A DNA stretch of 59,812 nucleotides. Origin: an uncultured bacterium (GTDB lineage Bacteria > Patescibacteriota > Minisyncoccia > Phycocordibacterales > Phycocordibacteraceae). The stretch lies in NCBI GenBank assembly GCA_963851445.1, contig CAWKPH010000001.1:1-59812 (forward strand), given 5' to 3'. Position 1 is the stretch's first letter. Every line of letters begins with the position of its first letter. This document shows positions 1 to 59,812 of the stretch, piece by piece. The position numbers and the translations under genes are program-made. Below the pieces are notes generated by a model. That model saw only the letters and a program-made list of their open reading frames with translations. It was not told the DNA's origin and ran no database searches.

Positions 1-189
1 TAGTACGAGAATCACATTTTCTCCCTCAACATCACTCTCCGATACAAAGGCCTTCGTACTTTTACGTAGTACGAAATCACCAAAGTTTTCTTTTTTTGCA
101 ATCAGCTCTGCTGCCATGCGACCGGCATTGTGTCGCGTCCTTGCATATTCTGTTCCTGGATTCCCGAGTCCTATGATGACGTAAGCCAT
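1..189 (-). CDS. pth: peptidyl-tRNA hydrolase, N-terminal part (gene runs off the left edge of the window)
   Basis: I translated the minus strand from the ATG at 189: MAYVIIGLGNPGTEYARTRHNAGRMAAELIAKKENFGDF... The GLGNPG-x2-Y-x2-TRHN-x-G pattern is the conserved Pth N-terminus. The gene is truncated by the window edge and so is absent from the ORF track. It overlaps the 3' end of the upstream hydrolase gene by 19 nt. Confidence 0.85.
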   Translation of the reverse strand, partial: MAYVIIGLGNPGTEYARTRHNAGRMAAELIAKKENFGDFVLRKSTKAFVSESDVEGENVILVL

Positions 190-938
190 GTTGTTATTGT
201 ATCAGCTACTTTTTGCTCATGCTTCCAGAACAAGTGTCCAGCTTCTTTGACGATGACTTGTTTTACTTTATGGAGAGAATGAATGATTCGAGATTGTTGC
301 TTTGGCGTTCCCACAACGTCATCACGCTGGGCTGAGATGACGAGGGTAGGAATTTTTACGCTCCGCCCATCTCTAGACACATCGTACGTCATAAAATCCA
401 AGAGCCATCCGCGGCGCAGAAGAAGTTTGGTGTGAGCGGGCCCCGGTCCTGGTGTGAAGTGTTTGTTTGTGACAAGCCACGATAGTCCAAATGGTACTGT
501 CCACGGTAAACCTATTTTCCACGAAAGCAGTGGTGCGATAAGGATAAGCTTTGAGATACTCTCGGAATGTATGCGCGCGTACCGTAGGGCAACAAGACCG
601 CCTTGGCTATGCCCCGCTAGAAGTACCGGCTTTGCGAACCATTTTTGAGTTCGCAGGTATTTGAATACATCCTCAAGATCCTCAACGTAGCTACTCGTTG
701 TGGCGTTAGCAAAATTGGCATCAGGCCCCTTGGCGCCATCTGCAGCGTCAAATGTTACCGCCTGGTATCCCAGAGCGCGTACTGATTCTGCAATTACGGT
801 GAGCAGGTACTGATCCTTCCATCCCCCAAGACCGTGTAGCAGTATGAATGTTCCTTTTGGAGTGTGTGTCGTAGCACGTAGCTTCCCCACGATGCGTTTG
901 CCGTGTCTATTGGTAATAGTAAATTCCTCCTCATTCAT
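171..938 (-). CDS. alpha/beta-fold serine hydrolase
   Basis: 255-aa ORF with an HGLGG oxyanion-type motif, a GHSQGG nucleophile elbow (G-x-S-x-G) and a C-terminal GH. The substrate cannot be inferred. Confidence 0.8.
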   Translation of the reverse strand: MNEEEFTITNRHGKRIVGKLRATTHTPKGTFILLHGLGGWKDQYLLTVIAESVRALGYQAVTFDAADGAKGPDANFANATTSSYVEDLEDVFKYLRTQKWFAKPVLLAGHSQGGLVALRYARIHSESISKLILIAPLLSWKIGLPWTVPFGLSWLVTNKHFTPGPGPAHTKLLLRRGWLLDFMTYDVSRDGRSVKIPTLVISAQRDDVVGTPKQQSRIIHSLHKVKQVIVKEAGHLFWKHEQKVADTITTWLTSS

Positions 939-1015
939 TATCTACAGTATGTACGAAAGGGTATTTGCATGCCAGAAAATTTGACGTCCTCAAAACTAGG
1001 AATACAATACGTCCA

Positions 1016-1567
1016 ATGAAGTTCTTCGAGTACTTGTTCAAGGAGATCCTCATCTTCGTAGTACTCGCCATCGTTATCGTTCTCCCTATACGACTCTTCA
1101 TTGCGCAACCATTTGTCGTTGACGGCGAGTCCATGCATCCAACGTTTGAAAACGGTGATTATCTCATCGTTAACGAACTTATCTATCACTTTGAGACGCC
1201 ACAACGTGGCGATGTAATCGTATTTCGTTACCCTGGCGATCCAAAGATCTTTTATATAAAACGTATCATTGGTCTTCCTGGAGAAACTGTACACATAAAT
1301 TCGGGGGTCGTAACAATTACGAAGACTGACGGCACTACTATTACGCTCAACGAGCCATACGCAGTGGTCCAGGACGCAACCTACACACAAAATACAACGC
1401 TCGGCTCGGATCAGTACTTTGTAATGGGCGACAACCGTCCTGAAAGTTCCGATTCGCGCGTCTGGGGACCGCTACCGCGAGAAAATATCATTGGCCGCGT
1501 TGACGTGCGGCTCCTACCGCTCTCAGTGATCGGTTTGTTCCCAGGTAAAGCCACTCTTCCTCAATGA
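1016..1567 (+). CDS. lepB: signal peptidase I
   Basis: N-terminal TM segment, then GESMHPT (catalytic Ser), RGDVIVF, KRIIGLPGE (catalytic Lys) and GDNRPESSDSR boxes. I chose the ATG at 1016; the ORF-track TTG at 965 is an alternative start. Confidence 0.85.
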   Translation: MKFFEYLFKEILIFVVLAIVIVLPIRLFIAQPFVVDGESMHPTFENGDYLIVNELIYHFETPQRGDVIVFRYPGDPKIFYIKRIIGLPGETVHINSGVVTITKTDGTTITLNEPYAVVQDATYTQNTTLGSDQYFVMGDNRPESSDSRVWGPLPRENIIGRVDVRLLPLSVIGLFPGKATLPQ

Positions 1568-2709
1568 GCACGACGCTACTTCGGTCCGATGACATCATAA
1601 AGCGGACGAACGCGATAGGTTCCTACTACGGCTTCACGCCGCTTGCGCATGCAGCCGCACAGAAACGAGCCAAGAATAAACTTCCCTATCCTGAGACGCT
1701 TCAACTTGAATCGCTTGATGCAAATGCCAGAGAAGTAGCTGGATTCTTGAAGCATGTACGCGATGTGGGCCTTACGCCGTCAACCATCGAACCCCTTTTC
1801 CTCTGGCATACGAACGCAGCTCCCGGTCGCCCGGCCCCAAAGCAGATACTTATACAATTCCATGTACTTGGCGTTGAACACGCAATCGCCGATGCGGTTC
1901 TTATCCGAACGGTGCGTGCACTCGTTGGCGAGCTCACCAAGGAAGAGGTGAAACTTCGTATCAACAGCATGGGTGACAAAGAGACACGCAGCCGTTTTGC
2001 GCGCGAACTGAGTTCGTTCTTCCGAAAACAGGGATCACTCCTTCCCGAGAATTGCGTAAACTGCGCGAAACGGGGTGATGTATTTGAGGCCGCAGAGATG
2101 GTGGCCGCGTGCGAGGCGCGCGATGAACTTCCTTCGCCTACCGATCACCTTTCGGAGGCAAGCCGCAAACACTTCGAAGGCGTGCTCGAATACCTCGAGG
2201 CAACCGATACGGCGTATGAGCTTGCGCCTGACCTTCTTTCGCGTGGGACCGCTTGGACCGAAACTTGTTTTGAAGTACTAGGAGACATGCGCATAAGTGC
2301 CTGGGGTTCTCGTTACAATGAACTCTCAAAACATTTCTTCAAGGGCTCTATTCCTTCGATGGGTGCAGTTATTCGTATAACCGCTGATACCAAAACCGAG
2401 ATCGCTCCGTTTAAAAGTAATTCTCGCCCCCGTTTTGTATTCGTCCATATTGGCGACGAAGCAAAGCGTGAGAGTATGAAAATGGCCGATAGCCTTCGAC
2501 ACGCGCACATCCCCCTTGCACAAGCGATAGGCATACAGTCTCTTACGCAGCAAATGCTCTTTGCAGAGAAAATTAATCCTCCATACCTCCTCATCATGGG
2601 ACGTAAAGAGGCACTTGAGCATTCCGTTATCCTTCGCGAGCGATCCACTCACACCGAAACGTTTGTGTCGTTTGATAATCTCATTGACCTCCTAAAGCAA
2701 GTTGCCTGA
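1564..2709 (+). CDS. class II aminoacyl-tRNA-synthetase-like protein (HisRS/HisZ-like paralog with a degenerate catalytic motif 2)
   Basis: 381 aa with HisRS-like architecture. Matches include IGSYYGFTPL (compare LGSYGYSEI), GSRYN (compare GGRYD) and a C-terminal anticodon-binding-like block (FVFVHIGDEAK...YLLIMGRKEALEHSVILRE). The region aligning to FRHERPQ-GRYRQFHQ reads HTNAAPGRPAPKQILIQFHV, so the motif-2 arginines appear to be missing. Confidence 0.55.
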   Translation: MSTTLLRSDDIIKRTNAIGSYYGFTPLAHAAAQKRAKNKLPYPETLQLESLDANAREVAGFLKHVRDVGLTPSTIEPLFLWHTNAAPGRPAPKQILIQFHVLGVEHAIADAVLIRTVRALVGELTKEEVKLRINSMGDKETRSRFARELSSFFRKQGSLLPENCVNCAKRGDVFEAAEMVAACEARDELPSPTDHLSEASRKHFEGVLEYLEATDTAYELAPDLLSRGTAWTETCFEVLGDMRISAWGSRYNELSKHFFKGSIPSMGAVIRITADTKTEIAPFKSNSRPRFVFVHIGDEAKRESMKMADSLRHAHIPLAQAIGIQSLTQQMLFAEKINPPYLLIMGRKEALEHSVILRERSTHTETFVSFDNLIDLLKQVA

Positions 2710-2768
2710 CCTGGTCGCTCTTGGTTCCTAGACAGGATAGCTCTGTATGTGTTACAGTTCCTCTCACT

Positions 2769-3029
2769 ATGACCGAAACAACTCGGGTGGAGGTTCGTCG
2801 CGGAAAGAATGAGAGCGCTGCTTCTCTTATTCGACGTTTTTCGAGGCGTGCTCAGGGCCTTGGTCTCGTACGCATGATGCGCAAGAAACGCTACTACATT
2901 CGCGAGAAGTCCAAGAATGTTGACCACAAGCGCGCTCTCATCTCCCTTGGACGCCGTGAAAAATATCAGGAGCTCGTAAAGCTCGGTAAAATTGATCCTG
3001 CCGCTCGAACAGGCCGCAGGAGTCATTAG
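2769..3029 (+). CDS. rpsU: 30S ribosomal protein S21
   Basis: Small basic protein. VEVRRGKNESAASLIRRFSRRAQGLGLVRMMRKKRYY matches the S21 pattern (V-V..ES.E.ALRRFKR....G......RRR.Y). I chose the ATG at 2769; the start is uncertain. Confidence 0.75.
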   Translation: MTETTRVEVRRGKNESAASLIRRFSRRAQGLGLVRMMRKKRYYIREKSKNVDHKRALISLGRREKYQELVKLGKIDPAARTGRRSH

Positions 3030-3065
3030 CCCGTCAGATTGATCTCTTCTCAGGCTCGCCGTCCT

Positions 3066-3524
3066 ATGGCAACCAGTGTAGATATCCGTAACCTTACCCG
3101 GCAAAAAACGCCGGTTTCTCCATATCAAAAAATAACAGCTGCAATCCTTCCTGGTTGGAATATTTCGCTCGTTTTTGTGGGCACCACTAGGGCAAAAGAC
3201 TTGAATCAAAGACTGCGTGCTAAGTCCTATGTCCCGAATGTGTTGTCCTATGAGAGCGGTCCCAAGTCCGGTGAAATAATCATCTGCCTCAAGGTTGCAA
3301 AAGAGGAAGCTTCGTCATACGGGCTGTCATACACGAATTTTGTTGCCTTTCTCTTTATCCACGGATTGCTGCATTTGAAAGGACTGCCCCACGGCACTAC
3401 AATGGAACGATATGAACGTGACCACCTTTCACGCATTGTTGGCGTTACCATGCGCTATGATGAGGAGATAGATCATGGCACGAAGAATCGCAACAGGCAT
3501 CGACATCGGAACGTACCAGACTAA
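3066..3524 (+). CDS. ybeY: rRNA maturation endoribonuclease YbeY
   Basis: Zinc-binding motif HGLLHLKGLPHG (H-x3-H-x5-H) near the C-terminus. Size is typical at about 150 aa. The rpsU-ybeY neighbourhood also fits. Confidence 0.85.
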   Translation: MATSVDIRNLTRQKTPVSPYQKITAAILPGWNISLVFVGTTRAKDLNQRLRAKSYVPNVLSYESGPKSGEIIICLKVAKEEASSYGLSYTNFVAFLFIHGLLHLKGLPHGTTMERYERDHLSRIVGVTMRYDEEIDHGTKNRNRHRHRNVPD

Positions 3525-4650
3525 GGTAGTGGTACTAGAAGAGATTCAGGGCCAAAATGGCCCTGAATTACATATCATTGGCACCGGTCTTGCAGAGACC
3601 CAAGGCATGCGGCATGGGTACGTCATCGATGCCGCTGATGCGGCCGCATCTGTGCGCGCAGCGAAACTTCAGGCGGAAAGTGTTACACACCTTCCGGTCA
3701 AAAAAGCATTTCTTGCCGTCGGAGGAATTTCTCTCGATGAGATCCGTGGTATGGGTGATTGTATTATCTCGAGGGCTGACCAGGAAGTCACCGATCTTGA
3801 TATTGAGAAGGCACGGGAGGCAGCACGTGAGGCCGTGCGGCCTAACTTCATTAATCGCACACTCCTTCATGAGATCCCGCTAGAGTACCGTGTTGACGGG
3901 CACAAGACGCTTGGCGAACCGATTGGACTCAAGGGTACGCGTCTTGAGATTGACTACCTTTTCATAACCTGTCTCTCGCAGCACGTCGAGGGACTCATTT
4001 CCGTTATCGAAGCTGCGGATATTGAGGTGGTTGATCAGATGGCTTCTCCGCTTGCCGGTTCCTACGTCACCCTCACGAAGGATCAGAAAATGAAAGGGTG
4101 CGTCCTTGCGAACATTGGCGCAGAGACGATTTCGATTGTGATCTATGATGAAGGTGTTCCTATATCGCTCAAGGTGTTTCCTATGGGTTCGACAAATATC
4201 ACTGATGATCTTGCGCTTGGTTTCCGTATCTCGCTCGAGGATGCTGAACGAATAAAGCTCGGTAGACTTGGGGGTGCGATGTATCCACGCAAGAAAGTCG
4301 ATGAAATTATTGCTATTCGCTTCCGTGCACTCTTCGATTTGATCGACAAACATCTGCGCGCGATGGGAAGACGCGCTACACTTCCTGCAGGCATCGTACT
4401 CTCAGGCGGTGGCGCTGGACAAGGAACGATTAGCGATATCGCACGAGGTTCACTTAACCTTCCTGCACGCATTGCCGACCTCAAGCTCACTGCTGACACA
4501 AAAGTGCGTGACTCAACCTGGGCGGTTGCTTATGGCCTTGCGCTTTGGGGAATGACTGGAGATACCGAAACTTCGAAAAAGCGTATCAAGATCTCAGTTG
4601 GAGATTTCGGTGATACATTTTCGAATTTCTTCAAGCAATTCATGCCCTGA
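3475..4650 (+). CDS. ftsA: cell division protein FtsA
   Basis: Actin/Hsp70-fold N-terminus GIDIGTYQTKVVVLE, plus internal ANIGAETISI and GIVLSGGGAG phosphate-binding motifs. It lies immediately upstream of ftsZ. Confidence 0.9.
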   Translation: MARRIATGIDIGTYQTKVVVLEEIQGQNGPELHIIGTGLAETQGMRHGYVIDAADAAASVRAAKLQAESVTHLPVKKAFLAVGGISLDEIRGMGDCIISRADQEVTDLDIEKAREAAREAVRPNFINRTLLHEIPLEYRVDGHKTLGEPIGLKGTRLEIDYLFITCLSQHVEGLISVIEAADIEVVDQMASPLAGSYVTLTKDQKMKGCVLANIGAETISIVIYDEGVPISLKVFPMGSTNITDDLALGFRISLEDAERIKLGRLGGAMYPRKKVDEIIAIRFRALFDLIDKHLRAMGRRATLPAGIVLSGGGAGQGTISDIARGSLNLPARIADLKLTADTKVRDSTWAVAYGLALWGMTGDTETSKKRIKISVGDFGDTFSNFFKQFMP

Positions 4651-4777
4651 AAGGGCAATTATTTTCAGCACATGGTGCATTTCTGTCAAGATTTGCATGC
4701 TTGACGATTCTGATATGATGAGTGGGATATACAGGGGTGTATCTCAATAACAATTTTAGCATTATTTTTAGCCGTAT

Positions 4778-6040
4778 ATGCCTAAGCAAGTAACACCGGA
4801 TATCGAGACGTTCGCCCGCATTCGCGTCGTAGGCTGCGGTGGTTCTGGTTGCAATGCGGTCAATCACATGGTCGCTTCTAAGGTTAAGGGCGTTGAGTTT
4901 GTTTCCATCAACACCGACGCACAGGATCTCCACCGTTCGCTTGCCAAGAAGAAGATTCACATTGGAAAGAACCTTACCAAAGGCCTTGGCGCAGGCATGA
5001 ACCCTGAACTAGGTCGTCGCGCTGCAGAGGAGACCCGTCAGGAGATTCAGGAGGCACTTCAGGGCTCTGACATGGTCTTCATCACCTGTGGTATGGGCGG
5101 CGGAACGGGTACCGGCGCTGCGCCCGTTGTTGCGAAGATTGCTAAGGAGCTTGGCGCACTTACCGTTGCTGTCGTTACCAAGCCATTTGCATTCGAAGGC
5201 ATACAGCGTACAGAGATTGCCGAGCACGGACTTGCCGAACTTAAAAAGGAGGTGGATGCGTATCTAATCATCCCGAACGATAAACTCCTTTCAATTGTTG
5301 AAGCACAAACGAGCGCAAAGAGTGCGTTCGCGCTTGCTGACGAAATTCTTCGGCAGGCAGTCGAGGGTGTTTCCGATATCATCACCACGCCAGGAGAAAT
5401 TAATACTGACTTCAACGATATTAAGACCATCATGGAGGGCGCTGGTCCTGCACTTATGGGCATTGGTGTCGCCGATGGCGATAATCGCGCGAAGGATGCG
5501 GCTGCCATGGCTGTTAACTCCCCACTCCTTGATGTCTCCATTAATGGAGCCAAAGGCATTCTCTTCGTTGTTGCAGGGTCTGATGATCTTGGTATTCTCG
5601 AAGTTCAGGACGCTGCGAAAGTTATAAACGAATCAGTCTCCAAAGACGCGAAGGTTATTTTCGGTATCATGCGCGATGAGAAGCTCAAGAAAGGTCAACT
5701 TCGTATTATCGTAATTGCAACAGGTTTCCCGGAAGACCCGAGCAGCATCTCCCCTACGGGCGCTGAACGCTCCTTGTTTGCAATGCAGCCAAAAGAGCAA
5801 CAGGAAGTGCGTGGAAAAATATACAATGATTCCCGCCGAGAAGAGCCGGCTCCAGAAGTAGCTCCTACGATCGAGGAAGAAGTCGTAAAGCCTCGCCGCG
5901 TCGAGCGCGACGAGCCAGTCGTTACGGCGCAGCCACAACGACGTATTGATAATGAGGTCATCAAACCACCCGCTGTGGACGAAGAGGATGAGACGTGGGG
6001 CGCAATCCCAAGCTTCCTGCGTCGACATAAGAAGCAGTGA
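4778..6040 (+). CDS. ftsZ: cell division GTPase FtsZ
   Basis: VVGCGGSGCNAVNHM and the tubulin signature GMGGGTGTGAAPVVAKIAKE, followed by a long disordered linker and a C-terminal IPSFLRR peptide. Confidence 0.97.
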   Translation: MPKQVTPDIETFARIRVVGCGGSGCNAVNHMVASKVKGVEFVSINTDAQDLHRSLAKKKIHIGKNLTKGLGAGMNPELGRRAAEETRQEIQEALQGSDMVFITCGMGGGTGTGAAPVVAKIAKELGALTVAVVTKPFAFEGIQRTEIAEHGLAELKKEVDAYLIIPNDKLLSIVEAQTSAKSAFALADEILRQAVEGVSDIITTPGEINTDFNDIKTIMEGAGPALMGIGVADGDNRAKDAAAMAVNSPLLDVSINGAKGILFVVAGSDDLGILEVQDAAKVINESVSKDAKVIFGIMRDEKLKKGQLRIIVIATGFPEDPSSISPTGAERSLFAMQPKEQQEVRGKIYNDSRREEPAPEVAPTIEEEVVKPRRVERDEPVVTAQPQRRIDNEVIKPPAVDEEDETWGAIPSFLRRHKKQ

Positions 6041-6047
6041 CCCACAA

Positions 6048-6080
6048 GTAATCCCCGCTTCATGCGGGGATTACGTTTTG
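6048..6080 (+). terminator. rho-independent terminator after ftsZ
   Basis: GTAATCCCCGC-TTCAT-GCGGGGATTAC followed by GTTTTG, starting 8 nt after the ftsZ stop. Confidence 0.75.
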
Positions 6081-6095
6081 CTATACTGAGAGTAC

Positions 6096-7043
6096 ATGCA
6101 TGACCTCATAATTATTGGCGGCGGCCCTGGGGGTATTGCTGCTGCTGTTTATGCTGCGCGTAAGCAGCTTAAGACTGTGCTTATAGCCGAAGAAATTGGC
6201 GGTCAAAGCGTTGTTTCTGACGGAATAGAAAATTGGATAGGGACAATAAAAATTAGCGGCAATGATTTGAAACTTGCATTCAAGAGTCATTTGGATACGT
6301 ATAAGGCCGATATCATTCAAGTACATGAGGGTGATCGCGTCGAAAAACTTGAGGAACTTGAGGATGGAGGATTTCGAGTCACGACAAAAAGCGGCATGGC
6401 CCATACTGCTCATGCGGTACTCATTGCCTCAGGAGCGGCCCGTCGTAAGCTCGAAATACCGGGTGCTGATGTATTCGAAAATAAAGGTCTTACCTACTGC
6501 GCTTCGTGTGATGGTCCTTTGTTCGCGGGAATGGACGTAGCTGTGATTGGAGGTGGAAATGCGGGATTTGAGACGGCAACACAACTGCTTGCGTACGCGA
6601 AGTCGGTCACTCTCGTACATCGGAGCATGGAATTCAAAGCCGATCCCATAACCGTTGAGGCAGTGCGAAAACATATGAATATGAAAATCCTTACGAATAC
6701 AGAGCCTGTTGAAGTAAAAGGAGATTCCTTCGTCACTGGTCTTATGGTCAAAGACCGTGTATCAGGCGAAGTGTCAGAACTACCCGTTGCGGGAGTATTC
6801 GTTGAAATTGGTGTTATCCCAAATTCTGATTTTGCAAAGGATATCCTTTCTCTCGATAGTTTTAATCGCATCATTACCGATCCAAAGAATCAGCATACAA
6901 GTGTCGAGGGTATCTGGGCTGCGGGTGACTGTACGGACGAACTCTATCATCAGAACAACATTGCTGCGGGTGACGCCGTAAAGGCACTTGAGGATTTATA
7001 TGTGTGGCTCAAAACACGAAGTAAGGCAGTGACTACGAATTGA
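6096..7043 (+). CDS. trxB: thioredoxin-disulfide reductase
   Basis: FAD motif IIGGGPGG, redox-active CASCDG and NADPH motif GGGNAG. Length is about 315 aa. Confidence 0.9.
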   Translation: MHDLIIIGGGPGGIAAAVYAARKQLKTVLIAEEIGGQSVVSDGIENWIGTIKISGNDLKLAFKSHLDTYKADIIQVHEGDRVEKLEELEDGGFRVTTKSGMAHTAHAVLIASGAARRKLEIPGADVFENKGLTYCASCDGPLFAGMDVAVIGGGNAGFETATQLLAYAKSVTLVHRSMEFKADPITVEAVRKHMNMKILTNTEPVEVKGDSFVTGLMVKDRVSGEVSELPVAGVFVEIGVIPNSDFAKDILSLDSFNRIITDPKNQHTSVEGIWAAGDCTDELYHQNNIAAGDAVKALEDLYVWLKTRSKAVTTN

Positions 7044-7063
7044 GCAGTCAAGCGTGGCATAGA

Positions 7064-7089
7064 AAAAGCGCGACCAAGGATCGCGCTTT
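7064..7089. terminator. hairpin between convergent trxB and prs, likely a bidirectional terminator (better on the minus strand)
   Basis: AAAAGCGCGA-CCAAGGA-TCGCGCTTT. On the minus strand the stem is followed by TTTTTCT. Confidence 0.6.
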
Positions 7090-7112
7090 GAGCAAGTATC
7101 GTGCCCTTTTGT

Positions 7113-8078
7113 TTATCTAATGAGCTCGGAGATAGATTCTCCATCGTGCGTACGGCGGATCGCGCGCGCTAGCAGCTCTGATACCGAGAGCACCTTCACT
7201 TTTCTGTATTTACGCAGCAACGCCGGATCGTGATAGATGGAATCGGTCACGTACACGCGTTCGATTGGACTTGCCGCAATCGCGGCAAGAGCATTTTTTG
7301 AGAAAATACCATGCGTCGCGAATACATAAATATTTCGAGCACCTCTCTTTTTTGCAGCCAGAGCGTCCGCAACAATCGTACCGCCGGTATCGATAATGTC
7401 GTCGACGAAAATCACGTCTTTGTCCTCGACATCGCCGATAATTCTTATCGTCTTTCTGTCGATTTCTCCAGGCTTTACGCGTTTCTTCAGAAAGACCACG
7501 CATTCGTCTTGACCCATGAGGTCGGCGTATTTTTCAGCCCTCGGCGTTCCTCCTTTATCAGGAGAGGCTATGACGAAGTCGCGACCCCGAATCACTCGCT
7601 TGAGCTCATCGATGGCGACCGCCGATCCGAAGAGATGATCTGGAACCGCCCTCTCGAACGAGTCGATTGACTGCTCGGCATGTATGTCGAGAAAGATGAA
7701 GCGGTTGGGGCGTGCGGCCTCGAGCATGCGCAGCGCAAGAGGGGCACCGATAGGCTTTCGAGGTGAATCTTTCCGATCAGATCGCGCATATCCCATGTAG
7801 GGAATAACGTAGGTGACGCGAGCTGCCGAGGAAAGTCTGGCCGCTTGAAGCAGCCAGATTGCCTCGATGAGATTCTCGGCCGGAGCGTGGGTCGGTGCAA
7901 CGATATACAGGTCGTTGTCCCGCACGTTTTCCAGAAGCTGGACGTCCACTTCGTTGTCGTTGAAGCGTTCGACGCGAGCGGCACCAATCTGAATATCAAG
8001 ATGCCCGCAAATCCTCTGAGCCAGGACCATGCCCGCATTATTGGCAAAGACTTGAAGTTTGCCGTACGAATTCGTCAT
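7113..8078 (-). CDS. prs: ribose-phosphate pyrophosphokinase
   Basis: PRPP-binding loop VIFVDDIIDTGGT and the DIHAEQ motif. Length is about 320 aa. A GGGAGG Shine-Dalgarno sequence lies just upstream of the ATG. Confidence 0.93.
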   Translation of the reverse strand: MTNSYGKLQVFANNAGMVLAQRICGHLDIQIGAARVERFNDNEVDVQLLENVRDNDLYIVAPTHAPAENLIEAIWLLQAARLSSAARVTYVIPYMGYARSDRKDSPRKPIGAPLALRMLEAARPNRFIFLDIHAEQSIDSFERAVPDHLFGSAVAIDELKRVIRGRDFVIASPDKGGTPRAEKYADLMGQDECVVFLKKRVKPGEIDRKTIRIIGDVEDKDVIFVDDIIDTGGTIVADALAAKKRGARNIYVFATHGIFSKNALAAIAASPIERVYVTDSIYHDPALLRKYRKVKVLSVSELLARAIRRTHDGESISELIR

Positions 8079-8176
8079 TAAGTAACCTCCCAGATGTACT
8101 ACCGAGTTAAGACTCTGTAGGTAAAGTACTCCTAGAAAGCCCTCTGGTCAAAGCGCCTTACGCTCTCGCCCTAGGT

Positions 8177-9406
8177 TTAGGGCGTCACCATATCCCATAT
8201 CTTTGCAGCAACGTTATGGGGCTCACCTTCGAATGGTAGGTGGTGGTTGTCGAAAAATGGCATCGAGTTACATTCGAGAATGCCACACCTATCCTGTTCC
8301 TTCCACGACTTGCTGATGTCGGCGATGATGAAATCAATACCAGCCACCGGTGCGCGAAGTTCGCGCGCGGCGCGCTCAAAAAGTTCGATATTGTCGGGAT
8401 GTACCTTGCCGGTAACATCTGCAGTAGTACCGCCAAGACTCCAATTCACTTTCTGATGAAAATGGACTCGTGTACCTAGCGGAGGCACGTCGCTAGGAGC
8501 ATATCCCTGCCAGGCCAATTCCTTAGCGGCAGCGCTATTCATAACGTCATTTGACCTGGATTCATATAGTCTAATATTCGAGAAGTAGGGCCCACTTCTC
8601 GCGGGTTTCTTGTTTTCTTCTTCGACAAGCTCATCTATCGTGTGTACGCCATCGCCCACGACCGATGGAGGGTCGCGGCGAAGCGCAGCAACAAAAGTGC
8701 CGTCCACGACCGTCGCGCGGTACACAGGCCCCTTAAGCTCCTCCTCAATGACTACCTGCGGTGAGACCTGTTTTGCTACAGCAAATGCTCGTACAAGTTC
8801 GGATTCGTGGGTAATATGAAGAATTGTGTGTCGTGATCCGGACCCCGAATGCGGCTTTAGGATGACGGGCGCCGAAAGGCTTCGGTATATGGCAAGGGCC
8901 TCCTTCTCGGTACGTGCTGAGGAACCAGCGGCGACCGGTAATTCTCGCTTGCTGAATTCCCTCTTCAAACGGGCTTTGTCATCCATCCACCAAACTCGCT
9001 CATGTTCGAGTGGCGTGACGGGAATTCCTTCGAAGGTGATTCGTTTTCCGTTTGGATAGGTAGCGACAAATATATTCCGCGCAAGTCCAAATAAGCGCCA
9101 TTCCCACATATTAATTCCGCGTGCGCGAGCCTCCTCCCACAGACAACATGCAAGAAGCAGTGTCTTGTCGTCTGGATTCTCCTGTTTCTTTGCAAGCCCA
9201 AGTGCAACGAATAGACTTAAAAAAGGCGGTCCAAGATATGAATCGAATTTCGTCCCAAGATTCGTGATGAAAGAGCCTTTATTCGAAGGCGGAAAGATAG
9301 AATAGATTGCCGTATCTATCGCAATTGTGACGTAGGTGACTCGGTGCATGATTGCATCTCCACCACAATCTATACATGCTTTGGGACTCATAATTCCTGC
9401 TGACAT
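8177..9406 (-). CDS. stand-alone ATP-grasp protein resembling the N-terminal/ATP-grasp half of cyanophycin synthetase
   Basis: VILKPHSGSGSRHT..., VVIEEELKGPVYRATVVDGTFVAALRRDPPSVVGDGVHTIDELVEEENKKP and GILECNSMP resemble the CphA-type pattern (KP..G..G.G; G.dyR.lVv.g..vAa..R.Pa.VvGDG.hTi.eLi...N). At 409 aa it has no Mur-ligase-like C-terminal half. Confidence 0.6.
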   Translation of the reverse strand: MSAGIMSPKACIDCGGDAIMHRVTYVTIAIDTAIYSIFPPSNKGSFITNLGTKFDSYLGPPFLSLFVALGLAKKQENPDDKTLLLACCLWEEARARGINMWEWRLFGLARNIFVATYPNGKRITFEGIPVTPLEHERVWWMDDKARLKREFSKRELPVAAGSSARTEKEALAIYRSLSAPVILKPHSGSGSRHTILHITHESELVRAFAVAKQVSPQVVIEEELKGPVYRATVVDGTFVAALRRDPPSVVGDGVHTIDELVEEENKKPARSGPYFSNIRLYESRSNDVMNSAAAKELAWQGYAPSDVPPLGTRVHFHQKVNWSLGGTTADVTGKVHPDNIELFERAARELRAPVAGIDFIIADISKSWKEQDRCGILECNSMPFFDNHHLPFEGEPHNVAAKIWDMVTP

Positions 9407-9457
9407 TTATTACAGTATAAGCGACTCCAGACACTTGCAGAAATAATCGAAATTAAC

Positions 9458-10045
9458 CTACTTGTATAGGTATAGCGTGTAATCTTCAGAACTGTAGTCA
9501 TCGCGAACCGTTATCTTATCAGTAAGCGAGCGGCAGAAATCATACATTTCAGAAAGTGTGTAAGTCGCGTACAATCGATTTCCTTCAAAGTTATCAGCGT
9601 TAAGAAAATTGAATGCGGTAGCAATTCGAGACGCCTCGTACATCTTCTTGATTTGTCCAAAATAGATCTGTATATGATTTGGTACTCTAAAAGTGAAGGT
9701 GCCTGAGGCAAGTGCGTAGTCGATGGGTTCTAAGGTATATAAACTAAAGTCAGATAATTCGAACCGGGTGCCTGGATATTTAGCACGCGCAGCAGTAATC
9801 AATCGCTCATTAATATCTACACCCGTATAATTGATGCTACCGAATGCATTTTGCAGGTATGCATAAAAATCCCCAAGACCGCACCCTTCATCGAGTACTG
9901 ATTTCCCGGTCATGTTACCTACTTCAGAAAGTATTTTGAATCTGTCTTGTTGCGATTTCTTATCGCGCCACGCGAGTGCTCTAGGGTCATTTGGGCCAAA
10001 CCTTTGAAGCATCTCATCGTAGTATTCCTGCAAGCTGTCCACCAT
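9458..10045 (-). CDS. class I SAM-dependent methyltransferase
   Basis: Motif I VLDEGCGLGDF, followed by post-I and motif II-like spacing. Length is 195 aa. The substrate is unknown. Confidence 0.75.
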   Translation of the reverse strand: MVDSLQEYYDEMLQRFGPNDPRALAWRDKKSQQDRFKILSEVGNMTGKSVLDEGCGLGDFYAYLQNAFGSINYTGVDINERLITAARAKYPGTRFELSDFSLYTLEPIDYALASGTFTFRVPNHIQIYFGQIKKMYEASRIATAFNFLNADNFEGNRLYATYTLSEMYDFCRSLTDKITVRDDYSSEDYTLYLYK

Positions 10046-10075
10046 AGCAGCCTATCATGATTCGATTTATCAGAG

Positions 10076-10162
10076 CGGAGAGGGGGAGATTCGAACTCCC
10101 GAGACCTTTTCAAGCCTGCCGGTTTTCGAAACCGGTGCATTCGACCACTCTGCCACCTCTCC
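10076..10162 (-). tRNA. tRNA-Ser (anticodon CGA)
   Basis: Hand-folded. Acceptor GGAGAGG/CCTCTCC, anticodon arm CCGGT-TTCGAAA-ACCGG, long variable arm and T-arm GGGAG-TTCGAAT-CTCCC. CCA is not encoded. Confidence 0.9.
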
Positions 10163-10186
10163 AGGTATCGACAAAAGTCGTATTCC

Positions 10187-10228
10187 TCGTATCCTAGCAT
10201 TTTTGAGAGAGATAGTGCTAGGATACGA
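10187..10228. promoter_or_regulatory. 13-bp perfect inverted repeat between divergent tRNA-Ser and tRNA-Glu genes
   Basis: TCGTATCCTAGCA (10187..10199), a 16-nt spacer, then TGCTAGGATACGA (10216..10228). The function is unknown; an operator or leader hairpin are candidates. Confidence 0.4.
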
Positions 10229-10245
10229 AAGTGCCGCCTTTACAA

Positions 10246-10317
10246 GGCCTCATCGTCTAACGGTTAGGACGTGTCCCTTTCACGGACAAAATCGGGGTTC
10301 GATTCCCCGTGAGGTCA
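10246..10317 (+). tRNA. tRNA-Glu (anticodon TTC)
   Basis: Hand-folded. Acceptor GGCCTCA/TGAGGTC, anticodon arm TGTCC-CTTTCAC-GGACA and T-arm GGGGTTCGATTCCCC. Confidence 0.9.
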
Positions 10318-10397
10318 CATTGTTTGGATCAAGAACCTGGCGGCGAACCCAAATATCATTGCAACAAAAGGCCAAGGAGGTCGTATAATCCGTATAT

Positions 10398-11459
10398 ATG
10401 GCCTTCGCCCCCCCACAGAAGACTCTGTGGCTCAAGATACTTCTAGGGCTCCTTATATTCGCCTTGGGCGTTTTAGTAGGATGGCTTCCTACAGGGTATA
10501 GTAAGCCCATATCTGTTGTTCCAGTTCGAGACCCCATTTCAGGATACAGTCTCATCAATCCAATACTCTACACCCAGGTTCCTGAGAGCCTTTCCTACCC
10601 AACTTATACACCTCTTGAAAATGCTCTTAATTCGTATGTAACCTCCGCAGAAGCAAGTGGAAAAGCAACTACCGTAGCAGTTTATTTTCAGGATTTAGAT
10701 TCGACAGATTGGACAGGTGTTAATCCAACGGAGAAATTTGACCCTGCAAGCATGTTGAAGGTTGCTACGCTGATAGCACTTCTTCGCGCTTCTGAATCCA
10801 ACCCTTCATTGTTAAACACAAATATAACCGTACCGGCTTCTTCGAACATCTCAAGTGAAGAACAGGAGGCGTATTTCCCTGCAGTCAATCCGGTACAGAG
10901 TGGAAATACCTATAGCGTTGAAGATCTGATGCAAAAACTCATTGTCCAGTCTGACGATGGAGCCGATCTAATTCTCCTTAATTTCCTGGGGAATAATGCT
11001 ATCTCGACAGTCTTTTCTGACCTGCATATACCATTGCCTGGAACCACTACGGGGGTCAGCCCTCAGGAATACTCACATTTATTCCGTATACTTTATAATG
11101 ACACCTATCTTTCTTCCTCCGATTCCGAGGCCGCACTACAACTCTTGACTCAAACGACCTTTACGGACGGATTGGTTGCGGGAGTACCACCCGGTACGGT
11201 TGTTGCACACAAATTCGGTGAGAGTCTCTTTCCACTAGTCTCTGAACAAACTATCTGGCCACAGACAGCAACTACCACCTCGGCAGATGTCCCAGGTCTA
11301 AACGATTGTGGAATAATCTATTACCCAGCTCATCCCTATTTCTTGTGCGTCATGACACAAGGAACCGATTTCTCTACACTTGCAGGAGTCATTAAGAACA
11401 TTTCAAACATAACCTGGACTCAGGTCAATTCGCTTCACGCTCAAAATAATAGTTCGTAG
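10398..11459 (+). CDS. membrane-anchored class A beta-lactamase-fold serine hydrolase
   Basis: N-terminal TM segment, then S-x-x-K (ASMLK), an SDN-like SDD (VQSDDG) and a KTG-like KFG (AHKFGE), in the correct order and spacing. Confidence 0.7.
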   Translation: MAFAPPQKTLWLKILLGLLIFALGVLVGWLPTGYSKPISVVPVRDPISGYSLINPILYTQVPESLSYPTYTPLENALNSYVTSAEASGKATTVAVYFQDLDSTDWTGVNPTEKFDPASMLKVATLIALLRASESNPSLLNTNITVPASSNISSEEQEAYFPAVNPVQSGNTYSVEDLMQKLIVQSDDGADLILLNFLGNNAISTVFSDLHIPLPGTTTGVSPQEYSHLFRILYNDTYLSSSDSEAALQLLTQTTFTDGLVAGVPPGTVVAHKFGESLFPLVSEQTIWPQTATTTSADVPGLNDCGIIYYPAHPYFLCVMTQGTDFSTLAGVIKNISNITWTQVNSLHAQNNSS

Positions 11460-11462
11460 TAA

Positions 11463-12680
11463 TTAGGCTTTCTTCGTTCGAATATGTTCAGGGCGGTAAC
11501 CTATCCCAACTGCATATGCAGGGAAGCGTCGTAGATACGGAAATCGCTTGATCATCCTAAGAGGCCATGGCAAGTGGAGCTGTTGGGGCGTTTTGAGTAT
11601 GCGAGCAATAACATGCGTATGGGCATATACCTGGGCTTTCTGGGTTACCTCTGCAGGACGTGAGCGGCGCGTTTGTATGGCCTGTAGATCGGATTCCTGT
11701 ATGCCTGATGGTCTCTCAAAAGCAGGGACGAGCACGTTCGCCGCGGCAACAGCATCTTGAACGGCAAGATTTATACCAACTCCCCCTACAGGAGACATGG
11801 CGTGTGCTGAGTCTCCAATGCAAATGAATCCAGGCATATACCATTTCGGGAGATAGTCCACGGTAACTGAAAGAAACTTCACTTGTTCCCAACTGGTGAT
11901 CTTTTCCACGTTTGAGGTCAGGTTCGGGACAAGCTTTGTGATGCTCTGTCTGAATGCTTCAATACCTCGAGACTTCACCGACTCAAAATCTCCTTTCTGT
12001 ATGATGAAGGCGCACTGCCAATATGTGTCACGGTCGATAAGTACAATCATCTCGCCTTGATCAATGTAGCCAAGTGATCTTGCGGTGCCATCATCCTCGC
12101 GCGGGATCTCAAACCAGAGCACGTCGATAGGCGCCCCAAAATCCTTAAGAGTTAATCCGGATTTTTCGCGTGCTGTTGAATGACGTCCATCTGCGCCAAT
12201 AGTAAGTGGTGCATGTATCTCGAGTTCTCCCTCCTTGTCTTTGGCCTTTATGCCTACTACCCTGCCTTCTTTCCAAAGGAGGTCTGTGCATTCGGTTTCC
12301 ATAAGAAGATGGAAACCAGGATATTGCTTCCCTTCGGCTGCAATAAAATTCAAGAAATCCCATTGTGGAATGAAACCAAGAAAGGGCGGGCCGCTCTTAA
12401 GGTGTGTGAAATCAGCAACAATGACCTCTTCGCTACCCCAGTGTACAGCAACCTGTTTTGTCTCGTTATGTGGAAGTGTGAGGAATTTCTCAAAGAGCCC
12501 GAGTTCCTTGAGCACCTGCATCGTTGAGGGATGAATCGTATCACCACGAAAATCTCGAAAGAAATCGGGCCACTTTTCAAGGACTGTCACATCGATACCC
12601 GAGCGCGCAAGTAAGTAGCCGAGCATGATGCCCGCAGGACCACCGCCGGAGATACAACAGGAGGTAGTTAGGGTACGCAT
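11463..12680 (-). CDS. FAD-dependent monooxygenase (UbiH/aromatic-ring hydroxylase-like family)
   Basis: Dinucleotide-binding motif GGGPAGIMLGYLLARSGIDVTVLEK and the GDSAHAMSPVGGVGINLAVQD motif. Confidence 0.8.
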   Translation of the reverse strand: MRTLTTSCCISGGGPAGIMLGYLLARSGIDVTVLEKWPDFFRDFRGDTIHPSTMQVLKELGLFEKFLTLPHNETKQVAVHWGSEEVIVADFTHLKSGPPFLGFIPQWDFLNFIAAEGKQYPGFHLLMETECTDLLWKEGRVVGIKAKDKEGELEIHAPLTIGADGRHSTAREKSGLTLKDFGAPIDVLWFEIPREDDGTARSLGYIDQGEMIVLIDRDTYWQCAFIIQKGDFESVKSRGIEAFRQSITKLVPNLTSNVEKITSWEQVKFLSVTVDYLPKWYMPGFICIGDSAHAMSPVGGVGINLAVQDAVAAANVLVPAFERPSGIQESDLQAIQTRRSRPAEVTQKAQVYAHTHVIARILKTPQQLHLPWPLRMIKRFPYLRRFPAYAVGIGYRPEHIRTKKA

Positions 12681-12734
12681 AGAGTATTAACTAGAGACAT
12701 GATCCTCTAGTAATTCTAGCATTTGCCCATGGAC

Positions 12735-13574
12735 CTACACATATTCCTTTTTCCAAAATCCCATGATGGCTGGGAGCACTTGGTATTTCCCAATCTTAGT
12801 GCGATCGATCGAGAGCGCGAGGCCAGTCGTGCCAAGTGACTGCGCGATATGTTTTGCAAGAGTTCGCATATATACACCGGAAGCGCAAGTAACACGTAGT
12901 CGCAGCACATGAAATTGACGCTTCTTCATATTGGCAAAGAGTTCCTCCCAGCACGCACGGATTTTTGTTTGTCTGAAGTTGGCACCAAGAACTTTCGATT
13001 GTTCTGTCGTTGTAGGCACAATCCGAAGCAATTCCTGTATGCGCCCGCGCAGCTTATCAGTCTCTAGCTCATAGGTGTCAACGAGCGAGATACGATAGAT
13101 AGTTTCGATGTGCTCAGGAATGGTAATGGTGTCGAGTGTCCCTTCAAGTGCATAAAGAAAAAGTGGTTTGCCATCCACGGTCTTTGATGAAAAAGCGGGG
13201 TAACGACGAGAGTGTGAACCGATTTCATTCTTCAGAGCACGTTGTATATAGGTAGGTACAGGTTTTGTTTCTTTCCCCTGATATTCAGGAAGTCCAAGTA
13301 TATCGCCGCTATCACTTCCGATATCAAGCAATATCTCTAGCTCATATTCTTTATCAAGTTTTGTATAACTCTTTAGCTTCTTACATTCATCGCCAATGAG
13401 TATGAGGAGTTTTCCTTTGGCCATTGGATCAAGTCTGCCTGCATATGCAATGGGAACTTCTACAAATTCAGCGTGTTCCGCTCTCCACATAGTAATCACC
13501 TCAAGCGGCGTTTGCCCACGTAGCTTAGTAAGAACGAGGTATGGGGGTATTTGATTTAAGTCAGATTTTCTCAT
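12735..13574 (-). CDS. truB: tRNA pseudouridine synthase, TruB family
   Basis: YAGRLDPMAKGKLLILIGDECKK carries the TruB catalytic-Asp motif (G-x-LDP-x-A-x-G). I chose the ATG at 13574 to avoid overlap with the divergent glycosylase gene; 13649 is an alternative. Confidence 0.72.
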   Translation of the reverse strand: MRKSDLNQIPPYLVLTKLRGQTPLEVITMWRAEHAEFVEVPIAYAGRLDPMAKGKLLILIGDECKKLKSYTKLDKEYELEILLDIGSDSGDILGLPEYQGKETKPVPTYIQRALKNEIGSHSRRYPAFSSKTVDGKPLFLYALEGTLDTITIPEHIETIYRISLVDTYELETDKLRGRIQELLRIVPTTTEQSKVLGANFRQTKIRACWEELFANMKKRQFHVLRLRVTCASGVYMRTLAKHIAQSLGTTGLALSIDRTKIGKYQVLPAIMGFWKKEYV

Positions 13575-13638
13575 GCACTTCGATAGTAGCTTCCTAGCTA
13601 TAGTACCTAATATTCTTTCGGGAATATATACTGATCGA

Positions 13639-14250
13639 ATGCAGCGCAAGAAATACGATGAGGCAATTGCCTATCTTCAACATGAGTCACGACTTGGCGC
13701 TTTCCAGATGAAAGAGCGTATTCCCCCGTTCAGACGTCCAAGTGATCCGTTCCAGTCTCTAGTTCGTTCGATAATCTATCAGCAGCTTTCAGGAAAAGCT
13801 GCATCAAGCATTCTTGCAAAATTCCTCACGCTCTTTCCTGATGGTCGCTACCCCACGCCTAAGGAAGTACTCAAGGTTACCGATGCAAAATTCAAGAAGT
13901 GCGGAGTCTCAAGCCAGAAAGCTGGCTATCTGCGAGATCTTGCGAGGAGATTCCTTGATGGCACCATAGACCCGAGCAGATTCAGTAAAATGAGCGACGA
14001 GGAGATTCGTGAACATCTACTGGTCGTGAAAGGCGTCGGTCCTTGGACTGCTGATATGTTTCTCATGTTTACACTCTATCGTCCCGACATTCTACCCACC
14101 GGCGACCTTGGTATCCAGAAAGGATTTCAAAAGTTCTTCAAGCTCAAAAAATTACCGGACGCTAAGAAGATGGTGCAGCTCGCAAAGAATTGGCGTCCAC
14201 ATCGCACCGTAGCGTGTTGGTATATGTGGGAACTAGTCGACTCGCCTTAG
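13639..14250 (+). CDS. HhH-GPD DNA glycosylase, AlkA (3-methyladenine glycosylase II)-like
   Basis: Helix-hairpin-helix VKGVGPWTADMFLMF, followed by LPTGDLGIQKG with the catalytic Asp context. Confidence 0.75.
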   Translation: MQRKKYDEAIAYLQHESRLGAFQMKERIPPFRRPSDPFQSLVRSIIYQQLSGKAASSILAKFLTLFPDGRYPTPKEVLKVTDAKFKKCGVSSQKAGYLRDLARRFLDGTIDPSRFSKMSDEEIREHLLVVKGVGPWTADMFLMFTLYRPDILPTGDLGIQKGFQKFFKLKKLPDAKKMVQLAKNWRPHRTVACWYMWELVDSP

Positions 14251-14867
14251 ATCCCAAGCGTATCTCTTGAGAGCACACCTTCACGAAGTATAATGGGTGT
14301 TTTGCCCATGCATGAGACCACGGTAGAGGGAACTCCCTCGGCTCGCTCTCCTGCATCGATAACAAGACCTATATCGTGAGATTTATCCTTCAGTTGATCA
14401 AGAATCCCTTGAATCGTTGTTGCAACGTGAAGACCGCTCAGATTTGCGCTGGTTGAGGTGAAAGGTTTACCAAATGATCGGGCAAGAGTCTGGCAAAAAA
14501 GATCGTTTGGAAAACGAATGCCAATGCCTCCATTAAGTGTGATCTCTTCCTCAATAGTTGGCTTAGCGGGAAGGATAAGGGTAAGAGGGCCTGGCAAAAA
14601 ACGTTCGATAAGCATTTCAGCAGGGCCAGAAAGCTGCGCATATTTTTCTATCAAATCTATGTCTGGCACAATTACCGAGATTGGCTTCTTTGTTTCGCGC
14701 CCCTTCACATCGCGAAGTCGTTTGAGGGCAACAGGGTTGGCAGCGTCCGCGCCAAGGCCATATATCGTATCGGTTGGATAAATGATCAATTGCCCTGCTC
14801 GCAGTGCTTGTGCAGCTTTTTTTGCTGCCGCGCTTATGGAAGTCTCGCCAAGCCGAATGATCTCCAT
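14247..14867 (-). CDS. tsaC: L-threonylcarbamoyladenylate synthase (TsaC/YwlC/Sua5 domain)
   Basis: IIYPTDTIYGLGADA, KGRETKKPISV and SANLSG motifs. Length is 206 aa. Confidence 0.9.
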   Translation of the reverse strand: MEIIRLGETSISAAAKKAAQALRAGQLIIYPTDTIYGLGADAANPVALKRLRDVKGRETKKPISVIVPDIDLIEKYAQLSGPAEMLIERFLPGPLTLILPAKPTIEEEITLNGGIGIRFPNDLFCQTLARSFGKPFTSTSANLSGLHVATTIQGILDQLKDKSHDIGLVIDAGERAEGVPSTVVSCMGKTPIILREGVLSRDTLGI

Positions 14868-14929
14868 ATTTGAATAGTAGCCCCAAACACGTTATCCTGC
14901 CAAAGTTAGGAGTGCATATTTGGATTTTG

Positions 14930-15002
14930 GGACGGTTAGCTCAGTTGGTAGAGCATCCCCTTGACGTGGGGAAGGTCAGAGGTTCGAGCCCTCTATCGTC
15001 CA
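14930..15002 (+). tRNA. tRNA-Val (anticodon GAC)
   Basis: Hand-folded. Acceptor GGACGGT/ATCGTCC (one G-T pair), D-arm GCTC-AGTTGGTA-GAGC, anticodon arm TCCCC-TTGACGT-GGGGA and T-arm AGAGG-TTCGAGC-CCTCT. Confidence 0.9.
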
Positions 15003-15050
15003 CTACAAAGTACGCTAGAAGATAGTAGAGAAATACGTTATAACAGAAGC

Positions 15051-15917
15051 ATGGAGAGCAACAATCGCATAATTATTTTGTATCACGGCAATTGCCCCGA
15101 CGGTTTCGGAGGAGCTTATGCGGCGTGGAAAAAATTTGGGGATACGGCTGAATACCGAGCGGTCCGCTATGGTAAACCTGTTTCAGAGGATCTCGCGAAT
15201 GCGCACCTGTATTTTGTCGATTTTTGTTATGAAAAGGATGTTATGGATCAGATCGTTGCCAAGGCAGCTTCGGTTGTAGTACTTGATCATCATCTTGGTA
15301 CGAAGGGTGTCACTGAAAGCATGCCTGAATTTGTATTCGATAACAATCATTCCGGCGCGACAATCGCTTGGAAGTATTTTCATCCCGATACACCAGTACC
15401 CTCACTCCTTCTTTTTATCGAGGATGATGACATATTTCGCTATGCGCTTCCGGATACGCGCGCCGTACTCGCGTATCTGATCGTGCAGCCCTATGATTTC
15501 GAAGGGTGGGATCAACTGGTTACGGAGCTTGATGATCGTTCGACGCGTGAATCATTTTTCTTGAAAGCTCGCACCTACGCTGAGTATTTCGGACTACTCG
15601 CAAAATATGCTGCGGCACAGGCGAAGCTGGTCGAGTTTGAAGGTTATACCTGCTACTTCGCTACATCGCATCCCCTCATCACTCTTAAATCAGTGGTTGC
15701 CGAAACGCTATACAAAATGCGACCCCCTATAGCGCTGATTGTGACGGCACATCCTGAGGGGTTCGGTGTTTCAATACGCAGCGATGAAAGTGTAGATGTT
15801 GCAGCTATCGCTCGTAAGTATGGTGGCAATGGCCATCCTGGTTCTGCAGGATTTATGGTTCCTCTCGACAAACCGATGCCATGGAAACTTGTCGAAGAAG
15901 AATCAGAGGGAATTTGA
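15051..15917 (+). CDS. DHH/DHHA1-family phosphoesterase (nanoRNase / cyclic-nucleotide phosphodiesterase-like)
   Basis: YHGNCPDGFGGAYAAW N-terminus, a DHH motif (VVVLDHHLG) and the DHHA1 motif GGNGHPGSAGF. I moved the start to the ATG at 15051 because the ORF-track start at 14961 overlaps tRNA-Val. Confidence 0.75.
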   Translation: MESNNRIIILYHGNCPDGFGGAYAAWKKFGDTAEYRAVRYGKPVSEDLANAHLYFVDFCYEKDVMDQIVAKAASVVVLDHHLGTKGVTESMPEFVFDNNHSGATIAWKYFHPDTPVPSLLLFIEDDDIFRYALPDTRAVLAYLIVQPYDFEGWDQLVTELDDRSTRESFFLKARTYAEYFGLLAKYAAAQAKLVEFEGYTCYFATSHPLITLKSVVAETLYKMRPPIALIVTAHPEGFGVSIRSDESVDVAAIARKYGGNGHPGSAGFMVPLDKPMPWKLVEEESEGI

Positions 15918-15920
15918 GAC

Positions 15921-17141
15921 ATGAGAATATTGGCAATTGAAACATCCTGCGACGAAACAGCGATTGCAATTTTAAAATGCGAGGGTGACGAGCAGTCAGC
16001 ATCATTTACCATACAGTCACACGCACTAATTTCGCAGATAGCAATTCATCAGGAATTCGGAGGCGTCTTCCCTGCCGTTGCAAAACGCGAGCATGCAAAG
16101 AACTTGGTGCCGCTTTTGCGGAGTGCTCTTGAGGAAGCGGAATTACTACATGAGGACGCACAGTCTATTGAAGAAAGTGTGGGTACACGAGTTGGCGAAC
16201 TCCTCTCACGCGAGGCTGATATGGCCCAGGAGTTTATTGAGTTCATCTCAGAATGTGAGTGTCCACAAATTGATGCGATTGCGATAACACATGGTCCTGG
16301 GCTTGAGCCTGCTCTCTGGGTAGGCATAAATTTTGCCCAGGCGCTTGCGCTTGCGTGGAATATCCCACTTGTACCGGTAAATCATATGGAGGGGCACTTT
16401 CTGATTGCGCTCACAAAACGTAGCGATACTTTAGAAACTTTTACCATTAGTAACGCACAGTTGCCTGTCCTTGGACTTCTTATATCAGGCGGCCACACTG
16501 AACTCGATCTCATGGAAGACTGGCTTTCATACCAGTTGCTTGGGGAGACGCGTGATGACGCGGTTGGTGAGGCATTCGACAAAGTTGCACGCATGCTAGG
16601 ACTTCCCTATCCCGGGGGACCTGAAATATCAAACTTGGCTAAACGCGATCGCGAAGATTCATCAGACAATCCATTCGTATTTCCGCGCCCCATGATTGAT
16701 TCACCTGATTTTGATTTCTCATTTAGCGGACTTAAAACCGCAGTGCTTTACACGTTGAAGAATAATCCTGAGCTCCGGAAAGCGGAGCTTAGTACACGCC
16801 TCAAAGAGCAGCTTGCGCGAGCATTCGAGGATGCGGTTGCTGAGGTGCTTGTTTCAAAGACGCTACGCGCGCTCCTAGAGACGCAGGCGCAAACACTTGT
16901 CATCGGTGGTGGTGTTTCTGCAAACACACACATCCGGGAGTGCTTTAAGAAAGCTCTGAAGGAAAAGCTTCCCTATGTAGAGCTGTCAACGCCACCTGAA
17001 GGTCTCACGGGTGATAATGCGGTCATGATTGGTGTTGCAGGTTTTTATCGCGCACGTGCTGCCGAGTTTAGGGAACCGGGGACACTCGTCGCGAATGGCA
17101 ACCTTAGACTTGCTCCTAAAGCTAAAAGTACCTCATCCTAG
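15921..17141 (+). CDS. tsaD: tRNA N6-adenosine threonylcarbamoyltransferase
   Basis: MRILAIETSCDETAIAIL, a metal-binding NHMEGH and GGVSAN. It carries an acidic insertion of about 35 aa (EEAELLHEDAQSIEES...FISECECPQ) relative to my recollection of E. coli TsaD. Confidence 0.92.
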   Translation: MRILAIETSCDETAIAILKCEGDEQSASFTIQSHALISQIAIHQEFGGVFPAVAKREHAKNLVPLLRSALEEAELLHEDAQSIEESVGTRVGELLSREADMAQEFIEFISECECPQIDAIAITHGPGLEPALWVGINFAQALALAWNIPLVPVNHMEGHFLIALTKRSDTLETFTISNAQLPVLGLLISGGHTELDLMEDWLSYQLLGETRDDAVGEAFDKVARMLGLPYPGGPEISNLAKRDREDSSDNPFVFPRPMIDSPDFDFSFSGLKTAVLYTLKNNPELRKAELSTRLKEQLARAFEDAVAEVLVSKTLRALLETQAQTLVIGGGVSANTHIRECFKKALKEKLPYVELSTPPEGLTGDNAVMIGVAGFYRARAAEFREPGTLVANGNLRLAPKAKSTSS

Positions 17142-17195
17142 CGCTTTTCTCTCGATCGCCGAGCGAAAATAAGCTTTCTTTGCTATATTCTGATA

Positions 17196-19415
17196 ATGAG
17201 CGAGGAGGAACAGAGTCTGGAGAAATTCAAGAAGCCCTACGATTCAAGCGAGACTGAACCGCGCATCTATAAGGCATGGGAGGAAAGTGGTTACTTTAAT
17301 CCCGACAAGCTTCCGGATGCGCCGGACCGTGAGCCCTATACCATCATCCTTCCGCCGCCAAATGTCACAGGTATCCTTCACCTTGGTCACGCGTACGAGG
17401 ATTCCCTTCAGGACACGGTTGCGCGCTATCAGCGTATGCGTGGCAAGCGCGTCCTCTGGGTTCCGGGCGCAGATTCTGCTGCAATTGCAACTCAGGCGCG
17501 CGTTGAGAAAAATATACAGAAAGAAGAAGGTAAAAGTCGTCATGACTTGGGGCGCGATGAGCTAGTACGGCGGGTAAAAGAATTTGCAAAAAATAGCGAA
17601 GGCACAATTCTTTCGCAAATACGACGGATGGGTGCATCGCTTGATTGGTCTCGGTATCTCTACACCCTCGATGATCACCACGGCGACGCCGTGGCAACTG
17701 CATTTACAGATATGTATAACTCGGGCCTTATCTATCGTGGCAATCGTATTGTGAATTGGGATCCCAAGGGTCAGACAACTATTTCTGACGACGAGATTGT
17801 CTATGAAGCACGTTCAGCGAAACTCTATACGTTTAGATATTCGAAAGATTTTCCTATTCCAGTCGCTACGACGCGCCTTGAGACAAAGGTAGGCGATGTC
17901 GCCGTTGCGGTACATCCGGACGACAAACGATATGCTGCATTTGTTGGTAAAGAATATGATGCAATCTTCTGTGACGTTCCCATTCATATACGTATCATCA
18001 CCGATAAAGAGGTAGATCCCGACTACGGCACGGGCGCTCTTGGCGTCACTCCTGCACACAGCATGGTTGATTGGGACATCGCCGAGCGTAACAGCCTTCC
18101 AAAGGACAACGTCGTGCTAGATGAGTATGCAAAAATGACCGTATCTGGTCGTCTTGAGGGCATGAAGGCGGCCGATGCTCGCAGTGCTGTCGCCAATTGG
18201 CTACGAGACGAGGGGCTTCTCGAGAAGGAGGAGGACGTAGAACAGAACGTCGCGACTGCGGAACGTACGGGAGGTATTATTGAACCGCTCCCGAAACTCC
18301 AGTGGTTTGTGGCAGTTGATAAAGCATTCGAGGTTCCCTATTCAGAGATTACCAGCATCAAGAGTGGCGATACCGTTACCCTCAAAGAGCTCATGCGTAT
18401 CTCTGTAGAATCAGGTGATGTCAGTATGCCTCAGGAGAATTTCCGCAAGACGTACTTTCATTGGATTAGTAATCTGCATGACTGGTGTATCAGCCGTCAA
18501 ATTTGGTTTGGTCATCGTATTCCCGTTTGGTACCGGGGCGATGAAATTTACTGCGGCACAGAAGCTCCGAGTGGAGAGAATTGGGAACAGGATCCTGATG
18601 TCCTTGATACGTGGTTTTCTTCCGCGCTCTGGACCTTTTCGACACTCGGGTGGCCCGAAGAGACGGTTGATCTTCTTACGTACCATCCAACCTCATTTAT
18701 GTCACCTGCGTATGAGATTCTTCAGTTGTGGGTTTCGCGCATGATACTCATGAGTGGTTTCCATATGGGACAAGTACCATTCAAGCTTGTAATGATCCAC
18801 GGACTGGTACGTGATAAGAAGGGTCAGAAATTTAGCAAGTCGCTTGGAAATGGTTCTGACCCACTTGAAATGATTGATCGCTTTGGCGCAGACGCGCTTC
18901 GCATGGGTCTACTTGTTGGGACGGCAATTGGAAACGACATAAAATTTGATGAGGACAAAGTAAAAGGATATAAGCATTTTGCAAACAAGCTCTGGAATAT
19001 TGCGCGCTTCGTACTCGAAACCACTCATGACCTAACGGAGGAGCAAATTCAAGCTCCTAAGCTCACAAGTTTTGACGGTCTCATGATAGAGGAATTTAAT
19101 GATCTCGTAAAAGATGTTACGAAGGATCTCGATGAGTATCGGGTGTATCTCGCCGCTGAGAAGATATATCACTATATTTGGCATAAATTCGCTGACCAGA
19201 TCATTGAAGGCTCAAAAACACTCATTGCTGAAGAAGATCCGTTTACCCAGGTATCTCGTAAAGTACTTCTTCACACGCTTTTGGTGGGGTCTCTGAAGCT
19301 CCTACACCCTTTCATGCCATTCGTAACCGAAGAGATATGGCAAAGTGTTCCGGGGTGCGAAGGATTACTTATGATTGCCCCATGGCCCTCCCAAGGATCT
19401 GAAAATACAGCCTAA
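17196..19415 (+). CDS. valS: valine--tRNA ligase (short form, 739 aa)
   Basis: HIGH-type PPPNVTGILHLGHA, the KMSKS motif KFSKSLGN and editing-domain TTRLETKVGDVAVAVHP. It ends soon after the anticodon-binding domain, and I saw no long C-terminal coiled coil. Confidence 0.92.
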   Translation: MSEEEQSLEKFKKPYDSSETEPRIYKAWEESGYFNPDKLPDAPDREPYTIILPPPNVTGILHLGHAYEDSLQDTVARYQRMRGKRVLWVPGADSAAIATQARVEKNIQKEEGKSRHDLGRDELVRRVKEFAKNSEGTILSQIRRMGASLDWSRYLYTLDDHHGDAVATAFTDMYNSGLIYRGNRIVNWDPKGQTTISDDEIVYEARSAKLYTFRYSKDFPIPVATTRLETKVGDVAVAVHPDDKRYAAFVGKEYDAIFCDVPIHIRIITDKEVDPDYGTGALGVTPAHSMVDWDIAERNSLPKDNVVLDEYAKMTVSGRLEGMKAADARSAVANWLRDEGLLEKEEDVEQNVATAERTGGIIEPLPKLQWFVAVDKAFEVPYSEITSIKSGDTVTLKELMRISVESGDVSMPQENFRKTYFHWISNLHDWCISRQIWFGHRIPVWYRGDEIYCGTEAPSGENWEQDPDVLDTWFSSALWTFSTLGWPEETVDLLTYHPTSFMSPAYEILQLWVSRMILMSGFHMGQVPFKLVMIHGLVRDKKGQKFSKSLGNGSDPLEMIDRFGADALRMGLLVGTAIGNDIKFDEDKVKGYKHFANKLWNIARFVLETTHDLTEEQIQAPKLTSFDGLMIEEFNDLVKDVTKDLDEYRVYLAAEKIYHYIWHKFADQIIEGSKTLIAEEDPFTQVSRKVLLHTLLVGSLKLLHPFMPFVTEEIWQSVPGCEGLLMIAPWPSQGSENTA

Positions 19416-19499
19416 AAATTGACGCTACTGCTGTTTGGTGCTTTATTATATGTGGGGCTGTGACAAAAATTGGCATAGCAAAAATTGGAAGTGAGTGAG

Positions 19500-19991
19500 A
19501 TGCATGGATGTTGGGTTGGTACGGTTGAACGTTTTGATACCCATAAGAATTTTGGCGTTGCAGTAGTTCCGCTTACTCCCGAGGGGAGCATTTATGAAAC
19601 GCGGGGAAAATTTTTCTTTAGGCCTGAGGGGTATTTGGATGAAGAATTCTCTCTTTATCCGAGCGAACGGCTACCCCAAGCTGGTGAGGAGATTGAAATT
19701 GCAGACCTCAATACAGATGGCGGCGCAATTAGTTCCTGGCGTTATGTGTTTATTAGCTTTCCGGGTCTGTGTGCGAAATTCGGGTTGACGCCAGAAAGAG
19801 CTGCGAATTTGATCGACGGAGGCAAATCAGCACCAGCGCTTGGTTTTGACCTTCGTTTCAAGAATCCTAGCGGCAGCAACCCGCGTACGTGGCAAATACA
19901 TCGTAACGATGAGCAAGAGTTTGTTGACCGCCTAAAAACGTGGCAAGAGGGACATGAGACGCCTGCACGTCGACCCGTATCCAAAAAATAA
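19500..19991 (+). CDS. hypothetical protein with a weak cold-shock/OB-like N-terminus
   Basis: GGAAGTGAG Shine-Dalgarno-like sequence before the ATG at 19500. GTVERFDTHKNFGVAVV loosely resembles the CSD motif G-VKWFN--KGFGFI. I recognised nothing in the rest. A terminator follows. Confidence 0.5.
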   Translation: MHGCWVGTVERFDTHKNFGVAVVPLTPEGSIYETRGKFFFRPEGYLDEEFSLYPSERLPQAGEEIEIADLNTDGGAISSWRYVFISFPGLCAKFGLTPERAANLIDGGKSAPALGFDLRFKNPSGSNPRTWQIHRNDEQEFVDRLKTWQEGHETPARRPVSKK

Positions 19992-20016
19992 GAGCTGCGA
20001 TTTAATTTTAGTACGT

Positions 20017-20047
20017 CCCAGGTGTGAAGTGCCTGGGGCGATTTTTA
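20017..20047 (+). terminator. rho-independent terminator
   Basis: CCCAGG-TGTGAAGTG-CCTGGG followed by GCGATTTTTA, 26 nt after the stop at 19991. Confidence 0.65.
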
Positions 20048-20106
20048 TACTTCATGTGCAAGGCAATCGATAATTAAGCGCTATTGATACCGTATACTAG
20101 GAGGAC

Positions 20107-20817
20107 ATGGATTCATTGTCCTTTTCAACGATACTCGTTGCAGTTGCCTGCGGAGTTGTTCCTCCTTTGATCTGGCTTTATTTTCTTCTTCACGAGGCGC
20201 GTGAACATCCCGAACCTCGCACGCTCATTTTTATCGCGTTTCTTTCGGGCATGCTTGCCGTTGGAGTTGCTATACCCCTTGAGAGCATTGCTGCTGCTCA
20301 CTTTCCAAATGGTCTTGAGCTCATAATCTCATGGGCAGTTATTGAGGAAACTGCTAAGTATGGCCTGACCGCCATATTCGTCCTATGCCGCAAACAAGTA
20401 CATGAGCCTATGGATATTGTTATTTACATGCTCACCACCGCACTCGGTTTTGCCGCCCTCGAGAACACCCTCTTTCTTATCGCGCCATTCGCCCAGGACA
20501 CCGTTACGACTGGACTCATAACAGATAACTTGCGTTTCTTTGGCTCAACGCTTCTCCACGTTGTTGCCTCTTCGGCTATCGGTTTTGCGCTCGCATTTTC
20601 CTACGCCAAAAGTCGCCCCATTAGAACCGTTGCTGCTGCCGCAGGACTTATCCTCGCAGTTGCATTGCACACTGTTTTCAACTTTTTTATAATAAACGAG
20701 AACGGCTCCGAGACGATCATTGCCTTCTTTATCGTATGGACCGGAGCAATTGTCTTTTTCGCTCTTTTTGAAGTCCTCAAATACTTCCGGAACCGAAATT
20801 TACCCATCACTACCTGA
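20107..20817 (+). CDS. PrsW-family intramembrane glutamic/metalloprotease
   Basis: Polytopic membrane protein with EETAKY (E-E-x-x-K), ALENTLF, LLHVV and HTVFNF (H-x3-N) motifs in PrsW order. Confidence 0.75.
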   Translation: MDSLSFSTILVAVACGVVPPLIWLYFLLHEAREHPEPRTLIFIAFLSGMLAVGVAIPLESIAAAHFPNGLELIISWAVIEETAKYGLTAIFVLCRKQVHEPMDIVIYMLTTALGFAALENTLFLIAPFAQDTVTTGLITDNLRFFGSTLLHVVASSAIGFALAFSYAKSRPIRTVAAAAGLILAVALHTVFNFFIINENGSETIIAFFIVWTGAIVFFALFEVLKYFRNRNLPITT

Positions 20818-20831
20818 TATACTAGTTTGAT

Positions 20832-21395
20832 ATGGCAAATCCCAATAACAAGCGACGATCTTTCTTTGAACGACTCTCTGGTTCGGTTCCAGCCGGTGAG
20901 GACTACGATGCGTACGAGGATGACTATGGCCAACCGCCGCCAATGCCTGCGCGTAGGGTAGCCCCTATGGCTCAGCAAGCTGCTCCTTTTACCCAGTCCC
21001 CTGCGGCAGCACCCAGCCAGCATGTGCAGGCACTCGCACCAATGTTTCGAGACGATGAACCAGACGAGGGCCAGCTTCCCGTTGATGTATACGAGACCGC
21101 AAGTGAAATTGTCATTCGCACCTTCATTGCGGGTGTCCGCCCTGATGACATGAACGTCTCTATTGGCCGAGATATGGTTACAATCGAGGGTTCGCGCGAG
21201 GAACGTGCATCAGTCCCTGAGAGCGATTATTTTCATCATGAGCTCTTCTGGGGCTCTTTTACGCGAACAATTCTCCTTCCCCAGGAGGTGGACGTTGACA
21301 ACGCTTCAGCCGGTGCAAAAGATGGTCTCTTGACCCTCATTCTTCCTAAACTCGATAAAGCGCGACAGACGAAGCTTCGTATCAAGGCGGGGTAG
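20832..21395 (+). CDS. Hsp20/alpha-crystallin small heat-shock protein
   Basis: Disordered N-terminus, then an alpha-crystallin domain: PVDVYETASEIVIRTFIAGVRPDDMNVSI...GAKDGLLTLILPK. Confidence 0.85.
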   Translation: MANPNNKRRSFFERLSGSVPAGEDYDAYEDDYGQPPPMPARRVAPMAQQAAPFTQSPAAAPSQHVQALAPMFRDDEPDEGQLPVDVYETASEIVIRTFIAGVRPDDMNVSIGRDMVTIEGSREERASVPESDYFHHELFWGSFTRTILLPQEVDVDNASAGAKDGLLTLILPKLDKARQTKLRIKAG

Positions 21396-21398
21396 TGT

Positions 21399-21471
21399 GT
21401 GCCTGGGGCCGGGCTCGAACCGGCGACCCCTTCCTCTTCAGGGAAATGCTCTACCAACTGAGCTACCCAAG
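21399..21471 (-). tRNA. tRNA-Phe (anticodon GAA)
   Basis: Hand-folded. Acceptor GCTTGGG/CCCAGGC (one T-G pair), anticodon arm TTTCC-CTGAAGA-GGAAG and T-arm GCCGG-TTCGAGC-CCGGC. Confidence 0.88.
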
Positions 21472-21512
21472 CAGTACAGGCACTTTACCATATTGAATCT
21501 CCCTTTTCATTA

Positions 21513-21584
21513 GTGCCACCAGCAGGAATCGGACCTACATTTAGGGCTTAGGAGTCCCTCGTTCTATCCATTGAACTATGGCGG
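21513..21584 (-). tRNA. tRNA-Arg (anticodon CCT), with non-canonical positions
   Basis: Hand-folded. Acceptor GCCGCCA/TGGTGGC, anticodon loop CTCCTAA and T-arm GTAGG-TCCGATT-CCTGC. There is an A31-G39 mismatch and C instead of T at T-loop position 55. Confidence 0.7.
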
Positions 21585-21603
21585 CTTAGGATGAGACTAA
21601 CAT

Positions 21604-21637
21604 GAAAGCGTGCGGGCTGCAGAGCCCGCACGCTTTC
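21604..21637. terminator. 14-bp GC-rich hairpin, likely terminator for the glutaredoxin-like gene (and insulator before the tRNAs)
   Basis: GAAAGCGTGCGGGC-TGCAGA-GCCCGCACGCTTTC, 14 nt downstream of the stop at 21651 on the minus strand. Confidence 0.65.
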
Positions 21638-21650
21638 TCATTTGCTCTAC

Positions 21651-21899
21651 TTAAGCCCCGATGCCAAGCGCCTGTGTTAATTTCTCCTTATCGAACCCCA
21701 CAATCACTTCCTTATCAATCACAATCACTGGTACGGCGAGCTTGCCGGTTAAATCCACCACTTCTTGACGCCTCGCGGGGTCAGCTGCAGCATTATATTC
21801 CGTATAGTTTACGTCATTCTCCTTAAAAAACTCCTTTGTCATCTGACAGAAATGACAGGTGGGCGTGCTATAGATTACAACATTTTTATCGGTGGCCAT
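21651..21899 (-). CDS. glutaredoxin-like protein (NrdH/YruB type)
   Basis: 82 aa. VVIYSTPTCHFCQMTKEFF carries a CxxC motif in a thioredoxin-fold context, and VPVIVID follows. Confidence 0.85.
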   Translation of the reverse strand: MATDKNVVIYSTPTCHFCQMTKEFFKENDVNYTEYNAAADPARRQEVVDLTGKLAVPVIVIDKEVIVGFDKEKLTQALGIGA

Positions 21900-21958
21900 G
21901 GTTTCTTGATTAGTTTCTTATAGCTAGTATATCACTTAGAGTTATCCACAGAAGTGCC

Positions 21959-22723
21959 TTACTTCGTTTTATTGTCACCTTTAATCATATTGAACGCCTC
22001 TTGCACAGTTGTCATGAATTGTGCAGGGAAAATAATAGTCGAATTCTTCTCGACACTGATCTCAGCCATGGTTTGAAGGGTGCGCAACTGAAGCGCGACA
22101 GGGTGCGCGCTCATGATGTCTGCAGCCTCTCCGAGCTTTACGGCTGCCTGGAATTCCCCTTCTGCCGCAACAATCTTCGCACGCCGCTCACGTTCCGCCT
22201 CAGCCTCTTTTGCCATTGCCCGCTGCATGTTATCCGGAAGTGTGATGTCCTTAATTTCGACTGCCGTCACCTCGATACCCCATGGCTCGGTATGGCCATC
22301 AATCACCTCCTTAATCTTTTGGTTGATGTTCAGTGTCTGTGAGAGGAGCTGATCGAGACTGAACTGCCCCACGATATTGCGAACAGTCGTCTGACTAATC
22401 TGATTGATTGCAGAACTCACATTCTCAATGGCAATTACTGACTTGGCAGCGTCGGCAGTGTGATAATAAGCAACGGCAGCGATGTCGATTGATACGTTGT
22501 CTTTCGTGATGATCTTCTGCGATGGAATGTTCATCGTGATAGTACGAAGCGATACTCGTGTCATCATTTCAATGATCGGTATGAGGAAGATGAGTCCTGG
22601 CCCGCGTACGTCTTTAAATCTGCCTAGTGAGAATACGACTCCTCGATCATATTCCTTGACGATGCGGATTGATGAAAACAGGAGAACAATAGCGATGACG
22701 AGGATGCTGTAAGTTATGGACAT
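21959..22723 (-). CDS. SPFH/band-7 (stomatin/slipin-like) membrane protein
   Basis: N-terminal TM segment, VKEYDRGVVFSLGRF, then the PSQKIITKDNVSIDIAAVAYY block and a charged coiled-coil tail AMAKEAEAERERRAKIVAAEGE. The start could be 22723 or 22813. Confidence 0.85.
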   Translation of the reverse strand: MSITYSILVIAIVLLFSSIRIVKEYDRGVVFSLGRFKDVRGPGLIFLIPIIEMMTRVSLRTITMNIPSQKIITKDNVSIDIAAVAYYHTADAAKSVIAIENVSSAINQISQTTVRNIVGQFSLDQLLSQTLNINQKIKEVIDGHTEPWGIEVTAVEIKDITLPDNMQRAMAKEAEAERERRAKIVAAEGEFQAAVKLGEAADIMSAHPVALQLRTLQTMAEISVEKNSTIIFPAQFMTTVQEAFNMIKGDNKTK

Positions 22724-22809
22724 GGTGGTGAGATTATTGGTGTCGAGGATGCTAGCACTATAGTTCAATCTGGGAGCGATGCAATGTGGGCATGCATGTC
22801 GCTTCGGCA

Positions 22810-23976
22810 TCACTCCATTGCGGCTGAAGCTGTAATTGAGGATGAGCCTGGCTGATTGACCTGGACATGGCTCGAGAGAAGTCGGTCATTGATGATTACA
22901 AAACCAAGCGCAACGACAACGAGAGACATAGCTCCAAGTGTGGCAGTCATACGCGGCAAGCGACTACGATAAATGAGAGCGGCTATAAGCACGGAGATAA
23001 AGAATGCTGCAATTATGATGAATATTGTATTAGCTACAGTGAATGGCGATGCTAGAAGTTTTTGGAACTCGCCTGGTTGAAGTGCGAACTCGGTTCCTGA
23101 GAGGTTGGAGGTCTCTGTGCCGAGCACACTGGAGTTTGGAGCTTTTGCGGGTACCGCAGATGGCTCGGTCTCTGGGGCAAGCCCTACCGGGTTACTTGTC
23201 GTCATGAGTTCGGTTGGTGGTGGAATTGCTTCACTCGATTTTGCGGTAGTGAGTTTTGTAGGTGGCGCTGGTGGACTCGGTGTTGGCGCCGTATTTGTTG
23301 GTAGTGTCGGAACCACTCCTACATCTCCGGTACCTCCAAGGTCAGATGATGCTCCGCCCTCAGGTGTCGCGAATTCCTGCACAACGAATATTGCAGATTG
23401 TCCTTCATACATGCCAGTGGCCATGCCAACACCTGTTTCGGTATATTGCTGCTTTAATATATTAGCGCGGTGTGTAGGTGAATTCATCCATGCATTTACA
23501 ACTGCATCCGAATCAGTGAAATTCACGGCCAAGTTCTCTCCTGCATACTGGAAGTTATACCCGACCAGATTGAACCAGTACCATGGCGTAATACCACTAG
23601 GACTCACGTGAGCAAAGTATCCTTTTGTTGCCTCATCATTGGCCTTATCTTGGGCCGCTTCGGTGAGCAGCGGATTCACTGTGAGTGCTGGAAGGCCATT
23701 ACCCGTGCGCTGGGTATTGATGAGGTCGGCAACAACAGCTGGAAGAATACTGGCGAGGTAATTCTGGCTCTTAAACACGAGTGAACTTTGCGCCATTACT
23801 CCCACCTCAAGGATGAGAGCGAAACAGAGTATGCTCATGACAATTTCGCGCTTCAGGACATGCGGATGATGGTTATTTTCCTTCATCGGCAAGACTGTGT
23901 GCTTGAAGTGATGAACGAGGGTCTTTCTGCGGCGAGGAGTGCGCAAGATCTTGGATGAAATCTTTTTAGCAGCCAT
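22810..23976 (-). CDS. membrane-anchored CAP/SCP (PR-1-like) domain protein with a Pro/Thr-rich linker
   Basis: GYFAHVSPSG, YAGENLA and WMNSPTHRANIL are CAP-domain motifs. An N-terminal TM segment, the PT-rich stretch PTLPTNTAPTPSPPAPPT and two C-terminal TM segments complete the protein. Confidence 0.75.
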   Translation of the reverse strand: MAAKKISSKILRTPRRRKTLVHHFKHTVLPMKENNHHPHVLKREIVMSILCFALILEVGVMAQSSLVFKSQNYLASILPAVVADLINTQRTGNGLPALTVNPLLTEAAQDKANDEATKGYFAHVSPSGITPWYWFNLVGYNFQYAGENLAVNFTDSDAVVNAWMNSPTHRANILKQQYTETGVGMATGMYEGQSAIFVVQEFATPEGGASSDLGGTGDVGVVPTLPTNTAPTPSPPAPPTKLTTAKSSEAIPPPTELMTTSNPVGLAPETEPSAVPAKAPNSSVLGTETSNLSGTEFALQPGEFQKLLASPFTVANTIFIIIAAFFISVLIAALIYRSRLPRMTATLGAMSLVVVALGFVIINDRLLSSHVQVNQPGSSSITASAAME

Positions 23977-24027
23977 GGGTTAATGCTCAAAAATAGCCTT
24001 TACTTTATAAGTATGACACATAAATGC

Positions 24028-24062
24028 GAACATCTCGCACCTAACCAAGGTGCGAGATGTTC
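24028..24062 (-). terminator. 14-bp perfect hairpin downstream of the PG-binding gene
   Basis: GAACATCTCGCACC-TAACCAA-GGTGCGAGATGTTC, 28 nt past the stop at 24090. The T-tract is weak. Confidence 0.5.
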
Positions 24063-24089
24063 TAGAAAATTTCTCGCCTATCTAGAGCA

Positions 24090-24611
24090 TTACGGGAGTA
24101 TAGGAGCTGAGACGCCGTTCGTTGGACAAGATATGTGGTTTATCTCCCATTTCGTGGTCTTGTATACGTAGCCCGTGGGGGTACTTGCGCTCTGGAGACC
24201 AAGGGGTACCCACGGAGCAAGAACACTTGCACTCTGTTGGGTCTGGAATTCCTCAACTGCCTTGAAGGTCATAGGACCAAAGTATCCAGTTACTGGAATG
24301 CTTAGTCCAAGTTGTTGGTTAAGGAAAGTTTGAAGGAGTTCCACCTGATCAGCCGAATTGTTCCTACCTTCACGCAAGTATGAGGTGAGCTGAGGACCAC
24401 ATTCAGCTCCAAGGACTGCAGGAGCTCCAGAAGAAGTTGATGTACCAAGAACTTGACCTTGAGGCTGAGCTGACTGACCCGAGATTCCAAAGAATCCTCC
24501 AAAACCTACAGAGGGACCGCCGCCGCCGTACTGTGCATGTACGAGCGGGGACGATATAAAAAACAATCCTCCAAAAACAATTAGACTGAAGACGATTTTT
24601 TGATAACTCAT
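24090..24611 (-). CDS. secreted peptidoglycan-binding-domain (PG_binding_1-like) protein
   Basis: Signal/TM N-terminus, a Gly-rich linker, then VELLQTFLNQQLGLSIPVTGYFGPMTFKAVEEFQ, the typical PG-binding repeat pattern. Confidence 0.7.
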   Translation of the reverse strand: MSYQKIVFSLIVFGGLFFISSPLVHAQYGGGGPSVGFGGFFGISGQSAQPQGQVLGTSTSSGAPAVLGAECGPQLTSYLREGRNNSADQVELLQTFLNQQLGLSIPVTGYFGPMTFKAVEEFQTQQSASVLAPWVPLGLQSASTPTGYVYKTTKWEINHISCPTNGVSAPILP

Positions 24612-24672
24612 AAATTAAGGTTTAAATTATTATTGTCTGCATTATAACACAAAGCTCTGAAATGCCCATTAC

Positions 24673-26322
24673 TTACAAATATACTATACAGAGTAAAATT
24701 GCAGTTAGCAAGATAGTATAAATACCCAGCATTTTGAGTTGCCAAATCTGAAGAGATACTGCTGTGATCTGACCTTCTGCCATTTGCCTCTCGTGAGTTT
24801 CTTCCATGGAACGGTACATCATCCACAGCAGCATTAGAGAAAAGAATGAGTTATAGAATATCCAAAACTGAAGAAAATAATAATTATAATTAAGCAAATG
24901 AATCATTCCAAGGCGGAATGCTAGCGCAATAAGGGAGAAATAGGCTAAGACGTATATATATAAGACTACAACAGCTTGTCTGAATGCAAGAGACACTCCG
25001 AGAGATTTTACGTTCGTTGGTATCCAACCAACGCTTGATTTTAACATTGTAGTTATTACCGCATGACTGTACGCATAGACCTGTACGAAAAGTGCCTGGA
25101 AACTTCCCCATCTAAATGGGGCAATTGCGAAGAAAAATAGGATGAGGAATCCCCAGACCGTGGCTGGATAAAATAGCATCCCTCCCGTAAAAGAGATGGT
25201 GCTGTTATAGAAGAATAAGGCCCAGAAGAGTTGAAAAGAGAATATGATGGAAATAGGTTGATATAAATAAAATAAGAAACCAACAGAATAGCACCACTTT
25301 GTTTTCCATGAAATCTTTGATTCCCAAAAATCCTTACTAAGCGCTAACGTGATACTACCAGTTGACCATCTATGTTGTTGATGAAAATAAGAATGAGCAT
25401 CGGAAGGACAGACACCGATAGCTAAGATTATAGGGATGTATTTCACTCGCCATCCGGCATTAGTTAGCCTAAAGCCGGTGATGGCATCTTCGCTGTGTTC
25501 CACCATCACCGGACCTCCGATCGAGTCGAGCGCCTTGCGCCGATATATTGCATTTGACCCACAACAAATAGCTCCAGCGAATCGATCTCTAGAAACTTGT
25601 ATATAGCGGTAAAAAGGCTCTTGAACCTGACCTGCTCCATACTCTAAAGACGAACGTTTGTGGACCTTATTTGAGGCTTCAAAATATTGAGGAGATTGTA
25701 CTATGGCTGTTTTTTCATTGGTCATATATGGTAATAAATCATGCAGAAAATCAGGATGCGGAGCGAAATCCGCATCAAATATTGCAATGAACTCATTCGC
25801 AGAGTGACCGAATGCATATTTAAGGTTTCCTGCTTTTTTCATATAGCCTTTATCGGGGCGCGCTAGATATTTAAAACCGTACTCTTTTGCTACGCGCTCA
25901 TGTTCTCCGCAATTCTCCTTAGAATCGTCTAATACATACACTTTTTTGTTAGAATATCTGAGCTCAGAAACGTTTCTCCATGTATTTTCAATCAATGAGA
26001 AATCCTCTCCACAAATTGGCAAAAAAACGTCAACGGACGGTTCTTCACGATCTTGCCAATAATCTCTTATGAGAGCTTCATGCTCAGGTATATTGTACTG
26101 GCGATAAAAAAGATTCAAACTGTAACTTAAAATAAAGTAGACTGTGAAGAATATGAGAAACGGTGCAGCGACATATCGATAGAATGGAACATAAATAACT
26201 GCGCCACTAAAACCTAGTAATATACAAAGCCAGGTTAAAATACTAATTATATAAACACCACGCACCAACCATGTTGGTGTTCTTCTAATATATAAATATT
26301 TATCTATATCCTTTGGATCCAT
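24673..26322 (-). CDS. processive family-2 glycosyltransferase (cellulose/beta-glucan synthase-like)
   Basis: D, DxD, ED and QxxRW signature in order: VLDDSKE, FDADFAP, QSPQYF, SEDAITG and QQHRWSTG. TM helices flank it on both sides. I saw no PilZ-like C-terminus. Confidence 0.85.
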   Translation of the reverse strand: MDPKDIDKYLYIRRTPTWLVRGVYIISILTWLCILLGFSGAVIYVPFYRYVAAPFLIFFTVYFILSYSLNLFYRQYNIPEHEALIRDYWQDREEPSVDVFLPICGEDFSLIENTWRNVSELRYSNKKVYVLDDSKENCGEHERVAKEYGFKYLARPDKGYMKKAGNLKYAFGHSANEFIAIFDADFAPHPDFLHDLLPYMTNEKTAIVQSPQYFEASNKVHKRSSLEYGAGQVQEPFYRYIQVSRDRFAGAICCGSNAIYRRKALDSIGGPVMVEHSEDAITGFRLTNAGWRVKYIPIILAIGVCPSDAHSYFHQQHRWSTGSITLALSKDFWESKISWKTKWCYSVGFLFYLYQPISIIFSFQLFWALFFYNSTISFTGGMLFYPATVWGFLILFFFAIAPFRWGSFQALFVQVYAYSHAVITTMLKSSVGWIPTNVKSLGVSLAFRQAVVVLYIYVLAYFSLIALAFRLGMIHLLNYNYYFLQFWIFYNSFFSLMLLWMMYRSMEETHERQMAEGQITAVSLQIWQLKMLGIYTILLTAILLCIVYL

Positions 26323-26483
26323 GTCTTGGAGATTTATACAACTATATTTATAGCAGAATAAAGAATCTACTTAATATCTCAAAGTGCCCAAACTTAGCAC
26401 TTATAGTATGATAGCGGCATTCTAATATGGATAAGATATATGTCAAAATTGACATATATCTTATAGTTGAGATTCTAAAATGT

Positions 26484-28213
26484 ATGATTAGCTATTATGA
26501 ACGACTTGCGTCACATGTGCTTTTCTTCGGCATTTTTGTTGTGTGCATATTAAATCTCGAACTATTTCTAGGGATTTCTATTCCAAGACTAATCTTACCC
26601 TCTGCTTATATAGCTTATCTTTTAATTATATTACTCATAAAATTCTTGATGAATCAAAGAGTGGAGAAAAATGATGTTCTGATAGTTATCATTCTACCAG
26701 TTTTATTTCTCATCGGATCATTTCTGTTAGCTCATACCTATGATTTCACATTCGACGGCGAGAATTACCACCAGACCGCAGTCATTTCTCTTACAAATGG
26801 TTGGAATCCAATCAGAGATGCACAACTCGTAATACCCGCCCCTGTGGGCTTATACGGGATTTCGGGGGAATTTAGTAAGCCTTATGTAGCTGGTTATCCA
26901 AAAGCACTTTGGCTTATACAAAGTTCCATATACACACTTACAGGGCATATCAACTCGGCTGTAGTTACCAATCTCATTGTAGGATTATTAGCGTTCATTT
27001 TTCTTTCTTCTTTGCTTTTAAGGCTAGGGGGGTAAGCAAGACATGGACCTATCTTATTACGACATGCGGAGTCTTGGGAGTAAATTTCATTCAACAGTTT
27101 TTTTCCTTTACTGCAGATGGTTTTAGCTATGAAATGTCTATAATCTGCCTCGTTTCTCTAGTATCTTTGATGATAGATAGCAATAAAATTAGATCGTTTT
27201 TCATGTTTCTCTGCTCCTGGCTGTTCTTAATCGGAACTAAGTATAGCAATTTTTATATTGGTTTTGGTTTTGGTTTAGTTTGCTTATTATCACTTTTTTT
27301 AATTTATCGGCGCTCTCCCCAGATGAACTTGAGGTCAGTGATTTATCTTGGGTTTTGCGCTGCAATATTAGCGGTTCTTGTTCTATTTGACCCATTCCTT
27401 GTAAACATCTATAAATATGGTTCTCCAATCTATCCTGTTAATTATCAATGGGCAGCTAACGATTTACTGGCGGAAAATATCCCACACAATCTGTCAGGTG
27501 CTAATAAATTTGAATTATTGTTTTATGGAATCTATTCCGAAACGCAAACCCCATCAGCTGCAAGTGATCCTAGCAATATCGCTCAACTAAAGATTCCCTT
27601 TACTGTAGGACCTGGCGAGCTTTCAAATATTGCTGCCGTAGAACCATCGGAAAGGGTTTCAGATGCGGGGGTCCTGTATAGTGGGGTATTTACACTTAGC
27701 CTTATTATACTTCTTATACTGTATCTGTTTGATTCGTCAAAGCGAGATAAATTCTTATTAAGAATCTGTGCTTGTATTATAATTCTCATACTTATATGTG
27801 CGCTCGCTACCCCAACACCAAATGTCATTAGATATACTCCTCTACTGACTTTTATTCCGGTTCTATCGCTCATAGTGATAGTTTTAATTGATCGGCCTCG
27901 AATTTTCTCTTGGCTACGAGTTGGAAAATTTTTACTTGCGGGATTTATAGTTATTAACACTGCTATATCGTTGTACTGTATCGAGACCTCAACTTTGCGA
28001 GAGACACTCCAATTAGACAGGCAATTGTCGATAATGAGTAAAAGCGGGATAGTTTATAACGTGTATGCTCCGGGTTTCTATTCCAGCTATACTCGACTGA
28101 AGGAGGCTGGTGTTAAATTTTATGAAACTCAGAATTTGGGATGCGATAATCCACAGACTTTGGATTTTACTTACGGAGAGTATGCAACAGAATTTTGTCC
28201 GAGAAAAAGCTAA
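26484..28213 (+). pseudogene. polytopic membrane protein, paralog of 28304..30028, with its reading frame broken once at a G6 tract; could be a pseudogene, a sequencing error, or a -1 frameshift/phase-variable gene
   Basis: ORFs 26427..27035 and 26909..28213 together align along the full length of the intact 574-aa neighbour. Shared blocks include ERLASHVLFF, HTYDF, NGWNPIRD, IQQFFS..DGFSYE, GTKYSN, YGSPIYP, ENIPHNL and GCDNPQTLDFTY. The frames differ by -1 at 27027..27035. Confidence 0.75.
27027..27032 (+). repeat. G6 homopolymer immediately followed by an in-frame TAA, at the site of the frame break
   Basis: CTA GGG GGG TAA in the upstream frame. The downstream frame is reached by reading GTA from 27032, equivalent to one extra G. 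Confidence 0.9.
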
Positions 28214-28303
28214 CGATTTTATTTAACTTTGAGAGTAAATAATAATTTAGATGGTCAACAATTACCTATATGATATATAGTTACTAGAGCTTCTATATTT
28301 CTC

Positions 28304-30028
28304 ATGGAAACTTATCCGGAACGGCTTGCGTCACATGTGCTTTTCTTCGCTATTTTTTTCCTAGTCATAGTGAATGTTGGCTTTTTCATTGGAATTCCAA
28401 TTACCCATTTCATCCTCCCACTTGCTTATATCCTATACTTGACAATCCTATTCTTAATTACTCGTAGATCAGAACGAAAGGTAGAGAGACTTCATATTAT
28501 ATCTGCGATGGTGATTGTGTTAATTTTTGGCATAGGAATATTCATCTTTGGGCATACCTATGATTTCAGCTATGATGGACAAAGCTTTGACGAAACGGCG
28601 CTAATATCGCTTGCCAACGGTTGGAATCCCATTAGAGATTCTCAAGTAGTGATACCTGCCCCGACTGGCCTATACGGGATCGGGGGTGAATTTGGTAGAC
28701 CGGATGTAATTGGATATCCAAAGATGCTTTGGGAAATTCAAGCCTCGATTTATAAACTCACGGGCCGCATAAATTCCGGTATGATTACCAATTTAGTAGC
28801 GGCCTTAGCGGCGTTTATATTTCTTTACTATCTGCTTCAGCGTCTTGGATTAAGACGATTCTGGGCTGCATTTACTACCTCCCTGGCTGTTTTAGGACCT
28901 GTCTTCATTCAGCAACTGTTTTCATATATGTCTGACGGCTTTGGCTATGAGCTGTCTCTTATAGCCATCGTTTCTCTAATAACTCTTGCTCTCGAGAAGG
29001 GAAAGACACGGCCTCTGTTAGTGTTTATGTTTTCGTGGCTTTTTCTTGTAGGTACAAAATACAGTAACGGATGCGTAGCCTTCGTTCTCGCTTTTGTATG
29101 CTTAATTATCTTAATTCAAATTGTGCGTGATAGTCCGAAGTTGTTTAAACCAATTTTCAAAATTCTTTTAGGAGGTGCTCTAGTGGGAGTCATAATACTG
29201 ATCGAACCTTATGTAATTAATCTCATACGATATGGGTCACCGCTATATCCTGATAATGCTACATCAGCTATTGCAAACGTAGAGACCGAAAATATTCCAC
29301 ACAATCTCGTAAGCGATAACAAGTTTGAATTAATCTTCTATGGAATTTATTCACAAAGACAACCATCTTCAAATTCGACCGCTGCCGAGAATGTAGCTCT
29401 ATTGAAGATTCCCTTCTCAACAAGTCTCTCAGAGCTTCAGAATTCTGCTGTCGCGGGACCCTCTGATAGGGTTGGGTCGGGGGGCATTTTTTTTAGCGGA
29501 GTATTTACTTTGAGTCTTATCATTTTAGTATGTGCATTGCTTTTTGAATTCTCTTCATATGGAGAACTGGTACTTGGGCTTACAAGTCTCATTGTCTTTC
29601 TTATTCTTGCCTGTGCGCTTCCCTTGCCCGCTCCGAATGTGCTTCGATTTACACCACTTATAACTGTTATACCTGTATTTATACTTATAAGCCTTCTTCT
29701 TATAGATAAATCTAAGCCGCCCTCTTGGGTACGCGTTGCGATACGTATCTTAGCTCTTTCTATCATCATTAACATAGGTATGTATATCGTTCTCGTTGGT
29801 GACACAAGATCGAATGTAACTCGTGAAATAAATCAACAACTGATATCAATGCGCGACAGCGGATTAACCTATAATGTTTATGCTGCAGGCTTTTATTCCA
29901 GCTATATTCGGTTGGAAGAAGCTGGTATTAAATTTCACATGAGTTCGAACATTGGTTGCACAAATCCGCAAACTTTAGATTTAACATACGCTGCATATGC
30001 AACTACTTTTTGTCCTCAGAAAAAATAG
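28304..30028 (+). CDS. uncharacterised large polytopic membrane protein (possible GT-C-like glycosyltransferase/polymerase), intact paralog
   Basis: 574 aa with many hydrophobic segments. An acidic first-loop motif HTYDFSYDGQSFDE and a conserved C-terminal soluble module (YNVYAAGFYSSYIRLEEAGIKF...GCTNPQTLDLTYAAYATTFCP) are present. The family assignment is inference only. Confidence 0.7.
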   Translation: METYPERLASHVLFFAIFFLVIVNVGFFIGIPITHFILPLAYILYLTILFLITRRSERKVERLHIISAMVIVLIFGIGIFIFGHTYDFSYDGQSFDETALISLANGWNPIRDSQVVIPAPTGLYGIGGEFGRPDVIGYPKMLWEIQASIYKLTGRINSGMITNLVAALAAFIFLYYLLQRLGLRRFWAAFTTSLAVLGPVFIQQLFSYMSDGFGYELSLIAIVSLITLALEKGKTRPLLVFMFSWLFLVGTKYSNGCVAFVLAFVCLIILIQIVRDSPKLFKPIFKILLGGALVGVIILIEPYVINLIRYGSPLYPDNATSAIANVETENIPHNLVSDNKFELIFYGIYSQRQPSSNSTAAENVALLKIPFSTSLSELQNSAVAGPSDRVGSGGIFFSGVFTLSLIILVCALLFEFSSYGELVLGLTSLIVFLILACALPLPAPNVLRFTPLITVIPVFILISLLLIDKSKPPSWVRVAIRILALSIIINIGMYIVLVGDTRSNVTREINQQLISMRDSGLTYNVYAAGFYSSYIRLEEAGIKFHMSSNIGCTNPQTLDLTYAAYATTFCPQKK

Positions 30029-30031
30029 CTA

Positions 30032-31677
30032 CTAGTCTAATTGATGCATTGCAAAAACATCCGCCATTTTATATTTGTAGTTTCCTCGAATTAAAACCTG
30101 TACATGTGTCACAAATGTCAGAAGAGCTTCTGAAAAGAAGAAATAATACATTAGAATGCTATTAAGTACGGCCCAGAAAAGGATCTGAGGAGCGCTATGC
30201 TTTGTGTAAAAACCAACAACTATATCAATGAGGGTAATTGAGCCTAGTATAAAATGAATTATGAATAAGGAAGGAGTGTAGGTTTTGCCTTGATTGTCTC
30301 CCTTTGGGGTGACTACGTAAGTGAGCTTCTTCCCTCGAACTACGCCTATGAATGCGAGAAAATAGATTGGCCATGCAGCGATAGAAACCAGCCGAGCACT
30401 AAGCAATAGACCTCGTTCCGTTTCCGGCTGAATATTGAATCGCTGAAGCCAGAGTTGGAACATGACTTGGTATAGAATAAGAGGTATGTATAGGAGCAAA
30501 ATTGGTAATAATGCCATCTTGGCTGATGTGATGCCGAAAAAGAAATAAAGCGTAAGAAGGATGATACCAACGGCCTGCGCTATGCCCGAGAAATAGAACT
30601 GCTGAAGTAGAGTGTAATTAAGCATGCGCCTGAAATTCATTTTTGGCAGAAGATTTGGCGCATGCCGAAACACTATATCCATACAACCATATGCCCACCG
30701 CATCTGCTGACCAAAATACGAAGCCCACGTGACAGGTCCTTCACCAACTAGAAGAACCTCTGGAACATAGACACTCTTCCACTTGCTTTCATGAGCATAC
30801 AATTTCATACCAGTGAGCATATCTTCTGCAATATGCGCGGTGTATCCGTCGATATCCCTGCATGCCTTTGTACGCAATATATGGTTTGCACCGATGAGCA
30901 AAGTCATATCGTGATGGAAGAAGCCTTTTTGAAGAGGTCCATAAAACCCGTACGTCTGTTCAGCGGCACCGCGCGCAATCCATGATTCATCGAGATTGCC
31001 GTACACTTGGGGCGTCCCAACGAAGGCAACAGCTGGATCCCTGAAGTATCCTAGTGTACGCATGAGAAAATCTCTCTTTGGGATGAAATCGATATCGTGC
31101 TGCGCGACTATGTCATATCTCTGATCATAGTGGTGAAGCCATGAGTTATAATTTCCTCCTTTGGTTTTTGCCTTAAATTTACCGCTGGGAGAACTGAACA
31201 TTTTTTTCCTTTCCGAGAATAATGCATTACGCCATATTTTTCACAGATACTCTTTGCCGCTGGATCGTCGCCCTCATCAAGGAGCCATGTGTCGTGAGGA
31301 TAAGAAACCTGCGTCATTGCCTCGAGCGTCTTCTCAAGCATATCGTAGGGCTCTGCGCCTGGGACGAAGGCTGTCAGATATGCAACGCGCAGATTTTCCT
31401 CAGGAGCAAGGGTTTGCTTCGGATGCTTCATCTCTGAAGCCATGTACCAAGCAAAGATTTCCATTACAATCTGGTGCCAGACGATGTAGGTAAGAAGTAA
31501 GAAAAGTAGGTAGTCAAATGTATGTGCCCATCCAACCCAGTTATGAGAAATATGCGAGGGCTGGAACCACCATATGCCAAAAGCGGTTGTGAGTGAAATT
31601 CCAACAACAAAAAGACAGGTAAAGATTATCTTTTGTGTACCTGTCATTGCGTCTACTTTTTCTACGACCGAGGTCAT
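30032..31677 (-). pseudogene. second processive GT2 (cellulose-synthase-like), with its reading frame broken once at an A7 tract; could be a pseudogene, a sequencing error, or a -1 frameshift/slippage gene
   Basis: The N-terminal ORF 31108..31677 has TM helices, LLDEGDD and YSRKGKK. The C-terminal ORF 30032..31201 has KAKTKGGNYNSWL, QHDIDFIP, TPQVYGN, IAEDMLTG and QQMRWAYG. Joined, they give one complete GT2 like 24673..26322. Confidence 0.78.
31201..31207 (-). repeat. A7 homopolymer (T7 on the plus strand) forming A AAA AAA in the zero frame, at the site of the frame break
   Basis: Minus strand reads CGG AAA GGA AAA AAA TGT. A -1 slip gives ...AAA AAA ATG TTC AGT..., which is the downstream ORF frame. 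Confidence 0.9.
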
Positions 31678-31839
31678 ATTCGCTTGCGTTTTAATTTCAA
31701 ACTCATTACTTCATTGTTATCTAACTTATAACACAGGTGTATATAGATGTCTAATTTCTATGAATATAACAATACTAGTAAGAAGCGGATGAGTTATTGA
31801 TGAGTTTGCAGTTATTAGAACGTTTAATTTGATATACAC

Positions 31840-32931
31840 TTACTTCTTTTGATAAGCGCGCACGTACTCAATGTACATATTTGCAGGCCACACATTGGAC
31901 ATGTCTGGAGTGGATGGCCAACTTCCAGGACCACCAACTGCAAGATTAACAAGCATGTAAAAAGGCTTGTCCGTTTCAGAATTTGCAGGACACGTTGCGT
32001 ATGGTTTCCCATCAAAATAATAGGTAATTCCGGTTGGCTCAATGTCTACGCCATACGTATTAAAACTTTGGGTTATATCTACACCGACGTTGTACCAACC
32101 TCCGCACGACTGGCCATTTACAGTCGAATGCGAACCATAATGAATCATAGTGATTCCCCCTTCTCCTGTAGAACTTGTTCCTCCGAATGCTTCCATAGCA
32201 TCGATTTCAGGAGGCCAACTTTTGTCGACTGGTAGAAGCCAGAATGCAGGCCAGAGACCCTTCCCTTTTGGTAATTTTGCACGCATTTCGAAATACCCAT
32301 ACTCCTGGGAAAAGGAGAATTGGGTCGTGATCATGCCCGAGGTGTACTGTGCCCAAGGTCCCACTGCGGAGCTTATTTGCTGAGTTGCTGGCATTGCCTT
32401 GATGTCGAGTATTCCGTCTGATACCGAAAAGGGATTAGAGGGGTCCATCGCTGCAATGGCAGTTGACTCCTTTTTTAGGAATGCGATGAAGCCAGGGTCT
32501 ACATATACTTCTGCCTCATCATTAGCAGCATTAGTTCGTGAACAAAAGTAATAAACAGTTTGCCAGATACCGGTACCTCCGGGATTGCAAGTGACGTTTC
32601 CATTCGCATCCACATATCGACTGAATGAATTGAATTCACCATCAAATGTAAGAGTCATTCCTTGAAGAAGTGCCGCCGTAGAATCGGTAGGAGAAACGGC
32701 TGCAGCCGAAGTTAAAGGAATGATTTCTCCAGTCGTGCTAAAAGAGGTCGTCGCAGTTGTTTCGGGAGTTGAGGTAGATGACTCGGCACCGGTTCCCATG
32801 CTTAAGGCTAGGGGTCTATTAGTTGCATGACTATTTCTCCATGCAAGCAGGACGACAATTCCAAGAATGAGCACTAAAAATGCTAATCCAAGCAATTTCA
32901 GATATTTTGAACTCCGTCTCATTTGTCTCAT
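31840..32931 (-). CDS. secreted/anchored glycoside hydrolase family 16 (beta-1,3 or beta-1,3-1,4-glucanase-like)
   Basis: N-terminal TM segment and a Ser/Thr linker, then GH16 motifs GLWPAFWLLP and the catalytic E-I-D-x-x-E (WPPEIDAMEAFGG). Confidence 0.85.
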   Translation of the reverse strand: MRQMRRSSKYLKLLGLAFLVLILGIVVLLAWRNSHATNRPLALSMGTGAESSTSTPETTATTSFSTTGEIIPLTSAAAVSPTDSTAALLQGMTLTFDGEFNSFSRYVDANGNVTCNPGGTGIWQTVYYFCSRTNAANDEAEVYVDPGFIAFLKKESTAIAAMDPSNPFSVSDGILDIKAMPATQQISSAVGPWAQYTSGMITTQFSFSQEYGYFEMRAKLPKGKGLWPAFWLLPVDKSWPPEIDAMEAFGGTSSTGEGGITMIHYGSHSTVNGQSCGGWYNVGVDITQSFNTYGVDIEPTGITYYFDGKPYATCPANSETDKPFYMLVNLAVGGPGSWPSTPDMSNVWPANMYIEYVRAYQKK

Positions 32932-33043
32932 TATATACAGGTTATGAAATTATGCTTTTCGAGCCCGGTTCAACGTTCCGATATCGTACTTTTGTCACTT
33001 GGTGGTCTTACGAGATATCGATGCTAGATATTTTATATAAGAG

Positions 33044-33114
33044 TGCGGAATGCGAGAATCGAACTCGCGCCTAGTGCTTGGGAAGCACTCGTTCTACCAC
33101 TAAACTAATCCCGC
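33044..33114 (-). tRNA. tRNA-Gly (anticodon CCC)
   Basis: Hand-folded. Acceptor GCGGGAT/ATTCCGC, anticodon arm AGTGC-TTCCCAA-GCACT and T-arm GCGAG-TTCGATT-CTCGC. Its 3' end faces the AT-rich glycan cluster. Confidence 0.88.
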
Positions 33115-33497
33115 TAAAAATGTAACCATCCAAACCACCTCTGCCAAAATGTGAGCGGCGGTGTTGAGGTAGCTACTGAGGTCTGAGGCACAACGATGAT
33201 AACCCCTTCTCCGGGTTTTGCAACGCCATATGTATCGCGTAGTGTGGCCTCCTGACCACGTTCCGTGGAAAGCTCATTCACATTGGCTTGCAGAGTTTTT
33301 TCGCGTGTACTAAGACTGGTAAGCTGAGCGTGTGACGCACGTGCCGCAGCCTGCGCGATCTGCTCCTTGCGAAAAATGCTCACATTTAAAAAGACAAGCC
33401 ACACAATAAGGAGTGCTAATCCAGCTGCAAGGAGATAGTCCTTCACCCGAAAGGGTCTGTGGCGCTTAGGCGCTATACGACGACTGGATTTAACCAT
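33114..33497 (-). CDS. septum formation initiator-like (FtsB/DivIC family) membrane protein
   Basis: Single TM segment, a coiled-coil stretch (QLTSLSTREKTLQANVNELSTERGQEATLRD) and the family-typical tail YGVAKPGEGVIIVVP. The stop codon overlaps the first base of tRNA-Gly. Confidence 0.55.
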   Translation of the reverse strand: MVKSSRRIAPKRHRPFRVKDYLLAAGLALLIVWLVFLNVSIFRKEQIAQAAARASHAQLTSLSTREKTLQANVNELSTERGQEATLRDTYGVAKPGEGVIIVVPQTSVATSTPPLTFWQRWFGWLHF

Positions 33498-33525
33498 TCT
33501 TTCAGTATATCAAGGTACATGTTCT

Positions 33526-35322
33526 CTATCGCTCGCTCTCCTGCACCATTTTCATAAACACATCCTCTGGAATATCTACTTTCGCGTGTACGGCACGTTT
33601 CTTCTTTCCTTTCTTCTGCTTCTCAAGAAGCTTCATTTTGCGCGTAATGTCGCCACCGTAGAGGTAGCCCGTCACGTCTTTACGCAGCGCCGAGAGAGTT
33701 TTGGAGGAAATGATGCGACCGAGCGCCTGAGCCTGAATCTTTGTCACGAACATCTGTCGTGGAAGTATTCCTGCGAGTTTTTCAACCATCTTCTCCCCTT
33801 CCTGCTCAACGCGACGGCGAGAGATGATGCGGGCGAATGCGGGAACGGGTTCCTCAGCAACTAGTATGTCGAGTCGCACCACATCTGCTGGCCGTTCATC
33901 GAGGAATTCATACGAAAGCGAGGCATAACCCGACGAGACATTTTTTACACGATCAAAAAAGCCGCGCATGAGCTCTCGTAGCGGCATTTCAGCGGAGAGC
34001 TCAATACGGTCGTCGCTATACACCTGCGTGTCCATCACGGCTCCCTCGTGATCATGGAAGAGCTGCAAGAGCCCAGAGAGAGCGTCAGGGGGCGTGATGA
34101 GAGTGACTTTGACCCATGGCTCCTCGACTGCAGCTATATCGCCATACTCGGGAAATCGTGACGGAGTGTAGACGGTTTCGCGCTTATTATTCTTCGTCGT
34201 AACGTTGTAGGCGATGGTCGGAATGGTGACGATGAGCGTAAGATCGAACTCGCGCCGCAGGCGTTCTGTGACAATTTCAAGGTGTAGCATACCGAGGAAT
34301 CCACAGCGAAACCCGCGGCCAAGAACGCCGGACGATTCTTCTTCAAACGATAGAGAGGAGTCAGAGAGCCGCAAGCGTTCAAGTGCCTGGCGCAGGTTCG
34401 GTAGATCATCCTGGCTTTCAGGGTATACCGATGCCCAAACAACAGGGCGCGGACGTATGAATTCTCCAAGCGGGCTGAGTGTCCCGTGATCAGCGGCAAT
34501 CGTATCGCCAACAGCAACTATCCCGGCCTCCTTAACGCCAGTCACGATGTAGCCAATCTCGCCAACCGAAAGAGAGTCAGCGGGGGTCTCGTCTGGCATG
34601 AATACGCCAGTCTCAAGAGCTGTGAACCTTTTTCCTGCCGCCATAAATCGTAAGGCGTCGCCCTTCTTAAGCGAACCATCGAAAATACGTGCATACACGG
34701 CAATACCGCGATGCGTTGAGTATGAAAAATCAAAAATGAGCGCGCGAGGCTCGTTCCCTTCACTTGGACGCGGTGAAGGTACTACGCGAATGATTTCTTC
34801 AAGAAGGTCCTCTACTCCCTCGCCAGTGCGACCCGATACAGCGAGAACAGTGTCAGGAGAAATATCGAGCAAGGTTGCGAGCTCAAGGCGTATGTCGTCT
34901 GGGCGCGCCGCAGGCGAATCAATTTTCGAAAGAACCGGGATGATGACACACCCGGCAGCTTTTGCCATGCCGAGCACGGATAGAGTCTGTGCTTGCACGC
35001 CCTGAGTAGAGTCAACAAGAAGAATCACTCCCTCAACCGCCGAAAGTGCGCGCGAGACTTCGTAGGCAAAATCAATGTGTCCTGGAGTGTCGATCAGATT
35101 CAGAATATATTCTTGTCCATCCCGTGCCTTGTAGCGCATACGAGCCGGCTGCATCTTGATGGTGATACCCCGTTCGCGCTCAAGATCCATACGATCGAGC
35201 ACTTGATCACGCATCTTGCGTGCCTCAATCGTTCCGGTTCGTTCAAGAAACCGATCTGCAAGGGTCGATTTTCCATGGTCTATATGTGCCACGATGGAAA
35301 AGTTTCGTATTTGTGTTGTCAT
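33526..35322 (-). CDS. lepA: translation elongation factor 4
   Basis: IRNFSIVAHIDHGKSTLADR G1 motif, DTPGH, and full-length LepA-type C-terminal blocks. Length is 598 aa. Confidence 0.97.
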   Translation of the reverse strand: MTTQIRNFSIVAHIDHGKSTLADRFLERTGTIEARKMRDQVLDRMDLERERGITIKMQPARMRYKARDGQEYILNLIDTPGHIDFAYEVSRALSAVEGVILLVDSTQGVQAQTLSVLGMAKAAGCVIIPVLSKIDSPAARPDDIRLELATLLDISPDTVLAVSGRTGEGVEDLLEEIIRVVPSPRPSEGNEPRALIFDFSYSTHRGIAVYARIFDGSLKKGDALRFMAAGKRFTALETGVFMPDETPADSLSVGEIGYIVTGVKEAGIVAVGDTIAADHGTLSPLGEFIRPRPVVWASVYPESQDDLPNLRQALERLRLSDSSLSFEEESSGVLGRGFRCGFLGMLHLEIVTERLRREFDLTLIVTIPTIAYNVTTKNNKRETVYTPSRFPEYGDIAAVEEPWVKVTLITPPDALSGLLQLFHDHEGAVMDTQVYSDDRIELSAEMPLRELMRGFFDRVKNVSSGYASLSYEFLDERPADVVRLDILVAEEPVPAFARIISRRRVEQEGEKMVEKLAGILPRQMFVTKIQAQALGRIISSKTLSALRKDVTGYLYGGDITRKMKLLEKQKKGKKKRAVHAKVDIPEDVFMKMVQESER

Positions 35323-35329
35323 TAGGTAA

Positions 35330-37018
35330 TTACGTATCCGAAGGGTTTTCGAGCGCTATCACGCTACCAAATGGTGCAAGGGCACGGGAGCCTCGTATCC
35401 GTTTGAGAGAAGCGATGAGAATCCTAAACTCTTCGCGCTCAAGTAGCATTAATATGGCCCCCGAAACCGCTACACCCACAATACCAGCGACTGTAGCCTG
35501 CGTGAAGACGGTGATGAGACCGGTCAGAGGCGCAATATTACCCATAAGATCAAGTGCACCATACGCAGCGCTGCCGCCAAGAATTGCAGCTCCTGTACCA
35601 ACGAGTATTGGGCGACTAAATGCTTTTGCGACTCCAGGCGCAACAGTTCGCAACGTGACGAGAGCGACTACACACATTACAAGCTGCCCCACGGTCGCGC
35701 CAAGCGCTATGAAGAGTACGCTTGTGCCGGACACATCAGAAACGCGAAAGAGTGCCTCAACAAAGTAGCGAAATACAGGCATCGTTTGCGCAAGCTTTAG
35801 TGTGACAAGCGCCACAATCACCGAAACGCCCGCATCGCCTAGCTGCACAATGAGTGGGTTCCAGGAGCGATGGGCTGCATAAAAAGCGCGCGAAGCAAGA
35901 AGAATGATGCTCTGGGCAACGAGACTGAGAATAAGAATTGCAAGCACCGCTGCAGCAATGCGGGTATCGTCCCAATTGAATGCACCCGATCCAAGCACAA
36001 TTCGCACGATATGTGCGCGCAGAACAATCGTAAGAACGGTGATGATTGCCGAGAGATAGATAATATGTTTACCGGCTACAATTATGGTTTCTTTGTATTC
36101 AGTGTGGCGCTTTTGATTTACATGCTCGGCCATAACAGGAAACGCAGCGGTCACATACGAGGATGCAACCAGAGCAAGCGGAACACCTGAAAGATTATTG
36201 GCGAGTGTGAAAATAGAAATGTCACCTGTGCCAACACGACTTGCAATTGCAAGGAGCGCAAGCGTCGTTGCAGAGCTCATGCCAAGCGCCATGGAACGAG
36301 GCACCGAATCTCGCACAACAGCCCACATTGCTTTTGGCGAGGGTATCGTAGGCACGGGGAACATACCTGCTTCAATAAGTACCGGGAAATGAATAACAAG
36401 GTATGCGACAGCCCCGCCTACGACACCGATACCAATGCCAGCGAGTCCGAAATACGGGTAGAGAAATATGGTACCTATGATTATGCCAACATTGTAGAGA
36501 ACTGGTGAGAGCGAGAACAGTATGAAGCGCCGCTCGATCTGCGTCACACTCATGATGATTCCCGAAAGTCCGAGAAGAATCGGCTGGATGAGGAGAATAC
36601 GCTCGAGCAATACAAACTGGGCCGCATCCACAGAATGCCGGAACGTTGGATAGATCCAAAATAAAAATTCGGGCGCGAATATGGCGAGTATGCCACAGAT
36701 GATACCGCCGCCGATTACAAGAAACGAGCAGGTCTGCGAGATAAGCTTTTTAGCGTCCTCGCGTGCGAGTCCTGATATGCGTGGGATGAGTACGTATGCC
36801 GAGACTAGTGACCCAACAAGCGCGAACACCACGTTGGGCACATTGAAAGCTGCGTAGTACATGTCGAGAATTTGACCCGCACCAAATTCATGCGCAAACG
36901 TGTGATCGCGCACCAGTGCAAGAAGCTGCGAAACAAAAGTAAGCGCTGCAAGCAGGTATGCAGCCTGATGAAGGCCGCGCACCGGAGCTGCTATTTTGGC
37001 TATGATGCCTCGCACCAT
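35330..37018 (-). CDS. murJ: lipid II flippase MurJ/MviN
   Basis: Polytopic protein of 562 aa. The N-terminus LLAALTFVSQLLALVRDHTFAHEFGAGQILDMYYAAFNVPN matches the MurJ pattern (..R......FG.....DA...AF..P). Confidence 0.82.
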   Translation of the reverse strand: MVRGIIAKIAAPVRGLHQAAYLLAALTFVSQLLALVRDHTFAHEFGAGQILDMYYAAFNVPNVVFALVGSLVSAYVLIPRISGLAREDAKKLISQTCSFLVIGGGIICGILAIFAPEFLFWIYPTFRHSVDAAQFVLLERILLIQPILLGLSGIIMSVTQIERRFILFSLSPVLYNVGIIIGTIFLYPYFGLAGIGIGVVGGAVAYLVIHFPVLIEAGMFPVPTIPSPKAMWAVVRDSVPRSMALGMSSATTLALLAIASRVGTGDISIFTLANNLSGVPLALVASSYVTAAFPVMAEHVNQKRHTEYKETIIVAGKHIIYLSAIITVLTIVLRAHIVRIVLGSGAFNWDDTRIAAAVLAILILSLVAQSIILLASRAFYAAHRSWNPLIVQLGDAGVSVIVALVTLKLAQTMPVFRYFVEALFRVSDVSGTSVLFIALGATVGQLVMCVVALVTLRTVAPGVAKAFSRPILVGTGAAILGGSAAYGALDLMGNIAPLTGLITVFTQATVAGIVGVAVSGAILMLLEREEFRILIASLKRIRGSRALAPFGSVIALENPSDT

Positions 37019-37022
37019 AGCG

Positions 37023-39473
37023 TTATCCTGCCGTCGTTCCTGTTGCTTTTGAGGAAGCGGCGGCTGACTGGTCAGTTACTCCTGGCTGAGGAATACCAAG
37101 TGCGCCGAGCTGTGAGGATGGAAATGGATCCTTCCCTGCCTCAAGTGCGGTGATGTCAGGCGCTACTGCTTGTGCATTGGCAGTGGAAAGCGCTGCGACT
37201 GCTTGAAGCTGTGCGAGTGCCTGTGCATTGTTATTCTCAATGGTGTACATGACGGCAAGGAAGAACCGGGCGTTTGCGTACTGCGGGTTGATTTGCACTG
37301 CTTGGGCAAGGGCTTGAATGGCTCCCGGGGTGTCTCCGTTAGCAGAGCGTAATATTCCTACCTGAAAGAGAACAGTTGGGTCATTTGGATCGAAGTAAAG
37401 AGCTGCTTCTGCTGCCTGGAGTGCATCTTTTGCATTACCTTCCTGAACTTCAAGCTGTGAGAGAAGAAAAATAGCTTGTGTGTAGTCAGGCTTGAGGTTG
37501 ATAGCAGTGGTGAGATCACTTACGGCGTCTGAATAATCTTTTTGAGCAATATCGAGCTGTGCAAGTGTATAAGAGAGCGTAGGATCAGTCGGATCGAGAG
37601 AGATCGCGTGTTGGTAGGATGCACGCGCCTGCGTGTAGGCACCGCTAATATTAAGCGGTACGACCGTTTGATACACCTCACCAAGGACTGCCCAGTTTAG
37701 ATAGTTATTCGGATTGAGCTTCGTTGCTTGAGTGGCAGCAGCAACACTTGAGGAAAGAGCTGACTGAAATTCTTGCTGTGCTTCTGCGGGGGTGAGTGTT
37801 GTATCCCCTGCAATCTTGTTCATCTGCGCAATGCCGTCAAGCGCAGCAAGCTGGTAACTACGATCGCTTATTGCGTAGGTAAGCGAGCGGTTTATGTCAG
37901 TAGTTGCAACCGTTAAGTTTCCTGCCGAAAGCGCGGCGGCTGCTTCGTTGTATGAGTAGTCTGCAAGATACCGTTCAATGACAACATACGCAGCAAGAAC
38001 AACACCAAGGAGAAGTAAGGTGAGACCAAATACAATGAGGAATCCGACGCGAGGATTACGCGCGAACACTACCCCCCACTCCTGGCGCATTCCTGAATAG
38101 CGCATAGTTGAGACAAAAAGACCAAGAAGTGCAAATCCGCATATAAGCACCATTGGACCGGGGACCGCGAAAATGGCGAGCACAAGCACGTACCATACTC
38201 CAGTGTATGAAGCGACTGCAACGAATCTGGCATAGGGATTAGTTGGTGTGCGGAACAAAAGCATTCGTAGTCCGAGAAAAAGAAGAAGTCCGAGAAAGGC
38301 AAGCCATGCGAGTGCTCCAACGAGCCCCTCTGTCACAAATGAAGTTGGAATGAGACCAATGCCAGAGGTGAACGTGAGATTCCAGAATACCGTGCTGTTA
38401 AGAGCCGAGTTTCGATATCTGAGCCACTGCGCTTCAAACGTACTTGGACCGGAACCGAATATTGGTGCTGAGGCGTACGTATGACTTCCTACATCAAAGG
38501 TCGACTGCCACGACGGACGCACATCAAGGGTATTTGTACCAAATGTGGTTCCGAGCGCACTACCTATGGTCGAAGCACTTATAAGAAAGAAGAGCGCAAT
38601 GATGAGCACGACAAGAGGAGCCGCGAGCGAGCGAGTGTCCTCCGAGATTGTAGCGGGTTCTGATTCAGCGCTTAAAATCTCGACACCCTCAAGATCCGAA
38701 TCGTCGCTCGTAGGACTGAGACGTCGGAGTATTGCTTCGACAAAGAGACCGAATGCAATGAGGGCAACAAGAATCCATATGAGGCTCGAGTTAACGAGCG
38801 CAAGGATGAAGAGACCGAGTGCAGCAGCTGCCCAAAGGATAATCCTCATCCTCGGCGAGAATTTCAAAAATCGCTGTGCGATGAGTATGAGTGAAACACC
38901 AAGACCCACAAACATGCCTAGGTCGACAAACGATCCGACGAGGTTTGCGGTTGGCGTGAGCTTGCTTGGCATGGCGTGTCCCAGGATAAGAAAGATAATT
39001 TCCGAGACCATTATGATGCCGTAAATCACAAATCCTACCTTAAAGAAGACGCGGTATTCAGAGGTGCGACGAAATACGAGTGCGGCAAGAGTTGCAAAAC
39101 CGGCAAGGATGAGTATGAATCCGAGCGTGTCTGCTTCAAGCTCCGTACCAAAGAATGCCTGAGCAGTGTTTACTCCTGAAAAGAGTGTCGAGAGTCCGTA
39201 TGCAATCGGAACAATCCAGAGCGCACCAAGAAGTGTTATGGGAGGAATGATGAGATTTCCACGTGTAAGACGCGCAAGAATGTAGAGTGCGAGTGCGACC
39301 AATCCGCCAAGTGCAAGAATGGTGATCTTTGTGTAAACAAAGGGCGTGATGCTTGAAAGACTAAACGCAACCATGGCGAGTGCAACGGTAACGGTAAGAA
39401 CCCATATGGAAGCAACGTCGAAAGAAAACCGCTTACGCACACGGGGAACTGCTGTATGTACTTCGTTATTCAT
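37023..39473 (-). CDS. large polytopic membrane protein (O-antigen ligase/polymerase-like) fused to C-terminal TPR repeats
   Basis: About 470 aa of multi-TM region, followed by about 300 aa of TPR-like A-x-x-Y-x-x-A-hxhDP repeats (YQHAISLDPTDP, AINLKPDY, ALYFDPNDP, AVQINPQYA). The Wzy_C assignment comes from architecture only. Confidence 0.55.
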   Translation of the reverse strand: MNNEVHTAVPRVRKRFSFDVASIWVLTVTVALAMVAFSLSSITPFVYTKITILALGGLVALALYILARLTRGNLIIPPITLLGALWIVPIAYGLSTLFSGVNTAQAFFGTELEADTLGFILILAGFATLAALVFRRTSEYRVFFKVGFVIYGIIMVSEIIFLILGHAMPSKLTPTANLVGSFVDLGMFVGLGVSLILIAQRFLKFSPRMRIILWAAAALGLFILALVNSSLIWILVALIAFGLFVEAILRRLSPTSDDSDLEGVEILSAESEPATISEDTRSLAAPLVVLIIALFFLISASTIGSALGTTFGTNTLDVRPSWQSTFDVGSHTYASAPIFGSGPSTFEAQWLRYRNSALNSTVFWNLTFTSGIGLIPTSFVTEGLVGALAWLAFLGLLLFLGLRMLLFRTPTNPYARFVAVASYTGVWYVLVLAIFAVPGPMVLICGFALLGLFVSTMRYSGMRQEWGVVFARNPRVGFLIVFGLTLLLLGVVLAAYVVIERYLADYSYNEAAAALSAGNLTVATTDINRSLTYAISDRSYQLAALDGIAQMNKIAGDTTLTPAEAQQEFQSALSSSVAAATQATKLNPNNYLNWAVLGEVYQTVVPLNISGAYTQARASYQHAISLDPTDPTLSYTLAQLDIAQKDYSDAVSDLTTAINLKPDYTQAIFLLSQLEVQEGNAKDALQAAEAALYFDPNDPTVLFQVGILRSANGDTPGAIQALAQAVQINPQYANARFFLAVMYTIENNNAQALAQLQAVAALSTANAQAVAPDITALEAGKDPFPSSQLGALGIPQPGVTDQSAAASSKATGTTAG

Positions 39474-39586
39474 GAACTAAATACTTATTTATTCAAATTA
39501 CCTCCGACAATGCTGTAAGTATAGCGTATGGCTAAATGATAGCGCTGGGTACTAGGGGATAGCTTATCTTGAACAACGAAAGCCCT

Positions 39587-39617
39587 AAAATACAAGCGCC
39601 CACCGTTAGGTGGGTGC
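39587..39617 (-). terminator. rho-independent terminator after rnpB
   Basis: Minus strand reads GCACCCACC-TAAC-GGTGGGCGC followed by TTGTATTTT. Confidence 0.7.
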
Positions 39618-39627
39618 CTGTATTTTT

Positions 39628-40004
39628 GAAACCAATCCGATAAGCCGAATTCTGTTCCTGGCAATTGCCAGGAGACGACCATCTATCTGGGATCGCTGTT
39701 GCCAGCGACCTCGAGCGGCACTCTCCCTATCGATAGGGAGCACGGCCTTGCACTGGGGTAAGGATTTAGCCGTTTCACCTCCTGGGTTGCCCCAAGAGCT
39801 CACCTACGGTCCTTTAGAACCGCAGGTGCTTCCAGCCTTTCGGTAGGAAGCGTCTCTGCTCGCACCTCGCGCCTTACGACGGACGGGTGTTACCCGCTAC
39901 CTTGCTGCACCGCAATTCGTACCGGAGTACGTATACACGGTGCCAGTGTTCGGACTTTCCTCTCCCAAGCCAAGGCATGGGAGCGATCGTCTGGACTGGT
40001 CCAC
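39628..40004 (-). ncRNA. rnpB: RNase P RNA, bacterial type A
   Basis: The minus strand contains the universally conserved GAGGAAAGTCCG (plus-strand coordinates 39951..39962) and ACAGAATTCGGCTTATCGG (compare ACAGAA-NNN-GGCTTA; 39641..39655). P1 pairs GACCAGTCC with GGATTGGTT. Ends are accurate to about 5 nt. Confidence 0.85.
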
Positions 40005-40024
40005 TTTGAACTATACCACGAGTT

Positions 40025-42424
40025 CTAGATCTCGCACGTACCCGAAACACAGGCGAGTTCATTTTTGATTTCGGTCTCGTCAGTGCGCTCATACGCATAG
40101 AGTTTTCCATAATCGATATGCTGAAATCGTTGTGCCATCTCTTCGTATTGCTCTTTGGTAATCACTTCATAGGGTGCAAGGCGATAGACGTGGTTTGATC
40201 GTGGAAGAAATGAGAGTCCTCCAACAATCTCCCAATTCTTATAAACCCAGTTGGCAACGGCGATCCATTCGTCCTCACCCACTGAAATGGTCACCGATGG
40301 ATTGTGTTCGGTATAACTTTCTTTCACAAGCTTCCAGTGCTTAAGCTGATCGAGTGCTGAAATATCATCTTTACAAATAGCGCCGTCAGGAGATTTCACT
40401 GGAAACTCGAGAACGAACGTGTTCGCTTCTTCTTCAGTCTGCCCTACTTCCGGATGGTATGGAACGCCTTGGTCACGAAGCATTTTGAAAAGCGAGTCTG
40501 TTGCGCTAATACGTATGCGACGAATGTAATATGGAGAATGACGCGGATGCATACCTGAAGCGACTCCCATGGTTTGTGAAGTGGTGCCCGATGGCTTCAC
40601 ACACGTAATTGCGGTCGACTCGTTAATTCCAAAACGCTCTGCATATTTCTTGTTGGTCTTGATCGTCTCTTTTTTCATTGCTTCAAGCGTACCGGCATCG
40701 CGAACTGCGGGAGAATCCCACTGTCCTGTAATTGAAACGCCAAGAAGGCGTTCTTGCTGGCAATTCTCGATCCATTCCTTTGATAGGTAGCCGAGGTTAA
40801 CCAAGGTTGATTGATAAGTACCGAGAACAGTTGCGAGTCGAGCTTTGCGTACGAGAGATTCTCTCGTGTCGTCAACGCGTGCAATTACTTCGGTTAGATT
40901 ACAAAACTGCTTAGACTTCAGGATAATCTCGCCGCAAGGATTCGTTCCCGCAGGGCCCACAACGCGATCGCTCTTTATATAGCCGCTCTTTTTCCAGAAA
41001 TCCTTGCGGCGCTCTGGAAGCTGATTCATGAGGCCGCCGCGGTTAAAGATGCCTCGTTCTCCTGCTTTTGACTTCATGAGTGCTACCCATTCATCCATGA
41101 ATTCTTCGTTTGACTGGCTTTTGAAGATAGACGGCGGAGTTATTTGCGATGGAACGCTGTGGATTGCTGTTCCAGAATTCGCCTTTCTTTGCATCGCGTA
41201 CGTCGGCGTCATCGAGGTCAGAAAGTGAGATCATAGCGCTCCGGCGTACGCCACCGGCAACAACACACTCGCCTATCTTACAAATTATGTCGTGTGCGTC
41301 GATGTTACGCAGACGACGGCCCTGGCGCGAAAGAATACGATCACGTGAGAATGCAAGGAGACTTCGAAGTGGTTCAGGGCCTGATGCCTTACCGCCCATC
41401 GTCTTGAGGCGGGCGCCTGCGGGACGAACTTGTGAGAAATCAAAATCAATGTCCTTCCCGTCGTACCAAACCTTGAGACCAAGTGTCAGTGCGTCGCACC
41501 AGCCTTCCTTTGAATCTTGCACAACGTGTGTTGCAAATTTCTCGCCTGTTTGAAATGCAATTTGTGGAAGTGCTTGAACATTCGCGCTCTCGACTGGAAT
41601 AACCGACGCCGGTGCCGCACATAGAGATGTACATGATTTCTGCAAAGTCAGAGATCTTTGACGGTGCGATGTAGGAACAGTTGTATGCTGCTACGTTGCA
41701 ACGTCGCACTGCGTCGCCCGCAAATTGCATGAGACGCATGCTCGGGACAATCTCTTGATTGAGAATTGCTTCGCGCAGCTCTCCATATTCCTTGGCGGTG
41801 AGCTTGCTCCCAAGATTCTCGCGCATAAAATTGATGATAGCGATCTACCGTCTCGACCCAGGTCTCGCGACGACCCTCTTCAGGAATCCACTTCGAGTAA
41901 GAACGCAAATATACAAATTCTCCAAGCGAATTTTTTTTAAAATATTTCTTACTTTCTTCTGCGAGTGCGCGTACTGATTCAGGAATCTCGATCTGTTCTG
42001 AGCGGAGTTGATTGCGTTTATCTCTATAAAGGATGTACGCCTTTGCTGCGCCAGTGAAATCATTGAGCATCAACTGTTTCTCGACAGAATCTTGTATACC
42101 TTCGACTGTTGGAAGAAAATTTTTGTACTTTTTTGCAAATCTGGCGAGTTCTCCTGCGACTTGGTGTGCAACCATTTCTGCATCTTCGTATCCTCCTTCG
42201 TTGCCTCCTGCAATCATCGCCTTGTGTATGGCAGCAACAATCTTCTCAAACTCGAACGGAGCGATTCTACCGTCACGCTTTTCAATTCGCGCGATGAGTG
42301 TATGGTATCGTTTCGTATCCTTACTCTCCACTACCTGTTCTTCTACTTTACTAATTACCTTGAGAGGTTTTTTTGCAACCTTTTGGGCACGCGCGAGCAC
42401 CGGAGATTTTGCGGACTTAGGCAT
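40025..42424 (-). pseudogene. nrdJ: class II (adenosylcobalamin-dependent, monomeric RTPR-like) ribonucleotide reductase with an N-terminal ATP-cone; reading frame broken three times
   Basis: Four consecutive ORF pieces (41648..42424, 41446..41826, 41091..41645, 40025..41212) read as one RNR. In order: ATP-cone, IVPSMRLMQFAG, AAYNCSY, MCGTGVGYS/VESANV, RPAGARLKTMGGKASGPEPL, VVAGGVRRSAMISL, ANNSAVY, KAGERGIFNR, GTNPCGEI and the C-terminal redox pair CVSGTCEI (compare CEGGACPIK as I recall it from Lactobacillus RTPR). Confidence 0.82.
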
Positions 42425-42566
42425 ACGAAGAAGATGATTACCGATGAGAGATTCTTAGTAATAGCAGCAGTCGAGCGGCAAGCGAAAGTGGAGTCGACGT
42501 ATACTCTATTCTACTCCTCTTCGTTTGCATCGAGAACCTGTGGACAAACTATTTCAAAAAGCTTTT

Positions 42567-43154
42567 CTAGTATGGCGGGGGAAGTGCGACTTGAGTACCG
42601 ATTGTCCAGCCATGTTCAACCGCGAATCCTGATTTTGTCTCAAGGACATATTTGACTGGTGCTGGAGGATAAAAGACATCAGGATACGTAGCAGGAGATA
42701 CTGACGGATCAATTTTTATGATAGTACCTGTGTCCGAGAGCCAAATCATATCAATTGGCACCAGCATATCCTTCATCCAGAAGCCGTAAGTGTTGTCGCT
42801 CGGAAAAACGAAGAGCATCGCATAGTTATCAGGTATGAAACTTCTACCGCCAAGACCTTGCTCCTGCGCGGCGATTGTCGTAACAGTCTCATACTGCATT
42901 GGTATAGCCGTGCTAGTTCCACTATTCTGAGCCGCTCCAGCTACGGAGGAGGTGGAAGCGGTGTTCGTTGAGGTTCCAGTCAGCATTGTTGAGCTAGCAG
43001 AGACAGTAGAAGGGGTGGTTGTGGATGTTGTGAGCGCTGATGCCGAAGATAGACTGTAATTCACTCTGTTTTCCGATGTGCTAAAGAGTAAAAGACAAGC
43101 TCCGCCAAGGAGCACTACTACAATGAGTCCGATAACCATCTGTGACTTATTCAT
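42567..43154 (-). CDS. membrane-anchored DUF192-family protein
   Basis: TM segment and a Ser/Thr-rich linker, then AMLFVFPSDNTYGFWMKDMLVPIDMIWL, the typical DUF192 core. Confidence 0.72.
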   Translation of the reverse strand: MNKSQMVIGLIVVVLLGGACLLLFSTSENRVNYSLSSASALTTSTTTPSTVSASSTMLTGTSTNTASTSSVAGAAQNSGTSTAIPMQYETVTTIAAQEQGLGGRSFIPDNYAMLFVFPSDNTYGFWMKDMLVPIDMIWLSDTGTIIKIDPSVSPATYPDVFYPPAPVKYVLETKSGFAVEHGWTIGTQVALPPPY

Positions 43155-43347
43155 AAGAGACGTTTACGGTTAAAAGCCGATTGCCCAAAGACATCGAGTC
43201 CGGTTATGCGGTTATACACGGGGGCAGAAATAAGCGTGCATTCCATTCTCACGGGTCATAATATCACAGGAATAATTAATGCAGGCTGAGGCGTATGGAA
43301 TTCGATTTGGAATGGATACCTGGCATAAACCTGAAACGAGCTAACAA

Positions 43348-43383
43348 GGTCGGGTCAGATGCGCTCGCGCATCTGACCCGACC
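43348..43383. repeat. perfect palindrome (17-nt arms, about 16 bp of foldable stem) in a long ORF-free region
   Basis: GGTCGGGTCAGATGCGC-TC-GCGCATCTGACCCGACC. Neither side has a convincing T-tract. Confidence 0.9.
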
Positions 43384-43744
43384 AATTACTCTCGTATTTC
43401 CATCATAATAAGTACTACTATGAGTAACCCCCCTCTATAGATCGCGTTACTAACATTAAATGCGCAATTATAGCGGGGAGACACGATCCAAAAGAAATCA
43501 GGTATATAGAGAAATTACGATCCCGTGACTTCAGCTTCTACACTTATGACGATTTGTTGAGAAGCCTACGCTCTACCATAAAGAGTTATTCGGCAATTTA
43601 ACGATGGGATATAGATGGGGCTAGGTAATGCGTTATCTTCAGCTTTATAGGCTGAATTGAATGGAGAAATATAACCATAAACAAAGGAATGTTGCTTGTA
43701 AAGGGGTCAAAAGTAGCCATCCTGGCAACTTCGGCGGAGGCGGA

Positions 43745-43829
43745 GAGATTCGAACTCTCGGAACCTTTCGGTTCACACGCTTTCCAAGCGTGCGCACTAG
43801 ACCGCTATGCGACGCCTCCGTGCATTTGT
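43745..43829 (-). tRNA. tRNA-Ser (anticodon GGA)
   Basis: Hand-folded. Acceptor GGAGGCG/CGCCTCC, anticodon arm CACGC-TTGGAAA-GCGTG, a long variable arm and T-arm GAGAG-TTCGAAT-CTCTC. Confidence 0.9.
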
Positions 43830-43849
43830 TTATATCACAAATTATGTTC

Positions 43850-44767
43850 TCATTGCGAGATCGAGACCGTACTCATTCCAACGAGTGCTTCGATGCGCTT
43901 TTGGATAGGTGGGTGAGTGGAAAAAAGTTTATCAATCCAATCGGTAGGTTTTGGACCAAACGGATCACTGATGAAAAGGTGTGCCGTTGCATGCGACGGA
44001 CGACGCATTGGCTGACTGTTTCCAAGCTTCTGGAGAGCTGATGCAAGTCCTTCGGGATAGCGCGTGAGAAGTGCTCCTGAAGAATCGGCGAGGTATTCGC
44101 GACGACGAGAGATCGCGAGCTCTATGAGTTGCGCTGCAATTGGTGCGAGGATCATCGCAACGAGTGCGAAGACGATAAGGAATATGCCTCCTCCATTACG
44201 GTCGTTGCCTCCGCGCATACCACCAAACAATGAGATGCGAAGGAATATATCGGCGATGATCGCGACAAAGCCCGCAAGTACAACTGCGGACGTCATAAGG
44301 AGAATGTCGTGGTTACGGATATGGGAAAGCTCATGCGATACCACGCCTTCAAGTTCCTGACGATTCATCATGGCAAGAAGTCCGGTCGTCGCGCAGACGA
44401 CTGCATGTTTCTCGTTACGGCCCGTGGAAAAGGCGTTCGGAGACGCATCCGTAATGACGTAGAGCTTCGGCATTGGAATGCCGGCCGTAATACAGAGATT
44501 CTCCGTTACCGTGTAGAAATCAAAGAATTCCTCGCGAGTCGCTGGCCGTGCACCAGTCATCGAAAGCACCTGACGATCAGAGAACCAGTAACTATAGAAG
44601 TTCATACCAATCGCGAAGATAACGGCGATATAGAGGACGATAGACCCATAATACAAAGAAGCTACATAGCCTATAAGAATGACCACGAGCAAAAATACGG
44701 TCATCATGACCCATGTACGGAATACATTGCTCGATCGTTCTTGGTAGAGAGTTGGGGTGTTTGCCAT
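43850..44767 (-). CDS. htpX: M48-family zinc metalloprotease HtpX
   Basis: HELSHIRNHD (HExxH) lies between TM helices, with C-terminal STHPPIQKRI. I chose the ATG at 44767; 44800 is an alternative. Confidence 0.9.
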   Translation of the reverse strand: MANTPTLYQERSSNVFRTWVMMTVFLLVVILIGYVASLYYGSIVLYIAVIFAIGMNFYSYWFSDRQVLSMTGARPATREEFFDFYTVTENLCITAGIPMPKLYVITDASPNAFSTGRNEKHAVVCATTGLLAMMNRQELEGVVSHELSHIRNHDILLMTSAVVLAGFVAIIADIFLRISLFGGMRGGNDRNGGGIFLIVFALVAMILAPIAAQLIELAISRRREYLADSSGALLTRYPEGLASALQKLGNSQPMRRPSHATAHLFISDPFGPKPTDWIDKLFSTHPPIQKRIEALVGMSTVSISQ

Positions 44768-44771
44768 AATC

Positions 44772-45083
44772 TTATTTCTTTTGGAAACGGTCTTTATCAC
44801 GTCCGTAGCACTTATCCATTTTCTTCACGAATTCGGCATCAAGGTCGACGCCATGTCTGTTTGCAAGACAGATCGCCGCAAATAGCACGTCCATGATCTC
44901 TCCCCCGAGTTCTTGCTTTGCTTCTTCAGGTTTCTTCGGTTTTGAACCGTACATATGGTTCAGAAGTCTTGCGACTTCTCCAACTTCTTCAGAGAGCGCT
45001 GCAAATTGCGAGAGGGGTGGCCAATAGGGTTCTTCCAAGGTTTGTGCCCAGTCGTCTATTTGTTTTTGAGCCTCCTTCAACAT
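44772..45083 (-). CDS. small MazG-like nucleotide pyrophosphohydrolase
   Basis: 103 aa. EEVGEVARLL and LGGEIMDVLFAAICLAN match the E-x-x-E ... E-x-x-D helices of the all-alpha NTP-PPase fold. Confidence 0.75.
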   Translation of the reverse strand: MLKEAQKQIDDWAQTLEEPYWPPLSQFAALSEEVGEVARLLNHMYGSKPKKPEEAKQELGGEIMDVLFAAICLANRHGVDLDAEFVKKMDKCYGRDKDRFQKK

Positions 45084-45084
45084 T

Positions 45085-45654
45085 TTAGAAACTGACCTTT
45101 ACTGGTTCGCGAGCAGCTGCATCGGTATCGCCAAGTTCGAAAAGATCCATCTTCTGAATGTGGAAGTTCGAAGCGATCATATTCCCTGGAAACTGCTGGA
45201 TGGCAGTGTTGAGTTCCTGCACATTGCTGTTGTAGAAGCGGCGGGCAGCTTGAATTTTGTCTTCGGTATCGGCAAGCTCGCGTTGTAGATCGAGGAAATT
45301 TTGATTCGCTTTAAGATCAGGATACGCCTCGGAAACAGCAAAAAGCGACTTGAGTGTGGCTGAGAGTTGATTCTCTGCCTTCGCCTGGCTTGCGGCGTTC
45401 CCTGACTGTCCTGCTTGCATAGCTTGCGAGCGCGCAGTTGTAACGTTCTCAAATACGCTGCTTTCGTGGGCTGCATACCCTTTTACGGATTCAACGAGGT
45501 TTGGTATGAGATCATAACGACGCTTGAGCTGGACATCGATATCTGCCCATGCCTCTTTGGTTCGATTCACTTTCGAGATGAATCCGTTATACGAAGCGGC
45601 GATCAAAATCAGGAGCACAATGATGATTGCGATTACGATGTAAAGAATAGTCAT
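45085..45654 (-). CDS. lemA: LemA family protein
   Basis: N-terminal TM segment, then YNGFISKVNRTKEAWADIDVQLKRRYDLIPNLVESVKGYAAHE and ARRFYN motifs. Confidence 0.9.
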   Translation of the reverse strand: MTILYIVIAIIIVLLILIAASYNGFISKVNRTKEAWADIDVQLKRRYDLIPNLVESVKGYAAHESSVFENVTTARSQAMQAGQSGNAASQAKAENQLSATLKSLFAVSEAYPDLKANQNFLDLQRELADTEDKIQAARRFYNSNVQELNTAIQQFPGNMIASNFHIQKMDLFELGDTDAAAREPVKVSF

Positions 45655-45710
45655 ATCCTGCCAGTAGTTCTTAGATTAATAGCTGCCTCAATTATAGCAC
45701 ATTGTGCACC

Positions 45711-45739
45711 TTGTCAAGATCGTAAAAAGCAAGTATAGT
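45711..45739 (+). promoter_or_regulatory. sigma70-like promoter for the small plus-strand gene
   Basis: TTGTCA (45711..45716), a 17-nt spacer, then TATAGT (45734..45739). A GGGAGG Shine-Dalgarno sequence sits 5 nt before the TTG start at 45775. Confidence 0.5.
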
Positions 45740-45774
45740 TGAAAGGGATTAATTAGCGTGACTGGGAGGTTCGC

Positions 45775-45987
45775 TTGCGAAAGTTTCTTGACTTCTTCCA
45801 CGATGCTCCTGGATACACCATTCTGGTGGCTGTGGCTGTGCTTTATGCAGTGTGCATCTGGGGGCTTTACGGAATCACCTACGTGATCGATCGGGTCCAG
45901 CACCGCATCGATGTATGGAGGGGAAAAAATCCCCGCCGGCGCAGCGGTGCGAAATCGCTGCTCGTCTCCGTCAACGACCGGTGGTGA
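45775..45987 (+). CDS. small (70 aa) hypothetical membrane protein
   Basis: TTG start preceded by GGGAGG. One clear TM helix (YTILVAVAVLYAVCIWGLYGITYVI) and a basic tail. It is bracketed by a promoter-like element and a strong terminator. Antisense and alternative ORFs in the same gap lack these signals. Confidence 0.5.
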   Translation: MRKFLDFFHDAPGYTILVAVAVLYAVCIWGLYGITYVIDRVQHRIDVWRGKNPRRRSGAKSLLVSVNDRW

Positions 45988-46000
45988 ATCACCAAACACC

Positions 46001-46040
46001 GACGCCACGATCCTGTCCGGATCCGTGGCGTCTTTTTGTT
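46001..46040 (+). terminator. strong rho-independent terminator (also placed to stop convergent groEL transcription)
   Basis: GACGCCACGATCC-TGTCC-GGAT(C)CGTGGCGTC followed by TTTTTGTT. Confidence 0.8.
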
Positions 46041-46060
46041 AATCACTTAGGTAAAGTTTC

Positions 46061-48027
<1,967 letters not shown>

Positions 48028-48212
48028 ACGATTTATAGGATTAGCTTTATAAAATATTCCTGAACTCGATATCAGGTTTTCTACCCTGATCCGGCTGTTA
48101 TCGTAACAAGTATGTGCCGGTGGTGTCATTATTATATGGACTAGCAGGTTTTGGTCAAGAAATTTTGGCCGGTTGATACGAGTCTTTTTTCGTGATACCA
48201 TCCTTGTCACAG

Positions 48213-48443
48213 ATGGCAAATCTAGCATCCATACTACCGTACGCAGAAATCGTACTTTCTCTGCTTCTCATTGTCGGCGTCGTACTCCAGCAGCGTGGCG
48301 CAGGTCTTGGAGGAGCTTTTGGGGGTGACAATTTTGCAACTACGTTTTACAAGCGGCGCGGTGCTGAAAAATTTCTTTTCAATGTGAGCATCGCCATCGC
48401 CTTCCTTTTTGTTGCGACTGCAATACTTGGATTTCTAATTTAG
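48213..48443 (+). CDS. secG: preprotein translocase subunit SecG
   Basis: 76 aa with two TM helices and the Gly-rich loop LQQRGAGLGGAFGG typical of SecG. Confidence 0.8.
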   Translation: MANLASILPYAEIVLSLLLIVGVVLQQRGAGLGGAFGGDNFATTFYKRRGAEKFLFNVSIAIAFLFVATAILGFLI

Positions 48444-48458
48444 AATCTAACTCTACCT

Positions 48459-50186
48459 ATGGAGGAGCAAGATCAGACGCTCCGTGGCGTATTCCCGAAG
48501 CGACGTTCAGCGTCCCTTTTGCGGGGTATACTGCTCTATTTACGAACTCGCCGGCCAAGTGATAAATTCATACTAACTATCCTTGGCTTTTTGGTGATAC
48601 TTTCAAGCGTCTTATGCCTTCTCATACTTGAACAATCGATACTTGTTACGGAACCTGCATACGGAGGAAGTCTAACTGAGGGTGATGTGGGTGCGCCGCG
48701 CTTCATCAACCCCCTTCTCGCTATCTCAAGCACTGATCAAGATCTTTCGGCTCTTGCCTATGCAGGACTCATGGGTGAGGGGCCAGATGGTAATCTAGTA
48801 CCCGTGCTTGCAAAGAGCTACACGATCTCACCTGATGGAAAAACATATACATTTACCCTTAGAGACAACCTGAAATTCTCAGACGGTACTCCCGTAACTG
48901 CCAGTGATGTTGTATACACCGTACAGAAAGCCCAAGACCCTGCTCTCAAGAGTCCTCAATACTCTGACTGGAACAATGTGGTCGTAACGGCTATCAATTC
49001 GACGACTGTTCAATTCACGCTCCCCGAACCTTATGCACCCTTCCTTCAGGATACGACACTCGGTATTCTACCCGCACACCTTTGGCAAAACGTCACTGAT
49101 GATGAATTTCCGTTCTCGGATCTCATGATAAAACCAGTCGGCGCGGGACCTTTTGTTGCTACGCATCTATCGCAGGATAGTAATGGCAACATCACAAAAT
49201 ACACAGTGGTCGCTAATCAAAATTATGCGCTTGGACGGCCTTATCTTGATAGGATCAACTTCATCTTTTATCCCGATCAGCCTTCGCTTCAAACCGCAAT
49301 CTCGAAAGGCAAGGTTGAGAGTGGCTACGGTGTGCTTGGCACCCATATGCTTACCGCATCATACTCTCGAGTATTCGCAGTCTTTTTCAACGCCGGTGAA
49401 AACAGTACTTTTTCCGACGAAGCGGTGCGCCAAGCACTGTCACTAGCAATCGATCGAAACGCTATTGTGCACAATACGCTAGGGGGCTACGCTACTGCAC
49501 TTATGGGACCCGTACCCCCTGGAAGTGGGATTTCTGAAATCCCTGTCGCAGCTTCGACCTCCCCAGAACTCATTGCGAATTCGACGAGCATACTCGAAGG
49601 CGACGGTTGGACCTTTGCATCAAGCACCAACGAATGGGTGAACAGGTCAGGAAATACTTTGAGCGTTACCTTAAAAACTTCAAATGTCCCTGAGCTTACG
49701 GTTATGGCGCAGGCGATTCAAGCAAACTGGGAAGCTCTTGGCGTTCCGACTACCATTGAGTACTACGAACCGGGGCAACTGACCCAGGACGTTATTCAAC
49801 CCCGAGCATACCAGGCGCTTCTTTTTGGTATGGTGGTCGCGAAAGGAGACGATCTGTATGATTTCTGGGACTCGCAAGAGAAAACCGATCCCGGTCTCAA
49901 TATCACCTCGTACAGCAACCCCGCAGTTGATACACTCCTCAGCGACTTGCGTAGTGAAACAGATCCCAATCAGCGTATACAGGATTTGACGCAAATTAAC
50001 CAGGATATCGCTGCCGACTACCCTGCCGCATTCATAGAATCCCCGGACTTCGTCTATGTAGTGCCAAATGACCTGAAAGGGGTTATACTGCCACAGATAA
50101 CGTCACCGTCTGATCGCTTCGCGACAGTCGCGACCTGGTACCGACGTACCGAATCCGTGTGGCCATTTCTGGCACGCAACAAATAA
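48459..50186 (+). CDS. ABC transporter substrate-binding protein, family 5 (peptide/nickel/oligosaccharide type), TM-anchored
   Basis: N-terminal TM anchor, then family-5 blocks: LVPVLAKSYTISPDGKTYTFTLRDNLKFSDGTPVTASDVVYT and GAGPF. Confidence 0.82.
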   Translation: MEEQDQTLRGVFPKRRSASLLRGILLYLRTRRPSDKFILTILGFLVILSSVLCLLILEQSILVTEPAYGGSLTEGDVGAPRFINPLLAISSTDQDLSALAYAGLMGEGPDGNLVPVLAKSYTISPDGKTYTFTLRDNLKFSDGTPVTASDVVYTVQKAQDPALKSPQYSDWNNVVVTAINSTTVQFTLPEPYAPFLQDTTLGILPAHLWQNVTDDEFPFSDLMIKPVGAGPFVATHLSQDSNGNITKYTVVANQNYALGRPYLDRINFIFYPDQPSLQTAISKGKVESGYGVLGTHMLTASYSRVFAVFFNAGENSTFSDEAVRQALSLAIDRNAIVHNTLGGYATALMGPVPPGSGISEIPVAASTSPELIANSTSILEGDGWTFASSTNEWVNRSGNTLSVTLKTSNVPELTVMAQAIQANWEALGVPTTIEYYEPGQLTQDVIQPRAYQALLFGMVVAKGDDLYDFWDSQEKTDPGLNITSYSNPAVDTLLSDLRSETDPNQRIQDLTQINQDIAADYPAAFIESPDFVYVVPNDLKGVILPQITSPSDRFATVATWYRRTESVWPFLARNK

Positions 50187-50228
50187 AGCTATAGAGGGTT
50201 TTCATATTATTCTTACACATTCTCACTT

Positions 50229-52223
50229 ATGACTTCAGCACCCGCACCAGCCCCAGCGCCGGGCAGTTCTCCTCGAAATGAAGGTGATTCTTCGGCACGA
50301 CCAGGCGGTGCACGACCTATGAATAGAAGCCGTGGTCCGCGACCATTTGGTTCCCAAAATTCTGGGGGCAATCGAGGACCATCCTCTGGCATGCAATCCC
50401 ATGGCAGCCCAAGAAGCTCGCGTGGACGCACCGGGGGCCAAGGAGGCAATCGTCCTGGTCGCGTCAGTCGACAAATCCAACGAACACTACGCCGCCACTC
50501 GGGAACACCCTCTATAAAGAAAGGTGCCGACTACTTCCCGGAGGTAGCTCCTAATAATGTTGTTCGCATCGTGCCACTTGGTGGCGTTGAGGAGGTGGGA
50601 CGTAATATGATTGCCGTCGAAACGCAAGGCGATATCTTTGTCTTCGATGCTGGTTTTCAGTTCGTTACTGAGGACGCTTCTCCTGGTATCGACTACGTTC
50701 TTCCGAATACTAAATACCTGGAGCATAACCAGCATATGATTCGTGCGGTGTTCATTACCCACGGGCACCTTGATCACATTGGCGCCATCCCATTTATCAT
50801 GACCCGGTTCGGTAATCCCCCTATCTATACCCAGAACCTCTCTGCGATCATGATCCAGAAGCGGCAAGAAGAGTATCCTGACGTCCCTGCTCCGCAGATC
50901 ATCGTCGTGGAGCCAGGTTCAACCCATACGATTGGCAAATCGAAGGTGAAGTTCTTCCCCGTAACCCATTCGATTCCTGATTCCATGGGTATTTGCATCG
51001 GTACACCATACGGCAATGTTATTGCCACGGGCGACCTTAAACTTGAGCATGATAACGGTGTTCCAACCGAGGCTGAACAGAAAAAATGGGGTGCGATCGG
51101 CAAAGAAAAAAATCTTGTTTTTATTGCTGACTCCACAAACGCAGAACGCGACGGCTTTTCGATTCCTGAAAGCCGTGTGCATGAGACCCTTGAACAAATC
51201 ATCAAGACGGTAAATGGACGTCTCATTATCGGTACCTTCGCATCTCAATTCGATCGCATGGTGAACATCATTGCAATTGCGGAGAAATACGGAAAGAAAA
51301 TTGTCACGGAAGGACGTTCGATCCGCACGAATATCGAGATCGCACAGAAGACTGGCCTCCTCAAAACAGATAAAAGTATCTTCATCCCTGCACAAGAACT
51401 TGGGGACTATCCACCAGACAAAGTGGTCATTCTTGCCACAGGTGCGCAAGGTGAGGAATTTGCGGCGCTTATGCGCATTGCGACAAAGCAGCATAAATTC
51501 ATCCAGCTTAATCCGCGTGACACGATTGTACTCTCTTCGTCCGTCATTCCAGGAAACGAGATCGCGGTGCAAAAGCTTAAGGACAATCTCTTTCGTAATC
51601 AGGTAACCTTGATTCACTACCGATCCTCCGACGTACACTCAACTGGTCACGGTAATACCGGAGAGCTTATCTGGATCAATCAACAGGTAAATGCGAAGTT
51701 CTTTATTCCTGCCTATGGCTACTATTCGATGACTGCCTCACATGCAAAAGCCGTTGAACAGGCGGGGCGCCCGCGAGAGACCATCGTTCTTGCTGATAAT
51801 GGTATGGTGATTGATTTCATCGATGGCGAACGTATCGACATCCATAAGGAAAAGGTTCCCGCTTCCCCACTCATCGTCGATGGATTTGCAATCGGCGATA
51901 TGCAGGAAGTCGTGATTCGTGATCGCCAAATGCTTGCCAAGGATGGGATGTTCGTCATTATTGCGACGGTTAATCTTAAGACCGGCAAGCTACGCAAATC
52001 ACCGGATATCATTTCCCGAGGATTCATCTACCTACGCGAATCGCAAGATCTTCTAAACCAAGCACGACTTCTCATCAAAAAGACAGTCGAGGATTCAACG
52101 CGAAACATGAATCCTGTTGACCTTGATTACGTAAAGAACAATCTTACAGACACCATGGCTGGCTACTTGTTCCAGCAAACAAATAAGGCGCCGATGGTCA
52201 TTCCTGTTTTGATCGGAGTTTAA
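50229..52223 (+). CDS. rnj: ribonuclease J with an Arg/Gly/Ser-rich N-terminal extension
   Basis: Metallo-beta-lactamase motif ITHGHLDHIG, beta-CASP blocks (DSTNAE, HTSGH-like HSTGHG) and the C-terminal domain. The first ~100 aa are low-complexity: PAPAPAPGSSPRNEG...GGNRGPSSG...RGRTGGQGGNRPGR. Confidence 0.9.
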   Translation: MTSAPAPAPAPGSSPRNEGDSSARPGGARPMNRSRGPRPFGSQNSGGNRGPSSGMQSHGSPRSSRGRTGGQGGNRPGRVSRQIQRTLRRHSGTPSIKKGADYFPEVAPNNVVRIVPLGGVEEVGRNMIAVETQGDIFVFDAGFQFVTEDASPGIDYVLPNTKYLEHNQHMIRAVFITHGHLDHIGAIPFIMTRFGNPPIYTQNLSAIMIQKRQEEYPDVPAPQIIVVEPGSTHTIGKSKVKFFPVTHSIPDSMGICIGTPYGNVIATGDLKLEHDNGVPTEAEQKKWGAIGKEKNLVFIADSTNAERDGFSIPESRVHETLEQIIKTVNGRLIIGTFASQFDRMVNIIAIAEKYGKKIVTEGRSIRTNIEIAQKTGLLKTDKSIFIPAQELGDYPPDKVVILATGAQGEEFAALMRIATKQHKFIQLNPRDTIVLSSSVIPGNEIAVQKLKDNLFRNQVTLIHYRSSDVHSTGHGNTGELIWINQQVNAKFFIPAYGYYSMTASHAKAVEQAGRPRETIVLADNGMVIDFIDGERIDIHKEKVPASPLIVDGFAIGDMQEVVIRDRQMLAKDGMFVIIATVNLKTGKLRKSPDIISRGFIYLRESQDLLNQARLLIKKTVEDSTRNMNPVDLDYVKNNLTDTMAGYLFQQTNKAPMVIPVLIGV

Positions 52224-53047
52224 CGCCTAGGTAACTCATACTTCGTACCTCGAATTTCAATTAAACCCTCGGAAGAGAGTTTACTAAGTTGAAGCTCCAT
52301 TTGCTTCGTACGATCATCGCCCATGAGCCTTACGAGGCGTGCTCTAACTTGTGAACCTTTCGCTAATTCCCTTAGAATTGCCCCACGAGCTTCGCGATTT
52401 GAACCGGTAAATTTGGACTGCGGTACGTAGGTTTTACTTTTAGCATTGATGCGAACGCCTGAGCGCTTTAGAGAGGCACCGTAATCCATGAGAGCCCAAT
52501 TCCACTCGCGTGGGCTCTCATCTCCTATTTCTTTTGAAGCTATTTTTGAGAGAATCTTGAGGATTTCTTTATCATCTACAACGTCGTTCTTTTTGAAGAA
52601 ATAGTCTGTTACGGCGGTTCGTATATTCGTCTCGATGAATACAGCGTTTTGGCCGTAGGCAAATGTAGCAACCGCTCGCGCTGTGTAGGGACCCACTCCT
52701 GGTAACTCTTGGAGTTCCGTAACAGACCTTGGAAACTTCCCTTTGTACGTTCCTACCACTTCCCTTGCAGCCATGTGCAACATCTTCGCACGCCGATTGT
52801 ACCCAAGTCCTTGCCACGATTTAAGGATTTCAGCGAGTGGAGCAGCAGCAAGTGCTTTTATAGTCGGAAACTTTTTTAGAAACGCTTTGTAAAATGGAAT
52901 AACTCGCTCTACCTGCGTTTGTTGGAGCATCACTTCTGAAACGAGAATCTTGTATGGATCGTGTGTCTTGCGCCAAGGTAAGTCATGGCGTCCTTGTTTT
53001 TTATAATAATTCCAGACGAGCTTCTGAAACTTCTCCCTAGAGGTCAT
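52220..53047 (-). CDS. MutY-like A/G-specific adenine glycosylase (short, Cys-free form)
   Basis: DLPWRKTHDPYKILVSEVMLQQTQV, GLGYNRRA and the HhH LPGVGPYTARAV. Length is 275 aa. I saw no Cys-x6-Cys-x2-Cys-x5-Cys cluster and no NUDIX-like C-terminal domain. Confidence 0.72.
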   Translation of the reverse strand: MTSREKFQKLVWNYYKKQGRHDLPWRKTHDPYKILVSEVMLQQTQVERVIPFYKAFLKKFPTIKALAAAPLAEILKSWQGLGYNRRAKMLHMAAREVVGTYKGKFPRSVTELQELPGVGPYTARAVATFAYGQNAVFIETNIRTAVTDYFFKKNDVVDDKEILKILSKIASKEIGDESPREWNWALMDYGASLKRSGVRINAKSKTYVPQSKFTGSNREARGAILRELAKGSQVRARLVRLMGDDRTKQMELQLSKLSSEGLIEIRGTKYELPRR

Positions 53048-53738
53048 AGATCACGTCTTTGCGCTCTACCACAATTTTCCAACCCTTCCCTTTTGCGTGC
53101 CGATACAGAAGTCGGTTGGGGTTGAAGGCAATTGGTGTCTCAACCTGGTCGAGCATCGAAATATCGCTTTCCGTATCTCCAACTCCGACCGAACCCTTAA
53201 GCGTAAGATTTTCCTTTTCGACGGCCCGCTTTAGGACCGCGCCCTTGTTCATGATGATATGCTCATCTTCGACAATTCCCGTAAATCGATTACTGGCGCC
53301 CGTCTCGTAAAAAGTACCGTATGTCTTATTGAATCCGAGTTCATACCCAAATCCATCCACGATGAATTTCGGCGAGTGCGAGATACCTAGAAGATAGTAT
53401 CCTTTCTTCTTTAGCTCGGTGATGAGGTCGCGTGTGTAGCGATAGGTGCGATTCTTCTTTGCTTCAATAATCTCTCCTGCGATATCGGCGATCGGTCCAT
53501 ACTCCTGACCTTTCGCATATTTACGAAATGCCGTAACAACCTTGCCTATGAAAGGACCGTATTCACCATTTCGATCAAGCCACTCTTGACGCGGACCTGT
53601 ATAGCTTTCGCGCGCCTCTGGAGGAAAGATTCCACGTCCGATAAGTTCTTCAACGAGCTCTATAAGAAGTGAGGAACGGAAGACTGTACCATCAATATCA
53701 AATACGGCGACCGGCTGAGAAAGTAGGTCTTTCTGCAT
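53037..53738 (-). CDS. HAD-superfamily hydrolase (subfamily IB, SerB-like)
   Basis: Motif I VFDIDGTVF and motif III/IV GVGDTESD. Length is 233 aa. Confidence 0.75.
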   Translation of the reverse strand: MQKDLLSQPVAVFDIDGTVFRSSLLIELVEELIGRGIFPPEARESYTGPRQEWLDRNGEYGPFIGKVVTAFRKYAKGQEYGPIADIAGEIIEAKKNRTYRYTRDLITELKKKGYYLLGISHSPKFIVDGFGYELGFNKTYGTFYETGASNRFTGIVEDEHIIMNKGAVLKRAVEKENLTLKGSVGVGDTESDISMLDQVETPIAFNPNRLLYRHAKGKGWKIVVERKDVIYDL

Positions 53739-53775
53739 GCTTCCATGGTACCTCTAGAGTACCTGAAAATGAAAA

Positions 53776-54468
53776 TTACTTGGATTTAGGCCAGCGACTA
53801 CCAGCGGGCGGCCATATCTTTGTTAAGGGATGTTGATCACACTCATGGGGACGCGCTGGGCATACATAGCGTCCGTATAGTACGAGACCATTGTTTACAT
53901 ACTTCCAATCACTCTTCGCAATGAGATTCTCAAGGTCTTTTGAGATTTTAGTGAGATCGGTATTACTCGTAAGATCGAAACGGAGTGCAAAGCGCCTTAC
54001 GTGAGTATCGGTCGGTATACCTTCCCAGATGTCATAGAGCTCGCCAAGGATGACGTGTGCGGTTTTATAGGCAATACCGGGGAGTCGCACAAGTTCAGCT
54101 TCTGTCTTTGGGATCGTGCCTCCAAACTCATCACGAATCATTTTTGCTGCTGAAACTATTGCTTTTGATTTATTACGATGAAAGGTTATCGAGGAGATAT
54201 CTTGCGAATATACAGCTGGATCGACATTCGCAAAATCATTAATCGTTTTGTATTTCTTGTAGATGACACTCGTAACACGATTCACCGTCTTATCGGTACA
54301 CTGGGCTGACATCATGACTGCAGCGACGAGTTGGAATGGGGTTGTATAGCTAAGTTCGGTCTTCGGCGTTGGATACGTTTCCTTTAGGTATGCAACAATT
54401 TTCTTCGCACGAGCTTTTCTCTCTAGAGGAGTCGAAACGACAGGTAGAGGAGGCATGCTAAAGATCAA
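53776..54468 (-). CDS. nth: endonuclease III-like HhH-GPD glycosylase
   Basis: MSAQCTDKTVN and the HhH LPGIAYKTAHVILG. The C-terminal region carries only two Cys (YVCPARPHEC) in place of the usual four cluster ligands. Confidence 0.78.
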   Translation of the reverse strand: MIFSMPPLPVVSTPLERKARAKKIVAYLKETYPTPKTELSYTTPFQLVAAVMMSAQCTDKTVNRVTSVIYKKYKTINDFANVDPAVYSQDISSITFHRNKSKAIVSAAKMIRDEFGGTIPKTEAELVRLPGIAYKTAHVILGELYDIWEGIPTDTHVRRFALRFDLTSNTDLTKISKDLENLIAKSDWKYVNNGLVLYGRYVCPARPHECDQHPLTKIWPPAGSRWPKSK

Positions 54469-55660
54469 GGAGTTCTTGTGGTTCGCGTCTGAATGCGAAG
54501 AGGTAGAAAAGGGTGAGCATGGCTCCCCCGGCAGTTGCCATCAGTATTACCTTGAGGACAAATCCGAGGATTGGGATAATGCCTATGACATAGAGCGCGA
54601 GTACGCCGAGAATTGCACCTCGCCAGGAGACATGCGTTTTCTTTTGAAATATCCGAATGATCGCTGCTCCAGCCAGTACTGCTGCATACACGTAGGCAAG
54701 TAACAAAAAGAGGATATAGGCAGCACCGATGATAAGCGCTAGGCCTATGCCAACAAACGATACAAGAAGAACCAACAAGAGAACCGGTAAGGCAATGAAA
54801 CTTGCAAAGCCCAGTAGCGTCAGCAGTATGTAGCGTTCCAGGCTATGCGTGAATGTGATCTCAACCATTCGATCGGTAAAGACAGGAAAGATTCCGGCGA
54901 TGAGACCTGCCGCAACAACCGCGGCGATGATGCGTACAAGGAGGAATACGAGGACACCCGCAGTTGCGAATGTCTTTGCTTGTTGGACGGTCGGTAAGAA
55001 CGCGGCCGAACCGATGTAGTTGACGCCCCCATCAATTACAATAGAACTTGGTATATCAGCCTGTTGGGGGGCATTGTACTGAAATGTGCCGTGGATGATT
55101 GTACCAGGAGCAAGCGTCACCTTATCTGCAGCAACCACCTCTACATTTCCATTAAAGGTGCCCCCCAGTGTCACGTCTGCACCGTAGATCACGACTGGAC
55201 CATTTGAACCATTACTAAGCTGGATGGTTCCTCCAGCGATACGCGTGTCATTGCCCTTACCCGACACATTTACAATACCCCCCGCAAGAAAGAGATCGTT
55301 GGTGACAATGTCTTCCACACTAACTCGCCCGCCAACGGCTCGCACACTGCCTGCGACTGGTTTCTGAATATCAACCGTACCTCCTGCAAGCATTGCATCT
55401 CCTGCAATGGGTGCAGCGACCGTAAGAGTTCCGCCCGCTGCAAGAAGGTCTGCAGGAAGCGGAGTGTTCACACTTACCTCTCCACCAACTAAGTAGAGAT
55501 TAGGAGCAGTTGAGGTGGAAGTGGAACCAGAAATCGGCGATGAAATGCTAACTAAGCGTCCGGTTTGGACCATCGCTGCATGAGTGGAAGCTGGTAATAG
55601 AAACAGGAGCACCGCTGCGAACCCAAGGAGCAGTGGTGTTATGTACCGATCGCTTCTCAT
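54458..55660 (-). CDS. hypothetical membrane protein: signal peptide, repetitive beta-helix-like (bactofilin/DUF583-like) ectodomain and a C-terminal multi-TM region
   Basis: Repeats of the AGG(T/I)hxh type (LAAGGTLTVAAPIAGDAMLAGGTVDIQKPVAGSVRAVGGRVSV...LAGGIVNVSG...IAGGTIQLS), followed by about five hydrophobic helices. Confidence 0.5.
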   Translation of the reverse strand: MRSDRYITPLLLGFAAVLLFLLPASTHAAMVQTGRLVSISSPISGSTSTSTAPNLYLVGGEVSVNTPLPADLLAAGGTLTVAAPIAGDAMLAGGTVDIQKPVAGSVRAVGGRVSVEDIVTNDLFLAGGIVNVSGKGNDTRIAGGTIQLSNGSNGPVVIYGADVTLGGTFNGNVEVVAADKVTLAPGTIIHGTFQYNAPQQADIPSSIVIDGGVNYIGSAAFLPTVQQAKTFATAGVLVFLLVRIIAAVVAAGLIAGIFPVFTDRMVEITFTHSLERYILLTLLGFASFIALPVLLLVLLVSFVGIGLALIIGAAYILFLLLAYVYAAVLAGAAIIRIFQKKTHVSWRGAILGVLALYVIGIIPILGFVLKVILMATAGGAMLTLFYLFAFRREPQELLDL

Positions 55661-55662
55661 GG

Positions 55663-56133
55663 CTAGACGGTACTACCCACTCCTTCACTAGTAACCGATG
55701 AGCGGCTCGGTGCATGCCGCACCCAAAGTTGGATGGTTGTAAGGCATGCCAGTAGAGAAATAGCAGCAGAACCAAGACAATAAATACAAAGCGCTTTGAT
55801 GATAAAAAATTGAATTAGGACGAACACTACTGAAGCGAGAAGTCCGATCCATCCAAGAAGATACAGTGCGCGATATACGAAACGGAGAGGATTAAAAATG
55901 AGAAATGCGGCGCAGACGAATAAGAGTACATAAAACACAAGACCTATAATTCCAACTGGCACCCCAAGTACATGCGAATACACGCTTTGTGCAACCGTGT
56001 TACAACCATCCAGACCATTAATGCTACAGGTGAGTGAAGCTCCTGTTGTTTCGCTTATCCCTAAATAGGCTGAATCAGCTATGCCCAAAAACGCTAGGAC
56101 AAGCAAAACCCAGTTCAGCGTATGCCGGTTCAT
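55663..56133 (-). CDS. vitamin K epoxide reductase (VKOR)-family thiol oxidoreductase
   Basis: Four-TM protein with a loop Cys pair (CSINGLDGC) and a membrane CxxC (CIYC). I chose the ATG at 56133. Confidence 0.75.
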   Translation of the reverse strand: MNRHTLNWVLLVLAFLGIADSAYLGISETTGASLTCSINGLDGCNTVAQSVYSHVLGVPVGIIGLVFYVLLFVCAAFLIFNPLRFVYRALYLLGWIGLLASVVFVLIQFFIIKALCIYCLGSAAISLLACLTTIQLWVRHAPSRSSVTSEGVGSTV

Positions 56134-56242
56134 ACATTCTATCGTACCGTGCGAAGCGCCTTGCGGCAACCGTTCAAAACTATGAACATTCCGCCCCTGT
56201 TTGTCTCAGGATTATTCGATAGAGAGGTGGTACAGTGAAGAT

Positions 56243-56647
56243 ATGGAACCTGTACACAAAACCGAAGACGAATGGCGACAAGGTCTTACCGCCGAGGAAT
56301 ATCACATATTGCGCGAAAAAGGCACTGAACCACCGTTCACCGGAGCGTATGTCGATAACCACGATTCCGGCATGTACCGCTGCAAAGCCTGTGGTATTGA
56401 ACTATTCTCATCGGACAAAAAATTTGATTCAGGGAGCGGTTGGCCCTCGTTCACTGATCCGGCAGTTGCAGAGCATGTTGGGACGCGTCCTGATGATTCG
56501 CTTGGTATGCATCGTACCGAGGTATACTGCAAGAACTGTGGCAGTCATTTAGGGCATGTTTTTAATGATGGACCCAAGGAAGCAGGCGGCCAGCGTTACT
56601 GCATTAACTCCCTATCTCTTGAGTTTGAGAAAGACGATACAAAATGA
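56243..56647 (+). CDS. msrB: peptide-methionine (R)-S-oxide reductase
   Basis: Two zinc CxxC pairs (CKACG, CKNCG), GWPSF, and RTEVYC...GHVFNDGP with the catalytic Cys in RYCINS. I chose the ATG at 56243. Confidence 0.92.
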   Translation: MEPVHKTEDEWRQGLTAEEYHILREKGTEPPFTGAYVDNHDSGMYRCKACGIELFSSDKKFDSGSGWPSFTDPAVAEHVGTRPDDSLGMHRTEVYCKNCGSHLGHVFNDGPKEAGGQRYCINSLSLEFEKDDTK

Positions 56648-57201
56648 AGGAAGGGACACTCGAGACGGCAGTGCTAGGTGGTGGATGCTTCTGGTGCACG
56701 GAGGCGGTTTTCAAAATGCTAAAGGGAGTGCACGAGGTGACCTCGGGCTATACGGGCGGCCAAACAGAGAATCCAACGTACGAACAAGTATGCAGCGGTA
56801 GAACCGGTCATGCCGAAGTGATTAAAATTGAGTATGATCCAAAGCAAGTCTCCTTTGGCGACCTTCTTACGATTTTCTTCGCTACTCATGACGCTACACA
56901 ACTCAATCGCCAAGGGAACGATGTGGGGACCCAGTATCGCTCGGCTATTTTTTACACTACCGAAGAGCAGCGCAAAGAGAGCCTGAATTTTATTCAAGAG
57001 CTTAATAGCTCTACTTCCGAAGGTAATCCTATCGTTACAGAGGTCAAACCACTTACCCTCTTCTACCCTGCCGAAGACTATCACCAGGACTACTTTGAAC
57101 AGAACCCTGCGCAATCCTATTGCCAGATCGTTATAGCTCCAAAACTCGCAAAAGTTCAGGAGAAATATGCACAATTGCTTACATCGAGGAACGATGGATA
57201 G
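56644..57201 (+). CDS. msrA: peptide-methionine (S)-S-oxide reductase
   Basis: GGGCFWCTEAVF active-site motif, GHAEVIKIEYDP and YHQDYF. It overlaps msrB by 4 nt. Confidence 0.93.
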   Translation: MKEGTLETAVLGGGCFWCTEAVFKMLKGVHEVTSGYTGGQTENPTYEQVCSGRTGHAEVIKIEYDPKQVSFGDLLTIFFATHDATQLNRQGNDVGTQYRSAIFYTTEEQRKESLNFIQELNSSTSEGNPIVTEVKPLTLFYPAEDYHQDYFEQNPAQSYCQIVIAPKLAKVQEKYAQLLTSRNDG

Positions 57202-57319
57202 TGATGCAACCTTTCTTATACGAGTGCTGTTCTAGAGTATGGAGGGATCTTGAGATCAGGGAGCAGGTAGGCGCCAAGTGAGTATCTAGCACGCCACCCG
57301 CGTCGCAATCAATACTTAC

Positions 57320-57545
57320 TTGTCTCCTTTCCTGCTCACTTTGCAGCAACATTATCCTAAGATCCCACCGCTCTTTTCTTCTGGAAGCCCGCCCCCCGCC
57401 GCTTCCTCCACCACCCGCATACGAATCATTTCCCTTTTTACCCCTAATTCCCTTTCCTCTTCCGTTTTCTCTCTCTGTTCCCTTTCGATTCGTATGCACC
57501 CGACCGCCATCACCCTTGTTGCTGGCGGTCTTTCTTTTTCTGCTA
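57320..57545. other. strongly strand-asymmetric polypyrimidine (plus) / polypurine (minus) tract containing an 11-bp inverted repeat
   Basis: Arms GCATACGAATC (57417..57427) and GATTCGTATGC (57487..57497) bracket a 59-nt spacer in which I count 53 pyrimidines. The CT-rich character extends across the whole convergent msrA/dedA intergenic region. Confidence 0.8.
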
Positions 57546-58160
57546 TTACCTTTCTTGCCTACTCTTTTGGGAGCGCTCTCGTAGTTTCAGATACAGCGAG
57601 GGAACGAGCCCAACACCCGCAAGTGCAAGAATGCCAATGAAGAGCGTATGTCGTACCACTTCAAATCCTGCAAGAAACGTAATAATCGTGGAGTGGAATA
57701 GGAATCCAAGTAGCAGCATTCCAGGTACGAAAATACAAATGGCAACCATATCAACAAGTAAATATCCTTTCCAGGAAGCCTGCTCGAAGCCAGCGTAGAT
57801 AGGGGCGATAAAACGAAATCCCGTTAAGAATCGAAGTATGCCTACAGCCCGAAGAGGTTCTTTGGGAGAAAAAATCCAAGTCTTCTCGAGACCTATCTTA
57901 TTTACTCGCTCCCGTAGTCTACGCGCATAGGAAGATCCTTTACGAGCGAGCGCAAAGAGTATGACATCCCCAATGAGAAGTCCGAGAGCCGCAATCGGGA
58001 TAGACAGATAGAAGTTTAGGATGCCGAGCGCAATAAGATAACCGCCTGTGATAAGCGTTACCTCTTCAGGAATGGGAACCACTATTGAGCCACCAAGAAG
58101 CAGCAGGAATAGTCCAGGGTATGAAAATTGCTCTAGAGTATGGAGAAGGAAGAGTGACAT
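57546..58160 (-). CDS. DedA/VTT-domain membrane protein
   Basis: 204 aa. The N-terminus YPGLFLLLLGGSIVVPIPEEVTLITGGYL and the later RFLTGFRFIAPIYAG are typical of DedA/SNARE-associated proteins. Confidence 0.8.
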   Translation of the reverse strand: MSLFLLHTLEQFSYPGLFLLLLGGSIVVPIPEEVTLITGGYLIALGILNFYLSIPIAALGLLIGDVILFALARKGSSYARRLRERVNKIGLEKTWIFSPKEPLRAVGILRFLTGFRFIAPIYAGFEQASWKGYLLVDMVAICIFVPGMLLLGFLFHSTIITFLAGFEVVRHTLFIGILALAGVGLVPSLYLKLRERSQKSRQER

Positions 58161-58186
58161 ATGGAACCTCGGGTGACTATACCCTA

Positions 58187-58924
58187 TTACGCTCTAGGAA
58201 TGAACTTTTTTACTTCCTTGATGAGGCGTTCGACCTCTGGATCTCCAAGGTTACGCGGTCGAGGAAACATTACTGGTACTTTGTGGAGTATTACGCCTTG
58301 GGCAAACACGAGGATTTCGTCAGCGAGCGCGACCGTATCTTCGATATTATGGGAGACCATTAGCATTGTTATTGAGCGTTTTGCGAAAATCTCGAGCAGC
58401 TCTTCTGAGAGGCGTGAGGTTGTTTCTACATCAAGTGCAGAGAATGGCTCGTCAAGGAGTAACATTTCAGGATCAGAAACGAGTGCGCGTGCGATGCCAA
58501 CTCGTTGACGTTGACCGCCTGAGAGATCGCGAGGATACACATTCTTGTAGTCTGTGAGCCCAAGTGTTGCAAGCTCTTCGTGCAGACGTTTCTCCTTTTC
58601 GTGCTTTCCAAGCGTGAGACCCGTAAAGCCCAGAAGCACATTTTCGCGAACGGTACGCCAAGGGAGCAGTGCAGCGTCCTGAAAAATCATCCGAGTACGG
58701 GCATTATTCGTGATGCTTCCACTTGTAGGTTTCTCAAGCCCTACGGAAAGTCGAAGCAGTGTTGACTTCCCTGCGCCCGAAGGCCCAACGATACCTGTGA
58801 ACGTTTGAGGGAAAAGTGATAGTGAAAGGTCATGCACGATGACTTCGGAATCTTGTTCGTAGGCATAGCTAACGTGGTCAAAGGAAAGTATTGGCTTGTC
58901 TTTATGTGATGATTGGGTGGACAT
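58187..58924 (-). CDS. ABC transporter ATP-binding protein (nitrate/sulfonate/taurine NitT-type)
   Basis: Walker A GPSGAGKSTLLRL, signature LSGGQRQRVGIARAL and Walker B LLLDEPFSALD. I chose the ATG at 58924, directly after the permease stop. Confidence 0.9.
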   Translation of the reverse strand: MSTQSSHKDKPILSFDHVSYAYEQDSEVIVHDLSLSLFPQTFTGIVGPSGAGKSTLLRLSVGLEKPTSGSITNNARTRMIFQDAALLPWRTVRENVLLGFTGLTLGKHEKEKRLHEELATLGLTDYKNVYPRDLSGGQRQRVGIARALVSDPEMLLLDEPFSALDVETTSRLSEELLEIFAKRSITMLMVSHNIEDTVALADEILVFAQGVILHKVPVMFPRPRNLGDPEVERLIKEVKKFIPRA

Positions 58925-58925
58925 G

Positions 58926-59741
58926 TTAGTCGAATTTATAGCGCTCGGCACGTGCAAGAAGCGGCTGCCATATGAAAAGATTTATCACGGCAATGGCAAT
59001 GACGAGTACTGCCATTGCCACAAGGAGCGTGTTGTTGTTACCACTTGTGGCGGCGTTCACAAGTACACTCCCGATACCGTAGAGATCCTTGGCATGCGCT
59101 GACTGCGGGGCATATGCTTGAAGGGCTTCTGCAACAATGACAACGTTCCATCCTGCAGCAAATGCAAGAATTGAGCCCGTTACCAGAGGTGGGAAAAGTG
59201 CTGGTAAGGTGATCTTCGTAAATCGCTCCCACTGCGATAGCTGAAATACATAACCAACCGACTTTAAATCCTTAGGAATAACCTTCAATCCCCCGATCGT
59301 ATTGAACACGATACTCCAAATCATAGTGAAAAACAGCATGAATATTGCTGCGCCCTCAAGTGCGTTAGCACGTACAAAAAAGAGAATAATGACTGGAAAG
59401 AATGCGAGGATTGGAATGGATTCAAGTACATCATATACGGGAAGAAGCACTCTCTCGATATGGCGACTTCGCTCTACCAGGAGAGCGAGTGGTAATCCTA
59501 TTACTAGAGAAAGTACGTATGAGGTGAAGAGACGCGAAAAAGAAGCCCCGAGCGCTAGGAGAAGCACTCCGAATGAAAGTGTGTAGTGTGTTGGTATGAA
59601 TAGTGCGCCCGTTACAAGAAAGACGGCGATAAAAACGAGAAATAAGGGTAACACCAGACCGATCCCAAGCCGTTCGAGAAACGTCGTTGGGTGCTTACGC
59701 CGCCCCCTGTGGCTATAGTAATGGAGACGCGGCTTCTTCAT
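58926..59741 (-). CDS. ABC transporter permease (SsuC/TauC-like)
   Basis: Six-TM protein with an EAA-like loop (...VIPKDLKSVGYVFQLSQWERFTKITLPALFP). It lies immediately upstream of the ATPase gene. Confidence 0.85.
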   Translation of the reverse strand: MKKPRLHYYSHRGRRKHPTTFLERLGIGLVLPLFLVFIAVFLVTGALFIPTHYTLSFGVLLLALGASFSRLFTSYVLSLVIGLPLALLVERSRHIERVLLPVYDVLESIPILAFFPVIILFFVRANALEGAAIFMLFFTMIWSIVFNTIGGLKVIPKDLKSVGYVFQLSQWERFTKITLPALFPPLVTGSILAFAAGWNVVIVAEALQAYAPQSAHAKDLYGIGSVLVNAATSGNNNTLLVAMAVLVIAIAVINLFIWQPLLARAERYKFD

Positions 59742-59812
59742 TCGCTTAATTCTAGCATTCTCTGAACGCTAGAATTTCGAGAAATTAGCTTGCTCTCTTT
59801 CCGTGCATAAGA

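Follow-up and report, generated by a model that had tools for sequence, protein, structure and literature searches.

A tRNA-adjacent accessory insertion carrying a surface-polysaccharide system with two glycosyltransferase-like membrane proteins in a Parcubacteria genome

Membrane-embedded family-2 glycosyltransferases (GT2) of the BcsA type translocate their own product (PDB 4HG6 family). Three-component systems of extracytoplasmic glycosylation, such as GtrA/GtrB/GtrC (known from phages of Shigella and Salmonella), CsbB/GtcA/YfhO, GacI-L (GacI/J/K/L), ArnC/ArnEF/ArnT, UbiA/Emb and GT136, are analogous to the decoration step proposed below. Synthase-dependent beta-glucan systems include the cellulose system BcsA/BcsB/BcsZ, CrdASC for curdlan, and BgsBA and RiGT2 of Romboutsia for mixed-linkage glucan (PMC10374906). 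ORF15/14/12 of Citrobacter youngae form a three-component system that contains the founding GT136 member (PMC11127046).

The analyzed window comprises 59,812 nt of the contig CAWKPH010000001.1 (GCA_963851445.1), forward strand. Its host is one of the Parcubacteria (Paceibacterota, Kaiserbacteria-like) and has a tiny genome. The segment between tRNA-Gly(CCC) (33043..33114, minus strand) and the glutaredoxin gene (21651..21899, minus; identified by Pfam) together with tRNA-Arg(CCT) (21513..21585, minus) is an accessory insertion with a cell-surface polysaccharide system. In the relatives, tRNA-Gly, glutaredoxin, tRNA-Arg and tRNA-Phe are packed into 0.4-1.4 kb, and the spacing from tRNA-Gly to tRNA-Arg is 0.37-1.43 kb, as compared with 11.46 kb here. 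Comparison of the LepA-DivIC loci found the island genes at the same locus in none of 80 related genomes. Besides the genes described below, the inserted segment includes a gene for an SPFH/Band-7 membrane protein (21959..22813, minus; PF01145 at 3.7e-40), which has a backbone-like GC content of 0.48; no such gene was found between DivIC and g20832 in the relatives.

The GC content is 40.0% at 24612..32931 versus 48.7% across the remaining window. All eight 1-kb windows between 24 and 32 kb are 2.7-6.1 SD under the outside mean of 0.487 (SD 0.022; Mann-Whitney p = 3e-6). The GC3 values of the island genes, 0.34-0.44 versus approximately 0.44-0.56 for backbone genes, indicate that this dip is not merely an effect of hydrophobic amino acids. 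The tetranucleotide L1 distance to the remaining window is 0.326, about threefold the mean of 0.104 for 16 equal-sized chunks, for which the maximum is 0.13. Thus, sliding GC and tetranucleotide composition both set 24.6-32.9 kb apart, in agreement with the AT-rich block proposed in the sequence-only reading, and the hand counts of G and C given there (14/60 at 27241..27300 and 36/60 at 34861..34920) were exact on recounting. That reading had also placed the 3' end of tRNA-Gly(CCC) toward the block and reported no integrase; both observations hold, and the synteny comparison bears out an accessory, compositionally foreign block. The far end of the insertion showed no direct repeat derived from the tRNA. 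The low-GC stretch begins at about 24.55 kb, leaving the gene for the PG-binding protein outside it (48.5% GC).

Two BcsA-like membrane-embedded synthases, herein referred to as GT2a and GT2b, are encoded in the block. GT2a (24673..26322, minus; 549 aa) has no PilZ domain and carries the motifs DDS132, DAD183, SED277 and QQHRW315. It matches Pfam GT2 families and, over residues 52-515, the NCBIfam CelA model TIGR03030 at 1.3e-48, with a score of 166 that is far under the equivalog cutoff of 699, so that no product is assignable from the CelA match. The nearest solved relatives of GT2a are BcsA chains (7e-31). GT2b (30032..31677, minus; 548 aa when restored, see below) carries the motifs DEGDD, DID, AED and QQMRW and is 27% identical to GT2a; an intact 560-aa gene of a related locus (L207) is 58-67% identical to it. 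A perfect palindrome of 16+16 nt (26431..26464) in the divergent promoter region of GT2a and memA overlaps a promoter-like site of GT2a (TTGACA/TAGAAT) and is a possible operator.

The third enzyme belongs to the GH16 family (31840..32931, minus; PF00722 at 2.3e-19) and has an N-terminal membrane anchor, a Ser/Thr-rich linker and an intact EIDAME motif at residue 242. It matches NCBIfam EglC at 3e-54, below the cutoff of that model, and its best solved matches are laminarinases (1e-26 to 4e-26 across the catalytic domain) and beta-1,3-glucanases. We infer a laminarinase-like endo-beta-1,3(4)-glucanase, and the laminarinase matches make a beta-1,3 or mixed-linkage glucan a plausible product. 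A homologue in L207 is 67% identical. The PG_binding_1 protein (24090..24611, minus; PF01471 at 1.4e-8) is a secreted protein that has a signal peptide as well as a linker rich in Gly and Ser; a strong terminator-like hairpin with a 15-bp stem (24028..24062, minus) is located just downstream of its gene. Thus, domain searches recovered the protein types first named by eye: two cellulose-synthase-like GT2s with D, DxD, ED and QxxRW motifs, a GH16 enzyme with E-I-D-x-x-E and a secreted PG_binding_1-like protein.

The membership of the PG-binding protein in the cluster agrees with a conserved neighborhood: its homologues adjoin those of GT2a in four loci (L212, L214, L215 and L216), and in L002/L003 PG_binding_1 genes are found on both flanks of a GT2. 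A further gene (22810..23976, minus; Pfam CAP at 1.5e-16) encodes a CAP/YkwD-domain protein that is anchored in the membrane and has a linker rich in Pro, Thr and Ser; its homologues adjoin GT2a or GT2b-GH16 in L212, L213, L216, L221 and L222. Since CAP homologues recurrently neighbor GT2a, the cluster should take in this protein too. The CAP gene lies beyond the block delimited in the sequence-only reading.

Between the synthase genes, memA (26484..28213, plus) and memB (28304..30028, plus) encode paralogous membrane proteins that are 50% identical to each other. The probable start of memA, 26484, was chosen by alignment with memB; its product, 576 aa when restored, is 57% identical to the family member P0002. 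The intact MemB protein (574 aa) is predicted to have about 13 transmembrane helices, an inside N-terminus and an outside C-terminal domain with a Cys pair, whose conservation is consistent with an extracytoplasmic domain. Consistent with the earlier statement that no family could be named, MemB had no Pfam match even at E <= 10; the family is large (approximately 3,119 cluster representatives) and has no Pfam model. No sequence-level similarity of the family was found to solved GT-C chains or, by hhalign, to ArnT of E. coli. Two AF2 models were obtained (pLDDT 78.5 and 88.7; pTM 0.83 and 0.92). In Foldseek searches against the PDB, the first 14 matches of one model and the first 20 of the other were all GT-C enzymes, although the global fold match is weak (TM-scores 0.30-0.40, best E-value 4e-4). 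The top five matches of the better model were EmbB and AftA, and the protein glycosyltransferases PMT, STT3 and DPY19 were also among the fold matches. The family-invariant residues of MemB are D87, D91, D211, K252, K368 and R448, and the positive-inside loop pattern puts every invariant D, K and R outside. Judging by these models, MemA and MemB look like GT-C-fold glycosyltransferases with the active site on the outer face.

Both memA and GT2b are frameshifted, which was overlooked in the sequence-only reading. memA is split into 26427..27035 and 26909..28213 at a G6 run (27027..27032), and GT2b into 31108..31677 and 30032..31201 at an A7 run (T7 on the plus strand; 31201..31207). One added base (G in memA, A in GT2b) restores full-length proteins that are collinear with intact homologues. 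Real frameshifts, making the two genes either phase-variable by G6/A7 slippage or pseudogenes of a decaying island that were inactivated recently, would leave half of the system inactive; we regard this as rather improbable. It would agree with the position of both breaks exactly within homopolymer runs, each needing +1 base, with the absence of shifts at similar runs in intact genes (G6 at 29479, T8 at 29487, A7 at 26021, C6 at 38072), with the A_AAA_AAA slippery heptamer in frame 0 at the A7 site and with the fact that phase variation is a classic feature of genes modifying surface glycans. However, at 6-7 nt the two tracts are short for phase variation to work efficiently, and both genes keep their conserved motifs without further damage; in memA these are YDFxFDG, GWNP, YPK, DG, TKYSN, LKIPF and RY, which hold the family-invariant residues. 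Moreover, the class II ribonucleotide reductase gene in the window has three single-base insertions at non-homopolymer sites, its fragments each being 67-86% identical to relatives. Such damage in a highly conserved gene suggests an indel-prone assembly and makes assembly error the likelier cause in memA and GT2b as well.

Gene neighborhoods separate the mem genes from the rest of the cluster. Among 19 loci with GT2a homologues (species representatives with 8-kb flanks, several on short contigs), five have the full set of GT2a, GT2b and GH16, others have the PG-binding and/or CAP proteins, and none carries the mem family within these flanks. Thus, CAP, the PG-binding protein, GT2a, GT2b and GH16 form the recurrent core. 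The synthases evidently do not need MemA and MemB in order to function; the mem genes are therefore add-ons to a core recurrent in Patescibacteria. In the close mem subfamily, a membrane GT2 was found within one gene in 8 of 9 independent contexts, three of them with overlapping reading frames. L207 repeats the order mem-GH16-GT2b and holds a GtrB-like GT2 of 312 aa that ends in two transmembrane segments. In P0008 (57% identical) and P0034, a GtrB-type GT2 is fused to the mem family, indicating a lipid-linked sugar donor, and GtrA adjoins the mem gene in L001 and L002/L003. Of 120 loci of the wider family, 48 contain a gene for a UbiA-like prenyl-phosphate phosphoribosyltransferase, whose operon usually also encodes a DUF212/PAP2-like or HAD phosphatase, and just 2 have a CelA-like GT2 nearby. 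The arrangement of UbiA with a phosphatase is that of the pentofuranose three-component pathway (PMC11127046). No GtrB, GtrA, UbiA, DUF212 or HAD partner was found in the window.

With moderate confidence, we favor a synthase-made, probably beta-glucan-type surface polymer to which sugars from polyprenyl-phosphate carriers can optionally be added outside the membrane. We infer the enzyme activities, the identity of the polymer and the acceptor as follows. GT2a and GT2b would each build a polymer from a UDP-sugar on the cytoplasmic side and thread the growing chain through their own membrane channel; in a single-membrane cell, BcsB, BcsC, Wzx, Wzy and an ABC partner would all be dispensable. 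By analogy, the low-GC memA and memB would encode optional diversifying enzymes rather than export machinery, taking a sugar off a polyprenyl-phosphate carrier and attaching it outside the membrane. Their outward active site would be formed by the D87-x3-D91-G loop with K252, K368 and R448, and the donor synthase and flippase would have to be encoded elsewhere in the genome, outside the window. The likeliest acceptor would be the nascent synthase polymer, to which side branches are added. The membrane-anchored, extracellular GH16, which sits in a biosynthetic cluster, may act on this polymer of the cell itself, by trimming, release or transglycosylation, and not in nutrient digestion, and the PG_binding_1 and CAP proteins may serve as secreted or anchored wall proteins of the system.

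The sequence-only reading had proposed the two 570-aa proteins as the missing export or polymerization components. As partners required by both synthases, analogous to BcsB or Wzy or acting as a scaffold, they would explain a block without any other export component and the persistent adjacency of the close subfamily to a membrane GT2. This role is nevertheless very doubtful: the mem family is absent, within the 8-kb flanks, even from the five complete GT2a-GT2b-GH16 sets, the wider family has UbiA and phosphatase genes as neighbors instead of CelA-like synthases, the models with their outward-facing invariant residues resemble glycosyltransferases and neither transporters nor BcsB, the closest homologues are fused to GtrB-type GT2s or located beside GtrA, and BcsA-type synthases translocate their own product. 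The use of polyprenyl-phosphate sugars with another acceptor, namely peptidoglycan, lipid or proteins (PMT-like O-glycosylation of the CAP, PG-binding and GH16 linkers), deserves more credence than an export role but is still unlikely. The fold matches include protein glycosyltransferases, the three proteins all have low-complexity S/T/P/G linkers, the mem gene of L002/L003 is located between PG_binding_1 genes and the wider family mostly occurs without a nearby synthase; judged by adjacency alone, the Ser/Thr/Pro-rich linkers are equally plausible acceptors. However, the top structural matches are arabinosyltransferases that build polysaccharides, in the close subfamily a membrane GT2, and not any one secreted protein, is the steadiest neighbor, and CAP and PG-binding proteins are widespread without the mem family.

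The favored scheme, a polymer made by the synthases and decorated outside, resembles several known systems in part. No description was found of GT-C enzymes paired with a synthase cluster, in line with the earlier suggestion that the system is not a described one, but each component type is known. Like the synthase-dependent beta-glucan systems, the locus combines membrane GT2s with D, DxD, (S/T/A)ED and QxxRW motifs, CelA-like transmembrane helices and a dedicated endoglucanase encoded alongside. In contrast to them, it has no PilZ domain, BcsB or BcsC, a GH16 instead of a GH8 enzyme, accompanying CAP and PG_binding_1 wall proteins, and two divergent synthases recurrently paired side by side. 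The GH16 enzyme shares the catalytic domain and the intact E-x-D-x-x-E motif with laminarinases (Thermotoga 3azx; 4dfs), differing in that it is membrane-anchored and has a Ser/Thr-rich linker of about 100 residues.

The best mem model matches the mycobacterial arabinofuranosyltransferases EmbA/B/C and AftA (7bvf_B, 6x0o, 8if8_C, 7bvc_B), with TM-scores of only 0.33-0.40 and 11-16% identity; the Mem proteins, of about 570 aa, end in the small Cys-pair domain and lack the large carbohydrate-binding modules. The linkage of the wider family to UbiA-like and PAP2-like/HAD genes parallels the association of Emb/AftA with UbiA-type Rv3806c and the PAP2 protein Rv3807c, whereas the subfamily of the window is associated with GtrA/GtrB and with GT2 synthases instead of UbiA. 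The three-component systems differ in several respects: the Mem proteins have no detectable sequence similarity to ArnT, Pfam GT-C families or solved chains and have two extra N-terminal helices ahead of the catalytic-loop helix, the glycan partner at this locus would be a product of BcsA-type synthases and not of a Wzy, ABC or LtaS route, and the donor synthase and flippase are missing from the window. Shared with these systems are a polytopic enzyme of predicted GT-C fold whose acidic loop faces outward, the fusion or proximity of close homologues to a GtrB-type polyprenyl-phosphate sugar synthase and a GtrA-type putative flippase, and an optional, diversifying and horizontally mobile character.

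A block of extra DNA was found between tRNA-Gly(CCC) (33043..33114), whose 3' end points towards the block, and the genes for glutaredoxin and tRNA-Arg. In order, it contains genes for an SPFH/Band-7 protein, a CAP-domain protein (CAP; 22810..23976, reverse strand), a PG_binding_1 protein with a signal peptide (PGB; 24090..24611, reverse), a BcsA-like membrane GT2 synthase (GT2a; 24673..26322, reverse), two paralogous membrane proteins (memA, 26484..28213, and memB, 28304..30028, both forward), a second membrane GT2 synthase (GT2b; 30032..31677, reverse), and a GH16 glycoside hydrolase (31840..32931, reverse). The backbone around this block is conserved. LepA and its neighbors are 71-84% identical to those of Parcubacteria, Paceibacterota, and Kaiserbacteria metagenome-assembled genomes, and the gene order in these relatives is LepA, DivIC, tRNA-Gly(CCC), glutaredoxin, tRNA-Arg, and tRNA-Phe, followed by Hsp20-like and PrsW-like genes. 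In five of the ten relatives checked, those with tRNA-Gly at the same position, the gap between tRNA-Gly and tRNA-Arg is 370-1,432 bp, versus 11,458 bp in the window. Homologues of GT2a, GT2b, the mem family, or GH16 were found within 10 kb of LepA in none of the 80 related loci, which bears out the earlier suggestion of an accessory surface-glycan island.

The composition of the block is also atypical. The GC content is 40.0% at 24612..32931 and 48.7% across the remainder of the window; hand counts of 14/60 and 36/60 G+C, by which the sequence-only reading had called the block AT-rich, were reproduced exactly. Each 1-kb window between 24 and 32 kb lies 2.7-6.1 SD under the outside mean of 0.487 (SD 0.022; Mann-Whitney p = 3e-6). 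GC at the third codon position is lowered too (0.34-0.44 in the island, approximately 0.44-0.56 elsewhere), so the low GC is not merely an effect of hydrophobic proteins. In tetranucleotide usage, the island lies at a distance of 0.326 from the remainder of the window, whereas 16 chunks of equal size average 0.104 and reach at most 0.13. The block thus has the features of a tRNA-associated island, being adjacent to a tRNA gene, missing in relatives, and atypical in composition. The two marks of an integrative island are lacking: no recombinase or integrase domain was found at 21.9-33.0 kb, as the sequence-only reading had noted together with the position of the tRNA, and a search of the far boundary for an att-type direct repeat of the 3' end of tRNA-Gly found none. 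Given the absence in relatives, the block is considered accessory at the tRNA-Gly site, with no visible mechanism of insertion. A homologous cluster in another genome (L002) adjoins a large serine recombinase.

In four related loci (L016, L022, L025, and L032, at approximately 3.5-4.5 kb in each), the PGB-CAP pair was found upstream of a homologue of gene g37023, across LepA, without any GT2. Because the pair stands on the other side of LepA in several relatives, its position with respect to tRNA-Gly is mobile within the lineage. This location and the backbone-like GC of PGB had led us to consider it a backbone gene, an assignment dropped since PGB and CAP are recurrently found beside GT2a homologues.

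Both synthases have the GT-A motifs D, DxD, (T/S)ED, and QxxRW of processive BcsA-like enzymes, with Pfam and TIGR03030 matches: DDS132, DAD183, SED277, and QQHRW315 in GT2a and DEGDD134, DID195, AED284, and QQMRW324 in reconstructed GT2b. Residues 52-515 of GT2a align to positions 90-573 of the CelA model (TIGR03030), the phmmer match between GT2a and BcsA extends to residue 438, and hydrophobic segments, possible transmembrane helices of a translocation channel, are present on both sides of the catalytic domain. The two synthases are only 27% identical to each other. Their CelA scores of 166 and 116 bits are far from the cutoff of 699, and no genes for PilZ, BcsB, BcsC, or GH8 were found in the block (Pfam, NCBIfam); by the BcsA equivalog score, PilZ, and the BcsB/BcsC/BcsZ partners, this is not a bacterial cellulose synthase (Bcs) system. 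The GH16 protein matches PF00722 above its cutoff (2.3e-19), with EIDAME at residue 242, and its best solved matches are laminarinases (1e-26). All the enzymes named in the sequence-only reading (two four-motif GT2s, GH16) and the PG_binding_1 protein are therefore present by Pfam, NCBIfam, and motifs. Because GH16 is laminarinase-like, the sequences suggest that the polymer would be a β-1,3 or mixed-linkage glucan. Neighboring genes in related clusters, namely an NAD-dependent epimerase (L217), GH26 and GH18 (L221), and a UDP-glucose/GDP-mannose dehydrogenase (L001), mean that other sugars are also possible.

Several candidate regulatory elements were observed in the block. A perfect 16+16-nt palindrome at 26431..26464, ATAAGATATATGTCAA aa TTGACATATATCTTAT, is located in the divergent GT2a/memA region (29% GC), overlaps a near-consensus TTGACA-16-TAGAAT site, and may be an operator for a cluster regulator. 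A 30-nt repeat, 73% identical between its copies at 24622..24651 and 31706..31735, is located just upstream of PGB and GT2b; read along the coding strand, the copies are TGTGTTATAAT and TGTGTTATAAG, respectively, and resemble an extended -10 promoter element. The transcription units of PGB and GT2b may be regulated together. Across the block, promoter-like sites are not more common than in shuffled sequence.

Two frameshifts, one in memA and one in GT2b, had escaped the sequence-only reading. The memA frame is broken in a G6 run at 27027..27032 and that of GT2b in an A7 run at 31201..31207; one added base restores proteins of 576 and 548 aa, collinear with an intact memA homologue (P0002) and with the 560-aa GT2 of locus L207, respectively. 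Breaks in homopolymers could reflect phase variation, programmed -1 frameshifting, or recent inactivation, and such real breaks would agree with the fact that comparably long homopolymers inside intact genes of the window show no shift. Against this, the gene for the class II (ATP-cone) ribonucleotide reductase in the same window (40025..42424, reverse strand, approximately 835 aa) is frameshifted three times and falls into four frames; the single-base insertions responsible, near 41835 (c), 41596 (a), and 41128 (g), are all outside homopolymers, and the fragments of the gene are each 67-86% identical to relatives. Since this enzyme is essential and well conserved, its breaks suggest an indel-prone assembly, a very recent pseudogene being less likely. 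With such an assembly, the frameshifts in memA and GT2b are probably artefacts as well, and we rank assembly error above the biological explanations. At approximately 39616..39993 (forward strand), ORFs of relatives align in two frames that meet near 39724-39800, which could mean either a further small gene with a frameshift or an antisense-ORF artefact arising from the comparison. Locus L001 is likewise full of frameshifts, with both the C-terminal half of its GT-C-like gene and its GT2a homologue split.

The paralogous pair of approximately 575-aa proteins, described earlier as matching no nameable family, is indeed without any Pfam match: for memB there was none at E <= 0.01 and none at E <= 10, and no Pfam model covers the family. 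A word-indexed search recovered 10 relatives and a full profile search 3,119 cluster representatives (1,573 with E <= 1e-30). The back-translated motif WWARYxPQxW led to 120 genomic loci, all of them true members, from Paenibacillus, Brevibacillus, Aneurinibacillus, Pedobacter, Mucilaginibacter, Hyphomonas, Pelosinus, Acidobacteriota, Ignavibacteria, and others. Searched alone, memB had zero relatives in genome contigs and metagenome contigs. Its lone viral-contig match was rejected as spurious because the family HMM failed to match it, and a scan of viral contigs found zero true members; thus, there is no evidence for a phage-borne system. In one locus (L004, 3808..10841), a family member lies between a GT2 gene and genes whose domains are of phage type (K1-lyase_C and weak matches to Phage_phiTE_241_C and GH72), a hint that one lineage has a phage or depolymerase setting. 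In another family member (P0044), an Acyl_transf_3 domain is fused to the GT-C-like part.

By sequence, memB resembles no established GT-C family in Pfam or PDB. The memB profile had zero matches in PDB, hhalign against E. coli ArnT gave a probability of 0.1, and the weak NCBIfam matches were limited to the Leptospira LA_3751/LA_3752 'putative glycosyltransferase' family and the LIC_10190 membrane-protein family. Two AlphaFold models were obtained, from 9 sequences (pLDDT 78.5, pTM 0.83) and from 36 sequences (pLDDT 88.7, pTM 0.92), both polytopic with approximately 13 transmembrane helices, in the GT-C range of 7-13 or more. The first 14 and first 20 Foldseek PDB matches, respectively, were all GT-C proteins (probabilities 0.6-1.0), the top five for the better model being the arabinosyltransferases EmbB and AftA. 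The TM-scores are low (0.30-0.40; best E-value 4e-4), and memB is predicted to be GT-C-like because the ranking is consistent, not because the superposition is tight.

Seven residues are invariant among 36 diverse members: D87, D91, G92, D211, K252, K368, and R448. Model helix boundaries and the positive-inside rule predict an internal N-terminus and an external C-terminus. D87 and D91 (motif YDxSxDGQ) begin a long loop that contains two short helices (90-104 and 141-153) and leads to the next transmembrane helix; RRSERKVER before TM3 and RR after TM4 place this loop outside. It is thus predicted to be a first large extracytoplasmic loop with conserved acidic residues and juxtamembrane helices, as in GT-C enzymes, whose catalytic acid usually sits at the start of such a loop. 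In the models, all the invariant residues of memB would lie on the outer face, and a small α/β domain at the C-terminus, which holds a conserved Cys pair, is predicted to be outside. The conserved motifs are kept in memA. Since memA is more similar to P0002 (57% identity) than to memB (50%), these identities indicate that the paralogs are old and probably differ in specificity.

In a close subfamily (35-57% identity), a membrane GT2 gene was found within one gene of the mem homologue in 8 of 9 independent contexts; the GT2 partners fall into several divergent types, and reading frames overlap in three pairs. In L207, the order is mem, GH16 (67% identical), and GT2b (58-67% identical). A general pairing of the wider mem family with synthases was rejected, as a CelA-like GT2 is nearby in only 2 of 120 loci. 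Viewed from the synthases, no mem homologue was found within 8 kb of GT2a homologues in any of 19 loci from species-representative genomes, while the neighbors include PGB in 4, CAP in 5, and GT2b with convergent GH16 in 5 loci. On this gene content, the conserved core is CAP, PGB, GT2a, GT2b, and GH16, and the GT-C-like genes are optional. The GT2a and GT2b homologues are paired adjacently, with overlapping stop-to-stop frames and a convergent GH16, in L217, L221, L222 (8001..11700), L220, and L227; this recurrence points to joint action of the two synthases, in a heteromeric complex or on two linkages. GT2a homologues were also observed in L216, L223, L225, and L226, whose bins have 56-68% GC and are labelled Proteobacteria or Binatia.

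In the window, memA and memB separate GT2b from GT2a, whereas elsewhere the synthase genes are adjacent or overlapping. The sequence-only reading had proposed the two membrane proteins as the missing export or polymerisation components. Their GT-C-like models and their optional, interposed position argue against such an essential function and favor a role in decoration or diversification. CAP, PGB, and GH16 have long Ser/Thr/Pro/Gly-rich linkers between the anchor or signal and the domain. Low-complexity linkers of this kind are typical targets of O-glycosylation, and those of the three proteins could be alternative acceptors of the GT-C-like enzymes.

The partner genes of the family point to a possible sugar donor. 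In two homologues, P0008 (57% identical; L001 10001..12528) and P0034, the mem-family part is fused to a GtrB-type GT2 that NCBIfam classes as PgfS-like or ArnC-like. GtrA adjoins a family member in L001 and L002/L003, and L207 contains a GtrB-like GT2 of 312 aa with two C-terminal transmembrane segments. In the wider family, a UbiA-like gene was found in 48 of 120 loci, DUF212 (PAP2-like) in 20, and HAD in 15; nearly all loci with the latter two also have UbiA, and most DUF212 and HAD genes are adjacent on the same strand (e.g., HAD-GT-C-UbiA in Pedobacter). HAD-GT-C-UbiA operons were observed in Bacteroidota and DUF212 (PAP2-like)-GT-C pairs with UbiA nearby in Firmicutes (L088-L206; for example, L094 2082..5239 and L088 2762..5273). 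The donor of the mem family would accordingly be a polyprenyl-phosphate(-phosphate)-linked sugar, and the wider-family loci, in cultivable genera, may encode glycosylation systems of a polyprenyl-phosphate-pentose type that have gone unrecognised. No homologues of GtrB, GtrA, UbiA, DUF212, or HAD were found within the window, so the set of lipid-phosphate sugar synthase, flippase, and GT-C that makes up a three-component extracytoplasmic glycosylation system is not complete there; this set was found in L001, L002/L003, and L207.

To our knowledge, hardly anything has been characterised of the envelopes of Patescibacteria (CPR). Since the cells live attached to hosts, their surface polymers likely govern attachment and phage recognition. 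A recurrent gene set for two synthases, GH16, CAP, and a PG-binding protein can now be tested, with an optional GT-C-like pair that would diversify the polymer. For the mem family, which lacks both a Pfam model and a solved relative, the predicted fold, invariant residues, and operon partners provide a concrete biochemical hypothesis, directly testable since the wider family occurs in cultivable Paenibacillus, Brevibacillus, and Pedobacter. We tentatively put forward a broader reading, to which we give somewhat less than even chances: memA and memB would found a CAZy-level GT-C family (>3,000 clusters, no Pfam) that is linked to UbiA and phosphatases in other phyla and was recruited in Patescibacteria to branch or anchor the polymer of the BcsA-like pair outside the membrane, with GT2a, GT2b, GH16, CAP, and the PG-binding protein as a signature envelope-glycan machine of ultra-small episymbionts. 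If true, this would be the first synthase-dependent polysaccharide decorated via polyprenyl-phosphate sugars.

Nothing relevant was found in the literature on the matched NCBIfam families or on CPR glucan clusters. The earlier claim of an undescribed system does not extend to the components, each of a known kind, but the combination of paired synthases with GT-C add-ons in Patescibacteria appears undescribed, as does the unannotated GT-C-like family itself. The nearest characterised analogues of the island synthases are BcsA, BgsA, RiGT2 (PMC10374906), and CrdS. As published, GT136 (C. youngae ORF12 type) differs in description from the mem family, having its catalytic Asp before the first of 11 transmembrane helices and a β-rich carbohydrate-binding module at the C-terminus (PMC11127046). 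The same study (PMC11127046) describes lipid-phosphate sugar donor pathways of extracytoplasmic glycosylation for pentofuranoses, setting them beside the Gtr and mycobacterial systems, and the partner genes of the mem family (GtrB/GtrA; UbiA with a phosphatase) match the gene logic of these pathways.
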